From positions 558,001 to 622,000 of the forward strand of contig CM039004.1 of NCBI GenBank assembly GCA_017499595.2: 64,000 nucleotides of DNA. The letters are read 5' to 3'. Below are positions 1 to 64,000 of this stretch, piece after piece (position 1 is the first letter of the stretch; each line of letters begins with the position of its first letter). The notes below the pieces were generated by a model. That model was not told the origin of the DNA, did not search any database, and worked only from the letters and a program-made list of their open reading frames with translations. The translations under genes and the position numbers were made by a program. This DNA comes from Psilocybe cubensis (lineage: Eukaryota).

Positions 1-2201
1 ATGAACAGGCAGGAACCTATTGGTATCACTCCCATATGTGTAAGTAGCCTTACCATATCACGGTACGGCTTTGTTTGCTCATTAAATATTTAGCCAACCA
101 ATATTGTGACGGCCTGAGAGGTGCATTTGTGATATATGATCCGAATGACCCTCATCTAAACTTGTACGACGTTGATAATGGTAATTAACTTACTGTCATC
201 GACATTCCTTCTTGCTGATTCAGAGCAACTTCATTGTTATCCAGAGAATACCGTCATCACTGTTGGAGACTGGTAAGCAACTGAGTCAATTCTACAATTT
301 GGAATAATGCCTAAATAGAAGCTAGGTATCGTAAGTTACTTGCACCGCCCTGAGTCGAACGAGGCAGAAACGGTATTCATGCGATATAATGACAGATGTT
401 CCTTCTCCTCAAGAGGGCCCAGTTCCGTGAGTGTCATAAATTTTTACATTTCCTAGAACACCATTCAATGTTTTATGAAGGACTCCCGATTCTACGGTAA
501 TCAATGGAAAGGGCCGTTATGCTGGGGGCCCTGCTTCTCCACTTGCCATAGTCAACGTGGTCCAGGGTACCAAGTATGTACCGTCCAAAAATAACTCCCC
601 ATCACATTTCCTGAAATAGGCATTTCAGATACCGGTTCCGACTTGTTTCCATTTCCTGTGATCCAAATTTCGTCTTTTCGATTGACGGACATACCATGAA
701 AATCATCGAAGTCGAAGGAGAAAACGTTGTTCCTATTGATGTTGACTCCATACAAATATTTGCTGGTCAAAGATACTCGTTTGTCGTGAGTAACGTCAGT
801 CGTATAACCTTTAGAACATCTCTAATTTTGGAACGTGATAGCTAAATGCGAACCAAGAAATTGACAACTACTGTAAGATTTTTGTGTATTCCGGAGTTAC
901 TTTCTGACAAGTCATGACTCCGAAGGGATCCGCGCACAACCAAGTGTTGGGACATTAGGATTTTTAGGTGGATTGAACTCCGCAATTTTGCGATATAGCG
1001 GTGCGGCCGCCACATATCCTGCATTTGTCCTGATACCACCGGTCTCTACATCACCTCTGCGTGAAATCGATTTGCATGTAGGTGTCTTTCTTGTCGTAAT
1101 TCTATAAACAATTTCGCTGAATATTGTTATAGCCGTTGACAAATCCTGCTGCAGTACGTGCTTGATTTCCCCCATGGTGGTGAGAGTTTTAATAGAAATT
1201 GTTAAATTCTAGCCTGGATTGCCCACCATAGGTGGAGCAGACGTCAACATAAACCTTGCCCTTGGATTTGTGAGTTCAAACGACCATACTTTATTGACAT
1301 TATGATCAACTGAGTGATCTGGCTTAGAACCCCTTGACACTGCAATTCCTAGTGAATGGTGTTCCCTTTGTTTCCCCTAATGTCCCTGTCCTTCTGCAGA
1401 TTCTCAGTGGTACTACAAGTGCCGGTAAGGATCGATTTAACTGTTCCATTTATGTAAAAGTTGATGCGTTTGTGTAGCCTCACTTCTTCCCTCTGGATCC
1501 ATCTACCCACTTCCTCCAAATAAAGTTATTGAGATTACCATTCCCGGCGGCCTATTGACCAGTGTAGTGGGTGCTCCGGTAAGCTCTTGAACTTCCATTC
1601 TTTTTCATGGTTTAATTTTTCTCTATGACATCGGTATTCAGCATCCCTTCCATCTTCACGGGGTGAGTAATTGAAGCTTTCAATCCGAAGCATTTTTTTA
1701 ATTGGGTGCCATCAGCATACATTCAGCGTCATTAGGAGTGCTGGAAGTCTTACCTACAACTATGTGGACCCAGTTCGGCGTGATGTTGTCAGCACAGGTA
1801 TTCTTGGAGACGATGTTACCATCCGCTTCGTGACCGACAATCCGGGACCTTGGTTCCTCCATTGGTAAGACTTCCCTCTTGTAGCTTTGGTAAATTAACA
1901 ACAATTCTAACGTCTTATGTGAAGCCACATTGACTGGCATCTTAATACGTCAGTAATTCTCTTCGTCATATTAGCACATATGAACATATTCACTGACGAG
2001 TTGTACTTTGTAGTGGCCTCGCAGTAGTCATGGTGGAGGACATTGACGATATTGAATCTGCAAATCCTGTTCCGAGTATGTTTCTACTTCTTTAAATTCT
2101 ACACGATCTTACTCTAATGATGTAACAAAGCGGCTTGGGAGGACTTGTGTCCGATTTATGATACCCTCACTGACAATGACAAAGGTGCCATTGTGCCGTA
2201 G
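1..2201 (+). CDS. Laccase (multicopper oxidase AA1_1), 5' end lies upstream of the window; about 17 introns in the visible part
   Basis: Spliced translation gives [10 protein letters not shown]...[47 protein letters not shown] and [10 protein letters not shown]...GAIVP*; stop TAG at 2199-2201; GT-AG introns throughout. Confidence 0.95.
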
Positions 2202-3159
2202 AGATATCCAAACTTCGAAGAAGAACAGAGATCTTTTATGTGCTGTTTTGGGTAGAGTTTCAGAGTTGTTAAATATTTAGCTACAAAGAATTAATGACAT
2301 CAAGTTCCCCTGTGATTCAATCTTTGAAGCTCGGGGCTTAAAGAGATGTACACGTACATTCTTTTTTTTGCAAGAAACCAGGATTGAACGCAGGTTCACG
2401 CAGATTAAAGAACGTGGACTCGCCGAAGCCGAAAGCCGGGTTCGATGTCGATCCTCGCGTGGCCATCAAGCGCGATCACCTGATCCTATCATGGCCTAGG
2501 CTCGGCATGAAGAGGATACATAAGCGCCGAGTAGAACTTTACGGAAATTTCTGCTGTTTATATCCATGTTGCAGAGCGTCACAGAGCGGTTGCAATACCA
2601 AGTACTGCTTGAGAGTGAATACGTGTCTCTACGTGTATTGGTATGATGTCAGTACATGTTGATTGGATTTTTAACGATTATCACGATATGCGACTCGAAA
2701 ACGGTAGTCGGCGCTGGCAATCGGCAGCTAAAGTGGAAGTGCTCCGAAAGTAAAATATGCCATTAGATATTCTAAGTTTGTGTGGCTCCTCAACTAATCA
2801 TTTTCAGTGTTGTACATAGGGTTGTAGTTGTTGTAATGGGTTGTAAAGGGTTGACTGATCATTTCGTATGACTGGGAACGATTTAGTCAAAAAGATTGGC
2901 ATTTGAAATTTCCTTTCCTGATCAAGAAACGGATTCTCATGAAAAGAGGTGAAAAGCCCCTATCCTCAATAACGTTATTCGAAATTTTCTAAGCGAGTCG
3001 CGTTGTGCTTTCAAGCTTACGCCATATAAAAAGGATGAATAATGTACGATTATTGCTATATAAACCCCAGTAAAATCTGGACATCTTCCATCGTCAACAA
3101 CCTCTGCACTTTACTACCCCTCACATCTAAAGCCATCTAACACCTCCACTTCCTCAAAA

Positions 3160-3993
3160 ATGTCTTCACCCAAGATTGCTATTGTCATTTATTCCATGTA
3201 CGGCCACATCGCACAGTGTGAGTGACATTTACACAATTTCGATGCGATCGATCTAAGTGTTTGAGAAGTGGCCGAGGCTGAGAAGGCTGGTATCGAGGCT
3301 GCTGGTGGCAAGGCCACGATCTACCAGTACGTCCACTCTTTTCCTTGGGGGAAATATTCTTCCCGACTGTTCTTTCACAGAGTCGCGGAGACTCTCCCTC
3401 AGGAGGTTCTCACCAAGATGTACGCTCCTGCTAAACCCGACTACCCTATCGCCACCGCCGAGACTCTCACCGAATACGATGGATTCATCTTCGGCATCCC
3501 CACCAGATTCGGTAATATGCCCGCTCAACTCAAGGTACGCGATGACTCAATATTTAATCCTTGCTGGTATCTGTGGCATTAATCACAATCGCAGACTTTC
3601 TGGGATACTACTGGACAGCTTTGGGCCAAAGGTGCTCTCGCTGGAAAATACGCTGGCGTATTCGTCTCGACCGCTGGTCTCGGAGGAGGACAGGAGTCCA
3701 CCATCTTGAACTTCATCACCACCCTTGCTCACCACGGAATCCTTTACGTCCCTCTTGGCTACTCTACTGCCTTCGGTCAATTGACCAACGTCGATGAAGT
3801 TCATGGAGGTGCGTTGCAATTATATATTGAGTCATATCGAGGAACTCACATCGCCTCTCTTTCAGGATCCCCCTACGGAGCTGGAACCCTGGCATCCGGC
3901 ACCGGTGCCCGTCAACCCTCGAAGCTCGAGCTCGAAGTTGCCACAATCCAAGGAAAATCCTTCTACGAGACCCTTTCCAAGGTCAAACTATAG
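3160..3993 (+). CDS. Flavodoxin-like NAD(P)H:1,4-benzoquinone reductase (WrbA/Pst2 family), copy 1
   Basis: [70 protein letters not shown] at ~3059; 4 introns. Confidence 0.93.
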
Positions 3994-4269
3994 AGAAATT
4001 TAGAATTACGGGGAAAGATATAGAGCCGTATAAATGGTATAGAATTAATAGGTAATCTGGAATAATCACATTGCAATTGTAATACAATCCATGAACATCT
4101 CTTTTGGAGCCCCGCGTCGGAGTCGCGACTCGCGTGCACCCTTGAAAGGCACAGTCCAAAAATAGCATGAAGTCTTTCTGTCTGAGACTCGCAGCTTGCA
4201 AGCTTGCACTTCCAAAACCTGTTTAATAGCGAAAACCTTTTCGTTTTTGTAAACCCAACACCTTTCTCT

Positions 4270-5141
4270 ATGTCTCCCAACTCTAAGCCTAAAGTTGCCA
4301 TCGTAATTTATTCCATGTACGGGCATATATTAAAGAGTAAGTTTAGATAGTTGTGTCTTCAAAGTGTCAATTGAGTTCATACTACATCCAAGTGGCCGAG
4401 AGCGTCAAAGAAGGGATTGTATCAAAAGGTGGCGAGGCCGATATATATCAGTTAGTCTTATTCCTACCAATGTCATCGTTACAACCCCATAGCTGACTCA
4501 TGACGGGCGACGCATATATCTAGAGTCCAAGAAACGCTCTCGGACGAAATCTTGACCAAGATGTCTGCGCCTCCCAAGTCTAACTACCCTATTGCAACCC
4601 CAGAAACGTTGACGAAATACGGCGCCTTCATCTTCGGAATACCTACTCGGTATGGAAACATGCCCGCTCAGCTAAAGGTATAACCCCCCAAGACAAATGG
4701 ATGGCTGCGCATATATTCACATTTTGTGCCACTTTCAGACTTTTTGGGATGCAACCGGAAAGCTATGGGCACAAGGAAGCCTTTCCGGAAAATACGCAGG
4801 GGTGTTCGTTGGCACGTCAGGTCCTGGCGGAGGGCAAGAAATGACGGTGCTCACGTTCATGTCAACCTTGGTGCATCACGGCATGATTTTTGTGCCGCTT
4901 GGGTACGCAACTGGATATGCGAAGATGGTGTCCTTGGACGAAGTTCATGGAGGTCTGATTCGCACCCTACAGCTCAAAATCCAGTTAATTGAGCGTTTTT
5001 TTTTACACAGGATCTCCTTGGGGAGCTGGAACATTCGCGGGACCGGACGGAGCCCGTTTCCCCACTGAGCGCGAGCTCGAGATTGCTAAACTCCAAGGGC
5101 AGGCGTTTTATGAAGCTGTTTCCCGAGTCAAAGGCCTTTAG
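4270..5141 (+). CDS. Flavodoxin-like 1,4-benzoquinone reductase, tandem copy 2
   Basis: [67 protein letters not shown]; same intron positions as copy 1. Confidence 0.93.
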
Positions 5142-5371
5142 GAGCAGCATTCGTTCAAAAAAAAAAAACTTCGCATTGTAACACGTTTTATCAACAGAAT
5201 TCAAGAAATCGGCATTGCCAAATTTCACCTAGCACTACCTGCCTGTGTCCAGTGTGTGATCATTGAAATTTAGTCCAATGACCGCTGCATTATATCAAGA
5301 AAACCATTACGTGTTGACAAATCTTGTGTGATATGATTTCTAACGCCACTTTGTTAGGAGGATATGACGGA

Positions 5372-6388
5372 TTAATATCCATCCCCAACAACGACAGCGT
5401 CTTTGATTAACGTGACACCAGACGACCTATAAATTTTGATTAAATGGAGAGTCATCTTATCATGATTATCCAAAAACACTCACGTCCCTATCCTCTCGGC
5501 CCCGGCTAAAAACATCTCTTTACAGGCGTCGAAAGAGCGAACACCCCCAGATGCTTTGACTTGTACATTTCCCTTGTACTTCACGGCTCTATACATGAGC
5601 CGCACATCCTCTTTGGTGGCCCCACTTCCTGAAGCAAATCCAGTTGAGGTTTTTACAAAAGCGGCACCAGCTTCCGCAGAGAGAATACAGGCTGCTATCT
5701 TGAGTTCTGGCGAAGGAATCAACCCAGTCTCTATGATGACCTTTACAGGGACAGGAGCGCAAGCCGTGATAATGGTCTTGAGATGGTTATAAATTTCACG
5801 ATATTGGGTCACATCGGAAAGAAGCAGGCCAACAGGGATGACAGTGTCAACTTCTAGTGCACCGTCTTTGATGGCTTGTTGTGCTTCGCTGTGTCGATCC
5901 TTGGTTAGCCTTTCAGTGATTCCTGGGAACAGGAAAATTTGACGAACTGACTAGGCTTTGGCGTCCGCTGATCCGGCACCAAGAGGAAATCCGACTACAC
6001 AGCACGCGATTGTCTTCGAGTTTGCCGCAGCGAGACGTTCTGTCACTCTCTTGACGTAGATTCCATTCACACAACAAGACTGCGAAGGCCGGGCAAAAAA
6101 AATGTGAAGGCTGTCAGTAAGCCGGAACGAAAAAAATGGAAACCATGCTATGGCCATGCGTACTTTGAAGCCGTACTGGATTGCCTCATCGCAGAGACTG
6201 TCGATTTGCGAAGGGGTTGCATCCTGTTTGAGCAACGTGTGGTCGATCGTCAGAGGGAAACGTGGGTCGCTCGGCGTGCTTAGAGAGGCCAAAGGCGTCG
6301 AATCATCAGTGGATACATTTTGTCCTAGAACCTCAGCTACTTTCGATTGGATAAAGGAGGTCCATTCTTCCTCTGTCCACTCGGCCAT
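5372..6388 (-). CDS. DERA: Deoxyribose-phosphate aldolase (DeoC/DERA)
   Basis: IDHTLLK, VVGFPLG, VKVIIETG, FVKTSTGF, VKASGGVR and GAERIGTSSG motifs; 3 introns. Confidence 0.93.
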
Positions 6389-7784
6389 TGTGTGGATCGT
6401 GTATTCGAGTAATGAGCTCGGTCGGAGCAAAAGCTGGGAACAGCCTTGGTGAACGTGATAAAGAAAGTCCAATCCCGGATGGTTCAAGATCGTCGGTGGC
6501 GGGCCGCAATCACCGCATTTGTTCGTTCATTTTTATCTCAAGCACCGATTGGTTCCTCGTCCGCGGCCATGCAGAAAAATGAGTAGAAAGCTCATACAGT
6601 GACCGCGAGTATCTTGGGATCTTTGCAGTCCCACACTTCACCTGGGGATCGTGTGGGCATGTCCATGTCATCTAAGAGACAACCCAACCTGACGAGAGCT
6701 ACCCTTGACATCATTGCTTCATCACCCTGACCAGCTCCTTTAGTTCCGCTATGACGAAATTCTTTGCTCATTTTATATCGATTTGGGAGCCTCAAGCAAA
6801 CCGCCTATAGCTCTTAATTATTTCTTATTTTAGTGGCTAAAGTGACGAGCTTCAATACCGATGTCCAAGGCGCGCATGGATCAACGATGTTAAATTAGAA
6901 CCAATGAACTTGGCGGTGTTGGGCAGATTCTTTGTTTCAATGATAATCAAAAATGCGGCGATGCTTTTATTTTTTACAAGTAGAGAAATTACAATAGCAA
7001 CTCACCAAAATATGAAGTTGTGAGGTTGCAGGTTCTAGAATCAGCGTCTAATAGTGATCGTTGAAGGATGTTTGCGCTAGTCCTCTTTTGACGATGCTCT
7101 GGACTGAGATGGTAGTTGATCGACCGATGGCCAGCCCTTTTTTCCTTGTATAGTTCAAGGTCTGGTCTCTGACATCGAACAAGATCTTATACCAATAATA
7201 GATCTCAGTCAATTTAACCGACTTAAGTTTCTAGTATGCTTTGAATCTTTCATTTAAGACGAGATAGACGAAAATGGTCTTGTTCTCTCATGACTTGCAG
7301 AGCTCAATATTGATTTTAATTCCCTAGAGTGGAGGCTCCACAGATGAAGACGACTGATGCATCGAATTCATGAGGAATATCGCACAGATAAATGATCGAT
7401 CCGAAAGGACAATATGTATTTTGGCAGCAGATTGTATTGTTACCGAATCAATTGCATTGATTTTTGTGCTGCAAAGGACACGCCCGGTGGTTCCACTCCA
7501 CAACATTTGACAGTGCTTCGGTGCACGGATGACTGGTAATAATAGAATCGGGAAAAGCTTACCTCCAGGCACCTCGGCGTGAAAACGTGAGGATCCAATA
7601 ATATTTCTTCCTGCTGTGATTCTGATCAGCAAGTTCATTTGCTATGTTTAACTTTTTGTTTACACTAGATTGCAGCAAGTCCCTCCAGTATAAAAGATGA
7701 ACGACTTTGGGGTACCATTCCTCAGTCCAGTGGTCAAAAAGCCTCTCTACTACACTCTCCAACAACCAAACCAACTCATTCACA

Positions 7785-8292
7785 ATGTTCGCTCGTGCTG
7801 CCTCTACTTTTGTGCTCGCTCTCCCCCTCCTTGCGGCCGCCAGTGCTGTTCCCCGTAACGACGGCCCATCCAACCAGTGCAACACTGGCAGCCTTCAGTG
7901 CTGCGACTCTACTCAGAGCGTGAGTTGCCAGAAAGATATTATCAAACCATAACTAATATCTGTAACCCGATTTTTAGGCGACCTCGAGCTCAGTCGCAGG
8001 CCTGCTCGGTCTTTTGGGCGTCGTCGTCGGCTCTGTCACCGGACTCGTTGGAGGTATGTTATATTTTGTACCCCATAAAATTTGGTATCTGATAAAATAT
8101 GTGCAGTAAACTGCTCTCCCATTAGCGTCGTTGGCATCAGCGGAAACTCTTGCTCCGCTCAACCTGTCTGCTGCACTGACAACTCCTTCGTAAGTTTTTT
8201 GTGCTTCCCAATCAATTCTAAATGTCTAAACGGATTTTATAAAGAACGGAGTCATTGCTCTCGGATGCTCCCCCATTAACCTCAACTTGTAA
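7785..8292 (+). CDS. Class I hydrophobin 1
   Basis: Signal peptide [19 protein letters not shown]; 8-Cys pattern QCNTGSLQCC...NCSPI...SCSAQPVCC...LGCSPINLNL*; 3 introns. Confidence 0.95.
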
Positions 8293-10240
8293 ACGCATGC
8301 CTTTGAGACATCTTACTTCCCTTGGACTTTGAGACTTGTTGCAGTTGCCGCTCGGAATAGCACTTTTGTTTTGTAAAAAATAACTAAAAAAAATGTGGAT
8401 CTTTGTTTGGGTATTTGGATATATAGTCTTTCTTTAAACTGCTAAGTGTTTACTTTAAACAATGCAAACCTTCGACGTGAGTACATTCAGCTTTACAAAA
8501 ACCATTATCAGGACCGCGTGCTGGGCTATTAATAGACGCCCAAAATTAACTGCAAGTTCGGCAAAGACAGTTATTCCGGTTCGGCACTTCAATTTGACGG
8601 GTTCATTTAACTCTAAACGTATGTTGTGCCGACGAAAATCACCCGATAACAAACACTGCCTTACCTTGAAAAATATTTCAAACTTCAAGGACGGTGCTCA
8701 ATCCGAATTGCCCAACAGTCAACTGGCATAGGATTTGGACAACATGCGTGAGGTCCGAACTCAAGTTGGACCCGCTATCGCTGGGGTCAAAGTAGTTGCC
8801 GGGTGCCAGTGTCCTCTTCCAAAAAATGGACGCATTCTGGAAGTTACTGGAATTGAAACGTACCTTTGAGATTCCAGATCGCCCTTGACCGCTATGAATA
8901 TAAGATTGAGGTACATAAGCCTATTTCGAAGACGCTATGTTTTGTTGCCCGCCAGTGCCAGCTTAAAGTGTGAGGAAAGTTAGGAAAAGACGTCTGGAGA
9001 TTCCTCGGACCTGATACCTATGTTCTCGAAATGTCATCTCGCGTTGTGTCGGAAGCCATTGTTGGAAGAGTGGGATAAAGTCACTACAAAGAGAAGTGGA
9101 AAGACTTCTGAGAGGTCACCACCACGCGCGATTGGCCACGTTCCTAAACCGAGGGCATGGAGTGAGCACACTCGTGATCTCTCACTTCGACTCAGCCATG
9201 ATGTTGAGACGCCTAAATGGTCATGTTTTTCTCGGAAAACAATTGAAAGAACCTTGCTTACTCTTGGGCGCAGACTCGGGGCAGAGGGGGGATTTGAAAT
9301 TACAATGAACCAATGATACTATGCTTATATTATGTCGTTCCCAGTCCATCAAATGCATGGAACCGCGATGTTTTTCGACTTCTTGGTTTTCTGCGGCAAT
9401 GCGGCTTATGCGGGACTGCGGTGAACGTGATGGAGGGAGTGAAAGTGGGTCATTGTGTTTGATATGACCAATCACACACTTTCTCATCTATATTTCACAT
9501 AAATGTCAATGAGGCACTGAAGTTGCAACCACATATAGCCTAGTGTGCTCTTATTGAATATCTTGGTCTAACCATAAAGCGAATAGTCGAGGTACAATGT
9601 TTTAAGGTGATTACCGTGTAAACCAACCCGAAGATCGTTACGAAAGTCCACGTTCTCAGAAGCTTGCGGCTCCAAGGTTCACAACCTCTGTAAGAACTTC
9701 TGACATTTCTGGTGAACAACTGAGGAGTTGAGGGGAGGACGATTGGCTCTTGACTTCCAGTGGCCAACGAATAGCAAAGCGTCCTTACCGCACCAATAGG
9801 GATGCCTCAACGGAATCACTACCCGCTGTCGAATTATTGACATCGTGGAAACTCCCTGAGTGGGATCAGTCTCAGTCAAAGAGGACGGCATTGAGCCTTA
9901 CAAGTACTGATCAATGCAATGTCTAATGAGAGCAATGGGTTTGTGGCGGCTATGTAGCTTTGCGTCAAATATTGTCGAATCAGAGTACAGCCAGCGGCAG
10001 CAGCCGTATTACTTCCCTGACAAGAATGACAGCCGCAATGTCTGGTTTTACGAGAACGCCAGGCCGAGCCGCGACGGAACATGGGATGTCGATACTGCAA
10101 ACCTTGTACGCTCTGCGGACAACATTGACTCTGAAAATGTATAAAAGGGAGGGCATTAAACAGCATTCCTCAGTCGAACACAGTTCAGCTACTACTCTCA
10201 GCTTACTTTTCTCTGAGTCCTATCTCCAATTTTTTTCAAG

Positions 10241-10751
10241 ATGTTCGCCCGCACCTCTGCTCTCGTCCTCGCTCTTCCTCTCCTTGCTGCTGCCAGCGCC
10301 GTCCCCCGCACTGATGGTCCTTCGAACCAGTGCAATACCGGACCTGTTCAGTGCTGCAACAGTCTTTTGAGCGTAAGTCTCAATTACTCTCCGGACTAAA
10401 GAATTAATCGGCTGATTTATGAATATAGTCGACCTCCAGCACCTCCAACTCTCTCCTCGGTTTGTTGGGCATTGTTCTCGGGGACATCACCGGTCTCCTC
10501 GGTCGTAAGTAGATTACTATGGATTGTATCCGAGAACGGCGCATTGATAGGATCGACTCTGCCAGTCAACTGCTCTCCCCTCAGCGTCGTTGGCATCGGA
10601 GGCAACTCCTGCTCTACCCAGCCCGTCTGCTGCACTAACAACCAATTCGTGAGTTATTCTATCATTGAATGCTGCACACTAGTGTCTTAACATGCGATTG
10701 TAGAATGGTCTTATCAACCTCGGCTGCTCTCCCATCAACATCAACCTTTAA
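10241..10751 (+). CDS. Class I hydrophobin 2
   Basis: [28 protein letters not shown]...NCSPL...SCSTQPVCC...LGCSPININL*. Confidence 0.95.
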
Positions 10752-13371
10752 GAGGACTTCAACGTCTCGATGGGGTGACGGGAGTATGACGCGCTCTGTG
10801 TACTTCGTGTCAAACCGTCTTGTATACGAGAATTTGAGAACTTAGCGATTATAATTTTTGAAAACCAATATATAATATCTTGTACCTTCTCGATGAACGA
10901 TATGAGGCGCGAAATTTGAACTCTTAGCAACTCGCGGCTAGCGTCCGCTTTTGGAAATGAACTCACCATTTTGGGTCAATTAACGGATCATGCTGCGCGA
11001 TCAGATGATTCTTGAGTCTAACTGCTTATACGGGTTGGGAAATGTACCTGCAGGGCCATTTCAGATGCTCTACAGCATTTTGTGTCAATTCAGTAGTCTA
11101 GTACTGATTCGTAGAAGCTGATTCCAACCGGAAGCACTTGTCATGAAGACCCTGTTCTCTCTGAATCTAATGCGTCCCGATTGCGGCCCATTTTATGATT
11201 TCCAGAGCACTTTATTTGTAAAAGGGAGTTGTAAAATAAATAAATTCAATGCAAAGTTTCGGTGCGTCCAGGGTTGGCCAACGCTTGATCCGGGTCTAAC
11301 TAAAAAGTGAATAGTTGAGGTACATATTCCGGGTCCCTCGAAAGCCAAGAAGAATTCTGTGACGGTGTTTTGCTCAGGTCCCCATTACGTGCAGAGCTGG
11401 GGCCTGGAGTCTTAGATGTAGAAATCTCAAGTTCCAAGTTTTATCTTGACTTTTACCTCAACCAACGCCCAGGCTATTACGAAGCAACGTGGCGCCCTGT
11501 TTCTTTTCAGGAAAGTGAGGATGATCAAATCAGGCTAGGCTTGCTCGGTCGTGGTTGTGATTATACTCCTATCATCGATGCTCTATACAGCATCTTCGTC
11601 AACATCGGCCTTTCTGCCATATTGTCTTTTAAGTGTGTTGAATGGGCAGCTCATTTCTGCCTATGTTTGGAATGGAAGTCTCCATATTGGGGCATATATT
11701 GCTTGAATTCATAAGAAAACTACTGTATTTCGCTAGCGTGCCGCGAGTTTCTCGATGAGGCTGTTCTATAGGTCCTTCAAAATAGTGATTCAAATACGTA
11801 CTCTTGTTGAACGTTCTGTGCCACAAGATCTCAAAATGCTTCAAAATGTACCTGAAATTGTATTATTCCGCTACCCCTCGGCAATTGGTGTCAGCTCACC
11901 TTTCACCAGTGATTAGTCTAATACATTTTTGACCGAATGGTACCTTGGAAGTTGGAGCATCTCTCGTGGCTGCTTCTCGCTTAGTTTCGATGTTCTTGAA
12001 CTTGCTTCTTAGGGTCACATGTTGGAAGATGCCGCTGTGCCATCCATAAATCTAGAACTGAGGCGGAATTTGAAGGTTTTTTATGTTACTCGTGTCTAAT
12101 CACTAAGCTCTGTAAGAATGAGATGAATGAGACGGCGAACCAACTAGCACCAGATAATGTGTCAAGTGTATTCCTTACCCTTTCTGATTCCGCCCAAATC
12201 GTGCTTCCTCCATTCCGAAGACAGCGCCGTTCAGACGGCAGGGTGCAGTAGTTGTCCATCATAGACTCAGCCCTTTCGGCATCGCATCTCATAAATCGCG
12301 GACTTGGCCCGGACCACTGAGCTCGGAAGCACCAATCGGATTGAGCCTTCCCTTTCCAACTCGTCCGTTCTCACGTAACGCTTTCGGCATGCCTTCAACC
12401 AATTATGGTTTAGCGTTGTCTCGAGTTGTTTTGTGCATCAATCCCATTTACTTTTGCTTGACCACCAACAATCAAATTTACATTCGGACACTAACATTAA
12501 TTAGTTATTAAACTTTCGCCGCTCTGGATTTCTAATGTCTCCGCATCGAGGGTGGATATAAACTTAGACGATTAGTGTGCAAGCCAAGTTCAAGATCGAT
12601 CGGCATAGTTATGGATGGTTGGAGCGATAGCACAATGGAAGTGAGGTGCTCGTATCCCCTATGATAATTTCTAATCAAAGGCCATATGGTAAGCTCCTAC
12701 AAGTGCAGTGATCCACCAATCCCCAACGATTGGGGGCCAAGCGTATCACAGTCGAGAATTTCATTGTCCGGACTGTCAACGTAGTGACATCGTGGGGAAC
12801 CACGGACCCAGGACTGAAATCAGTGAAATGCAAATCGTCTTACATACGCGATAAAACGTTAGCCTGAATCGACTCCTGTGCAGTTGCTCACAGCTTTGGC
12901 GGATTAAAAGCGCTGAAGCAGATGACTGCCGTCCAATCAGAGTTGGTGGTATAAAAATAGATCATGGTTTGCGGGCAGTACGATAGCCATTTATCGAATC
13001 AGGGAAGGGCGAACCCCGGTCAGAGGACAACCAAGTCACGCAGCCCTGACATAGAAGTGACAGGCTTAATGTCTGATTGTATGTGATTTTGAATTTCGAT
13101 CAATTCGAAAGACGTACATCCGTCTAAACAACATCGGGACCCTGAAGATTTCGATGCACCCAGGCTGGGCGAAGGCATTATGGAATGTTTTATCCCTCGG
13201 ATAATACCAGCGCACAAGATTCTCGTTCATGCTGAGCAGAGACATCGGGATCTGGTGAAAAACGTATAAAGCAGGGCAGGTTTGGACCACTGATTCTTCA
13301 GTCGAACATCCAGTTCTACTTTCATCGCTACAGTCATTCACTCGAAGTTCTCTTCACTCTCCACCTACAAG

Positions 13372-13896
13372 ATGTTCGCTCGTGCCTCCACCCTCGTTCT
13401 CGCTCTCCCCCTCCTTGCTGCGGCCACTGCTCTCCCCCGCACTAACGGTGACGGCCCGTCCAACCAGTGCAACACTGGCACTATCTCGTGCTGCAACCAG
13501 ACTCTCCAGGTGCGCTAGTTGACATAGCACATTGACATTGTCATCAGTAATTAACTTTATCTGCTTGATAGTCTGGTACCGCCTCCACCAACCTCCTCCT
13601 CGGTCTTTTGGGCATTGTTCTCGGGCCCGTCACTGGTCTCCTCGGTCGTGAGTACAATTTTCAACTTTTTACCATATCCTACAATGGCTGATCGTTTTGC
13701 TTGCAGTCGGCTGCACTCCTATCACCGTCATTGGAGCTGGAGGCAACTCGTGCTCTGCTCAACCAGTCTGCTGCACTGGCAACACCTTCGTGAGTCATTG
13801 ACTGTTTCTTTATTGAGTGTTTATTTATCAATCTTGGTGAATGTGTAGAACGGTCTCATCAATGTTGGCTGCACCCCCATCAACTTGAACCTTTAA
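13372..13896 (+). CDS. Class I hydrophobin 3
   Basis: [28 protein letters not shown]...GCTPI...SCSAQPVCC...[10 protein letters not shown]. Confidence 0.95.
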
Positions 13897-14539
13897 GTTA
13901 CTTCCCCTCCTAGTTTATGGGTTGTAGTTTGATACTTCCAAATACTATCTACGTTCATTGCGCCTTATTGAGCACCTGTGCGACATTTAAGCTCTATCAG
14001 TAAATATCATGCTATTCAACCATACCAACTCAACTTGCACTGAACTCTGCAAAGTATGCGAATTCACTGGTCATCCTGGTTAAAGCATTACAATCTCCCT
14101 ACGTGCTAAGAATCTGAGATTCGTGCAACTACACCTATAAAGTCTCAACAGAAGGGTGACTCAACCGGGTTTCAAGCACGGGTGTTCACCACTGCTGGTG
14201 ACATCGGGGAGTTGAAGTGGCCAACTTCCGCGCTATCAGGGGTTCTTTAGCCCATCCCAATTAAAGAGAAAGAACTCCACGGCTTGGCCCCTATGGAAAA
14301 TTTCCGTGCACACCCATCTCACATGAAAATGGACGGAGTTTCTTCAAATGCAGTGAATATCGTTCGAGTTTGGTTCAAGTTCGTTTCGTTCAATTCGACG
14401 AAGTTCGCGCTCGGCGAGATCGGCTGCATCGGTATTTGCCGTACATTACCTTTTTCGTCTCGGGAACCGATTGGGTCCGCGACACTGCCGCGCCAGTGAC
14501 GCGAACGTTCTGGGCATTTCTGCGTATTTCCTTCTCATT

Positions 14540-14572
14540 TTCTCGACAATTCTCGAACGTCCACGAACGTCT
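14540..14572 (+). promoter_or_regulatory. Heat-shock element (alternating nTTCn/nGAAn array) upstream of Hsp78
   Basis: TTCtcGACaaTTCtcGAAcgTCCacGAAcgTCT with exact 5-bp periodicity, plus GAAcgTTC at 14503-14510, ~170 bp before a ClpB-family start codon. Confidence 0.65.
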
Positions 14573-14735
14573 ATAGGATAGCGTATTAGCGCCCTTCAAA
14601 CAGACCCAGACGGCCTCTAATTTTGGTCCTCCTTAACTCCGTTATACTCTTTCTTCTAATACCGTATTTTTGAACGACATTACTGAACACCGAAACATAC
14701 CACTGTCTTAACCTGAACACCTACACAATTTCGCC

Positions 14736-17700
14736 ATGTCGAGCATACTGGCACCGACGAAGTCGAAGCCTTTCTCTAAACACATCGGCAAGGCCGTGTT
14801 AACCAACACCGCGAAACGGTACTCTTCCATCTCTCGACCTCAAACATCTCAGCTTCTGTATTCACGAACTCGAACGCGACCCGGCCCTCTTCTTCTAGTT
14901 CCTTCGGCATGTGTTTCACTGCCGCGAAGTGGAGTCCTTCAAAATCTGCGGCACTACGCCATTGGTCCTGGGGGAGGGGGGCCAGGGGGAGGGGGAGGGT
15001 TTCCTGGGTTTAGCTTCGGTCAACCGCAGGCGAAGGGAGAGGCGTTGAAGGAATACGTGCGTCAGTCTCATTCAATTGAAGTGTATTTATCATACTAATT
15101 AACCGTGAACAGAGTGTGGACTTGACTCAAATGGCAAAGGACGGAAAGCTGGACCCTACCATTGGAAGAGACGAAGGTTCGTGTTGGTCTCATTGTGACT
15201 CAACACCCGAGGACTAACGCATATACTTGATACAGAAATCAGGAGAACCATTCAAAGTGAGATATACAGTCATCCATACCGTGTTTGACATCATTCTGAC
15301 GACCCGTCTTTGTTAACCTCTAGTTCTATCAAGACGAACAAAGTCTAACCCAGTGGTATGACCCCTCACTTCTTTACAGTGGTCAATGTATCTGACTTGT
15401 TTCATCTTCAGCTTATTGGTCCTCCTGGTGTTGGCAAGACGGCCATTCTCGAAGGCCTTGCGAGTCGAATTGTATCAAAAGAGGTCCCAGAAGTACGTTC
15501 TTCTTCTTGACAGACATATCACTCTTTTTAACAAGATGGATCGCATTTACAGTCGTTGCACAACAAACGCGTGCTTTCCATTGACCTCTCGGCCATAATG
15601 GCAGGATCCGGAATCCGTGGCCAGTTCGAGGAGAAATTCAAAGCGTTGCTGAGAGATATTGAAGAGGAGGGCGGCAAGGTTATTTGTTTCATCGACGAAG
15701 TTCGTGAGTAAACCTTCCCTTTTTCTTCTGTATAGATATATGCGGAATACTGATACGAAAATACAGATACGCTATTCAATCTTGGGAAAGCGGAAGGTTC
15801 TATTGATGCTGGACAGATGATCAAGCCTGCCTTGGCGAGAGGCCTTCAGCTAGTCGGTGCAACGACACGTAAGTAGCATATATCATCATCTACAACAAGA
15901 TTTAACGCCAAATGTCCAACCAGCCGATGAATACCGCAAGACAATTGGCAAAGACGCTGCTCTGGAGCGTCGCTTCCAGCCTGTCACCATTGAAGAGCCA
16001 ACCGTGGCGTCGACCATCTCAATTCTGCGCGGGTTGAAGCCGAGGTATGAGGTACACCATGGAGTCGAAATTTCCGATGGCGCTTTAGTGACAGGTTAGT
16101 CCCACTTTCTGAATATGGATAGCATATATCTCAATGTTTTCGAAAATTCTACCTAGCCGCGGTATATTCAGCACGCTACATCTCCGATCGTTTCCTTCCC
16201 GACAAAGCAATTGATCTAGTGGATGAAGCGGCGTCGTCACTGCGACTGGCACAGGAATCCAAGCCTGACGAACTCGAGGCACTTGACCGCGAGATTATGA
16301 CGCTGCAAATTGAGCTGGAGAGCTTGAAAAAAGAGACAGACGTGTTCAGTGTTGAGAGGAGAGGAAAGGTCGAAGGGGATTTGTTGGTGAAACGACAAAT
16401 GGCGGAGGAGCTGACAGGGTTATGGCAAGCTGGTGCGTTCCTTTCGTAAATCTTTCATCTAATATCGCATTAACAACTCACAAATGATCTTCTTTTACCA
16501 CAAATAGCCCGCGACAGACTACAAAAGATCAAGAACACAAAGAAACAGCTCGAAGATGCTAAATACCAGCTCGAGGTCGCTCAGCGACAAGGCCAGTTCG
16601 AGCTCGCGTCGCGACTGCGGTTCTCGACCATTCCCGAGCTGGAGAAGCAGCTGCCGACGGAGAGTGAGGCGACGGCAGCGGAGCAGGAGGAGTCGCCGTT
16701 GGCGATGCTGCACGACCGTGTGACGTCGAACGACATCTCGAGGGTTGTGGCGAAGGCGACGGGCATCCCGGTGCAGAATCTGTTGAAGGGCGAGAGAGAT
16801 AAGCTTGTTCATGTGAGTTTTAATCTTTAGATCTGTGTTCGTTGTGTATTTGTTCGGTTGCTGATGATACTCCGTCGATTGATCTAGATGGAAGAAGCGC
16901 TCCGTCAGCGAGTGGTGGGGCAGGATCATGTTGTTGAAGCGATTAGCGATGCTGTTCGTATCTCTCGTGCAGGCCTGCAGGCTCCTAATCGCCCTGTCGC
17001 ATCGTTCTTGTTCTTGGGACCTACTGGTGTTGGCAAGGTGCGTCGACCCAACTGTTACTTTGACCACATCAATCTTTATTGAAACCTGGTTGTTTAGACC
17101 GAGCTCTGCAAAGCCCTTGCATCGTTTTTGTACAATGATGAGCAGAGAGGGTTGATTACGATTAACATGTCTGAGGTGGGTTTTACTAGCTATTGACTAA
17201 GTAATATAAGGTTTAACTTTAAACTTTTTTTCATGGTTAGTATCACGACAGGCATACGATTTCTCGTCTCATCGGAGCTGCACCTGGATATGTTGGATTC
17301 GAAGAGGGTGGCCAGCTGACCGAGGCTGTTCGTCGGAAACCTTACGGTACGTCTTTCATCTGTAACTGACCCAGTATCCTGTTTTTCTGAGACTGTCGTT
17401 ATCAATTAGCTGTGGTCCTGCTCGATGAACTTGAGAAGGCGCATAAGGTACTTCAAGCTCAAATATATGCGTATTTTTTTTTCATCTGACGCTTCAATTT
17501 TTAGGACGTTGCGATGATTTTGTTACAAATTTTGGATGAGGGTACTATTACAGACAGCCAAGGGCGCAAAGTTGACTTCAAGGTACGCCTTTTCATCATT
17601 TTTTTTCTCTCTTCCACATGTTAAATTTTATCCATTCGCAGAATACTATTATTTGCTTGACAAGCAATCTCGGAAGCGACATCCTCGCCCACTCAACCGC

Positions 17701-18250
17701 AAGCGACCCCGAAACCGGCCTCGTCACCGCCTCCGCCAAAGCCGAAGTGCTCGAACGCACCCAGGAGTACTTCCCACCGGAACTACTCAACCGTCTCGAC
17801 TCGATGCTGGTATTCAACAAGCTCTCGCGGACGTCCATCCTCAAAGTCGTCGGACTGCGTCTGGACGACGTCTCCGAGCGCCTGAAACACCGCAGGATCA
17901 CACTCGACGTCGACGACCAGGCGCGCGAGTGGCTCGCTGCACATGGATATTCGGAGATGTATGGTGCGAGAGCGATCGCGCGTGTGGTGCGCACGGATGT
18001 GCTGTTCCCGTTGGCGCAGAAATTGTTGAGGGGTACGATCAGGTATGTTTCGTTTGTTTCTGTGAATTATTACGTCTTTTTTTTTGCTTACTTGCGATGT
18101 ACTAGGGATGGCGATACTGTTCAGATTCGTGTTTCCGGGGATGCTTTGGATATCAAGGAGAACCATCCTCCTGACCCGACCTTGGCTCGCCCTGATTCCG
18201 AAGTCAACCCTGACGAGAACCCCCCATTGGAATCCGACGAGCACCACTAA
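14736..18250 (+). CDS. HSP78: Mitochondrial ClpB-family disaggregase Hsp78
   Basis: Basic N-terminal presequence with no Clp-N domain; [83 protein letters not shown]. Confidence 0.93.
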
Positions 18251-18718
18251 ATCTAAAATCGTAACACTCATCCACCCAACATCTGATATTTTGTCTATTT
18301 TCATTTAGCATTTACTCTCACAACCACCACTCCCAACAACACCACCACCCACCACTGCATTATTTTTTTCATGGAACCCCAATGTATTTTATGATGTATC
18401 AATTAACCAAATAGTCGTATTCATATCAAACTCTACTTTAGTAGTACAAAATCTACCATATAGACCTAGATATAACATAACACACAAAAAAACATAACAA
18501 CTTAAAGTTAAAAACAAGTATTGTATATCTTGGATACAACAAACAATGACCTGTATAATCATAGCACATAATTTACGAGATTAAAGAAAAAGCGAAGCAA
18601 AGATTGTTCATATACTCTTCGAATTCTACTCTGAGCAGCGAGAATGGTGCATCGGATGATGATGTATGCATGTATGTTTTCTATGATGATGATGCGTTGA
18701 TATTCTGAAAAAAAAACT

Positions 18719-21700
18719 TCAAGGGTCTGCGTGGCTTTTCTGACGTGGTTTGTGTGGTCGTCGCCGGGGTGTGTGCGTAGACCCTGCGCCCTCAGAACCT
18801 TGCGGAGGCGCACTGGACGACCCCGCTTCCGGTTTACCAGACGTCGGCGTCAACGCAGATGCACCCCCAGCAGCAGCAGCGTCCGATTTCGGCTTCGGTG
18901 GTCCCCTAGGCTTCGGCTTCCTAGACTTCTTACTACCGCTCGCGTTGCCATTAGCATTCGCATTACTCTGAAACTGCGCAAGCGCCAACGCCTCTCTCTC
19001 CTGCTCCGCGCGCACACGCTGCTCCTCGGCCGTCCACCACATCATAAAGTCCGCCTCGGCCTGGAGCTCGCGCTCCTCGTCCTGAATCTCGCGCAGCGTG
19101 CGTTTATCTCGCACCGGTGTAGCTTCAAGCTGGGAATTTTGGATGGCGAGGAATGAGACGCCTTTGGTAGGCGCGGAAGGTGAAGATGTGGTTGTGGTTG
19201 TGGATGTGGATGTGGAGGTGGGAGGTGGGCCGAATGGTTGGGACTGTGACCATGCTTTGCCGCCACTAACATTCACAAACGCGCTGGTCAGTCAAAAAAG
19301 GGACAAAAACGAGTCAAAAGAAGAAGAGAAAAAAAAAACATACACAGCATTCCGATGCGTCGACAAGCTGACTTTGGACGACGACGTTTGTCTCGTTGGC
19401 GTGATAACAGGACCCAATCCAGGCGTCTGCGCGGGGCGCGCAGGGGTCAGGGGCGCACCACCCTGCTGCACCTTCGACGCGCTCGACGGGACTGTAACTA
19501 CACCTGCACCAGCCCCCAAACGTGCGTTCGCCATCCCATCCTTCGGCGAGCCGCTAGCGAACACGGACGTAGACGGCGGTGTCGACGGCAGCCCACGCGG
19601 AGCAGCGTTCGGGTCGGCGTTGATGCGCCAAGTAAGGGGCGGACCAGAGCCAGAGGGTTGTCTCGTCATTGCCTGCTTTGACGGCGTGGTCAATCCGGGA
19701 CCAGACGAACCCGCTTGTGAAGGTTTGTTGGTGGTAGCTGGGCGCGATGAGCTAGTGGCGCTCTGACTCTGGCTCGCAGCTTCCGCCATGACAGCTTTCA
19801 TATCAACCCTGCACAGAAAATATCAAGATCAGTGCAAATTAAAAGGCTGTATACAAATTGCACACCTCGGTGCACCAGCAGCCTTCCATACCGCCGGAGA
19901 CTTTCCAGCAGCAGGAGACGTCATAGGCATCGCCAATTTATTCCCGCTCTCCTGAATCGTCGGGTATGCGGCACTGTCACTATGATCATCCATCGCGAAA
20001 ATATCGTCGCCCGACGGCGGACGTCGCAGAGTCTGACGCGGAGTGAATTCGGCCGCCGTCTTCGACAAGGACGATGTCGATGACGCAGCAGTGCTGTTCT
20101 TTCCCAACACACTCCACGTTCTAGACTGAGTAGCAGACGACGCCGCACCCTTTGCCTGACTCTGCGGTGCCGCCTTGGAGAAATCGCGCTTCAGCGGCTT
20201 CACCGCAGACGCCGCCCTCACAAAGCCCGCTACATCTGGCACATCCTCATTCTCCAACCACACTTTATACTTCTCCAGAAGCCCCTCCACAAACTCTCCT
20301 CCACGCGCAAACGGCGTCTTCTCGACTTGACGCGCGCGCACAAAGTGGGCGAGCTGCTTGACGAGCGCGTGTGGCAGGTCGTCGAGGATGCGGTTGTCGA
20401 TGAGGAAGGACTCCATGTTGACCGCGATGTATTCGTGCAGGGAAGCGATGAGCGGTTGTACGTGGTAGTGCGAGGCGTCGGCGAGGATATAGCATGCGTT
20501 GCTTATGTTGGTGTGTGCGAGGATGACGGAGGAGCAGAGCAAGACGAGGCGGTCGAGGAGGAGTTCGTTCTATTGGTTAAAAAAAGTTAGAAATTAATGT
20601 TCTGTTTGATGTCCATCGAAGGACTTTGACGTACTGCTGCAGCAAGAACCTGGAACATGAACTGCACAAGCTCCTCCACCGAATTGACAAAATCTATCAA
20701 CGAACACAACGTAAAATTGTCAATACCAATCCAACTCGAAAAATTCCAAAAAAAAAAAAACGACATACCAAGCACCCAAAACATCTCCTCATCCTGCCCA
20801 CAACACATATACCCCGTCACAAACCTGACCACATCCCAACTCATATGCCGCATATCCACACGCACGATCCCGTCCTCGCCCCACCGATTGCGCGTCCAAT
20901 CCTCCAGCCCAAAGAAACTCTCAAAGAGAGGGGAGCGTGCGCGCAGGATAAACGAGTGGCACCGCACTTCCCGGTCGGCGAGTTGGAGGATGACGTCTGG
21001 GCGCAGCGCCGTCTTGGATGAGGAGGAAGGGTCCACCTGGACGGCATCAAACAACCTCTTCATATCCCTCGCCAGCGTGCCTGCCGGCTCCCTTTTCACA
21101 GGCGCCTCCAACGCCGCGCTCAGCGCAGGCAGATCCAGCATCTTCGCCAGGAGCTGCAGCTCCTGCCTCACCCTCGTCGGGTTCACTGTCGCACTCGTGT
21201 TCCCATCTACCTTGGAATTGACATTCGCATTGGCACTTTTACCTCCCCTTTTCACGCCCCCCTTTGCACTCTCACCTCCAGTGGTAGCACCACTCTTACC
21301 AGCCGCACCGGCGCTCAACAACGCCCACACCCGCTGCACCTCCTCCGCGCCTCCAATCCTCCGATCCCATACCGCCAGCACCTCATCCGCATATAGATAA
21401 TGCAGCAGAACGATCACCGTCAGCGGGTGATGGCACCCCTTCACTTCAAGACGCATGATACGCGACACAGCTTGTCCGACGCCCGGGCTCGGGTTTGAGT
21501 TCGAGTTGGAGCTTGAATTCGGGTTTGGCACGCGCAGCGAAGGCAACAGCTTAACGCTCGCCCATACGCCCTGCCTCCCATCCGCCTCGCTTATGCTGTC
21601 CCCTGGAACCTCGCCCTGGAGGAGTGCCTGCAGCACCCCAGAGCGCGCGGCGAGCAGAACGCTATGCACGGGGAACGCGAACGAATGGACGTGTACCACC

Positions 21701-24700
21701 GCGTCGCCACCGTACGGCAGCTTTCCGGATTTTAAGTGAGAGTGTAGGTCGAATGTGGCGTGGGGGGAGTTTGGTCCTTGACCTTGGCCCTGAGTTTGAC
21801 TGGCAGATACACGCTGCTGCTTCTGCTGTTGGCGAAGCAGCACATCGCACAGCTCAAGCACCCGCGTAACATCTCCTTCAATACCTACACCCCCTTCCTC
21901 CTGCTCATCCGCATCCAGAGCGTCCCCCTTCATCTTCACTTCATTCCCCTTCCCCTTCGCGTTCGCCTTATCCCTACCCTCCAAATCCTTCCCATCTCCA
22001 TCATCATCATCACCCCCACCACCCTCCTGCACACCCTCACCACCCACCACCTTCCCAGCCTCCTCCTCATCCCACATCGAAACAACAAAAGGCCTCACCC
22101 TCCGAATCTCCTCCCCAAAGCTCCTGCCATCCGCATGGGCATCCACGCCGCGCGGCCGGTACTCAACACGGAGGGCGCCGAACGCGCCTGACGCATTCGC
22201 GCACACTTTCACGACGCGCTGGAGGAACGGCACGCGGGTGAACTTGAACGCTTTGCCCCCTGCTCCTCCACTGCCACCTCCTGAGGAAAAGGAAGGGGTG
22301 GTGTACAGAGAAGGCGAGGAAGAAGGCGAAGAAGTGATTGATATACCCGTAGGCACGTTTCGCGTGCGCACGAAGACGTGTCCTGACTCCGTGCAGATGA
22401 TAATCGAGCCGTCCGCACCGAGTGCAACGTCCTGTTAAAAATTGAAGGGTAAAAAGACAGTCAAAGTGAGTACAAAATAGAAAAGGACAGATAAAAAGTA
22501 GAGAATAACTCCAACTCAATAAAGAAAATAACAAAAAAATACTAAGACACGTACTTTGACAGCACTAAATTTCCTCCTAAGCGCCCATACCCTCTGCGGC
22601 CTAAACACACTGCTCCCCGCCCTCCCTCCTCCTCCTCCCCCGCTTTCCCCGCTTACAGTGGCCCCATCACCCGACGGCGCCGAAAACGTAAACACCTCCC
22701 CATTCGACGAGAGCGCGGCAAACATGTCTTCACAACCCGTCACCTTTGAGATCCACGAGTCGCGGATGGAATGAGGTGGGCGGTAGGGTTCGATGCCCGA
22801 GGGGAAAGCGTGTGTTGGGAAGCTGTTGTGTGTGTGTGTGCACGTGTGGTTAGGGGTTAGGGGTTGTGTGATTGTGCGGTTGTGGGTTTTGTTTGAGTGA
22901 GGTCAATGTGAGTGAAAAGGGACGGTAAGTGAATAAATGAGCGGTGTAGTCCCAATACATAATACTGGGGGAAAAAGACGTACCTTATACGATAATGCCT
23001 ATCGTTCCATATACACTCCACATGGTGCGTTACAAGCAGCGCAACGAGCACGGTGTCCTACACCACAAAAAGCAAGGTCACATCAGGATCCACATCCACA
23101 ATCTCCCATTAAAAGACCACCAAGAAGAAAAAAACAAGAAAAAGCATAGAGTAAAAATATTTTTTCGAGAGGTGAAGATTTTAAAACTTTTTTAAAATAA
23201 TAATAATAATAACGAAACGAAACGAAAATGCAGAAACAAAAACGAAGAAAGTGAACGTACACTCATAGCAAGCCCAACAACCGGCGCCGAAAGCCTGGTA
23301 ACTTGCTTCGGTAGAACCTGCACAGGCTGGGCATGGCGATCATACCCCAGCTGGCCCGTGTTCGTGCCCCACGTATACACCACCCCTCCTCCTCCTCCTC
23401 CTGCTGCTGTGCTTTCCTGCCCACCACCGACAGAAGAAAGCCTAGTCCAACAAGCACTGGCGTTCCGGGAGGCTGCAACGCCCGCTACAACTTCACGCCT
23501 GAGCACACCCACCACGCGCTTCGGCACGCTCTGGATCTGCTCTTCGTCCTGTCCATATCCATATCCTCTCGAGCCTGCACCCGCATTCGCATTCGCAGCC
23601 GAGGACGACGACGGCGTGTACGTGTAGGAGGAAGTGGACGAAGAATTAGACGACGACTCTACAATGTACCCGAGCTGCGCGAAGCGGTTCAGGCCCCAGG
23701 AGTACACGTCGCCGGAGGTTGTGAGTGCGAGCGTGTGGTCTTGGCCTACTGCAACGCTTGCGATTTGGATCTGGATCTGCGGGTGCGATCCGTGCGTGTG
23801 CGCGGAGGGCAGCGTAGGGGTAGGCGTGGTGCCAGGCGTAGGTGTAGTTCCAGGGGAAATTGTCGACGACGCAAACGACGAGGAAGACACCGACGATCCA
23901 GAGAAAGCCGCCGGCGCAGATCCAGGCAGAGGCGCAGAGAGCGCCGGGAGCGGCTTTAGCGCATACTGCATGTGCTGCGACGCGCCGAGCCTCCCGCCGC
24001 TCCCGAACCCACACACTCGCACATTCCCCTCGCTCTCGCCTGTGACGACGACCGTGTGCAGCTTCGACATGCACACCTGGCGCACGGGGATCGGCGCGAA
24101 GCGCACGGAGAGCGGTGCGTGGGCGGGGGGCGCGATGGCTGGCTTGATGAGTACGCGGTCGGGGTGGACGCGGTCATCGGCGTCTGCGAGGCCCAATGCT
24201 GCGTTTCTGTGTTGTATGGTTAGATATATGCGCGGTTATATCGTCAGAAAAATCTGTATAATTTGTGCAAATGATAACAGACGCAACTTGTTCGCGCCCC
24301 ATGTGTACAGCTCGGCGTCGCGCTGTGCGGGATCGGGTTTCGTCCCGTTCACAGTCGAGTTGTACAGATCAATGGCGGTATATCCTTCCGCGTCCTTGAC
24401 ACCCGCATCAATATCGGATCGCTGCAACAGCAAAAGCCTACAATGAAAAACCCCAGATAAAAAAAACATGACGTCAGCACCGTGCACATATCGGTAGCAT
24501 ATATTGCCAGCGAAATCGCAAATAAACCGCATATTATATCGAAGGAAAAAAAACGTACGCTACTGGCAGATTCGCGGTGTACAGCGCACGATGGAGAGGC
24601 GTCCACATGCTCTCTGTGTCCGCGAGGTTGACGTCGATGCTCGGGTGCTTGAGAAGTGATCTGGCGTACTCGACGCTGCTGCTCTCCGGCGACGCGCAGA

Positions 24701-25004
24701 CGAGGTGCAGGACCGTGCGGCCGAGCCAGTCGCGTGCGTTGACGTTCACTTCTATGTTGCCGCTGTTGTTGTTGTTGTTATTGTTATTGCTGCTGCCGCC
24801 ACTACCATGCATCACACTGTTTCCCTTGGCTGACCGACCAGGCGTCCAGCTTGACCCCGGAGAAGAGGACGGCGCAGCGTTGCTGCCAGAGTTGTAGTGG
24901 GAACCGCGGTCATAGCTGCTGCTGTTGACTCCGGCGCTGCCATCGAGCAAGCGCTGGAAAGCCTGCAAGTTCCGAGTGTGAAAGTAGTCATGGAGCAAGG
25001 TCAT
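18719..25004 (-). CDS. Ankyrin repeat + RCC1 repeats + tandem BTB/POZ domain protein (IBTK / S. pombe Btb1-like)
   Basis: DWLGRTVLHL and SMWTPLHRA (ankyrin); LYTWGAN, GFGSGGRLG, DHTLALT..GDVYSWGLNRFAQLG (RCC1); FPVHSVLLAARS and CHSFILRARSPLF (two BTB domains); C-terminal TLREIQDEE..EADFMMWW. Confidence 0.88.
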
Positions 25005-26175
25005 GCAGATGTTGCAGGGGGGTTAGAGAAACGCAGACGGGACGTCGCTGCGATCCTCGGGGGTTTTTGTTCTCCTTTGCTGTTGGCGACGCAAAGGATC
25101 CTTGAAAATGGATGTCGAGCTGTCCTGCTGTCGGTGTAGATGTATGCGTTCGTTTGTTCGGGTCTTCAAGTCGACCCTCGAAAATTTAACTTTGTGGATG
25201 TGAAAAGCTCCTTGAGATATCAGATATGAGCTGTAGATCGACCTGGTGCAGCTGTATCGGTGATATGTGCTGGCGCTGAGAGAGGGCACTGGGAGCGAGA
25301 GCGGGAGATAAGAACTGGACAAAGTTGACGGTCACGATCCGAGGTCTCACTGAAAGCCTTCGCTAATCCGCTTCGCCTTGACTCGTTCGCTGACGCACGT
25401 GCCTCGTCTATATTTGGCCGCATACGGGGTCCGTCCCGGGCGCGCTAATTCTGCCCTTCCTCACTCTTCATCCCACAAGGTATCGCTGAAATATCGCTGA
25501 TCACTGCACTGTCATCTGGCGTGGCGGATACGATAGGATGAAAAGCGGATGAGTATCCGCATATCGGTGCGGTTCGATGCGACGTTGCGACGTTGATAGC
25601 TGGCAAATTAAAGGTGAAGTGCGGTAAGCTACACTACAACTGATTATCTCGGTGATACCTATAGCGATTCTGTACTTTCTTGAAGTTTATCAGGCTCTTT
25701 TAGCGGCTTAGAAAAATATCTGCCAGCTAAGCTTAGGATCGCGATTCATACTCACTATCGATGCACCGGCGCTTCTTGGCCCAGCCCATTGCCTGGCACG
25801 TTTGTCCATAAAGGAGCCTTAGGAGTCGGTCGGTATCCAGTATTCCAGCTAAATAGCATGGTAGGTATGTACAAATTTCCACGATTGGACTGGATACCAT
25901 GATCCATATCCATCTATTCAAAATACACCTCATCCGAGTCATCTCATCTCCCACCACGACCATCCCATTGACAATGTCAAAGCCAAGCCAAGCCAGCCAA
26001 CCAATCTTCGTTACAGTATGCAACGGTACCCTCCCAACCCTTCATGTCTCTGAGTTAGCCATTTCATGACGCGCAGGGCCAGGGGACCGTTTTTGCAGGA
26101 CACTCAGAAGTGTATTGGCTGGCATTGGCGTTGGCGGCAGCGTCGGGATCATCCGCCACCTATCTGCTCCCAACC

Positions 26176-26249
26176 GGTTCGATGGCGTAGTTGGTCATCG
26201 CATCTGTCTAACACACAGAAGGTCCTCAGTTCGAGCCTGGGTCGAATCA
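26176..26249 (+). tRNA. tRNA-Val(AAC), intronless
   Basis: GGTTCGA/TCGAATC acceptor stem, TCTGT-CTAACAC-ACAGA anticodon arm, TTCGAG T-loop, downstream T tract. Confidence 0.97.
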
Positions 26250-26579
26250 TCTTTTGCTTCCTCCGCGGCTTTGTTATGGTTTTTAACTGATTTTCCGATG
26301 GGTGATATGTTTTCCACCTTTACCCGAGCGGCTAATTGGTAAAAGCTAGCGCTAATGGTCAATCTTTGACTCTCTCCGCTCCTATGCCCTCGTATATCGC
26401 TCACCATACCTTACTCTACGGAGTCCTATCCTTTTCCTGGTAACAGTTCCCTCGTACTACACCGTACAGACAGAACGAAACTAGATTCCCTTACGCCTTC
26501 CATCACCTGTCCGCACCCGGCCCCATCCCGCTTTCAACCCCCCGCTCCGAGCCGGCACCGGAGCACACCCACCCAAACC

Positions 26580-26653
26580 GGTTCGATGGCGTAGTTGGTT
26601 ATCGCATCTGTCTAACACACAGAAGGTCCTCAGTTCGAGCCTGGGTCGAATCA
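26580..26653 (+). tRNA. tRNA-Val(AAC)
   Basis: Identical to 26176 copy except one C>T in the D-loop; T-run terminator. Confidence 0.97.
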
Positions 26654-27291
26654 TACTTTTTGTTTTGAGTTCTTTTGGTTGCTCTCCTTTTTGATTTTTT
26701 CGGGGTTGCTTTTGGACCTTGGTTGACTGAGCGTCTTTGATTAATTTCTGTCGGGGGTCGCTTTGGTTGAGTGAGTCTCTTGGTTCTTTTGTTCTTTTGT
26801 ACTGGTGTGCTGGGTACTGGGTGCTTGATCCCTTTGGTTGTACATTGTAGTGGCTTTTTGTGCCTTTACATGGGCGTTCCGCCTATGCTTCTGCAGACTT
26901 TTGCGCTGTGCAAAGTTAGTAGATCAAAGTCCGTCTGAGCACATTTTGAACGTCTTTCAACGGGTTCAAGCACCCAGCCACAATCACCGAGAATTATTGG
27001 ACAATGAACGTTGAAGAGTAAAATGAACACCCTCAAAATGCCCTCCGACTCCCCCTCTCTCTCTGCTCGGTTCTCCATCAACTTAAGCAAAGTCAATAAA
27101 TTAAACCCCAGACCGCTTCGCTTTTCTGTGATCTTCAATCCAACTTGCATTATCTACCCACAGCTGGGACCTTCCGTCCCCCCATCTTCAACCCACTCCC
27201 CCATCATCCATTTACCTCCGCCTCGCCCGCTCACGAATACGAACCCCCGAGCGCCCGAGCCTGGCCCCACACACACCCACACCTCCAAATC

Positions 27292-27365
27292 GGTTCGATG
27301 GCGTAGTTGGTCATCGCATCTGTCTAACACACAGAAGGTCCTCAGTTCGAGCCTGGGTCGAATCA
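27292..27365 (+). tRNA. tRNA-Val(AAC)
   Basis: Identical to 26176 copy; T6 terminator. Confidence 0.97.
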
Positions 27366-28023
27366 CTTTTTGATTTCTTTTAGCCCTTTTACGGGGTTCT
27401 GTGGTCGGTTGGTAACCTTTGACTGGCCGTTTGGACACTCGTCTTTCGAGTCTCGGGGGACTGGATTAACATTCTTTCGTCTTTTGGCTATTGGGGTTTT
27501 TGACTCTTTGTTTCTTTGTGTTTTGATAGCTTGGACTTGTTGCTTTTCACTCTAGCCAGGGCTGATCATTTCTCGAATTTCTCTTTCGCTTCTCAAGATC
27601 TCAATGCTCATACGCGCCTTTCTTTTCTCCATAATCCAAAATAGCGCTTACTGAGCGCCCGGGTGAAATCTTAAATCGACTCCCCAAGTTGCCAACTCTC
27701 CCGAGTCCTACATATCTTTGCCAATCGTTACGATTCGACGGTCCTAACAGAGACAAGAACACAATTCCGCCTTTTAATTCCATCAAAGGGGCAGACGAAA
27801 CGCATGCCAGTGTCCTCCGAATTAAAAAAAATTGTATCGATCGGACGCTCAATTGAAAAGTACGAAAATAGGTTGTTTGTACATACATTAGCCTCTTGAC
27901 AGAAAACACTGAAAGAAAACACTGACAGTAATATGGGTACCAGTACTATTTCTCGCACAAGGAAGTTCACCAGGACCGGCAGTAGCGAAACAAAGAAAGA
28001 AAAGAATCGAAAAGGCTAAAAAG

Positions 28024-28097
28024 TGATTCGACCCAGGCTCGAACTGAGGACCTTCTGTGTGTTAGACAGATGCGATAACCAACTACGCCATCGAACC
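28024..28097 (-). tRNA. tRNA-Val(AAC)
   Basis: Reverse complement identical to 26580 copy. Confidence 0.97.
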
Positions 28098-28720
28098 GAT
28101 GGAGTTATGTTATCTGATTACCTCCAGATCATAACCACCTCAAGCAGCTCACTCCTCAGATCAGGAGCATCAGAATCGACGTCAACGCTGACGCCCATGC
28201 ACAGCGATCGTTCACACAAGACTGCGCAACTATATCAGTAATGTTATCGCTGAAAGCATGGTTCCGCAGGCCGGAATGAATGAATGTTTTTGGGTATTTC
28301 AGATAATAAGATTATATATACATAATGACTTTTTAGCTGCGTATGTATCACCTGGGTGCGGGGGGGGAAGTGAAGAGAGAGGGAGTGTGTAGGAAAAACG
28401 ACGTTCAGCAAACGAAACTGAAAAAAGAGAAAGAAAAATCTACCTAAGTGACTAGCTAATAATTAAAAAATACAGATGTGAACGTGTAAAGCGTAAAGCG
28501 TCGTACGTGCAAAGAGGGAGGTGGTGGAGGGAGGGGGAAGGAAATATTACCCAGGTCCTTGATACATAATAGTATGCCGAGAAACGAATATAAAAAGTCA
28601 TCACAGAACGGACTGCAACGCCAAAAAAAAAATGCAAGACCAACACTAACACCAATCACGATAAAAGCAAATGATTTAGGGAACGAGGAAGCATTAACTG
28701 TCCACCGTTCACCACCTGCC

Positions 28721-30658
28721 TCACCGATCGCCCACAAAGTAGATCACAGTATAGATGATGCTGACACCCATAACGAGCATCAGCCCAAACACCGCCGCGA
28801 CGTACATCATGATCTCCTTCGACGACATCTCCCTGTTCTCGAGCTTGTCGACATATGCGTTGCTCGGTGAGACGCCGTTGCGGATGTCTTCTGCACGCTT
28901 CTTCTTCACAAGCTGTGCTTCGAGGGCCTGCTCGCGCATGATGAGGGCAGTACGTGCGTCGGTGGGCTCGAGGCTCTGCTTGCCGGTCTCGGGGCTGAAG
29001 TGTACGAAGGAGGGATAGTTGTGTTCGCACCACGTCTCAATCTGCAGAAAGAATTGGTTCGATGAGATGGCCTAAAAGAATGCCCTAGACACAGGAGACA
29101 ACATACCTTGCAGCATGCAATGGAAATTTTGATAAAGTTGGGGTCGGAAGGGACAGCCTTGGCATGAATCTTGCGCGCAAACTCGCGGAAGATGAGGCCG
29201 ACTTCTCTAGGATTCGTTGAACGCATGATAAGCTACATTCGGAAGTGAGTTTATAGAAAGATGAACAAACAACCTGCTAAACGTACCTTGGCAGCTTCAG
29301 CCTTACGAATCTTGATATTCCGCTGGAACATCTCCTTGTTCATGAAACACAGCTCAAGGGTCGCAATAGCCATTGTCGCGGGGATCGCACAGAAATTGAA
29401 CACACTCTGGTTCTTCAACAGACGGAGGTAATCCAGTGCGTCCGTCGTATGCCTCAGTGCATCCAGAACCATACCGCTCTGCGCCCACATTGCCCGCTTC
29501 ACCGTGTCCGGGTCCGTCGCAGACATTTGGTGCATCTCCGTGAACCCGTACTCCTTTCGTCCCCAAATTTCCCGTGGCCAGAAGTACCGCTGCTCGTCAC
29601 AGTCTTCCCGGTAGTCACGAATGATGTTGGTTTTCTGCAAAAGCAAGCCCATCGAGTTGCTGAGCTCAAGCTGGTCGCCAAGGAAAGCACCCTCCTTCCC
29701 GGACGCAGAGAAAATCCGTGAGAGGCCTTCACCGACAAGACCAGCAACGTAGTGGCAATACAGGTCATATTCAGCGACAGTTTCCAAGTAAATGGAACCT
29801 GTCGTCGCAGCTTTATGGGCGTAATCCGCCATTCCAGTCTCCATCTTCAGTGCAATATCGATAATTATGCTTTTATAGCTGCAAAAGGAGTCAGTAATCG
29901 ATCGGGCGGTGAGCTGTTGTAGAGATAGTACATACTCGGGGTTGAGGCGGTTCACCTCCTCGACAACTGTGTCGTATTCGACCAGTAGCTGTCTGTCTTT
30001 TTCGTTGGGGCCTGAGCCTTCGAATTTCCATCCAGGAGTTACAGTGTGTACGTGGAATGCCCTCAGGAGAGGTTGTTTAACATCATCAGGGATCGTCATG
30101 TCATCTTCAATCGTGTCGAGACCGCGAAGAACGAGATAGAATAAAGCTATCTGTTGCGAAAGTATTGTAAGTAATGGTAAATGAATTTGAGTCTCAAAAA
30201 GGTAAAAGCTCCCCGAACACGAAGCCTCGTAATTTCCCAAAAAAAGGCTTGCGTGTACCCTATTCCGTCTTCTGAATTTGGTTTTTCAGCTAACGCAATA
30301 GTGGCTCGATGGCCCGAGGAATCGCCACACATCATACATCCTTCGTGTATAAAAGGCGCTAGAAAAGCTTGTATCCTTCTCTACCTCCCGCGAAGAGGAG
30401 AAAAAGTCTAAGAGACGCGTCACTCACCGTTCTCGCCAGATCTCCCTCCAGCTCTTTGATTACAGCGGCAAAACTTCTGCTCGTCATGTCGAGGAACTCC
30501 CAGCATCTTCTCATGGAGTCCCTATCCCATCCCGACGTCGGGTGCTCCTTAATAGCAGCAATGTCACGCTTTTGCTCATGGTAGAGATAGAACTGGATGA
30601 GCGTCCTGAACTCCAGGGGGTGTGTAAGGAGAAGAGCAATCCAGTTCGCCGCGCCCAT
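28721..30658 (-). CDS. ERG9: Squalene synthase (farnesyl-diphosphate farnesyltransferase)
   Basis: TSRSFAAVI, FYLVLRGLDTIEDDM, YCHYVAGLVGEGL, MGLLLQKTNIIRDYRED, FCAIPATMAIATL; C-terminal TM anchor. Confidence 0.96.
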
Positions 30659-30864
30659 TGTGCTATGAGATAGTGGTGGAGGAAAGGGAAATGAGGTTAG
30701 TTAAAAAGCCCGCGAGCGTGTAAAGTGGAAACTTTATAAAATTCACTCGTACGATATTTTTTGTCACCCCACATTCGCTGGCGGGATTACTTAAAATAAA
30801 ACTTCCGCTTTTGGACATGAGAGAATGATCGGCTTACATACGTTCTTTCTTCCGGACGGCCACC

Positions 30865-31080
30865 ATGGATGCCCCTTTGTCGCCACCATTGCGCATTCAC
30901 CCCATATCAGAGACTCCTTTGACAACGAGGACGGCGCAGAAAACTACAGAGGCCTTTCTTCGCGACTTTCAAGCGCGCAGCACATCAGCCCAGGGTGGAA
31001 ACACAGCTGTAACCGTACAACTCCAAAAATTGGCAAATGCACTGAAGGAGGAGCGGAAGAAAAGCAAAAAGGATGCGTAA
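30865..31080 (+). CDS. 71-aa intronless protein, putative RNA polymerase I subunit A14 (Rpa14/Ker1)-like
   Basis: CACCATGG start context; PPLRIHP...LTTRTAQKTTEAFLRDFQAR...AVTVQLQKLANALK parallels the P-x-x-IH...FL..F / QLKRI pattern I recall for yeast A14; divergent from ERG9. Confidence 0.55.
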   Translation: MDAPLSPPLRIHPISETPLTTRTAQKTTEAFLRDFQARSTSAQGGNTAVTVQLQKLANALKEERKKSKKDA

Positions 31081-32173
31081 CTTTTTTCAAGGTAGGATAT
31101 ATCTAGGGCTCCCTTGTAAGTCTGATTTTCTCCCATTTATGTTGTTACTGATCAACTTCAACATGCTAGTGTACTACCAATCTTTAATCAATCATCCACT
31201 CACGGAAACGAATGATTCTCAAACCCAGTATATTTCTGGCGACATATCTGACTGATGTCAATTCTCGAAGATCAACTTGCGGTTTCATAACCGCTATCGA
31301 CTAGTTGAGGTGCCTTGTAATCAATCCCAAACCACGATGTATTCGACGACCTTAAAAGATGAAAGTCTGATGATTTCAATCATATTTGTTGCAAACTATG
31401 CGGCAGTCAGGAGGCTTCTACAAACGTTAAATTTGTACTCCTGGCATCTCCATGATCCTCCGTATCCTTCAAGAGCGTACCTGGAAACTTTGTTCTTTTC
31501 AAAACAGGCTTATTTTAGCACACCTAACAACCTTGGACGTTTGTTTCTCTGCTTTGGCTTGGGGAAAGTTCATTGGCGATATAGCGACCCTAGATGTACC
31601 AACTATGAGCAGCGTCCTATACATGCATTGCGCATGCTGCGCTCTCCATACTCCTGGAAGCTCGCGGTCCAGGTGTGCATACTTGTCACCAAGTTGAGTC
31701 GGCACATCAGCTGCTGCAAAGATATCTGTGTTGAGGAGATCAATACAAGCCAAACCCAAGGACGTCAAAACAATAACCACGACAACAATGGTTGCAAAAC
31801 TTTCAGTCTCTGTGCACGTACTGCGAACATATCAGCGCAGTGCACGATACTTCTTATGTCTAGGTGTCTTCCATGCCCCAGCTGTCGTTTGTGTCCATCT
31901 TTGTGTCGGGCTCCTCCTTTTATGTCCACATCTTGCTTAAGATGTTCTAAAAACTTGAATCTATCAAAACTGGACTGATGAAGGCAATACTGAAGTAACA
32001 TGCAACCCTACTATTCATCTCATATGCCGATTTATCACCGTCTCATCTACGTCGAACCCGTTATCGACGAGTATGTTTCCTGAAATAGTGGGTTTTGCTG
32101 TACATTTAAATAACCACCAAGGCCTTTCTCAAGGATGTCTTTTTCCCTCTTCTTGTTCGATCCCTAGAGGATC

Positions 32174-32953
32174 ATGGGCCATGCGAATCATCTGCAGACA
32201 CAGTGTCTGCTAACGGTCTCCTCTATTCTTTCCATCTCCATTCTCGTCGTCTCGATCCTCAACTTTAATACACGCTCTTTTATTTTGAATGCCATCGGCA
32301 CAAACCTAGCACTTGCCAATCAGGCCTTCGTCACACTGAAGCAAATACGCAGTGTCGATAAGCTACGGTATCAGGGATACAGGCCAGCGCCATCGCTCAT
32401 CACCATCGCCACCTCTGCACTCGTTTCAACAATATGGATCATCGCGCTCTACTGCTCCGTCCAACTGGCTGTCCAGGACCCCCAACCGTTTGCTGAGGTC
32501 ACCAACCCACCCAATCTTTCAACAATACAAGGGAGAGATGATACAGACGACACCCCACAGGGCATTTTCGTTTGGAGGAAGGATCGTCAAGTTGGGATTT
32601 CTTCGCTGATTGGCGCTGAGCTTCTCGTGATGGGAATGTACATCTGTTTAAGCTTTATACAACGGCGACGCGTCGTATCCGATTCCCTCTCAAAGCAAAT
32701 TGGAAATATGCGTAGTGAAACGGGTAAAGGGGGAAACGTTTTTGTGAGTGTATGGTTCTTGCTCCTTTCTAGCCTCACTTTCTGGGGCTGTGGAGAGTCT
32801 GTGGGTTATAGGCGTATACTCACCGTGTTTGCATATATTTTGTAGGACATCAAATTCCCAGCGGTTGAAAATGGTGATGCAGATTGCGTAAAGGAAGACT
32901 TGGACTACTGCGATGAGGAAAAGGGTGCAGTTCAGGAAGTCTCGAAAGAGTAA
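32174..32953 (+). CDS. Uncharacterised 4-TM membrane protein, distant member of the family at 44.1/50.9/52.7 kb
   Basis: Four hydrophobic segments; VSILNFNTRSFILNA and W..RQVG.S.L.G.E..M..YI....QRRRV align with the 50905 gene; one intron (~32744-32845), stop TAA 32951-32953. Confidence 0.75.
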
Positions 32954-33573
32954 GTTGCAAGCAGCACCTCAGGTTCGCTCACATGACTAATTGAAACCAG
33001 AAACAGTCGCTCCTTCTTGCGACCTGCAAGACGCACTATACAGCTCTTAACACCGGCCATATTGAAATCCCGTCCAGAGTCGTCTTGGGATTTTGTTACG
33101 CCTAAATAGACGACAGTTTGTTCTTCCTCTGATACCCGAACGTCCATGCGGTTTCGTCGCTGTTTCTCACAACGCTCTGCGATAAATAGTTGAAACTCGA
33201 CGCATTTGTTTAAAGAACTCTATAGTGTATCAATACAATTACCAAGTGGCTATAATCTAGTTCTAGGATAAATACCGCGTGTATAAGAAAGGGTACATGG
33301 GCCGTGTGGCTGATCGACCTGTCGAATCTATAGGTATAATTAAAACCATCAAAACAAAAAGCTGAAGCGTACTCTATGGATACATCAGTTAAATAGTAAA
33401 TCTACATCTTTCAGAGAATTATCAGTCGCCGATACGCGCACAACATACACACACTGCACAGCCCGCCGGTTAGATCGCGTAAACCACATAGCGTGTACAC
33501 AATTGGTACACACGCGCACCGTGACCTCCCGCCAACCCCGACGTCGCAAATCCGGATTCTCCATTTTCTAAGG

Positions 33574-34339
33574 TTAGTCGATATTTCTGCCACTCATGAA
33601 GAGCACGGTGGCAAGCACACAGGCGTCCAAAAATCCATTGTTGAATGCTACGAGCGAGATGTTCAGGGAGACCTCTCCATCTGTGCGTGAGATGTGCGCA
33701 ATCTCCCCAGATATGGTCGCTGTCTCATCATCATCTCCGTAAAGCTGCATCAAAGCGAGAAAAAATCATTGAGCACATCACATCATATATACCATCAATA
33801 AGATCTGCGCGGACACGAGACCAAGATTGACACTTACGCAAATTCTGGTACCTCTTGGGATCCAGTAGTAATAACGGCCTTTGATCATTACGACTCGTTG
33901 GCTACAGAGATCATAAAAATGAACACAAGTCAACAAAAAACGGAGATCAATTTTTTTTCCACGAAAAAACTCACGTTCGATCTGGAGATAGGCTGATCCA
34001 GTGGGAGGTGGGTATACGACCTGTCTCGCCATATATCTGCATCATTGGGTGGCGCGTCCACTCGACAGTCGCGTATACGTCTCCATTTTTGCGTGATACT
34101 GTCGTCGTCGTCGTGCTCGACGAGACGTTGAAATATACGAGGGTGTTGGGGCCTGTGACGTTGCTGTTCAGAACACCCGTTTGGTGGCTGTTGAATGTGA
34201 ATTTCATCGTGCAGGGGTTGTCCGCCAGCGGAAGAGCGCCAAAGGTCAGTCCAGAGCTCCCTGTAGCAAGACGTTGCTCGTTAGATGCGTCAGACACGCC
34301 TGGTAAATCCCAAAATGCACCGAATGGATTGGTATACAT
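33574..34339 (-). CDS. Uncharacterised Agaricomycete protein (DUF6593-like)
   Basis: MYTNPFGAFW...FTFNSHQTGVLNSNVTGP...YATVEW...; 2 introns; last exon ends ...FLDACVLATVLFMSGRNID*; DUF assignment is from recalled pattern only. Confidence 0.7.
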
Positions 34340-36820
34340 TATCGTCGGTTAGGTATTAAAAATTAGGGGAAAGAAAGTCCAATGAAAGAGGATGATGATG
34401 CTGGGTGTACTTTTTTTCTTGCCTTATTATACTTTTACAATATCTACCTCACGGGGTCCATCCCTCGATGTCATCGACTTTCTCGTGGTGCGCGCTAAGT
34501 TGACACGTATCTATGACATTCTATGCCAAAGCTACTCCGTTCTTTGTCTATGATGATGATGATGATAGTGAAGCATGTACTCGACTCGGGAGGAGGCTCA
34601 TGCCATTTAGATAATACTGTCTGCACGCTCGACTTGGCATACACAACCTGTCATCAGGGGAGCCCTGCTAATGTTTCTTCCAAAATTAACAAAAGGATAG
34701 ACACGACTGCTCGCCAGTCATTGTTTCCACCTCGTTGTCAAATGTCTGTTTAGTAACTGTTGCCAGAAAACGTCGGTGTTATGGACGTTCAAGTCAAAAA
34801 ATTCAGAGCGCAGAGGTATTGACTCAGCTAGATTGACCTGTCGCATGCCGCTCGTACATATGACGTCGGAGATTTGAATTTGGACTTGAAGTCAAGGAAA
34901 AAGGCCTTCAGGGGAAATCCGCGATCATCAGAGAGATATTTCTAGTGCCCCTCACCGGCTTTTCCTGGAGGCGCTCGGATACGTCGGAAGACCATGACAT
35001 CGGGTCCGTTTACGGAACGATTATACACACATCAATGGTATATTCTTTGTAAATCCTGGTCGGTATCGGGCATGAGGGGTTCGTGGGAGGTCCACCACGT
35101 TCTGTCGTCCGACATATTCTGAAGAGATCTGGAAAAAAATGACGACTCGGCGCCAGCGGCAATATGACGAGAGGCTATGCTCGACCATTCCTCAAACGCG
35201 TAAATCACAATGACAATTTTTGTTAAACTTACAAGTCTGCCCTTGTGATCTTGTGATCCGCCTTTTTGATCGAAGGCAGTGTTTGCATGTATGACTCCTA
35301 ACGTCTGGGCCTACACATTCCATGGGGATAATCCCATTAGCGCCCGGCATGGTCGAAAATCCTCGAAATTACGCAAAATATGCTTCCCCGGTTGGATTAC
35401 ATCTGAATGCATTACTCAATTCAGAGGCACCGAGATGGCATTGCCCTCAACAAGTTACCGGATATAGGAAGGTCGAGATTAGTTTGCTATCTATTACAGC
35501 CTTTTTCTTGGCCTTTATCAATCGGGATAATATTGCGGGGCCGTTGGAGAGGAAGGTTTTGTATTCTTCAACACTGATGCGTTCATCGAAATAATAATTG
35601 AAACAAGTTTATACAATCGATGTGCACGATCATCGGAATGAAGTGCCGCCAATCAAGCATACTATCAGGAAGCCTTGGGGCTAATAAAGTAGGCAAAAGC
35701 AATGCATTCTCATGCTGCAGATTTACCTTTCATGATTGTTCGGCGTGATGTTTTGGCAAGCATCTCCAAATCCTCCATTTATGAGCTACCACCAGTAACC
35801 AAACTCAACCGCCTTAACCATTTCTTCAAGCGCTACTCAGGCTTTCAATGCACTCGCATAAGTTACCCGCACCGATCGAGTGTATTTTTGGTTTTTGGGT
35901 GTGGCTCGTCGATCGGAAATCCAGTGGAAATCCCTGTACTCCACCGCCTGTCTGCGCAGAGTATGTCGCCGTCGTAGCTCAAATACCACTGCGTCGTGGC
36001 AGAGCCACATATCAGCCGGTGGGCGCTATCTAAATTTGGCCGTGCTGCTCACGATAAACACTTTGGTTTTTGAAACCTGAGGAAGAACAACTTGAATTGC
36101 AGATGTCTTTGAGCGCAGTTGTATGTGTATCTCAACTGACTTCGAAGGATACAATCGTTCATTTCAATCACGTCCCTGAACCTCTTTGAATACAACCTAT
36201 TTCTGAAAAAGGTCCCACCCCCTTACAACGTCGGCGGTATGTTATGAGTGAAAGTTATTTTTAGCGCTCATTCATGCATTCAAAAGTTCCCACTAGACCG
36301 ATTGTTCAGGCGTTCCTCGTCAATTTCTATATATTGCCTTTGAGACGGGAAGTTGAACATTAAAAAGGGACGTAAGCAAGCGATTCATATCCAGGCTTTA
36401 ATCAAGCATCTTCGTCTCCCCCTGCCCCCCATAAGAAAACCGTCACAAACAAATAAGTAGATGGATAAGCTCGAAACAAACTTTTACCACTGCGCTATCA
36501 CATACCATGTACATATATCTCTACACTTTTTTTGTTTTATGTTATTGCCTCTGAGGGGAGAGCCCCTCCCTTGGCCTTGTACTGCGATGCTACCTATGGG
36601 CTCCCGGAGCCCCTACTGCTCTCCTTCGCTCACACTTGCATCCTAGAGGGCCCTCTTGTCCCCTACTGGATCCAATCCGTCCTAGGGTTGCTTAGTGCAA
36701 GGCCTCCGGCATTGTAGTGGGTAGTTTTCCCTTCTTACTCTCTTCTCATTTTTTTCTTCTTCTCTTGCACCTCTCGGGCCCGGGCGTCTTTTGATGTTCG
36801 TGTCCGCATTAGATTTTACC

Positions 36821-38752
36821 GGGCACCAGGAAATCAGCGTGGTTAGCCCGCGTGCGACCTATTTTTGCGTGCCACGCATAAATGTCAATCAGTAAATTTG
36901 CGTGTCCTTCATATGACTTTGCGTGCAAAATGCTGGATGTCGCGTGCGCATGATATGTAAATGCGTGCAGCGTCGTTGAAGTACCGTGCTATTTGCGTGC
37001 AACACTTTGTATAAAATTCACATGAAGAATAGTGTATGTTATGCATCCAGTTGTACTGAATGATTCATTCTCATCCAGATAAAGCTACTTAATTTAGGGT
37101 CTAATAATGTTTTAGCGAGCCTTGATCCATTGTCTTAGCATAAGGGCTCAGCCTACAAAGCCGAGGCTAGATATTTCTGCCTTTAATTAACAGATCAGCT
37201 CAGGTTCAATCTGAAGCCGTTAGGAAAGGCTCAGCTCAGCATCTATGGATTAGGGGCGACATATGTTATTGGATGAAACTATCAATAGGGATACGGGTTT
37301 GGGAGAACATTTTAATACTTACATCTATGCAGGAAGCTAGAGGAAATGGGTAGTTGGAATGTTACTTTAATATATCCTGTTTGTGCTTCAAAACACCCAT
37401 TCCCATTACAATGTCTAATGTTCGCCTCTTAGAGGAACAGGATTTTATTCCCTTGTATCCTCCATTATTCACTGACTCCTTGCATTAGTAACCGACGGGG
37501 TTAGCCACAACAAACTGGAGCGTAAACTCGGGACCGTCGGGGGGAGCGACACCGTTCGTTGTACAAATCCAGGAGATTCAAACCAACAATTCCTATACAA
37601 TGATGCACTAACACGGTTTTTGTCGTGCTCGAACGACTAAGAGGACCCGGTGCTACGAGTGCTCCGCCGCGCGCACTTTGGTTTGCATTTTGCATAGCTT
37701 GTATACGGGATCCTTGTCACAGGGGCTTGATTTACTGTCGGATTTGGGGAAAGATTTTATTGTTGTCTTAACAAGCATCCTTCCCAGAGGGTAGGGTATT
37801 TGCATGGCACAATTTGTAATAGCATCTTTGAAACAGTGCCATCTTTAGTTTCACGTTTTAATTTCTTTAAGATCTTTGAAACATATATTTAATTGCGCAT
37901 CCATATACATTTTACAGAGAATGCTCCAAAACGCATTATCTTGTACTCGCGTGCACGGTAAAATACCTTGCGGGGCCGTCGCGTGCAGATCACCACTGTC
38001 TGCGTGTCGATTGCACGCATTTAGTTGGGTCGCGTGCCGTCGCGTGCCATCGCGTTTCATCGCGTGTACGTGGGAAAATGAGTTGCGTGCTGCTTGCGTA
38101 GCAAATGCGTTCAATAGAGTGCACCTAGCGTGCTGTGGTGTCACGCTGGTGGTTGTTCAACAATATAAATGCATGTCAAAAAAGCAAAATTGTCGTTTTT
38201 CTTTCAAGTTGACGAAGTGATCGGATATTACCGATCATAAGCGGCTGCCGTTTGCAATGCCGATGATCGTTTGCTGCCTCGGAGATTGATGCGAGGCACA
38301 TGCCGAGGTTCACAGCATACGAAGCCGTGCCTCGAATTCATTGTATATATGAATTTTGTAAGAATGATTCTTCGTTGAAGTTCTACTGGAACCAGACCCT
38401 CAAATACACAAAATTCCAATGTATTATAGACCCGTAAAGGCATTATTTAAATAAAACACAACATCAACCATGCAACCATCTGCATCCTGTTGAACTGTTT
38501 GATACCCGTGTGATAGCTAGGCATGAACTGGTATAGCACAAGAGGATACTGTCATTGGCACATACCAAATATACATAAATGAGCGCTGACGAGAACCATT
38601 ACATTACAACCTTACGTGTGACACAACTGTGACATTGCGTGCAGAACACATCAATATGCGTGCAGAACACAGTTGTTGCGCAAAAATGCGTGTCACGCAG
38701 GCACACGCAAAAACGCACGCACGCGAGCAGCCACGCTGATTTCTGTATGCCC
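36821..38752. mobile_element. Non-autonomous Mutator-like (MULE) DNA element nested in the LINE
   Basis: Perfect 9-bp TSD GATTTTACC (36812-36820 and 38753-38761); imperfect TIRs GGGCACCAGGAAATCAGCGTGG.. / GGGCATACAGAAATCAGCGTGG..; many GCGTG subterminal repeats; no transposase ORF. Confidence 0.8.
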
Positions 38753-39019
38753 GATTTTACCCCTCCTCTTCGATCAATATAAGTAGTATGTCTTCTTTGT
38801 AGTATCGTAGTCTTTTCGTCCTTGCAATATATCTTACGAGGGCTTTTGCTTGCATGATGTGTTTGTCGTGAGTTCTTCGATGCTGGTGGTTCTCTTTTGT
38901 ATTTCTTCCCACATTTCTTCTTTCTTCTCCCTGTCCGCAGCACATTGAAAATGAAGTGTTCGACCATCTCAGTTGCTCGTGTTCCCACTCTACATTCTCT
39001 GCACATTGGGAGGTGCTTG

Positions 39020-39852
39020 TCGAAGGTGTGATCGAATTTGCTCAGGATACTAGCAGTGTACCCGTGCTTTGCACGGAAAGTTGGGAGGAAATTTACCAGG
39101 TTATTTTCCCAGTGTTTTTGCGAGAAAAGACGGAAGGTAATTTATCATGTTATTTCCCCAGTGTTCGAGGGCAGGTGGTTTGCGAAAAAAAAAGGCGCGG
39201 ACTGTCCGCCAGACTGACCGGCGGACAGTCTGCCGGACTTATAGGCCTTATAGTGAGCGAGCGTGACTGGGTTAGTGACAGCCGTGCACACTGTGCTCGA
39301 CAGCGATCAGTGCCCCTCCAACACACTACCGCCCTCCGCCCCCGAGCTGGCCTAGAGGATGTTCACCATTGTTTTGGCTGTATGAAGTTTTGGTATTTAT
39401 ATTACAGATTTATTTCTATGGGAGTACATGTGAATGACTGCATTGGGGTAGGAAAAACGCGTCCCTGACGCGTCCGAATAAACTTGTTCGCAAGTTGAAG
39501 TTGAGCCATCCAATATCCAAAAAAGCCACAATGCACCGAAGAAATTCTCACGTGTTTGGGGCAGCAGTGGAATACGCTACGAGCAATGTGCGCACCGTGT
39601 AGCGCATCAGGGGGCGGGCTATGTCCAGGAAGACTTTCATGAGCTCGCGACGTGGCTCGGACGTCACATCATGGTCACAAACACACAAGATACACCTTGA
39701 GTCCGGCGGACAGTCCGCCAGACTGTCCGCGCAAAAAAAACTCGTGGACGAACCTTTCTGCAGTGTTCAGGCCCGATTACAGTGTATTTCAGTCTCGATT
39801 ACAACGTTTTCAGGCATATTTCGAACTTTTTGGGTGATCGAAAAAGCAATCA
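39020..39852. mobile_element. Second non-coding insertion splitting the LINE ORF2 (boundaries approximate)
   Basis: Separates two normally adjacent ORF2 motifs (GHIPLN.H and CxxC..H...C); contains self-complementary GGCGGACAGTC/GACTGTCCGCC repeat blocks at ~39195-39240 and ~39700-39732. Confidence 0.55.
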
Positions 39853-40204
39853 TGTTGCTTTGATGATATTGATGGGAATTTAGCGGTATGTGGCCGGTGC
39901 GCGAAGTTGGATGCGCACGCCGCTCGCTTGTGCCCTATCGAGTTTGTGCGCCGTATTCCTGAACTTTGTGAATGTCAATTCTCTGTCTATTTTTTTCTCC
40001 TCGAATACTTTCTTTCTTCTGGAATCTATACACTACGTAAGGTAAAAGAACCAATTAAGAAACGATATGTTTCTTAATCACGGACAGTATATATACAGCA
40101 GAAACGGTAGTATAGTAAGGCAGCAGGCTTACACACTGCGCCAAATTTACCCCAGCTTAGAACCCCATCTTCTGATAGGACCCTGGCACCAATGGCTGCA
40201 TGAT

Positions 40205-40975
40205 ATAAAAAGATGTGTTTCTACTGATTAGATATGTGCTGTGCTGTTCTCTAGGTTTACTCCTCCCCGAATCATTTGTGTTTTTTTTTTCTTACCATTT
40301 TACAACAACAAACCACCCATTGTCTCTACGGAGACACACAATCAGAGCACGATGATGATGATGAGTTCGGTTAAATCACTTGAATCCAGCTTGAGCTTGA
40401 TTTCAGACAACCCAGTTTGAGCTCGCTCCTTCCACCGCATACAGGGGCATTGGAAGACGAAATTTGAAGCTTTGAAGGCCGAGTACATGGCAAAGTCCAA
40501 AGAAGTTTTTTGTCACGGTGCTGATTAGATATGTGCGCTTCTCGTCTTTCTTTCTTACCTTGTCACAACAACAAACCGCCCATTGTTTCTACGGAGACAC
40601 CCTTCATGATGATGATGATGCGCTCGGTGCATCACTCGATCCAGCTCGAGCTTGAACTTCAACGGCACAGTTGGCACTCGCTCCTCCACGACATCAAAGG
40701 CGAAGCTGCCCGCCTCTGAAATGTTGGTCGCCAGTAGGGCAGTTTTGAGCTGACATAGGACTAGACTTGATACTCTGCTTGTTCTTTACATAGATGCAGT
40801 GAAAGATGTGTTCTGTGCTGATTAAATATGCGATGTGTTCTCTGCTCCTGCTTTTCACATTTCTTTCCTTCTTTCTTACCTTCTCACCGCCCATTATCTC
40901 TACGGAGACACAGAATCAGAACATGATGTTGATGATGAGGAGCGTTGTTCATCACACGATCCAGCTTGCACGGTT
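40205..40975. repeat. Degenerate ~296-bp tandem triplication, with an inverted dispersed copy at ~46549-46770
   Basis: Unit CTGATTAGATATG..TTCTTACC..CCCATTGTCTCTACGGAGACAC..GATGATGATG..ATCAC..GATCCAGCT at ~40224, ~40521 and ~40817. Confidence 0.8.
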
Positions 40976-42302
40976 TGCGTGTGGTCGGTCACATCCTCTG
41001 CCCGCGCATCCAAATCACCCTGCACCCCTCTCGTCAACTCAACATCACCATTAGCACTCTTGATCTCGCGTACCCGTTGCCTCACCCCCTCGCGCCTCTC
41101 CGCCCCCAACGTCTCACGCTCATTCCGCGCTTCAACGAGTGCAGACACGGCTTCCCGGTGCCCTTTATCGAGGTCAATTACAAAGGGGAGCGGGAATGAA
41201 TTTGTGTTGGATGATGGGGGTTTTGTGGTAGCATTAGTTGTAGCCGTAGTCGCCCGATCTTGCACAGACGACAGAGGTGGTGTTGGAGACGCAGAGAAAG
41301 TCGTCGGCATAAACGTCGACGCGATCGTAACCGGCATATTCGGGAAAAGCCCCGCCAAAACGCTCTGCGGAAGGAAAGGGAGGAGGTGAGTGATATCGAT
41401 AAACGCGCAGACAGTGGAATGATACTAGCCATCATCCCAAGCCCAAAGATGAGCCTCTCGCGCCAGCCGTCTTCGTGCCACATCGTCCGCTCGTTCGGGT
41501 CAGATCTCCATCCTCTCCCACCTCCCTTCCCATCCCCATCTTCTTCTGCGTCGTCGTACCCCCGCGAATGAGAAGCGTAATACGCTCTTCGCCTCCTCGC
41601 CATCTCGTGTACGTATGGGTCGAACCCTCTGGTACCCCCCGCTGGAGTGGGACGCGCGTTTGGATGCGGAGATAGCGTGCGCCCGCGTAGAAAGTCGTAT
41701 GCGGCTTGGATATTCCTGAACCGTGTATGTGCGATGTCGGATGCGATCCGTGAGGCGTGGTGTGAGTCTGGGTGGTGGGCTTTGACGAGTTCGTAGTCTG
41801 ATGTCACACAATACAGACGCGCGTCAGGGGTATTGAAGGTAGGATATAGATGGTGTAGGTCAAGTCAGCTCACGTCTCACGCGTAACCTGACGTCGTCGA
41901 AAGAAAGAGAAATGTAAGGTGTGACTTACACCGCGCCTTGATCTCAGCTTGCGTCGCGCTGACAGGAAGATGGAATATCTGGTACGGCGTCGGTTTTGCG
42001 TGCCGCGGATACGGGTACGGGTTCTTGGGAGGTGCAGACGACGACGCCGAAGAAGACGATGAAGACGCGCCGTGTTCATCGCCCGTCACCGTAGCGTACG
42101 TGCGCGACGACAGGCAACCGGTTGTATTCGTCTTGGTCTTTGCATCGCCGTTGGTGCGGGTGCTCCGTAGGGAAGCGGGACGGGAACAGCATTGCGACGT
42201 CGATAACCACGACGATGACGAGGAAGATAGCCACGACGACGACGTCGACAAAGATTGGAGATGGCAAATCTGTACTGACAACCTCCGAGTGCTCGAGTGC
42301 AT
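40900..42302 (-). CDS. J-domain (DnaJ) protein, mitochondrial Jid1-like
   Basis: Presequence-like N-terminus; PYPRHAKPTPYQIFHL...EIKARYYELVKAHHPD...RFRNIQAAYDFL; TM segment, then HREAVSALVEARNE; 2 introns. Confidence 0.85.
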
Positions 42303-42489
42303 AGTACGCAGAGAGCAAATGAATGAAACAAAACTAGCGTAAGGTGTCTAGGAAGGAACCCCGGGAACAGATCGCGCCGGAACCCGGCACCACAAAACTC
42401 CCTCGACTATTTTTAATTTTTCCATGTACGGCGGGCAGCACATTTAGGCGCCCGCGGCCCTCATTTCTCAAAATCAAATCCACGTCGTC

Positions 42490-42563
42490 GGCCGACTAGC
42501 TCAGTTGGTTAGAGCGTCGTGCTAATAACGCGAAGGTCTTGGGTTCGATCCCCACGTTGGCCA
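42490..42563 (+). tRNA. tRNA-Ile(AAT), intronless
   Basis: GGCCGAC/GTTGGCC acceptor stem, TCGTG-CTAATAA-CGCGA anticodon arm, TTCGATC T-loop. Confidence 0.97.
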
Positions 42564-43363
42564 TTAGAAATCTTTTTGGACGGTATCAACTCCTTTTCTT
42601 ATTGACGAATAGAATACTAGTACCCCAGAGCACCCATTAGAATGTCGTGATAATAACACACAAAGTTCTTGGGATTCTCACACGTTCAATCTTGGATGAT
42701 ATTTTGTGCTTTTACCCTTCAGAAGATGTGGTTTAATGGTTTTGTAATGATTTGAGGGAAACATGTTGACATAAAAAATGGGGGTTTGTGTGTCAAAAAA
42801 TATTTTTGAGGTCCAAAGTTCTCGACTAAGAAACAGGTATGCTGCATTGTAGATCTGAATGGACTTAGACCGGTGAAAACAGGGAACACGAGTCAAGTTA
42901 ACTATAAGGGACGTGTAACGAGAAAAGTAATGGTGAAGAGAAAAGGGTGTGAGTGAAAGGTATAATAAAGTAGAGAGAGGGATGATGGGCGAGATTGAAG
43001 AACGACAACAAGTATTACCGCAAGTATATGAGAAACACAGTGAAGATGACGGATGTCCGAGTCCTCACTTTCAGAGCTCTATTCAAGTGTTCTATAATAC
43101 GATGCCACCGTTGTCTATGATAATCTACAAGATGTTAGCGTTCAATAGGTTAATTGATAATGAGGGCCCTTGTAGGCCACCAGAAATGACGAGGTTTATG
43201 AGCGCCTGCAGGCCAAATGATAGATAAGAGGAGACCACTGACTTTGACAATAACCCCGAGTAACTCATCGCCTTTCTCGATCCCGTTTTTGTCCTTTTTC
43301 GGTTTGAAGCAATGTTAAGCGCTGGCGCGGCTGGAGATGTATTGCCAAGGTGACTACATCACA

Positions 43364-43437
43364 GGCCGACTAGCTCAGCTGGTTAGAGCGTCGTGCTAAT
43401 AACGCGAAGGTCTTGGGTTCGATCCCCACGTTGGCCA
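43364..43437 (+). tRNA. tRNA-Ile(AAT)
   Basis: One D-loop T>C difference from the 42490 copy. Confidence 0.97.
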
Positions 43438-44129
43438 TAGAAATGTCTTTTTGGTTTTATGATTTCTACTTCGTGAATCAGCCAGATGAGGTTTTCAGTG
43501 TTTTGCGTTTGGTCTTGCCAACAGAGTAAGAATTCTAACTTATGCGTGGTTTATATTTTGCCCAAATGACCAACAAATGAGTGGCTTGATGAACCTTGGG
43601 CACTTATACATAGTCTCCCTCTCTAACATATCTGTTGTAATTTATTTTACCCTATACGCTTTCCTTCCATGTAATCTGATTGCTACCAGCGGCCCAGAAC
43701 AGCGTTCAACCAAAAATAGCACGCAAATGCTGCGTTAGCAACGCAACAGATCTTGCTTGATCTATAAATAGATTTATTTGAGTATGAGGTTTCCGTCTGT
43801 CGTGCCAACCTGACAAGTGTGATATGGAGTTAAACAGAATACATTGCGGTGTCTGTTATTAGTTAGCTGTGGTAATCACGTAGTCTGGATGGTTAGTGAA
43901 AACCCCATCCAGTTATTTGATTGGAGAATGAAAGATGATGAGTGATTCAGAGCATCACCATCGTCTTTATCATCATTATCATCATTGTGATATTATTCAT
44001 GCACCTGTGATGAACGGTTGAGTGGATATTACCATCGTTTCATAGCGCCTACAGTAATTTTACAAGATGGTAAGTACATAGTAGTCCATTTCAGTTCGAT
44101 TCAATATAATTTAACCGAGTTCAACCAAT

Positions 44130-44744
44130 CTAATTCCCCGCGCCAACAAACTCCCTCGCATTTTTCTCCTCATTCGCCTTTCGAGCCCTCCTCCGGCCCA
44201 ATGCACACATCGCCAAATTCACTCCAAGCGCAACAACCACGCAACCCAGCACAACGGTCTGCACTTTCTCAGCTCTCACATCCCGCGCCTTCAAATCCAC
44301 GTCCTCATCTTCATCCTCTGAATTCAGCGCTCCATTCGTGACTCCGCCAACCATTATCCCAAATGCCGTGGCAGTTACGACGAGGAGAAGGATGAGAACT
44401 GCTATATTAAACTTTTGGAACGGAATCGGCATCGCAAACTCGTTCGCCTCGTCCTTGGTTCCCGGCACCTCCCACTCTTCAGGGTCAATCAGCAAGCGCC
44501 CGCCCCCGGGACTGTTTTTATTTTTATTTTTGACCCGCTTGCGTTGAGCGTTGGTAGCGACGAAGTACACCGTGTGGTGCAGGAGGACGAGGCACGCGAC
44601 GGCCGCTGTGCGCGAGATTGTCGTGGTGCTGAGCATCCGCACGTAGTTGACGATAGATATTATGAGTATTGGGAGGCATAGGATAATTGTGACGATGGTG
44701 GTGATGAGGAGGGATCGTGGGATTGGGTGGTGGTTCGTTAGCAT
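44130..44744 (-). CDS. Uncharacterised 4-TM membrane protein
   Basis: 204-aa intronless ORF with 4 hydrophobic helices; clear paralogue of 50905-51534 (LIDPE, AMP.PFQ..NIA.L, VLGC...ALG.NLA.C.LGRRR...ANEEK.AREF). Confidence 0.8.
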   Translation of the reverse strand: MLTNHHPIPRSLLITTIVTIILCLPILIISIVNYVRMLSTTTISRTAAVACLVLLHHTVYFVATNAQRKRVKNKNKNSPGGGRLLIDPEEWEVPGTKDEANEFAMPIPFQKFNIAVLILLLVVTATAFGIMVGGVTNGALNSEDEDEDVDLKARDVRAEKVQTVVLGCVVVALGVNLAMCALGRRRARKANEEKNAREFVGAGN

Positions 44745-45453
44745 TGGTGTATTGAAAATTTGGTAGGGAGATGAAAAGATATTGAAAGTGAAAGAAGGAA
44801 GGGATGAATAGAAGGCTGAAACTCTAAGCTTGAAGGGCAGAAGCGACAGGTGTGAATTAGAAGGTCAGCTGTGTACGATGCAGAGAGATGGAGGACTCCT
44901 CCCATATAGTAACCTACACAGTTTTTTTATCATCTCGAGCTTTTATAAGAGTAGATTAGATCATGGAGCACAGGATGGAACACGTTCCTAAGACGAAGAG
45001 GTGATGAACTGATGTTGTTCGACCTGTCACACTACGTGCAGAGCCACAGCTTTCCGCTCTCTCCGGAAGGTGGAATTATTTTTTTAAAAAAAACTGCAGG
45101 CTCGTGGGTGCACATTTACCACTACTCAGGCTGCTACGCAGGAACAGCCAGGAACACGCACTGAGAATCAAACAATTCACAATCGAATCGACGAACCTAT
45201 AAGCACCTCAGGCTATGGCACACGCAGAGATATTCTTTCTGAATCCTGATACGTATAACCTCAGAGTAATAGATATACTACTCGTTACTAGTTACTACTG
45301 ATGCGGACAACATGAGATATCTACCGACGAGTAGGCAGTGATTGCCTAATGCCCTGTGGATATAATTGCGTTATTGGACAGCTCACAGTTCTCATTGAAA
45401 CTCGAATGTAAATTGGCGTGGGATGTGCTGGAAGGAAAGGGACCCGATAACTA

Positions 45454-46540
45454 TGGCTGTCCGTTTGCACATTTAATACCAAAGTATAAACTTTTTTCCC
45501 CATACATATAAATCACAATTTTTCTTGAACCCAACTACATACCTTGGTGTCCCGGTTATAGAGAGATAATTTCCGAGCATAGAAGAAATTATCCCGGTCA
45601 TTGTATTTGCATGCCCTTCAGTTTGAATGGGAGCTGCACACATAAGGGTATGCTATCCATACATAAAAAACTCAGTACCATAGTCTGTGACCCTCTCCGC
45701 ATGTACCTCAACTTTTGTCCGAAGATATAGAGTTGTCCAGATGAATATTATTCGTGCCGTCTGTGCCGTAGAGGCGTGGGAACTCGATTTTCGTCCCGCT
45801 TGCAGTGGCTTGCTACTTGTGAAGAAAGTAGGACAGTCATTACAAGATTATAAAATTAATCATGAGCATAAACACTCGTACATTAAAGTCACATAAGACT
45901 GAATATAGACTACTCCAATGCAATTTTCTGTCTGCAACCTCAACTTAGGCCTTTTTAAGCCTTAGCACGGCGAATGGGCTGGTCAAAGCACTCGTCTCAA
46001 ACTATGAAGACAAGCTACTTCTGTAATCAGCCTACACAGGAATATATTTACTGATTAATTGGATAAATGTGCATCTTTTTAATGTTCAATCAGCGTGTGT
46101 CGATAGGCATACAGGCAATGAACTGTAATCTGTGTCCATATTTGCCGAGATTTGCCGATTCTCACGATGTCTAGGCATGCACGGCATAGACAGAATGCCG
46201 AAAAATGACTGTATATCTTCGGGATGAAGAAAGGTAAGAACAATCATACGGGGAATCTTCAGATATAAGTAAGGCAACAAAATATGTATAAAAGGGAGTG
46301 TTTTCTCTATGTAAGGGATTGTAATTTGTATATGTGGGCACCAAAACTATATGTATGGCACTCAAAGTTGTATCTGAGGATGCAACCTATGAATATATGG
46401 ATACTGGATTTATATGTTCGGAAACCATCTCTCTATATCCAGGACATCAGAGTGTGTATATGGAATTGTGTAGAATTGAGACTTCTATGTATGGGACAAA
46501 AAGTTTATTGATTGGTATTAAATGTGCAAACGGACAGCCA
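45454..46540. mobile_element. MITE / foldback non-autonomous DNA transposon with long (~200 bp) degenerate TIRs
   Basis: TGGCTGTCCGTTTGCACATTTAATACCAA is a perfect inverted terminus; similarity continues inward for ~200 bp; flanked by TA on both sides (45452-45453, 46541-46542); no ORF. Confidence 0.85.
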
Positions 46541-47465
46541 TAAGCCATACATCACCATCATCATCATCGCGCTCGGATTGTGTGTCTCCGTAGAGACAAT
46601 GGTCTGTTTGTTGTTGTGAGAAGGCAAGGACCTTGAAAGAAAGACGAGAAGCGCACATATCACATATCTAATCAGCACGGTGACAAACACATCCTTTATC
46701 ATATCGTATCGTACGGCCTTCCATCTTTGCCCCTGTACACGATGGCAGAGCCGGTGACGCACTGACATTGATTCAGACAAAGGGTGGAAATGGAATAGCG
46801 ATATCACCAAGATCAAGATCACATTCTTGGGTGGGGTTCATCTGCGTCACCCAGGCGTCGGTGTCCCTAGGAGTCGGGTGTCCTAGGAGTCGGACTGTGG
46901 ACAAATACCCCTTTGTCCTGAAGCAACATCCGCACCCCGAGGAACGTGGCGAATGTAATTCGGCGCCTATTTCGCTATGGCGATCGCCCTGTGTTTCCTT
47001 GCCTTCCACGTCTCCCATTGGTGGGTTGGGTTGCGCGCCTTTCGAGTCTGGTTGGGGTGCCCTGGGGTGCCCCTAAAAGGGACGAGTGGAATACCGGATG
47101 CGGAGTATGTCTGTACACGTTGTTATGACCACCGATCGCAGCCCGTTGGGTTGTGGTCATGGTCGTGGAATCTGGATAATCATGTCCCGGAGAGGATGCC
47201 GAAAATCGGGGGTAGAAGAAAAAAAAAAGGGATGATAAAGGAGAGGACAAGCGCGGGTTTTTTCCTGTTCTTTTCTTTTTGTTTCGTCTCGTTTCGTCTC
47301 GTTTCTTTCTCGTCGAATCAGGGGGACCCCACGGACTAAAAGCGCACTCACGATCCAAATATAAACTACGGGCTGCACGAGGTTTGGTTCAACTTGAACT
47401 TGAACTTAAATCACGACCGACCAAACCCACCTCTTTCATCCCTACCTCTTTCTTTATTTCTCCTA

Positions 47466-48461
47466 ATGTCTCGCGCGACGAACACGAACGCCTTCACGTC
47501 CTACTCGCCCTTCTTCTCTTCAGGCCTGCTCGCCCAGTCGACGAACCCGCGTCTGCAGCGCCGCGGCACCTTCAACTCGGACATCTCAGAGCCATGGGAC
47601 GACGAGCTGTCCGACTCGTACCGCTCCTCCTCCCCCGGGCCCGCCGACTCGCTCATGGACACCGACCCCGACGCTGACGCTAACACCGCCGCCGACGCCG
47701 CCAACACATCCCTCTCACGGAGGAGTGCCACGCCCACACCCCGGTCCAACGGCGAGTCCCTCTCCATCTCTCCCAACGCCCCCCACTCGCTCGCCTCGCC
47801 TCTCCCCACTCCAACTCAGCAGCAGCCCCGCCTGCGCAGACGCCGCTCCAGCCTAACCCAAGCCGCCACCTCCCCAATGAACGCCATCCGCGGGCCCGCC
47901 CGCGCCGCCGAAAACGCGCTGCACCTCCAAAAGCAGCTGCCCGTGCCCTCGCGCGCGCGCAGCGGGAGCGTCGGGGCCGACACCACCATGAGCTTGTACA
48001 CCGGGCTGGACGGGACGACGACGATCGTCGTCGGGCGGATGCGGAGCGGGAGCTGCTCGAGCGTGCTCTCCCTCCCGACGCCCGTATCCGCCGCGCACCT
48101 CGTCCCGTCCTCTTCCTCATCTGCATCACGGTACACGAATGTTTCTATCACCCGTTCGCGCGCGACTGGCCTGACGACGATATCCCTCCACAGACCGCGC
48201 CGCGCCGTGCGTAGGGGTGCACCCATACCCGTGCCCGCGCTCCTCGCGCCGCCGCCGACCGCGCCGCTCCCTGCGCTCCCGCCTACGCCTGCGGGGCACG
48301 GCCCGGCGAAGCTGCGCCCGGCGAATGTGAATCCGTCGGCTGGTAATACGATGAAATCGCCTGCGGCGCGCACGTCGGCGCGTGCGCGTGGGTTGTCGGT
48401 GTCGAGTAGCGCGCTGGGCGGGGCGGAGAATAGGATTGACGAGGAGATGAAGGAGAATTAG
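47466..48461 (+). CDS. Uncharacterised Ser/Pro/Arg-rich disordered protein
   Basis: GC-rich coding-like ORF MSRATNTNAFTSYSPFFSSGLL...RRRRSSL...RIDEEMKEN*; probable in-frame intron ~48131-48193; TATAAA at ~47360. Confidence 0.75.
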   Translation: MSRATNTNAFTSYSPFFSSGLLAQSTNPRLQRRGTFNSDISEPWDDELSDSYRSSSPGPADSLMDTDPDADANTAADAANTSLSRRSATPTPRSNGESLSISPNAPHSLASPLPTPTQQQPRLRRRRSSLTQAATSPMNAIRGPARAAENALHLQKQLPVPSRARSGSVGADTTMSLYTGLDGTTTIVVGRMRSGSCSSVLSLPTPVSAAHLVPSSSSSASRYTNVSITRSRATGLTTISLHRPRRAVRRGAPIPVPALLAPPPTAPLPALPPTPAGHGPAKLRPANVNPSAGNTMKSPAARTSARARGLSVSSSALGGAENRIDEEMKEN

Positions 48462-49851
48462 CGCTTGAGAGGGTCTCTCTGTCTCCGTGTACATGGTGCG
48501 TTGCGTACTGGTCTATTTTTCGTATTGAATGTAGTTGTTCTAATTTAGGTGTGTTGCGTGTTAGGGAGCTAGCACGACAACGGGACTACGTTTCGAGACT
48601 TTCTTTTTTCTTTTCCTCGCCACACTCCTACCATCCTACCTAACCAAGGCGTTCTGCGCTCTGGCTCTGGTTCCTTTCACACTACACGACACTTCTTTTC
48701 GACACTTTTTTCCATGACGACCACGTTCCCGACCTCCCGAGTTCCCAAGTTCACGTTCATCTCCCTTCAAATCACTCAAGTCTCAAGTTCCAAGTTCATC
48801 TCGGATTGATTCCATCTATCCTTTCTTTTCCATCTCTTCACTTCGATTTGTCCTCCTCATCATCATCATTATATCTTCTAGAACCTGTTATGTACACCAT
48901 CGCTCTCCGGCGCTATTTTATTTATCTTCCATCTTCTATTTTCTATTTTCTTCTATTTTCTATTTTTTGCATCGACGACGCCCTTTCCCTCCCCCCGTTT
49001 CCGTTTCCCTAATGCGGCTGGACCGCACCTCACCGCACCTCACCTTCATCATCATCATCAACACAATCCGGACTCCTCGCGTCGTCCCCACCACCACCAC
49101 AAAAAAAATCGAGACGTTGATATCAGGTTATATCAACCCCCCTCCCTCCCTCCCCCATTTCATTTCTTTTTTTCTTTTTTGAGTTTGTCATTCAATCAAT
49201 TTTCGTATTTATCTTTCATCGTCTTCATCATCATCGTTTTGTCTTGTCTCTTTCCCTCTTCTTCTATTCTATTCTATTCTATTCTACCCAGATTCTCGTG
49301 CATTACGACCCCCTCCGTACTACTCCACGACATTACCTTACACGACCCCTACTATACTACCCCTACACTACCCCCACTACACCACCACTACACTACAAAC
49401 CGTCCGTGACAGGTCCCCCTACCCTACCCCTACCCTAATCTTACCCCTTACCCCCTACCCTAATACCTAATACCTAGATATGCCCCCTCCCCTCCCCCAC
49501 ACCACACTATATGATGCTATGTCACACACCTACTACCTATGCCAATTTCATTACAATCACATGTACACCAAAAAAAATCATATCGCATTACATTGTTGAT
49601 TTGATATTTGATAATATTCAGTCCGAGTCTGAATCAGAATGTGAGCAAGTTTGAATTCTGCTTTAGATTTGGTACAATGGTAGTTGGGATAGACGGTCGT
49701 TTTCGATACTTACTGTGATCGTTCGACAAGCAAAAAAAAGCAAAAAAAAGCAAAATAAAGATAAAAATAAAATAAAAACTGGTTCGACTTGCAACTTTCG
49801 AGTAAGACATCTCAAGAACCCTTGTAAATGTAAAAGAGAAAATTGGAAAGT

Positions 49852-49960
49852 TAAAAAGCACAAAAAGTTAAAAAGCACAAAAAGATAAAAAGCACAAGAA
49901 GATAAAAAGCACAAAAAGATAAAAAGCACAAAAAGATAAAAAGCACAAGAAGAAAGCACA
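49852..49960. repeat. AAAAGCACAAAAAGAT-type tandem minisatellite downstream of the minus-strand tRNA-Ile
   Basis: Repeated AAAGCAC(A)n units. Confidence 0.7.
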
Positions 49961-49991
49961 GAGAGAGAGAGAAAGAAAAGAAAAAGATGTG

Positions 49992-50065
49992 TGGCCAACG
50001 TGGGGATCGAACCCAAGACCTTCGCGTTATTAGCACGACGCTCTAACCAACTGAGCTAGTCGGCC
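49992..50065 (-). tRNA. tRNA-Ile(AAT)
   Basis: Reverse complement identical to the 42490 copy; T-rich terminator. Confidence 0.97.
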
Positions 50066-50904
50066 GACAGTTTTGCTTTTTGTTGTGGTAGGATGATCCC
50101 GCGGATGGGAGGGGCGGGAGTGACACTGGGAGTGATACCGCGGCTTTGATGGGTGAACTTGTCGTTTCAAATTCAAGCTTCAAGGTTTGAAGGACTTTTT
50201 GCAATCTTGAGCTTGAGCTCGAGCTTGAGCTTGCGAGGAAATATAATATACTTTACGGATACGGATACCGAACGGCTAAAGATTCATATTCACACACACG
50301 AACTTGGCAAAAACCCATCCAATTGGTGTAGAAGTTATACTATGTAGTAACGATGATGATGACCTACATTCTGAAAAGTAAAACGAAGAAACAAAAAAGT
50401 GAAAACGATAACTACTACTACTACTAAAAGTACTAGTAGCGAAAGCGAAAGTGAAAGTGAAAGGGGTGCCATTCCATGGCACAGATTCCAGAATCATCCT
50501 GGATGATTCTAGAAACGATATGATATGATATGATATGATATATCCAACGATGCGTTGTCCCGTACGTCAAGAAGTCCATTGGCAGTGAAGTGAATGCACT
50601 ATGCCGGTGGACTTTGTGCTAGCTTGACGCGGTTGGTGGTGGGTAGCTTGCTACCTGTACCGTTGCTCGCGTGCGGGTGTCGCGGTTGACTTGAGGGTAT
50701 GCTAATTGCTATGCGTGGAGTATCCGAAGGGGAGGGAGTGGCGGTGGAACTGAGGTCACGGTTCAACTCATCATCAGCATCATGATGTTGGTGTGCCTGT
50801 GATGAACGGTATTGGATGAGTATTAATACCCATCACACATTCAGTTACCATACGAGATAACCACACTAACCAGTAAACCACAGCACGCGGTGCCCACACA
50901 CCGA

Positions 50905-51534
50905 CTAATTCTCCACCCACCCAAACTCCCTCGCCTCCTTCTCCTCATTCGCCTCAACAACCCTCCTCCTCCCCAACAAACACACCGCCAAATTCAGCCC
51001 CAGAGCAATCATCGCGCAGCCCAACACAGCCGTCTGCCCAATCTCAATCTTGATATTCCACTTATGCGAGCCGACGCGCTCAGCGGGGAGCGTGCTCTTC
51101 ATCGCGCCGCGGCTCGTGATGTCCACCATCACGCTGAACGCCATGGACGTGATGATGGAGAGGAAGGCGAGGGAAGCGATGTTGAGCGGCTGGAACGGCA
51201 GCGGCATCGCGTAGTCCGGCTCGGTGTCGTCTTCCCATGCGGACTTTTCGTCGAGTGTCGGTGAGAGTGATTCTGAGGATTTGGAGTCGGCTTCGGCTTC
51301 GGGGTCGATGAGGAAGTCGGTGGGTTTGCTCGAGGGTCGGTTGGAGTGCGCCCAGGTGATGAAGAGGTAGGATGTGTGGTGGATGAGGATGAGCGCGCCG
51401 ACGGCTGCGTTGAGCCAGATGGAGAGCAAGCCAAAGTTGACGACGGAGAGCGCGAGCATTGGGATGCATATGACCATTGTGAGGAGGGTGATGTAGAGGA
51501 TGTAGGCGGGCACTGGGTATTGGTTCTTCGACAT
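50905..51534 (-). CDS. Uncharacterised 4-TM membrane protein
   Basis: 209-aa intronless ORF, strong codon bias, 4 TM helices. Confidence 0.85.
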   Translation of the reverse strand: MSKNQYPVPAYILYITLLTMVICIPMLALSVVNFGLLSIWLNAAVGALILIHHTSYLFITWAHSNRPSSKPTDFLIDPEAEADSKSSESLSPTLDEKSAWEDDTEPDYAMPLPFQPLNIASLAFLSIITSMAFSVMVDITSRGAMKSTLPAERVGSHKWNIKIEIGQTAVLGCAMIALGLNLAVCLLGRRRVVEANEEKEAREFGWVEN

Positions 51535-52676
51535 CGTTGAATTCGAACCGAGGTGAGCTTATAAGATAAAGAGTGTTGCTGTTTGTGTTGGTGTTTCGGT
51601 TAACGAAAAACGAAAACGAACAAGTAAAGAAAGCAAAGTAGAAAGAAGAAAGAAAGAACGAAAAGTAAGTGGATTTCAAGAGGTCAAACACCAAAAAATC
51701 TACAATGCACAAGATGGAGGGCTCCGCCGCTGTAAAGAAGCTCACATATTCTCTGAACCCATGCTTTATAGGATGACAGGATGACATCCGTGAGAGGGAA
51801 AACTGACGAATTGATGCTGTTTGACCTGTCAATGTACGAAATCACAAATCACATCTTTGCCCCCTGTCCCGAACCCCTGTGGGGTGATATCAATACTCCG
51901 AACTGCAACTGCACACTGCACACTGCACATGCCTAGTGCACATTGCGCACTCAGACCAGAAGAACAGAATATGTGAAGCGTATACGTATACACTTCCCTT
52001 CCAGAAAAACAATCTTTCTGATATTTTGATTGGTTCAACTTGCAGCGACCCAGAACCCATCGTTCAATCCAAAAATAGCACGCAAATGTTGCGTTGCTAT
52101 CTTAGTTGATCTATAAATAGATTCACATAAGTGTGTACGTTTTACGTCGTGCCAAAAGGCTTGACGAGTGTGATATCCAAAAAGAAAGCTGGATTTAGGT
52201 TGGATACCTTGTGTGCTTTGTTTTTTATGGGATGTGGTATCCATGTTGTCTGTATAGTTGGAACCTTGGTGAAACTTCATTGAGATATTGGAGAATGAGA
52301 GATGATTTGGATGCATTGCGAATGACCAACATCCGTGAAAATCAGATGTTCGAGGTTCCCTATTGAACAGTAGCAAAAGCATATAAAAAACCATCGGCAA
52401 TTCGTTATCAGAAATTCAGAATGTACAGTGAGAAATGGTATGTGGTGTGTGGGTGTTGTTACATTATTGACCGGTACTAGTAGAATCACCATCACCATGA
52501 TCATCATCGTGATATTATTCGTGTACCTGTGATGAACGGTACTGGGCACATATTAATATCATCTAATCGCCTACAATAATCCTACAAGATAGTATGTAGA
52601 TAACATACTGTCCAATCAAATTCACATTCGAACTCGAACTCGAACTCAATCCCAGTCCCATGCCCTCCAATGCTAA

Positions 52677-53020
52677 TTAATAATTCACCGCCCCAATTGC
52701 AACAAACTCCCTCGCATCCCTCTCCTCACCCGCCTTCCGCGCCCTCCTACGCGCAAAAGCGCACAACCCCAAATTCACTGCAAGCGCTGAGCGAGCCAAC
52801 CGCACGCCCCAGCACACCGCTCATCACACCCTCAATATCAATACAAACCCTCACATCGCGCGAACTCAAATCCACATTCCCATCCTGATTGTCTAAATCA
52901 AACGATGACGCGCCCGTCTTCGTCCTCGCCGACGCTCTGCTCGTGATCTCTACCATCATCCCAAACGTCATGGTGGTGACGCTGAAGAGAAAGACGAGCG
53001 CTGCAATGTCGCAACTTTGA
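52677..53020 (-). pseudogene. 5'-truncated, frameshifted copy of the 4-TM gene
   Basis: DIAALVFLFSVTTMTFGMMVEITSR...; a frameshift precedes ...RRRARKAGEERDAREFV; N-terminal half absent; 3' flank duplicated with 43690-44130. Confidence 0.75.
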
Positions 53021-55079
53021 GCTTTTAATTTGGTAACTGTCTGGCGGATTAGCAGGCATTTAAGTAGGTCAATGTGAGTTAGGTTAGCGACAGCCCATGC
53101 GCACCGTGCTCTACATTTACAATGCACGATTTTCTATGCTTGTAACCAGTTTTTCTGGCAACTTGTTCAAGCTTTGTTCTAACAGTGTATCCCGCCCGTG
53201 CACGGCGACGATGCGAATTTACAGAGTTTCTGTTAAAATCCATCCGATATTCTTTGTGTGCTCAGCATTGAATTTTGGTTAGCAGTGTAGTTTCAAGTTT
53301 CTGCGCTTGGATGGAAAGCGGCTTGCTTGCCTAGGAATTGTATCTTCTACGCCACAATCTTCGAACACGACCACTGGACCTTTCCCGCACAGTTCAAAAG
53401 TGCATGATTTGAGTCAGACCGTGCAGAGTCCAGACGCTTGCGCTAATGCCCTCCCAACCATGGAAGAGCCCCGTGAACGAACTCCCGAAATCTTAGGGAT
53501 TCGCATATGGTATATGGGAGGACAGTACCTTCCGTCTCGCGCACCGCTCAATATGTTCAGGGTTCAGGATCCCCCGTCCGTTAGGGATGCTACGCTAGGC
53601 ACGAGCACGAGCTAAGTTAGCCTGATTTTTGTCGATTATAGGATCGGCAAGTTGTTTACCCGACGTCTTTCACTAGATGAGAGAATATCAAGGCACTCAG
53701 GGGATATTTCTCACTAGTCTGAATGATACTAGCTTCCTTGTGGTAGCTAAACTTTTAATTAATTAAGATCTGCCCAACGCGTACAACATGATTTGGACTT
53801 ACGAGCTGGAGCGGGTTTGAATGCTAGCACCCAGATTGGGCAATTCCTAGTTCGAAGGTATACTGCTTTTGTGGAATGGCGTTGAAGAGCGTTGAAGATA
53901 TAGCGTACTGTTGACGAATCTCCAAAGCAAGAAAACCAGGACCTGCTCCTCGCTTTTCGGAACCCCACGGAACCCTAAACTGCCTCGTTTGTGGTATACA
54001 TCATTCAGGTAACGGTTCTATAGAGAACCATAATAACAGAGATGAGGGTGAGGCTAAGCATGCTTGCTCTGATTAATTCGTTCCTATTTCGACTTCAGAT
54101 CATGGTTGCAAATCAGATGTTGGCTATCATGTAAATATTTTGAAACCAGAGACAACACCTTCGATGGTGGGGGCGTACACTGAAATACAATATGAAGTTT
54201 GAAGCGTTGGGGTTTTGAAACAGTAACTATGTTCGCAGGTGGTGAATCAATACTTCATAGTGGATGTTGGAAGGATGAATCGATGTTCGTCAGCGTAAAA
54301 GCGGGACTTAAACGTGACTATCAAAACGTGATGTGACAGTTCGCGATTCCGATCTTCTGCCAGCGCAATGTGACACAAACCGTTGTGGTTCTGAACTCAA
54401 AATCATACTGGCACTACACCAATGCATTGATTTACTGATTGAAGGATTGTGTACACCCTTCCGATTCTTTAAGACGCCATCTGTGTCATTTGCCCGTTAT
54501 CAAACTGTTATCCAATCATGCAAGAACGGCAACCGCGCATTGCAAACTAAAGGGAAGCTTAAAAGTACGTGGAATGGACTAAAGATGTATACTGTGCGCT
54601 AAGCACTAATCAACGCTGCGGTTCGGTGTCCTGGAAGTATACAGACTGAACATGTGATAGCACTGCACTCGCTTTACCGTCACCATCAATTGTCAAAGTC
54701 CAGTTCAGGTGTTTAACTGCATCGGAGCTCACTGTTCTCTCACTACCAATCAGGGAACATAACGAGCTGATATGGGATATAGGCAGCATGAGGCTTTGCA
54801 TTGTCTTCGCGATCCAGGGTCCAAGTTCCCTTAGGTCATTTGAGGTCAGTTTGGCGTAGTCTCAACTGACGTATCGGTGTCAGTTTTCCTCACCCCGCCC
54901 TCGCTCGCTGTAGCTCAGAAGCGAGACCTTTTCCTACTAGAACTATAAGAATTTCCTGGTATAGGACGAGTCGCTCGTCTAGCTCCCTTTACACTTTCCA
55001 CTAGTTCAACACCGATATTTGGATAAAAGGTTTGTGTGCTGCTGTGCAATGTATCTTGCGACCCGCTGCTTACCAGGAA

Positions 55080-57359
55080 ATGCATATCCTGTACAGTATC
55101 ATTGGACTTTCATGTGGCCTTCGTGCCTACGCCCTCATGATAGGCCCATCGGCTAATTTGATCATTGGAAACAAAGCCATCGCTCCCGATGGATACAAAC
55201 GCTCGTAATTTTTTTTATCCAAATCGTCGTAGCCAGGATGTCCTAATGTCTCGCAGTGCTGTTTTGGCTGGTGCATCTTTCAATACGTTATCCTTTCCCG
55301 GACCTGTGATCAGGGCAACAAAGGTGCGGTGAACGATAATGATATGAAGCAGACTTACATGGTGCATTTTTCCAGGGTGACACGCTGCAAATAAACGTCG
55401 TAGATCAGTTGACCGATTCCACCATGTTAATGGGTACAAGCATCGTAAGTATCTTTGTTCTATGCTCGTCTTAACGTTCTTACACTTTGTGTAGCACTGG
55501 CATGGGTTCTACCAGAAAGGGACTAGTTGGGCAGACGGCGTTGTGGGTGTAACTCAGTGCCCTATTGCTCCTGGTCACTCTTTCTTGTATCAATTTCCCA
55601 CAGCCGACCAGGCTGGGACTTTCTGGTACCATTCTCATTATTGTGCGCATTCAAAGTGAAAATTCCGGACGTTGTGCTTGACAAGGTTATTCTATAGCTA
55701 CACAGTATTGTGATGGCCTTAGAGGTGCCTTGATTGTGTATGATCCAACTGATCCCTATCGGACCTGGTGCGTTCATTGGCATTACTCTGAGTCATATCT
55801 CAAATTTAATGTCTCTAGGTATGATTTCGACGATGGCAAGTCGTTTTTACGCCCGAACTGCACAAGTTGATAACCATTGCATCCTAATTTCAGAAACGAC
55901 GATTATTACGCTTGCAGACTGGTGAGCCTACATAAAACTGGTAATCAGGCTCTCTTAAACTAAACCCATCTCCATGTAAAGGTATCATCTGGCTTCTCCC
56001 CAACAGTCTCTTCCCGCTAATATAAACTCGGTTTTGATCAACGGACAAGGACGCTTTCCAGGAGGACCCGAATCTCCACTGTCAGTTATAAAGGTGGTTC
56101 CAAACAAGCGTTACCGATTCCGTTTAATCTCTATGTCCTGTGATCCTGCATTTACTTTCTCAATTGACGGACATCCGATGGTAAGTCATATTTCATCAGT
56201 AAGATATATCAAACATACTAAAAAAGAATAGACTGTTATTGAGGCTGACTCCCAGAGCGTACAACCTCTTACGGTTAATGAGATTACCATCCACGCCGGT
56301 CAAAGATATTCCTTCATTCTTTATGCCAACAATCCCATCGGGAACTACTGGATTCGGTCGCACCCCAACGATGATGGATTGAAAGGCTATGCAGGAGGCA
56401 TTAACTCTGCCATACTGCGTTACTACGGCGCACCCACTAAAGACCCAACCACGTCAAAGGCTTCCGTCTCGAATCCTTTGATTGAGGCAAATCTACGACC
56501 CCTCTACAATCCTGCTGCTCCCGGAATTCCATCCCCAGGAGCTGCCGACGTCAATATTAATTTAGAAATCACTTACAACAACGACACTCAGAAATTTCTC
56601 GTCAATAACGTTCCCTTCGCAGACGTCCCGGTTCCAGTGTTGCTTCAAATTCTCAGTGGAGGACAGTCAGCAATTGATTTACTCCCAGCTGGATCAGTAT
56701 ATACACTTCCCCCGAACAAAGTTATAGAAATTTCTATGCCCGGTGGTAGCACTGGAAGCCCGGTAACATTTTCTCGATTTGTATGTATTATTTACGATCT
56801 CTCACTTTGACAATTGTAGCATCCTATGCATTTACACGGTGTAAGTGATCAAACTTTGAATGTAGCTGACGTTTCCGATGACTCTCTGTAGCACGACTTC
56901 TCGGTTGTGCGAAGCGCCGGTAGCAAACAATACAATTATGTGAATCCTGTTAGGCGCGATGTGGTTAACCTAGGCGAAAGTAGAGCTGAAGATAACGTCA
57001 CCGTACGCTTCAAGACCGACAACTCTGGCCCTTGGATTCTTCATTGGTATGTTCACTATCATTATATATGATCATCTGTCCATGTACTAAGGAAGCATAT
57101 GTGAGCCACATTGATTGGCATCTTGAAGCGTAAGTTCGCTTGCTCATCAACCGGTTTGCGTAACGAAACTGCACACATTGTTTCTAGTGGTTTGGCTGTT
57201 GTGTTCGCGGAGGATGCTCCGTCAGTCAAGCTCAGCAATCCCCCTCGTATGTCTTCTTTTAATATAAATCTAAAAATTCTGACTTAGCCAAACTACCTAG
57301 CTGCTTGGGATCAACTTTGTCCTATCTATAACGCTTTACCGCCTCAAACCTTTCACTGA
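55080..57359 (+). CDS. Laccase (AA1_1), PsiL-like paralogue A
   Basis: [74 protein letters not shown]. Confidence 0.95.
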
Positions 57360-58911
57360 CAAACATCCTAACCAAAACTGTGTTTAGGGCTTGGAAATTT
57401 CATTGTAACAGAAGCTTCTGATTGCTAGGACTCATGCATCAAATGTTCAACTTCGCGCCTTTTGATTTGGTCAACGCATTGTTGCTGTACTGTAGATGGA
57501 AGTAGTATCTTTTTCTATTTCAATGCTACAATTGGTGGTTGAGGCCAGATAGTTTGAGTTAGCTTGAGCTGTAAACTCCTCCCTACAACGTACTACTTGT
57601 CTTTACCTCCAACAACTGGCGATCAGAGGAAAGATGTGGCTTGTTGTGCCGATAGGCGCTCCTAATTTACATTCCGTCTCATCTCTGAGAACATTTTCAG
57701 CCAGTCCTCACCATTATGACCATACCTGACAAGGTTAAGTAACGTATCCTGTCATGGCTTTGAACTAAACTATCAAGAACAGTCATACATATGTCTAAAC
57801 CTTTCCCAATTGTTCGCGATGTACACCGATGACAACGCGCTCAAAAGCGATTTACACCCTCAATCGTATACCCTTGAATCGTTCCAGACATTCCTATGCC
57901 CGTACTAACCCATTTACCACGGATCTATACGAGACAATTGCGCGAATACATTGACACGTTACGTTAAACACTGGATGGGTTCGGACGCGCGATCCCACGT
58001 CAGACGCATGATACCCAATCGCAGGGCGTCAACCCAATCGTACGGCGCATCGGTGGCCTTAAATGCGGCATTAGTACTTCCATTTTTATCGATACAGTGT
58101 ATGTCAACGCTTAAAATAAATGCATGAAATGTGAATCGGACAATGAATAATATGCCTTCTTTGAATTACGAGAACACCATGTTTCCGAAAGGCCTACTCA
58201 GGCGCAATCCAATGTACTTTTTAGAGGTATTATTATGGACTCTACCTCTCTGAATATCTGAGATGCGCATTGCAATAAAATGGAATTGCAACAAATAACG
58301 AGACTTTTAAAGTTGAAAGTCTGTCTATTTTCAGAATAGGTATATCAATTTTTTCAACTTTATCCTTTCCCAAGGTGGAAGACAAGAGGAATGGTAAATA
58401 TTCCGGTGAAATGAAATCCCGAAGTAACATCGGCTGCTGCAGAATATTCTCCTAACAAGAACAACAAACTTAATCAGCAAAACGATTTGTGCCGGATGAA
58501 GGCCGCCACTGCCTATCCACCCAAATTGAAGCATCTCTTTGTTGATGTAATGAAGAGACGCTTCTCTTTGACCTGAAATGCACATTTAGGCTGAGCGAAA
58601 TAGACCGTTCTAGTCTTGACTTGACGCAGTGAATTGAAGCCAGTATTTGGTAAACCAGTGGAAGTAGTTTCACCTCGAGTAAATCAGGCATTATCGGGTC
58701 CATAACCCAAAGAGACTTCAGGAAAATTTGAATCTCCTTCCGCTACAAGGATTAGATGAATTCGCAATAATTGAATGACAAGGTGGTTCTAGACTGGTAT
58801 GAGGATTGCACAAATGAACTGTTATTAAATAATCCATGGTTTCTACTCATATAAAAGCTTTGATTCAACGAACCTTTACAGTATCTCTTGCTATTCTGCA
58901 CTCTTCAGAAA

Positions 58912-61223
58912 ATGCATCTTCTCAAAGGCCTCATAGCCCTTGGATGGGTACTTCAAGCCTACGCTGTTGCAATAGGTCCGACCACCAATTTGGTTATCGG
59001 AAATCAAGTCATAGCTCCTGATGGACTTAGGCGCTCGTAAGTTATTTACAATATTTTCCGAGTTAATTTGTTCTGATCACTCTGATTCACAGAGCCGTGT
59101 TGGCTGGAGCCTCAGCCAGCACTCTATCCTTCCCCGGACCTGTAATTCGGGCTACAAAGGTGTGTTGGTTGATGTGTTGTGATGTGGCGAGCAATAAATT
59201 CACAGTGTGCATTTTACTAGGGTGATACGTTGCAGGTGAACGTCATAGATCAATTGACGGATACTAGCATGTTGACTGGAACGAGTATTGTAAGTGTTAT
59301 TAAATGATTGTTGCCTACATATTGGCCAATATTTCTATAGCACTGGCACGGCATTCACCAAAAAGGAACCAGTTGGGCAGATGGCGTTGTTGGCGTGACT
59401 CAATGCCCAATTGCTCCTGGCAAGTCTTTCCTGTATAAATTTCCTACAGCCGAGCAAGCTGGGACTTTCTGGTACCATTCCCACTATTGTGCGTATAAAC
59501 TCAGGATATTGTTGTAATGCTTCTAACAAAATTCTTATATAGCTACTCAATATTGCGACGGCCTTAGAGGAGCTTTGATTGTTTACGATCCAGAGGATCC
59601 CTACCGAACTTGGTGAGACTATCGACCATCATTCTAGAATATACTGATTTTTTAACATTCCTTTGTAGGTATGACATTGATGATGGTATGTCGTCCACCT
59701 ACTGGGAGTCGTTGATAATTCAATTCATATTCAAATGCTTGCCGCAGAATCGACAGTGATTACCCTTGCAGATTGGTGAGTCCACAAAATTTGAACAACC
59801 TAAGCATAATTTCATATCCGTTTCCTCAAAACTCAGGTATCACAAAGTTGCTCATTTAGAGCCTATCCCTACTGAAGCAGACGCTACTTTGATCAACGGA
59901 AAGGGTCGCTATCCTGGCGGTCCTGCTTCGCCCCTGTCGGTTATTAATGTGGTTCCCAACAAGCGTTATCGTTTCCGTTTGGTCTCAATGTCGTGCGATC
60001 CTGCATTTACTTTCTCAATTGACGGACACCCCCTGGCAAGTATTTCTTAAAATTAACATATAACCCATACACTTATTATTTTGATAGACTGTTATCGAGG
60101 CCGACTCTCAGAGCGTACAACCTCTTACGGTTAACGAAATTACCATCTACGCAGGCCAAAGGTATTCCTTTGTTCTCTATGCCAACAACCCCGTCGGAAA
60201 CTACTGGATCCGAGCACTTCCCGATGAAGATGGTCCTTCTAAAGATCTATTTAAGAATGGAATCAATTCTGCCATCCTCCGTTACAGTGGTGCACCAGCT
60301 GTCGACCCAACAACACAGAAAGCATCTCCTGCCAATCCACTAGTTGAGGCAAATCTGCGACCTCTCTACAATCCTGCCGCTCCAGGTGTTCCTTCCCCAG
60401 GAAAAGCCGACGTCAACCTCAAGATAGGCATCACTTTCAACAATACAACCAGCAAGTTTTTTGTCAATAATGCCACCTTCACGGAAGTCAAAGTTCCAGT
60501 ATTGCTCCAAATTCTTAGCAAGAAATACCAGCCCAATCAGCTTCTCCCTGCCGGATCAGTATACACTCTCCCTCCTAACAAAGTCATAGAAATATCTATG
60601 CCTGGTGGGAGTACTGGAAGCCCGGTAAGCTTCTCTCTGCTCATGTATATTGTTTCCTCTCTCTTACTTGGCGCTTGTAGCATCCTATGCATCTGCACGG
60701 CGTACGATACTGATTTTTAGTATGGCAGACTTGACACTGACTACTCTCTGTAGCATGATTTCTACGTCGTGAGAAGCGCCGGCAGCTCACAATACAATTA
60801 TGTAAATCCTGTCAGGCGCGACGTCGTTAACATAGGCCGAAACCTCACGGATAACGTTACCATACGTTTCAAGACTGATAACTCTGGCCCATGGATCCTA
60901 CATTGGTAAGTCTACAAATAATACTATACTGTCCACCTGTTCATACACTAACGAGCGCACATCAGCCACATAGACTGGCATCTTGAAGCGTAAGTATCCA
61001 AACTCATTTTCATCCGGTGACTAGTATAACTAAAAAGACACGTATTCTCCAGCGGTTTGGCCGTGGTTTTCGCAGAGGATTTCGCATCTATTCAACTCAG
61101 CAAGCCTCCTCGTATGCATTTATTTATATGTTCCCTGATATATTGACTAAGTCCGTCTGTCTAGCGGCTTGGGATCAACTTTGCCCTACCTTCGACGCTT
61201 TACCTCCCCAAAAATTCACCTGA
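58912..61223 (+). CDS. Laccase (AA1_1), PsiL-like paralogue B
   Basis: [23 protein letters not shown]...; all four copper motifs intact; [25 protein letters not shown] ~58850. Confidence 0.95.
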
Positions 61224-63066
61224 TCAACATATTTGATCGGGGCTTGGGGTCTACCATTGATGAATAGGGTCTATGGTTAGCAATAATATCAAGTGTACCG
61301 TGTACCAAGTGTTCAAGTTTGACTCGACCTAGTGAATTGTTTGTTACTGTGCTTTGAATATATCTTCGTACAAATGTTAAGCAAGTTCTTTGCAGTCCAT
61401 TCATTTTGCATAGTAGCCGCAAGAATGAACTTAGCTCACGGACTGACCAACAATCAGCGTTAGAAACTAGACGTTTTTCTGAATTTCCGATGTAGAATAT
61501 GCTACTCGCTTCACTCATTTCGCGCACCCTACGCAGGCGATCAGCGAAATCGTTGTGTTTTCCGCGTGTTGGCACCTGGATGGGGGTGGATGGTTGTAAG
61601 AGCATGATAAGGAAAAGGGCTTGTATACGACTATGACACACCACGCCAACATCGTGCCTAAGAGGGAGCAGAATACACTGCTCACATCAATTGACACTAC
61701 ATGATGGTTCAATGATGAGCTAGGAAAAGAACGGCAGAAGGCGCTCAGACCAATCCATCCCTGTCACCATATTGGATGCTATAAACACCGCCAGGTACGT
61801 CTTAGACTGACGAACAGCACACTGGCAAGCCTTACCTCATTTCCACCCACATTGACCGCGGAGAAACATCTAGGAGCCCCATCATAGTCTGCAGAAATGA
61901 CAGCCGAAAGTGGTGGGGGATTATATGAATGATAGGGTGTGCATAAGTATGAGTGAGCATTGGGATATGCTACTCCTGGTTGGTATCTTTCAGGTTGAGA
62001 ACACTCATGATCCTTCAGCTGGCAGTGACTGTACCGAAAGTAAAGAAGGTTTAATTATCACTCACGGAATTTGTAGGTGTCCCTTTGTACGTTTCCCCTA
62101 TCAAACTATTCCCCTCCCTCCATACTCATTCCATCTCTTTGCGGTTGGCTTTGCTTCGTCGGTGGTGGGAGGGCGGTCGTTGACGTAGAGTCAACAAAAA
62201 AATACGACACACAACAGGTCACGCGCTGTCGGTCTATTTCAAATTCCGAACGATCACTATTGTAGCAAAAACTCCTCATCTACCAAAAATGGCACCCTTG
62301 ATCAACGAAGCCGACGGCGGATGCCGTCTAAACGACGCCCTACCCAAACCTATGATGAAGTTGGTCTGTTGTGTTACGGTAGAGGGATAGATAGAGGGAT
62401 ACTATACTAGGTTGTGAGAAATTGGATTCCGTGTATTTACTTTATGAAATGAACTCGCATCTTGCTAAACTAATGGATACAAAATGGATATGGTATCTCA
62501 TGAATCTGGGGCACATTCAGGACCATAACCTAAATAGACATGTGGAATACGTACAGAGTAATGCTCAAGAGGTTATTTTGGACACCTGAGAGTCAAGGAA
62601 GGTAGATTATGCCTGCAATACATGTTTACATTTAAAAACTAGAAGAAAGTAAGATTGCGATTGGGTGTAGAAAAGCTTGATGTAATACTGGAATAGCCTG
62701 AATACTTGTTAAAGGGTGAGCAGCAAGGCGTTGTGTAAAACTAAAGTTCAAGTCATGAGTAAAGTAGCAAAGGAGCTCAGAATCGCATTATACTTACCTA
62801 GTCAGACAAAAGTTGTAGGTGAACTGTAATTGCGATCAAGAACTGAAGCAAATTAAAGAACAAGGGGGAAAAGAAGGTACATTCATACCAACTCAAGTCA
62901 AAGTACCGATACATCGTTGCTATTCATACCAATGTTCCGCTGAAGCCATGGAAAAGATCGGTCATTAAATGTGCCGTTGTGCCTAGACCCCAATTCTCGT
63001 TAAACTGCCTGGTAGTATACTCGTATAAAAGGCTTGCTACAAAGATGTTCCTTTGCAAGTTTCAAG

Positions 63067-63515
63067 ATGAATTTTCTTCTAAGCATCGCTACCCTTGGAC
63101 TGGGACTTCAAGCCTATGCTGTCATGATAGGTCCCTCCGCGACTTTGGTTATCGGAAACAAAAACATAGCTCCCGACGGAATTAAGCGCTCGTAACTTGA
63201 CCTTTTATTTTGTTACTCGTTTTGTTCTAAACAATCGCAGGGCTGTTTTAGCTGGAACTTCACTGGACACTCTATCTTTCCCCGGACCTGTAATTCGGGC
63301 CACAAAGGTACGTAAATTAATGGCTATTGCAATTTCATGAGTGGGAAACCGAGTGTACAATTTCTCAGGGCGACACGCTGAGCTTGAACGTCGTCAATCA
63401 GTTAACTGATGCCACTATGCTGATGGGCACGAGCATCGTGAGTACCTTTGTCTAGCCCTCATTATATTTCTTGAAGGTTTCTTCAGCATTGGCATGGTTT
63501 TCATCAAAAAGGAAC
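63067..63515 (+). pseudogene. psiL: Laccase (probably psilocin-oxidising PsiL), exons 1-4, disrupted by a retroelement
   Basis: [97 protein letters not shown]; the paralogues continue SWADG, whereas this gene runs into T12 and stops at TAG 63571-63573; symbol from recalled PsiL N-terminus. Confidence 0.75.
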
Positions 63516-64000
63516 TTTTTTTTTTTTATTTTATGTTATAGCCTCTGAGGGGTGGGCCCCTCCCTTGGCTTAGTACTACCATTACAGTTTCTCTATATAG
63601 GTTGTAATCCTACTGTTCCATGTGTACTGTGTAAAGGAATAAGAAGTGTTGCTTATGAGAGATTACTAACATTTATTGCGGCGTGGTGTTTTCTGCGTGG
63701 GGTGCTGGAGTTGGAGTTGAAGGTTGAGGTTTCCTCTTCCGCTCCCGATATCGAGAGACTCGACACCAGGAGCCAAAGAGAAAAATGCCAGAGTGATAGA
63801 GCCGTTCTGTGATGTTCTTGTCTTCAAACCTAATGAGAATAGAAAGTCGGTCCTTCTGGAACTCCTCCCCATCGCGACAAAGAGCCCGTATTTGCCCTCG
63901 GATATCCTGCCTAGATACCCCTGCCTCATTTTCAAGTAATGACCATATGCTGTTTTTTGGAGTGGCGGAGTCGAAAGAGTCGCGAAGTGAATCGGCTGGG
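63516..64000 (-). mobile_element. Poly(A)-tailed non-LTR retroelement (3' end), antisense in the laccase exon; terminal ORF is ORF1/gag-like
   Basis: T12 at 63516-63527; 3' hairpin GAGGGG-N4-CCCCTC; open frame 63999-63673 (108 aa, not in the ORF track): ...KDRLSILIRFEDKNITERLYHSGIFLFGSWCRVSRYRERKRKPQ...*. Confidence 0.85.

Follow-up and report, generated by a model that had tools for sequence, protein, structure and literature searches.

The window (the whole 64,000-nucleotide stretch of Psilocybe cubensis DNA that we analysed) carries three laccase genes in tandem, which we will call lac1, lac2, and lac3. The third gene stops resembling a laccase partway through its fourth exon, and a preliminary description of this DNA, made from the sequence, viewed it as a blueing laccase of the psiL type that was knocked out by a retrotransposon. 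So the locus raises two questions: what interrupted lac3, and which laccase was lost? We consider it very likely that lac3 is one of a clade of four PsiL-type laccases, and that it was nulled by a young, polymorphic poly(A) retroposon that was probably mobilised in trans and inserted in antisense orientation. The features that bear on these questions are listed in the table.

Table. Features of the lac3 locus, of the inserted element, and of the laccase paralogues in the window. Positions are those of the window.
Feature	Positions	Strand	Remarks
lac3 exon 1	63067..63191	+	start ATG at 63067; signal-peptide region; ends ...IAPDGIKRS; GT donor at 63192
lac3 exon 2	63241..63307	+	0 differences to the spliced X10 contig over 63241-63305/7
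lac3 exon 3	63369..63437	+	GT..AG joint 63305(+2) to 63367(+2) in the X10 contig
lac3 exon 4, truncated	63487..63516	+	HWHGFHQKGT, copper motif L1; GT..AG joint 63437 to 63487 in X10
In-frame TAG ending the truncated lac3 frame	63571..63573	+	after 97 + 18 residues
Poly(A) tail of the element, T12 on the + strand	63516..63527	-	the first T may be the target's
3'-terminal tail module	63528..63583	-	A-rich stretch with AATAAA, and GAGGGG-N4-CCCCTC hairpin
Rest of the element's 3' UTR	63584..63672	-	
C-terminus of the element's ORF	63673..63999	-	108 codons and stop (63673-63675); second RRM-like domain; leaves the window
Second copy of the 57-nt tail module	36527..36583	-	degenerate tail T7GT4; upstream sequence unrelated and non-coding
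lac1, intact paralogue	55080..57356	+	KAH9479158.1; 523 aa with the GC-AG intron 55836-55893 read correctly
lac2, intact paralogue	58912..61220	+	KAH9479159.1; 524 aa with the GC-AG intron 60036-60087 read correctly

The preliminary description stated that lac3 matches its two neighbours exon for exon up to HWHGFHQKGT, and that it then switches to a run of 12 T and an in-frame TAG. Both statements hold. The introns of lac3 are at the same positions as those of lac1 and lac2 (where the sequence matching the HWHGFHQKGT region lies at 55495 and 59341), and 63067-63516 matches the lac1 protein (P0125) with E = 8.6e-27 in tblastn. The four exons up to this point total 291 nt, or 97 codons, and the encoded N-terminus is 78% identical to lac1, 76% identical to P0008 (KAH9478529.1, a laccase of 522 amino acids and 57.1 kDa that is encoded on another contig), and 71% identical to lac2. 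Judged by these alignments, the likeness of lac3 to its neighbours is far above chance. The switch itself is plain: GGAAC is followed by the 12 T, the first of which also finishes the Thr codon, and past the T run, the frame encodes 18 residues without any likeness to laccases before it reaches the stop codon.

For fungal laccases, we used the class of three-domain multicopper oxidases (Pfam PF07732, PF00394, and PF07731). The activity of multicopper oxidases as laccases requires the His and Cys ligands of the four copper motifs, L1 to L4. The insertion allele retains L1 (HWHG), in the conserved N-terminal cupredoxin domain, and its frame departs from laccase sequence at 63516, so L2–L4 (WYHSH, HPxHLHG, and HCHIDWH) are absent from it. 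Because the predicted product has 115 residues and only the first of the four motifs, the insertion allele cannot encode an active laccase. The earlier claim of a null allele is thus well supported: barring precise removal of the element from the RNA, lac3 has almost certainly lost its function in this assembly.

If lac3 was broken by an insertion, then the laccase was expected, according to the preliminary description, to resume at AGTTGGGCAGA... beyond the element. This is exactly what is seen at the empty site in public sequencing runs. We searched for runs with the unique laccase part of the locus (62700-63518), and 4 of the 14 runs that were listed (X5, X6, X10, and X12) were aligned to 62700-64000. 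These come from four studies and do not include X1–X4, which are marked as runs from which the assembly may derive. In all four, the laccase runs on after 63516 with AGTTGGGCAGACGGTGTTGTCGGCGTGACT, which encodes the same continuation as in the neighbouring genes, and none of the four shows the insertion. The element's 5' end and the rest of lac3 fall beyond the end of the window; there, a short duplication of ...AAAAAGGAAC(T) may precede the laccase, which would be expected to resume with AGTTGGGCAG... or AGTTGGGCAGACGG....

The four runs give complementary views of the empty site. In X12, which comprises raw DNA reads, 32 reads show the empty site where the flanking depth is about 50; this is about what would be expected if all of the reads were empty (bridging reads were not counted separately). 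The contigs from X5 (2328 nt) and X6 (3021 nt) contain the empty site and extend 1376 nt past the breakpoint. X10 yielded a 763-nt contig from which two introns have been removed at GT..AG borders, with 0 differences over 166 nt on lac3. We took X10 to be RNA by guess, and its spliced contig agrees with this. So the intact allele of lac3 is transcribed, and it is spliced as we modelled it. (The word depth of this contig is 6836, although the depth of a contig says little about expression.) We also considered whether lac3 might be an old pseudogene fragment, which is ruled out by the finding, in other samples, of the empty site and of a spliced transcript.

The insertion junction itself is known from the assembly only, so we also considered that it might be a chimera of the laccase locus and a copy of the element. 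This would be easier to believe in that the element is multi-copy (see below) and that the insertion was seen in none of the four runs, which do not include X1–X4. However, the join coincides exactly with the A tail's end and with the breakpoint of the empty site, with at most 1 nt shared, as in a genuine insertion of a poly(A) retroposon, and this is strong evidence against a misjoin. A repeat-mediated misjoin would look different, since no repeat at the join is common to the laccase and the element. Furthermore, the exact 444-amino-acid ORF of the element is on record on the same 3,522,523-bp contig. An assembly artefact therefore seems very improbable. Given the empty site in four of four runs and an identical copy of the element's ORF elsewhere in the genome, a real, polymorphic, and recent insertion is well supported, with the intact gene present in other samples. 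As the preliminary description had it, lac3 was cut short by a true insertion that left only copper motif L1, which is what the junction and the empty site together support.

What kind of element is it? Of its description as having a clean A tail and an open ORF, the tail is confirmed exactly as the 12 T on the plus strand; the minus-strand ORF is open as far as it can be followed, and it runs past the end of the window. The part of the ORF within the window is 100% identical to residues 337-444 of P0001, a protein of 444 amino acids. Between the end of the ORF and the A tail are 145 nt of 3' UTR, and the hairpin near the end of the element is supported by fold prediction as well.

The element is present in many copies. 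At 90% identity, P0001 falls in a cluster with 8 members, for which five different sizes of the longest contig are on record. Two of its relatives, P0134 and P0138, are from another contig of the same genome, and their element parts are identical to P0001 at 444 of 444 positions. These are two independent annotations that fuse the element's ORF to an upstream multi-pass membrane protein, which suggests another insertion into or beside a gene. Older copies, on additional contigs, are 98.4, 95.9, 93.5, and 91.7% identical to P0001. In X12, the depth over the body of the element is about 270, versus about 48 for the flank, or about 6 times as high. Because an identical 444-amino-acid ORF exists elsewhere in the genome, the insertion into lac3 is recent, which bears out the earlier suggestion.

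The end of the element seems to have a wider distribution than its ORF. The tail modules at 63528 and 36527 are 89% identical over 57 nt, and their 29-nt core occurs twice in the window and in none of 100 shuffled sequences. In X12, the depth peaks at about 410 over the final ~45 nt ahead of the tail; many reads have other left flanks and longer T runs (that is, loose ends before 63516 or 63519), and many reads diverge after 63571-63580. Since the sequence upstream of the tail at 36527 is unrelated and the X12 reads diverge within the module, the tail module is common to other repeat families as well. The tail at 36527-36583 is probably a truncated member, or a member of a different family that has the tail alone in common with the element. 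A search for a target-site duplication around this copy gave a single 9-mer 4.3 kb away, which we treated as chance. Rfam had no matches over 36000-41000, and no tRNA gene of the window adjoins either copy of the tail. In all five copies with a visible flank, a C precedes the T run (GGAAC, CTACAC, GCTCC, GCATC, and CATTC). This is a possible target preference, in a small sample of five copies.

Proteins similar to P0001 are found in fungi, specifically in Agaricales (Psilocybe, Cyclocybe, and Agrocybe). In the full library, phmmer found 121 representatives with E ≤ 0.001, including 54 with E ≤ 1e-10, and most of these are stand-alone proteins of 400–460 amino acids. Pfam has no family for the ORF or its relatives; we rejected sub-threshold hits (DUF2103, PTN_MK_C, and similar) as chance. 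A search of PDB sequences with a profile of the family gave nothing below E = 0.06. In the protein atlas, DUF4780 came up at 0.86, beside unnamed clusters from basidiomycetes, and without confirmation from Pfam, we treat it as a lead only.

The predicted structure was more informative. An AlphaFold2 model of P0001, built with 32 relatives, has a mean pLDDT of 74, with values above 90 over most of residues 230-420. In this model, the N-terminus is disordered, helices span 112-161, and two RRM-like alpha/beta domains span 225-325 and 328-422. The top matches of the model in Foldseek are tandem RRM proteins (IMP3, UP1, HuR, and PABP; best E = 4.6e-7). VIA-align gave Z = 8.6 for RRM1 of U2AF65 and Z = 7.6 for RRM1-2 of HuR over residues 226-421. 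The RRM of human LINE-1 ORF1p (2w7a_B) aligns to residues 327-420 of the model with Z = 6.8 and an rmsd of 3.0 over 83 aligned residues, and this match is tied with those of many cellular RRMs. So P0001 looks like an RNA-binding protein of the LINE ORF1p type by the architecture of its model, which is a likeness rather than a demonstrated homology, as the RRM fold is generic.

Classes of LINE ORF1p architecture were reportedly laid out by Khazina and Weichenrieder in 2009. P0001 resembles ORF1p in that a disordered and helical N-terminal part is followed by RRM folds, and in that the element encoding it is multi-copy and ends in a poly(A) tail. Unlike ORF1p, it has no detectable sequence similarity to those proteins and no CCHC knuckle, and its ORF is not followed by an ORF2 but ends about 145 nt from the A tail. 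We found no reverse transcriptase or endonuclease in P0001, in the ten relatives that were scanned with Pfam (including the longest), or in the window. A scan of the window for reverse transcriptase motifs gave two hits, whose contexts are not those of a reverse transcriptase, and no ORF like a reverse transcriptase. Among the 121 representatives of the family, there was no long form fused to a reverse transcriptase. Two long relatives have weak Pfam hits to host-type domains, which points to copies that are fused with host genes.

Thus, the label of retrotransposon holds in part. The element is a poly(A)-tailed retroposon: it has a tail of 12 A here, a degenerate tail at 36527, and longer T runs with other flanks elsewhere, and its copies are dispersed (with a cluster of 8 members and about sixfold depth) and vary by presence and absence (with the empty site in four of four runs). 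The other part of the label, a reverse transcriptase of its own, as expected for the ORF2 of a LINE, did not turn up in the ORF or in any relative that was scanned. "Retro" refers here to the A tail, the pattern of the copies, and the ORF1p-like fold. Because no reverse transcriptase was seen, the element is probably a non-autonomous derivative of a LINE, in the way it works, and not an autonomous LINE. In mammals, HAL1 is such a LINE derivative, with ORF1 only. Like HAL1, the element has retained a gene resembling ORF1 and an A-tailed 3' end of the LINE type, and has no reverse transcriptase; also, only its 3' tail is held in common with other repeat families, as would be the case for partners in trans-mobilisation. 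The differences are that this family is from fungi (Agaricales), that it is unnamed in Pfam, and that its partner LINE is putative.

The same lack of a reverse transcriptase, together with the hairpin close to the end of the element and the 121 representatives of a protein family that stands alone, would also be compatible with the end of a DNA transposon or Helitron, or with an ordinary multi-copy host gene, next to an incidental run of T. Helitrons have a 3' hairpin followed by a CTRR end, and they insert between A and T. But this element ends in ...CATAAAATA(12), that is, in a pure run of A after AATAAA instead of CTRR, and the target was ACT^AGT. In other copies, including the one at 36527, A/T runs of differing length abut unrelated flanks. 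Furthermore, the ORF lies immediately upstream of the tail, which is the layout of an mRNA-like retrocopy, and some gene models have copies fused to unrelated host genes. We consider an origin other than retroposition to be quite improbable.

We propose that exon 4 of lac3 was split between the Thr and Ser codons when a non-LTR retroposon with a poly(A) tail integrated there in antisense orientation. Target-primed reverse transcription would account for the junction: the 3' end of the plus strand, ...GGAAC(T), would have primed synthesis on the A tail of the element. The element's single ORF of 444 codons probably encodes an ORF1p-like RNA-binding protein, in which a disordered, basic N-terminus is accompanied by long helices and by two domains with RRM folds. 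For its mobility, the element most likely depends on an autonomous LINE, which would act in trans and recognise the hairpin of the shared 3' tail. We view the insertion as young and polymorphic, with other strains carrying and transcribing the intact gene. A point against this proposal is that the best 120 of 1176 protein hits include no P. cubensis protein that corresponds to the downstream part of lac3.

The second question is which laccase was lost. The biochemical definition of the blueing laccase PsiL goes back to one protein. Lenz et al. 2020 (PMC7004109) described it as the laccase of P. cubensis that oxidises psilocin (JGI protein 71514; 528 amino acids; 57.5 kDa), and they reported that it is 63% identical to AFE48786.2 and 61–71% identical to laccases from other producers of psilocybin. 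The main text of that paper and the other literature that we searched gave neither an accession nor a sequence for PsiL, and we used these identities instead. AFE48786.2 corresponds to P0072 in our protein collection.

In a tree of 29 laccases, in whose alignment lac3 occupied only 18% of the columns, lac1, lac2, P0008, and the N-terminus of lac3 form one clade with 100/100 support. The sister of this clade, also with 100/100 support, is a single protein from P. cyanescens, P0010. (The pairing of lac3 with lac1 within the clade has weak support, 87/66.) So there appears to be a P. cubensis-specific clade of four PsiL-type genes, of which lac1–lac3 are in tandem and P0008 is on another contig. 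The complete members are 65.7% (lac1), 66.2% (lac2), and 63.7% (P0008, 522 amino acids) identical to P0072, and 72.4%, 70.9%, and 71.4% identical to P0010. For lac3, with its 97 comparable residues, identity to P0072 is 56% over 96 amino acids. Two other P. cubensis laccases do not fit the published figures: P0012 is 78.6% identical to P0072, and P0112 has a much closer relative in P. cyanescens, P0063, at 76.2%. As the identities fit the four-gene clade and do not fit P0012 or P0112, PsiL is very probably one of lac1, lac2, lac3, and P0008. The label "PsiL-like" was therefore correct for lac3: it is from the same species as PsiL, its clade is the only one in P. cubensis to agree with the published identities, and its intact allele is transcribed and spliced. 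It differs in that the complete members of the clade have 522–524 amino acids, versus 528 for PsiL, and in that lac3 itself is cut here after 97 residues.

Might lac3 be psiL itself, so that this assembly carries a natural null allele of psiL? This is possible, but we find it rather doubtful. The fit of the clade (63.7–66.2% to P0072 and 70.9–72.4% to P0010) would be consistent with it, and so would the lengths of the three complete members (523, 524, and 522 amino acids), none of which is 528, as well as the very high depth of the intact transcript contig in X10. However, lengths may not agree between the JGI gene models and those used here, and the caveat about contig depth applies. Also, P0008 fits the published 63% and 71% at least as well, with 63.7%, 71.4%, and a mass of 57.1 kDa, and it seems to be the best fit among the complete genes. 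Finally, lac3 was read here over its N-terminal 97 residues and not over its full length, and our protein collection does not include any protein with the N-terminus of lac3. A query with exon 1 (41 amino acids, against longer proteins only) returned 12 candidates, none with E ≤ 0.001.

The paralogues in the window are intact: lac1 and lac2 keep the copper motifs, with L2 and L3 found in the DNA and L4 in the protein models. The GC-AG intron in each of these genes (donor GCAAGT) has led to mis-splicing in the public models (535 amino acids for one; 398 and 492 for the other). We also noticed a partial fourth laccase on the plus strand (3-2171), which is cut by the start of the window; its tblastn pieces are 45–76% identical to various laccases, and it is more distant from lac1–lac3. 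Elsewhere in the window, there are clusters of tRNAs with identical anticodons: four tRNA-Val(AAC) within 2 kb (26176-28097) and three tRNA-Ile(AAT) within 8 kb (42490-50065).

The insertion of a transposon into one member of a gene family is an ordinary type of event; among the papers listed in our literature search, we found no report of one in a P. cubensis laccase. We view as unlikely the combined reading that lac3 is psiL proper and that it was knocked out by an active and undescribed family of ORF1-only (tandem-RRM) retroposons from Agaricales. If lac3 is psiL, then a widely used assembly of P. cubensis represents a natural knockout of the blueing laccase, which would provide a genetic marker and a mutant for weighing the contribution of PsiL to blueing and to the loss of psilocin against those of its three paralogues. 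Given that the intact lac1 and lac2 remain, as does P0008, and that there is a second nucleus to be reckoned with, any effect of the loss of lac3 on blueing is speculative.

The locus has a practical lesson as well: public gene models here are unreliable, with GC-AG introns mis-spliced in lac1 and lac2 and with lac3 unannotated. More broadly, P. cubensis appears to have undergone a recent expansion of the PsiL type of laccase to four genes, of which one well-transcribed member is broken in this assembly and whole in the four other samples. An unnamed family of retroposons that encode an RRM protein seems to be active in cultivated P. cubensis and to be hitting genes. And the two states of lac3 are part of a natural allele series that may reveal which paralogue or paralogues drive blueing and the degradation of psilocin.

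Follow-up and report, generated by a model that had tools for sequence, protein, structure and literature searches.

The window analysed here (64,000 nucleotides of Psilocybe cubensis, G000:C7:558001-622000) ends within a laccase gene that is interrupted, shortly before the last letter, by an A-rich stretch followed by a reading frame on the opposite strand. What interrupts this gene, and which enzymes could have brought it there? The initial annotation proposed a non-autonomous retroelement that carries only an ORF1, is comparable to HAL1 and is mobilised in trans. The explanation that we consider highly probable is that of an ORF1-only non-LTR retroelement (a 'half-LINE') moving by TPRT with the ORF2 protein of a co-resident LINE. 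The features of the window that enter the argument are the following:

63067..63516, + strand: 5' part of a laccase (multicopper oxidase) gene, known from the sequence and from the spliced intact form in run X2
63505..63516, no strand: left copy of the 12-bp target-site duplication (right copy, L031:2513-2524)
63516..63532, - strand: A-rich 3' tail of the element, A12 preceded by a short templated A-rich stretch
63528..63573, - strand: LINE-like 3'-terminal 46 nt of the element, from identity to LINE ends, single-strand folds and pair counts
63533..63672, - strand: 3' UTR of the element, about 140 nt, LINE-like in its last part only
63673..64000, - strand: residues 337-444 of the ORF and its stop, with the second RRM-like domain and a basic/Pro-rich end
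36527..36583, - strand: 3' tail of a LINE relic, of the same type as the element's (match L029, relic translations)

Of the retroelement, which measures 1,495 bp and lies between 12-bp duplications in a laccase exon, the window shows the 3' third; the whole, read past the window end, occupies L031:1018-2512 (G000:C7:621517-623011). The final T of the left duplication copy is indistinguishable from the adjoining T run. The break falls within the exon encoding the first copper-binding His motif, and the remainder of the gene continues from L031:2513 onward, past the window, where its downstream part is recognised as a Cu-oxidase (Pfam, E = 2e-16). Two tandem laccase paralogues are present on the + strand (about 59800-61225 and 63067 onward), the second being the one disrupted in the assembly. 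Also outside the window, an ORF at L031:6224-6928 (+) starts with a signal-peptide-like segment and continues with Gly/Asn-rich repeats spaced by basic-residue plus EPEPEP motifs; from this resemblance it is presumably a KEX2-processed repeat precursor. The frame that had been described as uninterrupted for 108 codons is open on the minus strand from 63673 to 63999, at the window end, and codes for the C-terminal 108 residues of the only ORF of the element, which is 444 aa long and starts about 1,007 nt outside the window end. Its distance to the poly(A), previously given as about 145 nt, is about 140 nt when measured to the A-rich tail. The end of the ORF is as had been read: it contains no ORF2 end motifs and terminates in a basic, Pro/Thr-rich segment and a stop, with no knuckle. 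Neither RT, endonuclease nor knuckle was detected in the 444 residues with Pfam, and the whole element is devoid of RT and endonuclease, in keeping with the ORF1-only proposal. The ATG lies 4 nt from the 5' junction; the next Met is residue 151.

The element is repeated in the genome (46.6 Mb in 21 contigs were searched). The 485 bases visible in the window have at least 33 matches, 24 of them confined to the final 50-70 nt; at least eight loci match at 90-100% identity, and the element is thus not a one-off, single-copy deletion derivative, an outcome that the initial annotation had named as fatal to its proposal. The young loci, at least eight, are 91-100% identical, and at least two others are older. 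Three young loci are complete with an open ORF (1 and 15 substitutions relative to the window copy), whereas two others contain stops, a third has an internal duplication, a nested LINE splits a fourth and the fifth is truncated at the 5' end. In the seven young loci where both ends are present, the flanking duplications measure 12, 13, 12, 10, 9, 11 and 12 bp. The signs of TPRT are hence an A-tail, whose A-run varies in length among copies, duplications of 9-13 bp, one 5'-truncated copy and an empty site. Upstream of the ATG, six of these seven loci have 1-4 extra nucleotides, mostly G, and the seventh has 20 that fold back. The latter (L036:7358-7378, the G000:C3 copy) include an inverted copy of the first bases of the element, which resembles a fold-back during second-strand synthesis. 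The copies of the assembly are dispersed at interior positions with unique flanks. The two older loci, both on C5, are 67-76% alike; in this subfamily (L065:2928-5903 and L066:2714-5192) each copy is interrupted by an insertion with inverted ends, and the L065 copy has an 11-12-bp duplication and a much shorter 3' UTR, in which the right half of the LINE-like hairpin is kept and the left half is missing. A triple nesting was also observed at L033:1043-9901 and L064:1-6590 (G000:C11:1220642-1234586), where a half-LINE is split by an opposite-strand full LINE, in turn interrupted by a Ty3-like element.

The suspected recent transposition was confirmed by the comparison with four of five listed sequencing runs. 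The laccase site is empty in three of them, X2, X3 and X4, from two studies; the fourth, X1, has no coverage of the site. The empty-site joint (1005->2513) skips 1,507 positions, that is, 1,495 plus 12, and 12 letters fit both sides. In run X2 the laccase is found with its GT-AG introns removed, so the uninterrupted allele is spliced. Moreover, the runs contain four flanks joined to the 5' end of the element, none of which corresponds to any of the seven 5' flanks present in the assembly. The element is young, polymorphic and recently moved. The RNA-type contigs that cover it derive from a copy in which the first ~13 nt are missing, and they extend into a foreign flank; they are therefore no sign of a promoter or of transcription of its own, and the X2 element contig is uninformative on transcript start, strand and level.

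The protein was studied together with its relatives. Its model (mean pLDDT 74.9, >90 through most of the core) predicts a basic disordered N-terminus, a pair of helices (112-139 and 148-161) and two RRM-like domains, one at about 226-325 and the other at about 327-422. The best Foldseek matches are tandem RRM proteins (top E 1e-6), and in the structure comparison the best hit (Z 8.7, rmsd 2.9, 80 aligned residues) is accompanied by many ties at the top, with human L1 ORF1p at rank 48 (Z 6.4) amid generic RRMs. The modelled ORF1 of the resident LINE also matches tandem-RRM proteins; its strands and helices come in the same order, with knuckles after them. In profile comparisons by hhalign (E 4e-6 and 1.5e-6, probability 87-90), about 150 columns of the family align with LINE ORF1, at an identity of 16-17%, and the alignment stops directly ahead of the first knuckle. 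The core HMM gives scores of 21.5 and 19.2 bits, the highest among 1,100 shuffles being 8.2; 4 of the 11 LINE ORF1s score above the best shuffle and 7 do not. These 7, the low identity and the commonness of the RRM fold count against the homology. BLASTP of the family ORF against the LINE ORF1s, including that of the LINE that shares its tail, returned no significant match. From these comparisons, the 444-aa protein is a remote homologue of LINE ORF1 without knuckles, in line with the RRM-like ORF1 segment that had been pointed out in its visible part: the quoted segment is present, and the homology extends up to the knuckle position.

The relatives fall in 121 clusters at 50% identity, the named ones coming from Cyclocybe, Flammula, Pholiota and Mycena, and a database protein labelled Psilocybe cubensis is the product of a diverged copy of the element. 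No strict CCHC knuckle occurs in any of the 134 family proteins; 97 of them extend to the end of the profile, and 94 of these terminate within 40 residues. Pfam gave nothing meaningful for the ORF and 54 family members; DUF2103, below the cut-off in one of the 54, was rejected. Matches to DUF4780, PRE_C2HC and zf-CCHC clusters in the ESM Atlas have scores below 0.9 and are leads at most. Three database proteins (P0016, P0036 and P0100) join the family ORF to unrelated fungal sequence, probably through gene-calling across inserted copies.

A tandem-RRM fold that resembles host splicing factors, together with the purifying selection described below, could also be expected from a domesticated host RNA-binding gene, or from processed pseudogenes of one, copied by LINE machinery. 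Nevertheless, no intron-bearing or syntenic parent exists among the genome matches, the complete copies each have flanks and a duplication of their own, many copies are dead, and the elements bear a LINE tail and an ORF collinear with LINE ORF1. A host origin, and with it the processed pseudogene that the initial annotation had kept as an alternative, is largely refuted and in our view barely credible.

If the half-LINE carries no enzyme of its own, its partner may be sought among the sequences that match its 3' end. At least 12 of the 22 matches that were inspected have ORF2-end frames upstream, and the others resemble short LINE ends. Two intact LINEs (6.06 kb, 99.95% identical to each other) have the same tail as the element and encode an ORF1 of 547 aa with knuckles and an ORF2 of 1,315 aa with APE, RT and RNase H; this APE-RT-RNase H-CCHC layout with a knuckled ORF1 fits the Tad1 clade, to which the LINE may belong. 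Five LINE copies are flanked by duplications of 12, 12, 12, 12 and 9 bp, similar in length to those of the element. The last 46 nt of the element are identical to eight LINE ends at 40-43 of 46 positions (87-93%), whereas further upstream (48-88 nt) the identity drops to 6-13 of 40, the level of chance. Because only these last ~46 nt are common to both and BLASTP finds no match to the ORF1 of the resident LINE, the element is no simple deletion derivative of it. The co-resident 6-kb APE-RT-RNaseH LINEs are the likely trans partner, judging from the shared end. The window holds the remains of such a LINE on the - strand, in at least three separated pieces (36500-36700, 38770-39140 and 39800-39990) with the 3' UTR and tail at 36.5-36.7 kb; the ORF2 end motifs that had been noticed at 38.8-40 kb are indeed there, scattered over frameshifts. 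This relic is a candidate dead copy of the partner family.

The accessible text of PMC3747384 describes stringent LINE partners as marked by common structured 3' ends, and the 46-nt tail is a probable RT recognition signal of this kind. In most single-strand folds it forms an outer stem, an internal loop and an inner hairpin. The tail alignment A4 leaves out L083 and L103. Across families the proportion of cells that pair is 80.7%, and a change on both sides is seen in one outer pair; the covariation score, 0.251, is nearly unchanged after a one-column slide (0.235), and RNAalifold gave no consensus structure of the tail, only two pairs at about zero energy. A structure common to the tail types is thus only modestly supported.

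Another scenario is that the element is indeed non-autonomous, but is carried by another RT, or by any, through its poly(A) alone, in a relaxed, L1-like manner, the tail being a relic of its origin. The genome does contain a second, diverged LINE family (L133:3673-9724 and L134) with a 670-codon ORF1 frame and a different 3' end, absent among the tail matches, and its ORF1 scores 19.2 bits against the family profile, nearly equal to the ORF1 of the tail-sharing LINE. Yet the tail is 87-93% identical to LINE tails in an element whose ORF has diverged past BLASTP detection and whose upstream UTR is at chance level, and a neutral relic would not persist through such divergence of the ORF; a recognised tail is therefore preferred and transport by poly(A) alone appears very improbable.

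The family could alternatively derive from an undiscovered autonomous LINE with a naturally knuckle-less ORF1, of which the 1.5-kb form would be a recurrent deletion or early-polyadenylated derivative. Repeated ORF2 loss is reported for Drosophila telomeric elements (bioRxiv 2025.06.09.658640, in the part available). Against this, all 18 of the tblastn matches recovered from the genome (at least 18) lie within short copies, and the matches with three divergent relatives do so as well, bar one weak extra. A search for copies with endonuclease or RT, which had been recommended from the start, found none among the genome matches, and tblastn found no ORF2 in any of 40 metagenome loci. These loci were picked by two peptide patterns and so sample the closer part of the family; in 24 of them a tail or poly(A) follows at most ~450 nt after the stop (21 with one of three tail types, three more with poly(A) after another tail), and the other 16, a point in favour of a hidden autonomous form, have no tail in view, mostly at contig ends. 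Duplications of 12-14 letters, including 1-3 A's common to the tail, flank 8 of the 11 testable loci, compared with 2 of 110 cross pairs. The ORF1-only layout also recurs across many branches of the tree. An autonomous knuckle-less LINE is therefore quite unlikely, and a half-LINE family that is an old lineage, propagating as such in gilled mushrooms rather than a recent deletion product, is part of the explanation that we hold highly probable.

Elements with the same tail type fall together on the ORF tree, where the window element groups with the three type-A relatives (100/99). Patterns for types B and C gave, respectively, one match, no more than the control, and none in this genome, and no match in viral contigs; that no partner emerged for these two types counts against the explanation. 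A tree of cores splits 52 family members from 6 LINEs; it is biased, as the family was selected by likeness to the query, and is usable only for depth. Over conserved columns, the 17 of 105 pairs with dS of 0.3-2 have a median dN/dS of 0.26 (maximum 0.37), figures that come from relatives, the pairs with the window element being saturated in dS; from these codon comparisons the family ORF is under purifying selection.

At the 5' end, a DNA motif at the ATG is common to 33 of the 40 loci. One extra base after the ATG places it in another frame in seven loci, yet in four of them that ATG opens an ORF of 386-435 codons. Because it is kept in two reading frames, the motif would be a nucleic-acid signal, probably for transcription, and the first ATG would be the start codon. 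Four 5' ends of LINEs (L058, L059, L057 and L033) have, ~40 nt in, an 11-nt stretch one base off this head motif; it is possibly a promoter element in common with the half-LINE, or a product of chance.

Taken together, the element would be transcribed from its own 5' end under a cis-signal that overlaps the first codons, and the nearly leaderless RNA, with its ATG at +2 to +5, would be translated into the 444-aa protein, with its basic disordered N-terminus, conserved helix pair, two predicted RRM-like domains and no zinc knuckles. By analogy with LINE ORF1 proteins, it would coat and chaperone its own RNA in cis, a role that would explain the purifying selection on the ORF. The endonuclease/RT of the partner would recognise the common 3' stem-loop and A-tail, nick the target and copy the RNA, which would result in the target duplications of 9-13 bp.

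The comparison with HAL1, whose primary description is reportedly that of Bao and Jurka (2010), holds in part. ORF1-only derivatives of LINEs are an established class, with HAL1 from L1, HeT-A from Jockey and Ag-Sponge from CR1 (PMC5786205, PMC5753468 and bioRxiv 2025.06.09.658640, in their accessible portions), and the element has the features of this class: a single ORF homologous to ORF1, neither RT nor endonuclease, amplification as a unit by TPRT and a 3' end shared with a LINE. Like HAL1, as far as the available text of PMC5753468 and PMC5786205 describes it, it is a non-autonomous LINE derivative with only an ORF1p, a poly(A), variable duplications and mobilisation in trans (which here would follow from the shared tail). 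HAL1 comes, however, from the L1 clade, whereas the tail-sharing LINE here has an RNase H and a zinc-knuckle ORF1, the ORF1 of the element lacks knuckles and is past BLASTP reach of its partner's, and only a 46-nt tail is in common; the element is thus HAL1-like in its class and not HAL1, as it does not derive from L1.

HeT-A, the other telomeric Jockey elements and Ag-Sponge are likewise ORF1-only and depend on the ORF2 of another family, and such lineages can spawn new ORF1-only families (PMC5786205 and bioRxiv 2025.06.09.658640, portions available). An identity with HeT-A was rejected, since HeT-A forms telomere-targeted head-to-tail arrays and the insertions here occupy dispersed sites, including an exon. 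HeT-A keeps knuckles and long UTRs, whereas the element has almost no 5' UTR and a 3' UTR of 140 nt. The Mg-SINE/MGL stringent pair is similar in that only a 3' end with a stem-loop is common to the SINE and its partner LINE (PMC3747384, accessible part). SINEs, however, have a small-RNA head and are non-coding, whereas the head here is the start of a conserved 444-aa ORF; this coding head and the purifying selection in relatives rule out a SINE. Among fungi, the same part of PMC3747384 tabulates HaTad1-3 and HaTad1-5 of Blumeria graminis next to Tad1-24_BG, among elements whose 3' end is also that of a fungal SINE. Their Repbase names may mean 'half Tad1' and may indicate a fungal precedent; the host is an ascomycete, the likeness lies in the name, and the accessible parts of PMC4455052, PMC10648671 and PMC3472496 contain no description. 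MarorLINE-6 of the agaric Marasmius oreades is an active RT-less LINE-type family proposed to use the RT of MarorLINE-5 (PMC9674265, portion available); it differs in its assignment to Inkcap, in a sequence like that of its partner, and in that it was found to have no protein domains and no ORF1 is reported for it. No account of ORF1-only elements of mushrooms was found in the literature searched, Repbase and most subscription journals being outside its reach, and PMC2881922 and bioRxiv 2025.06.16.659975 add nothing further on such elements in the parts available. What is distinctive in the present case is the loss of knuckles throughout the lineage, an ORF1 deeply diverged from that of the partner beside a near-identical tail, and the leaderless head.

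A wider reading, which we regard as evenly balanced when all its parts are taken jointly, is that of an ancient lineage of coding retro-parasites of gilled mushrooms that would have lost ORF2 and the knuckles once, kept a tandem-RRM chaperone under selection, housed its promoter within the opening codons of a leaderless mRNA, and followed or changed partner LINEs by altering only the ~46-nt 3' stem-loop; it would amount to a SINE-like tail on a coding body. Annotation based on RT overlooks such elements, and gene callers enter them as hypothetical proteins, as in the Cyclocybe, Flammula, Pholiota, Mycena and Psilocybe records. In P. cubensis, one of them has disrupted a laccase allele. For the family, the finding means that knuckles can be dispensable in this type of ORF1, and it bears on a puzzle common to ORF1-only elements, namely why they keep an ORF1p of their own while borrowing ORF2p. 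A 1.5-kb element, an intact 6-kb LINE and their common 46-nt tail make up a compact and currently moving pair in a culturable fungus, in which the need for ORF1, the need for knuckles and the recognition of the tail can be separated experimentally.
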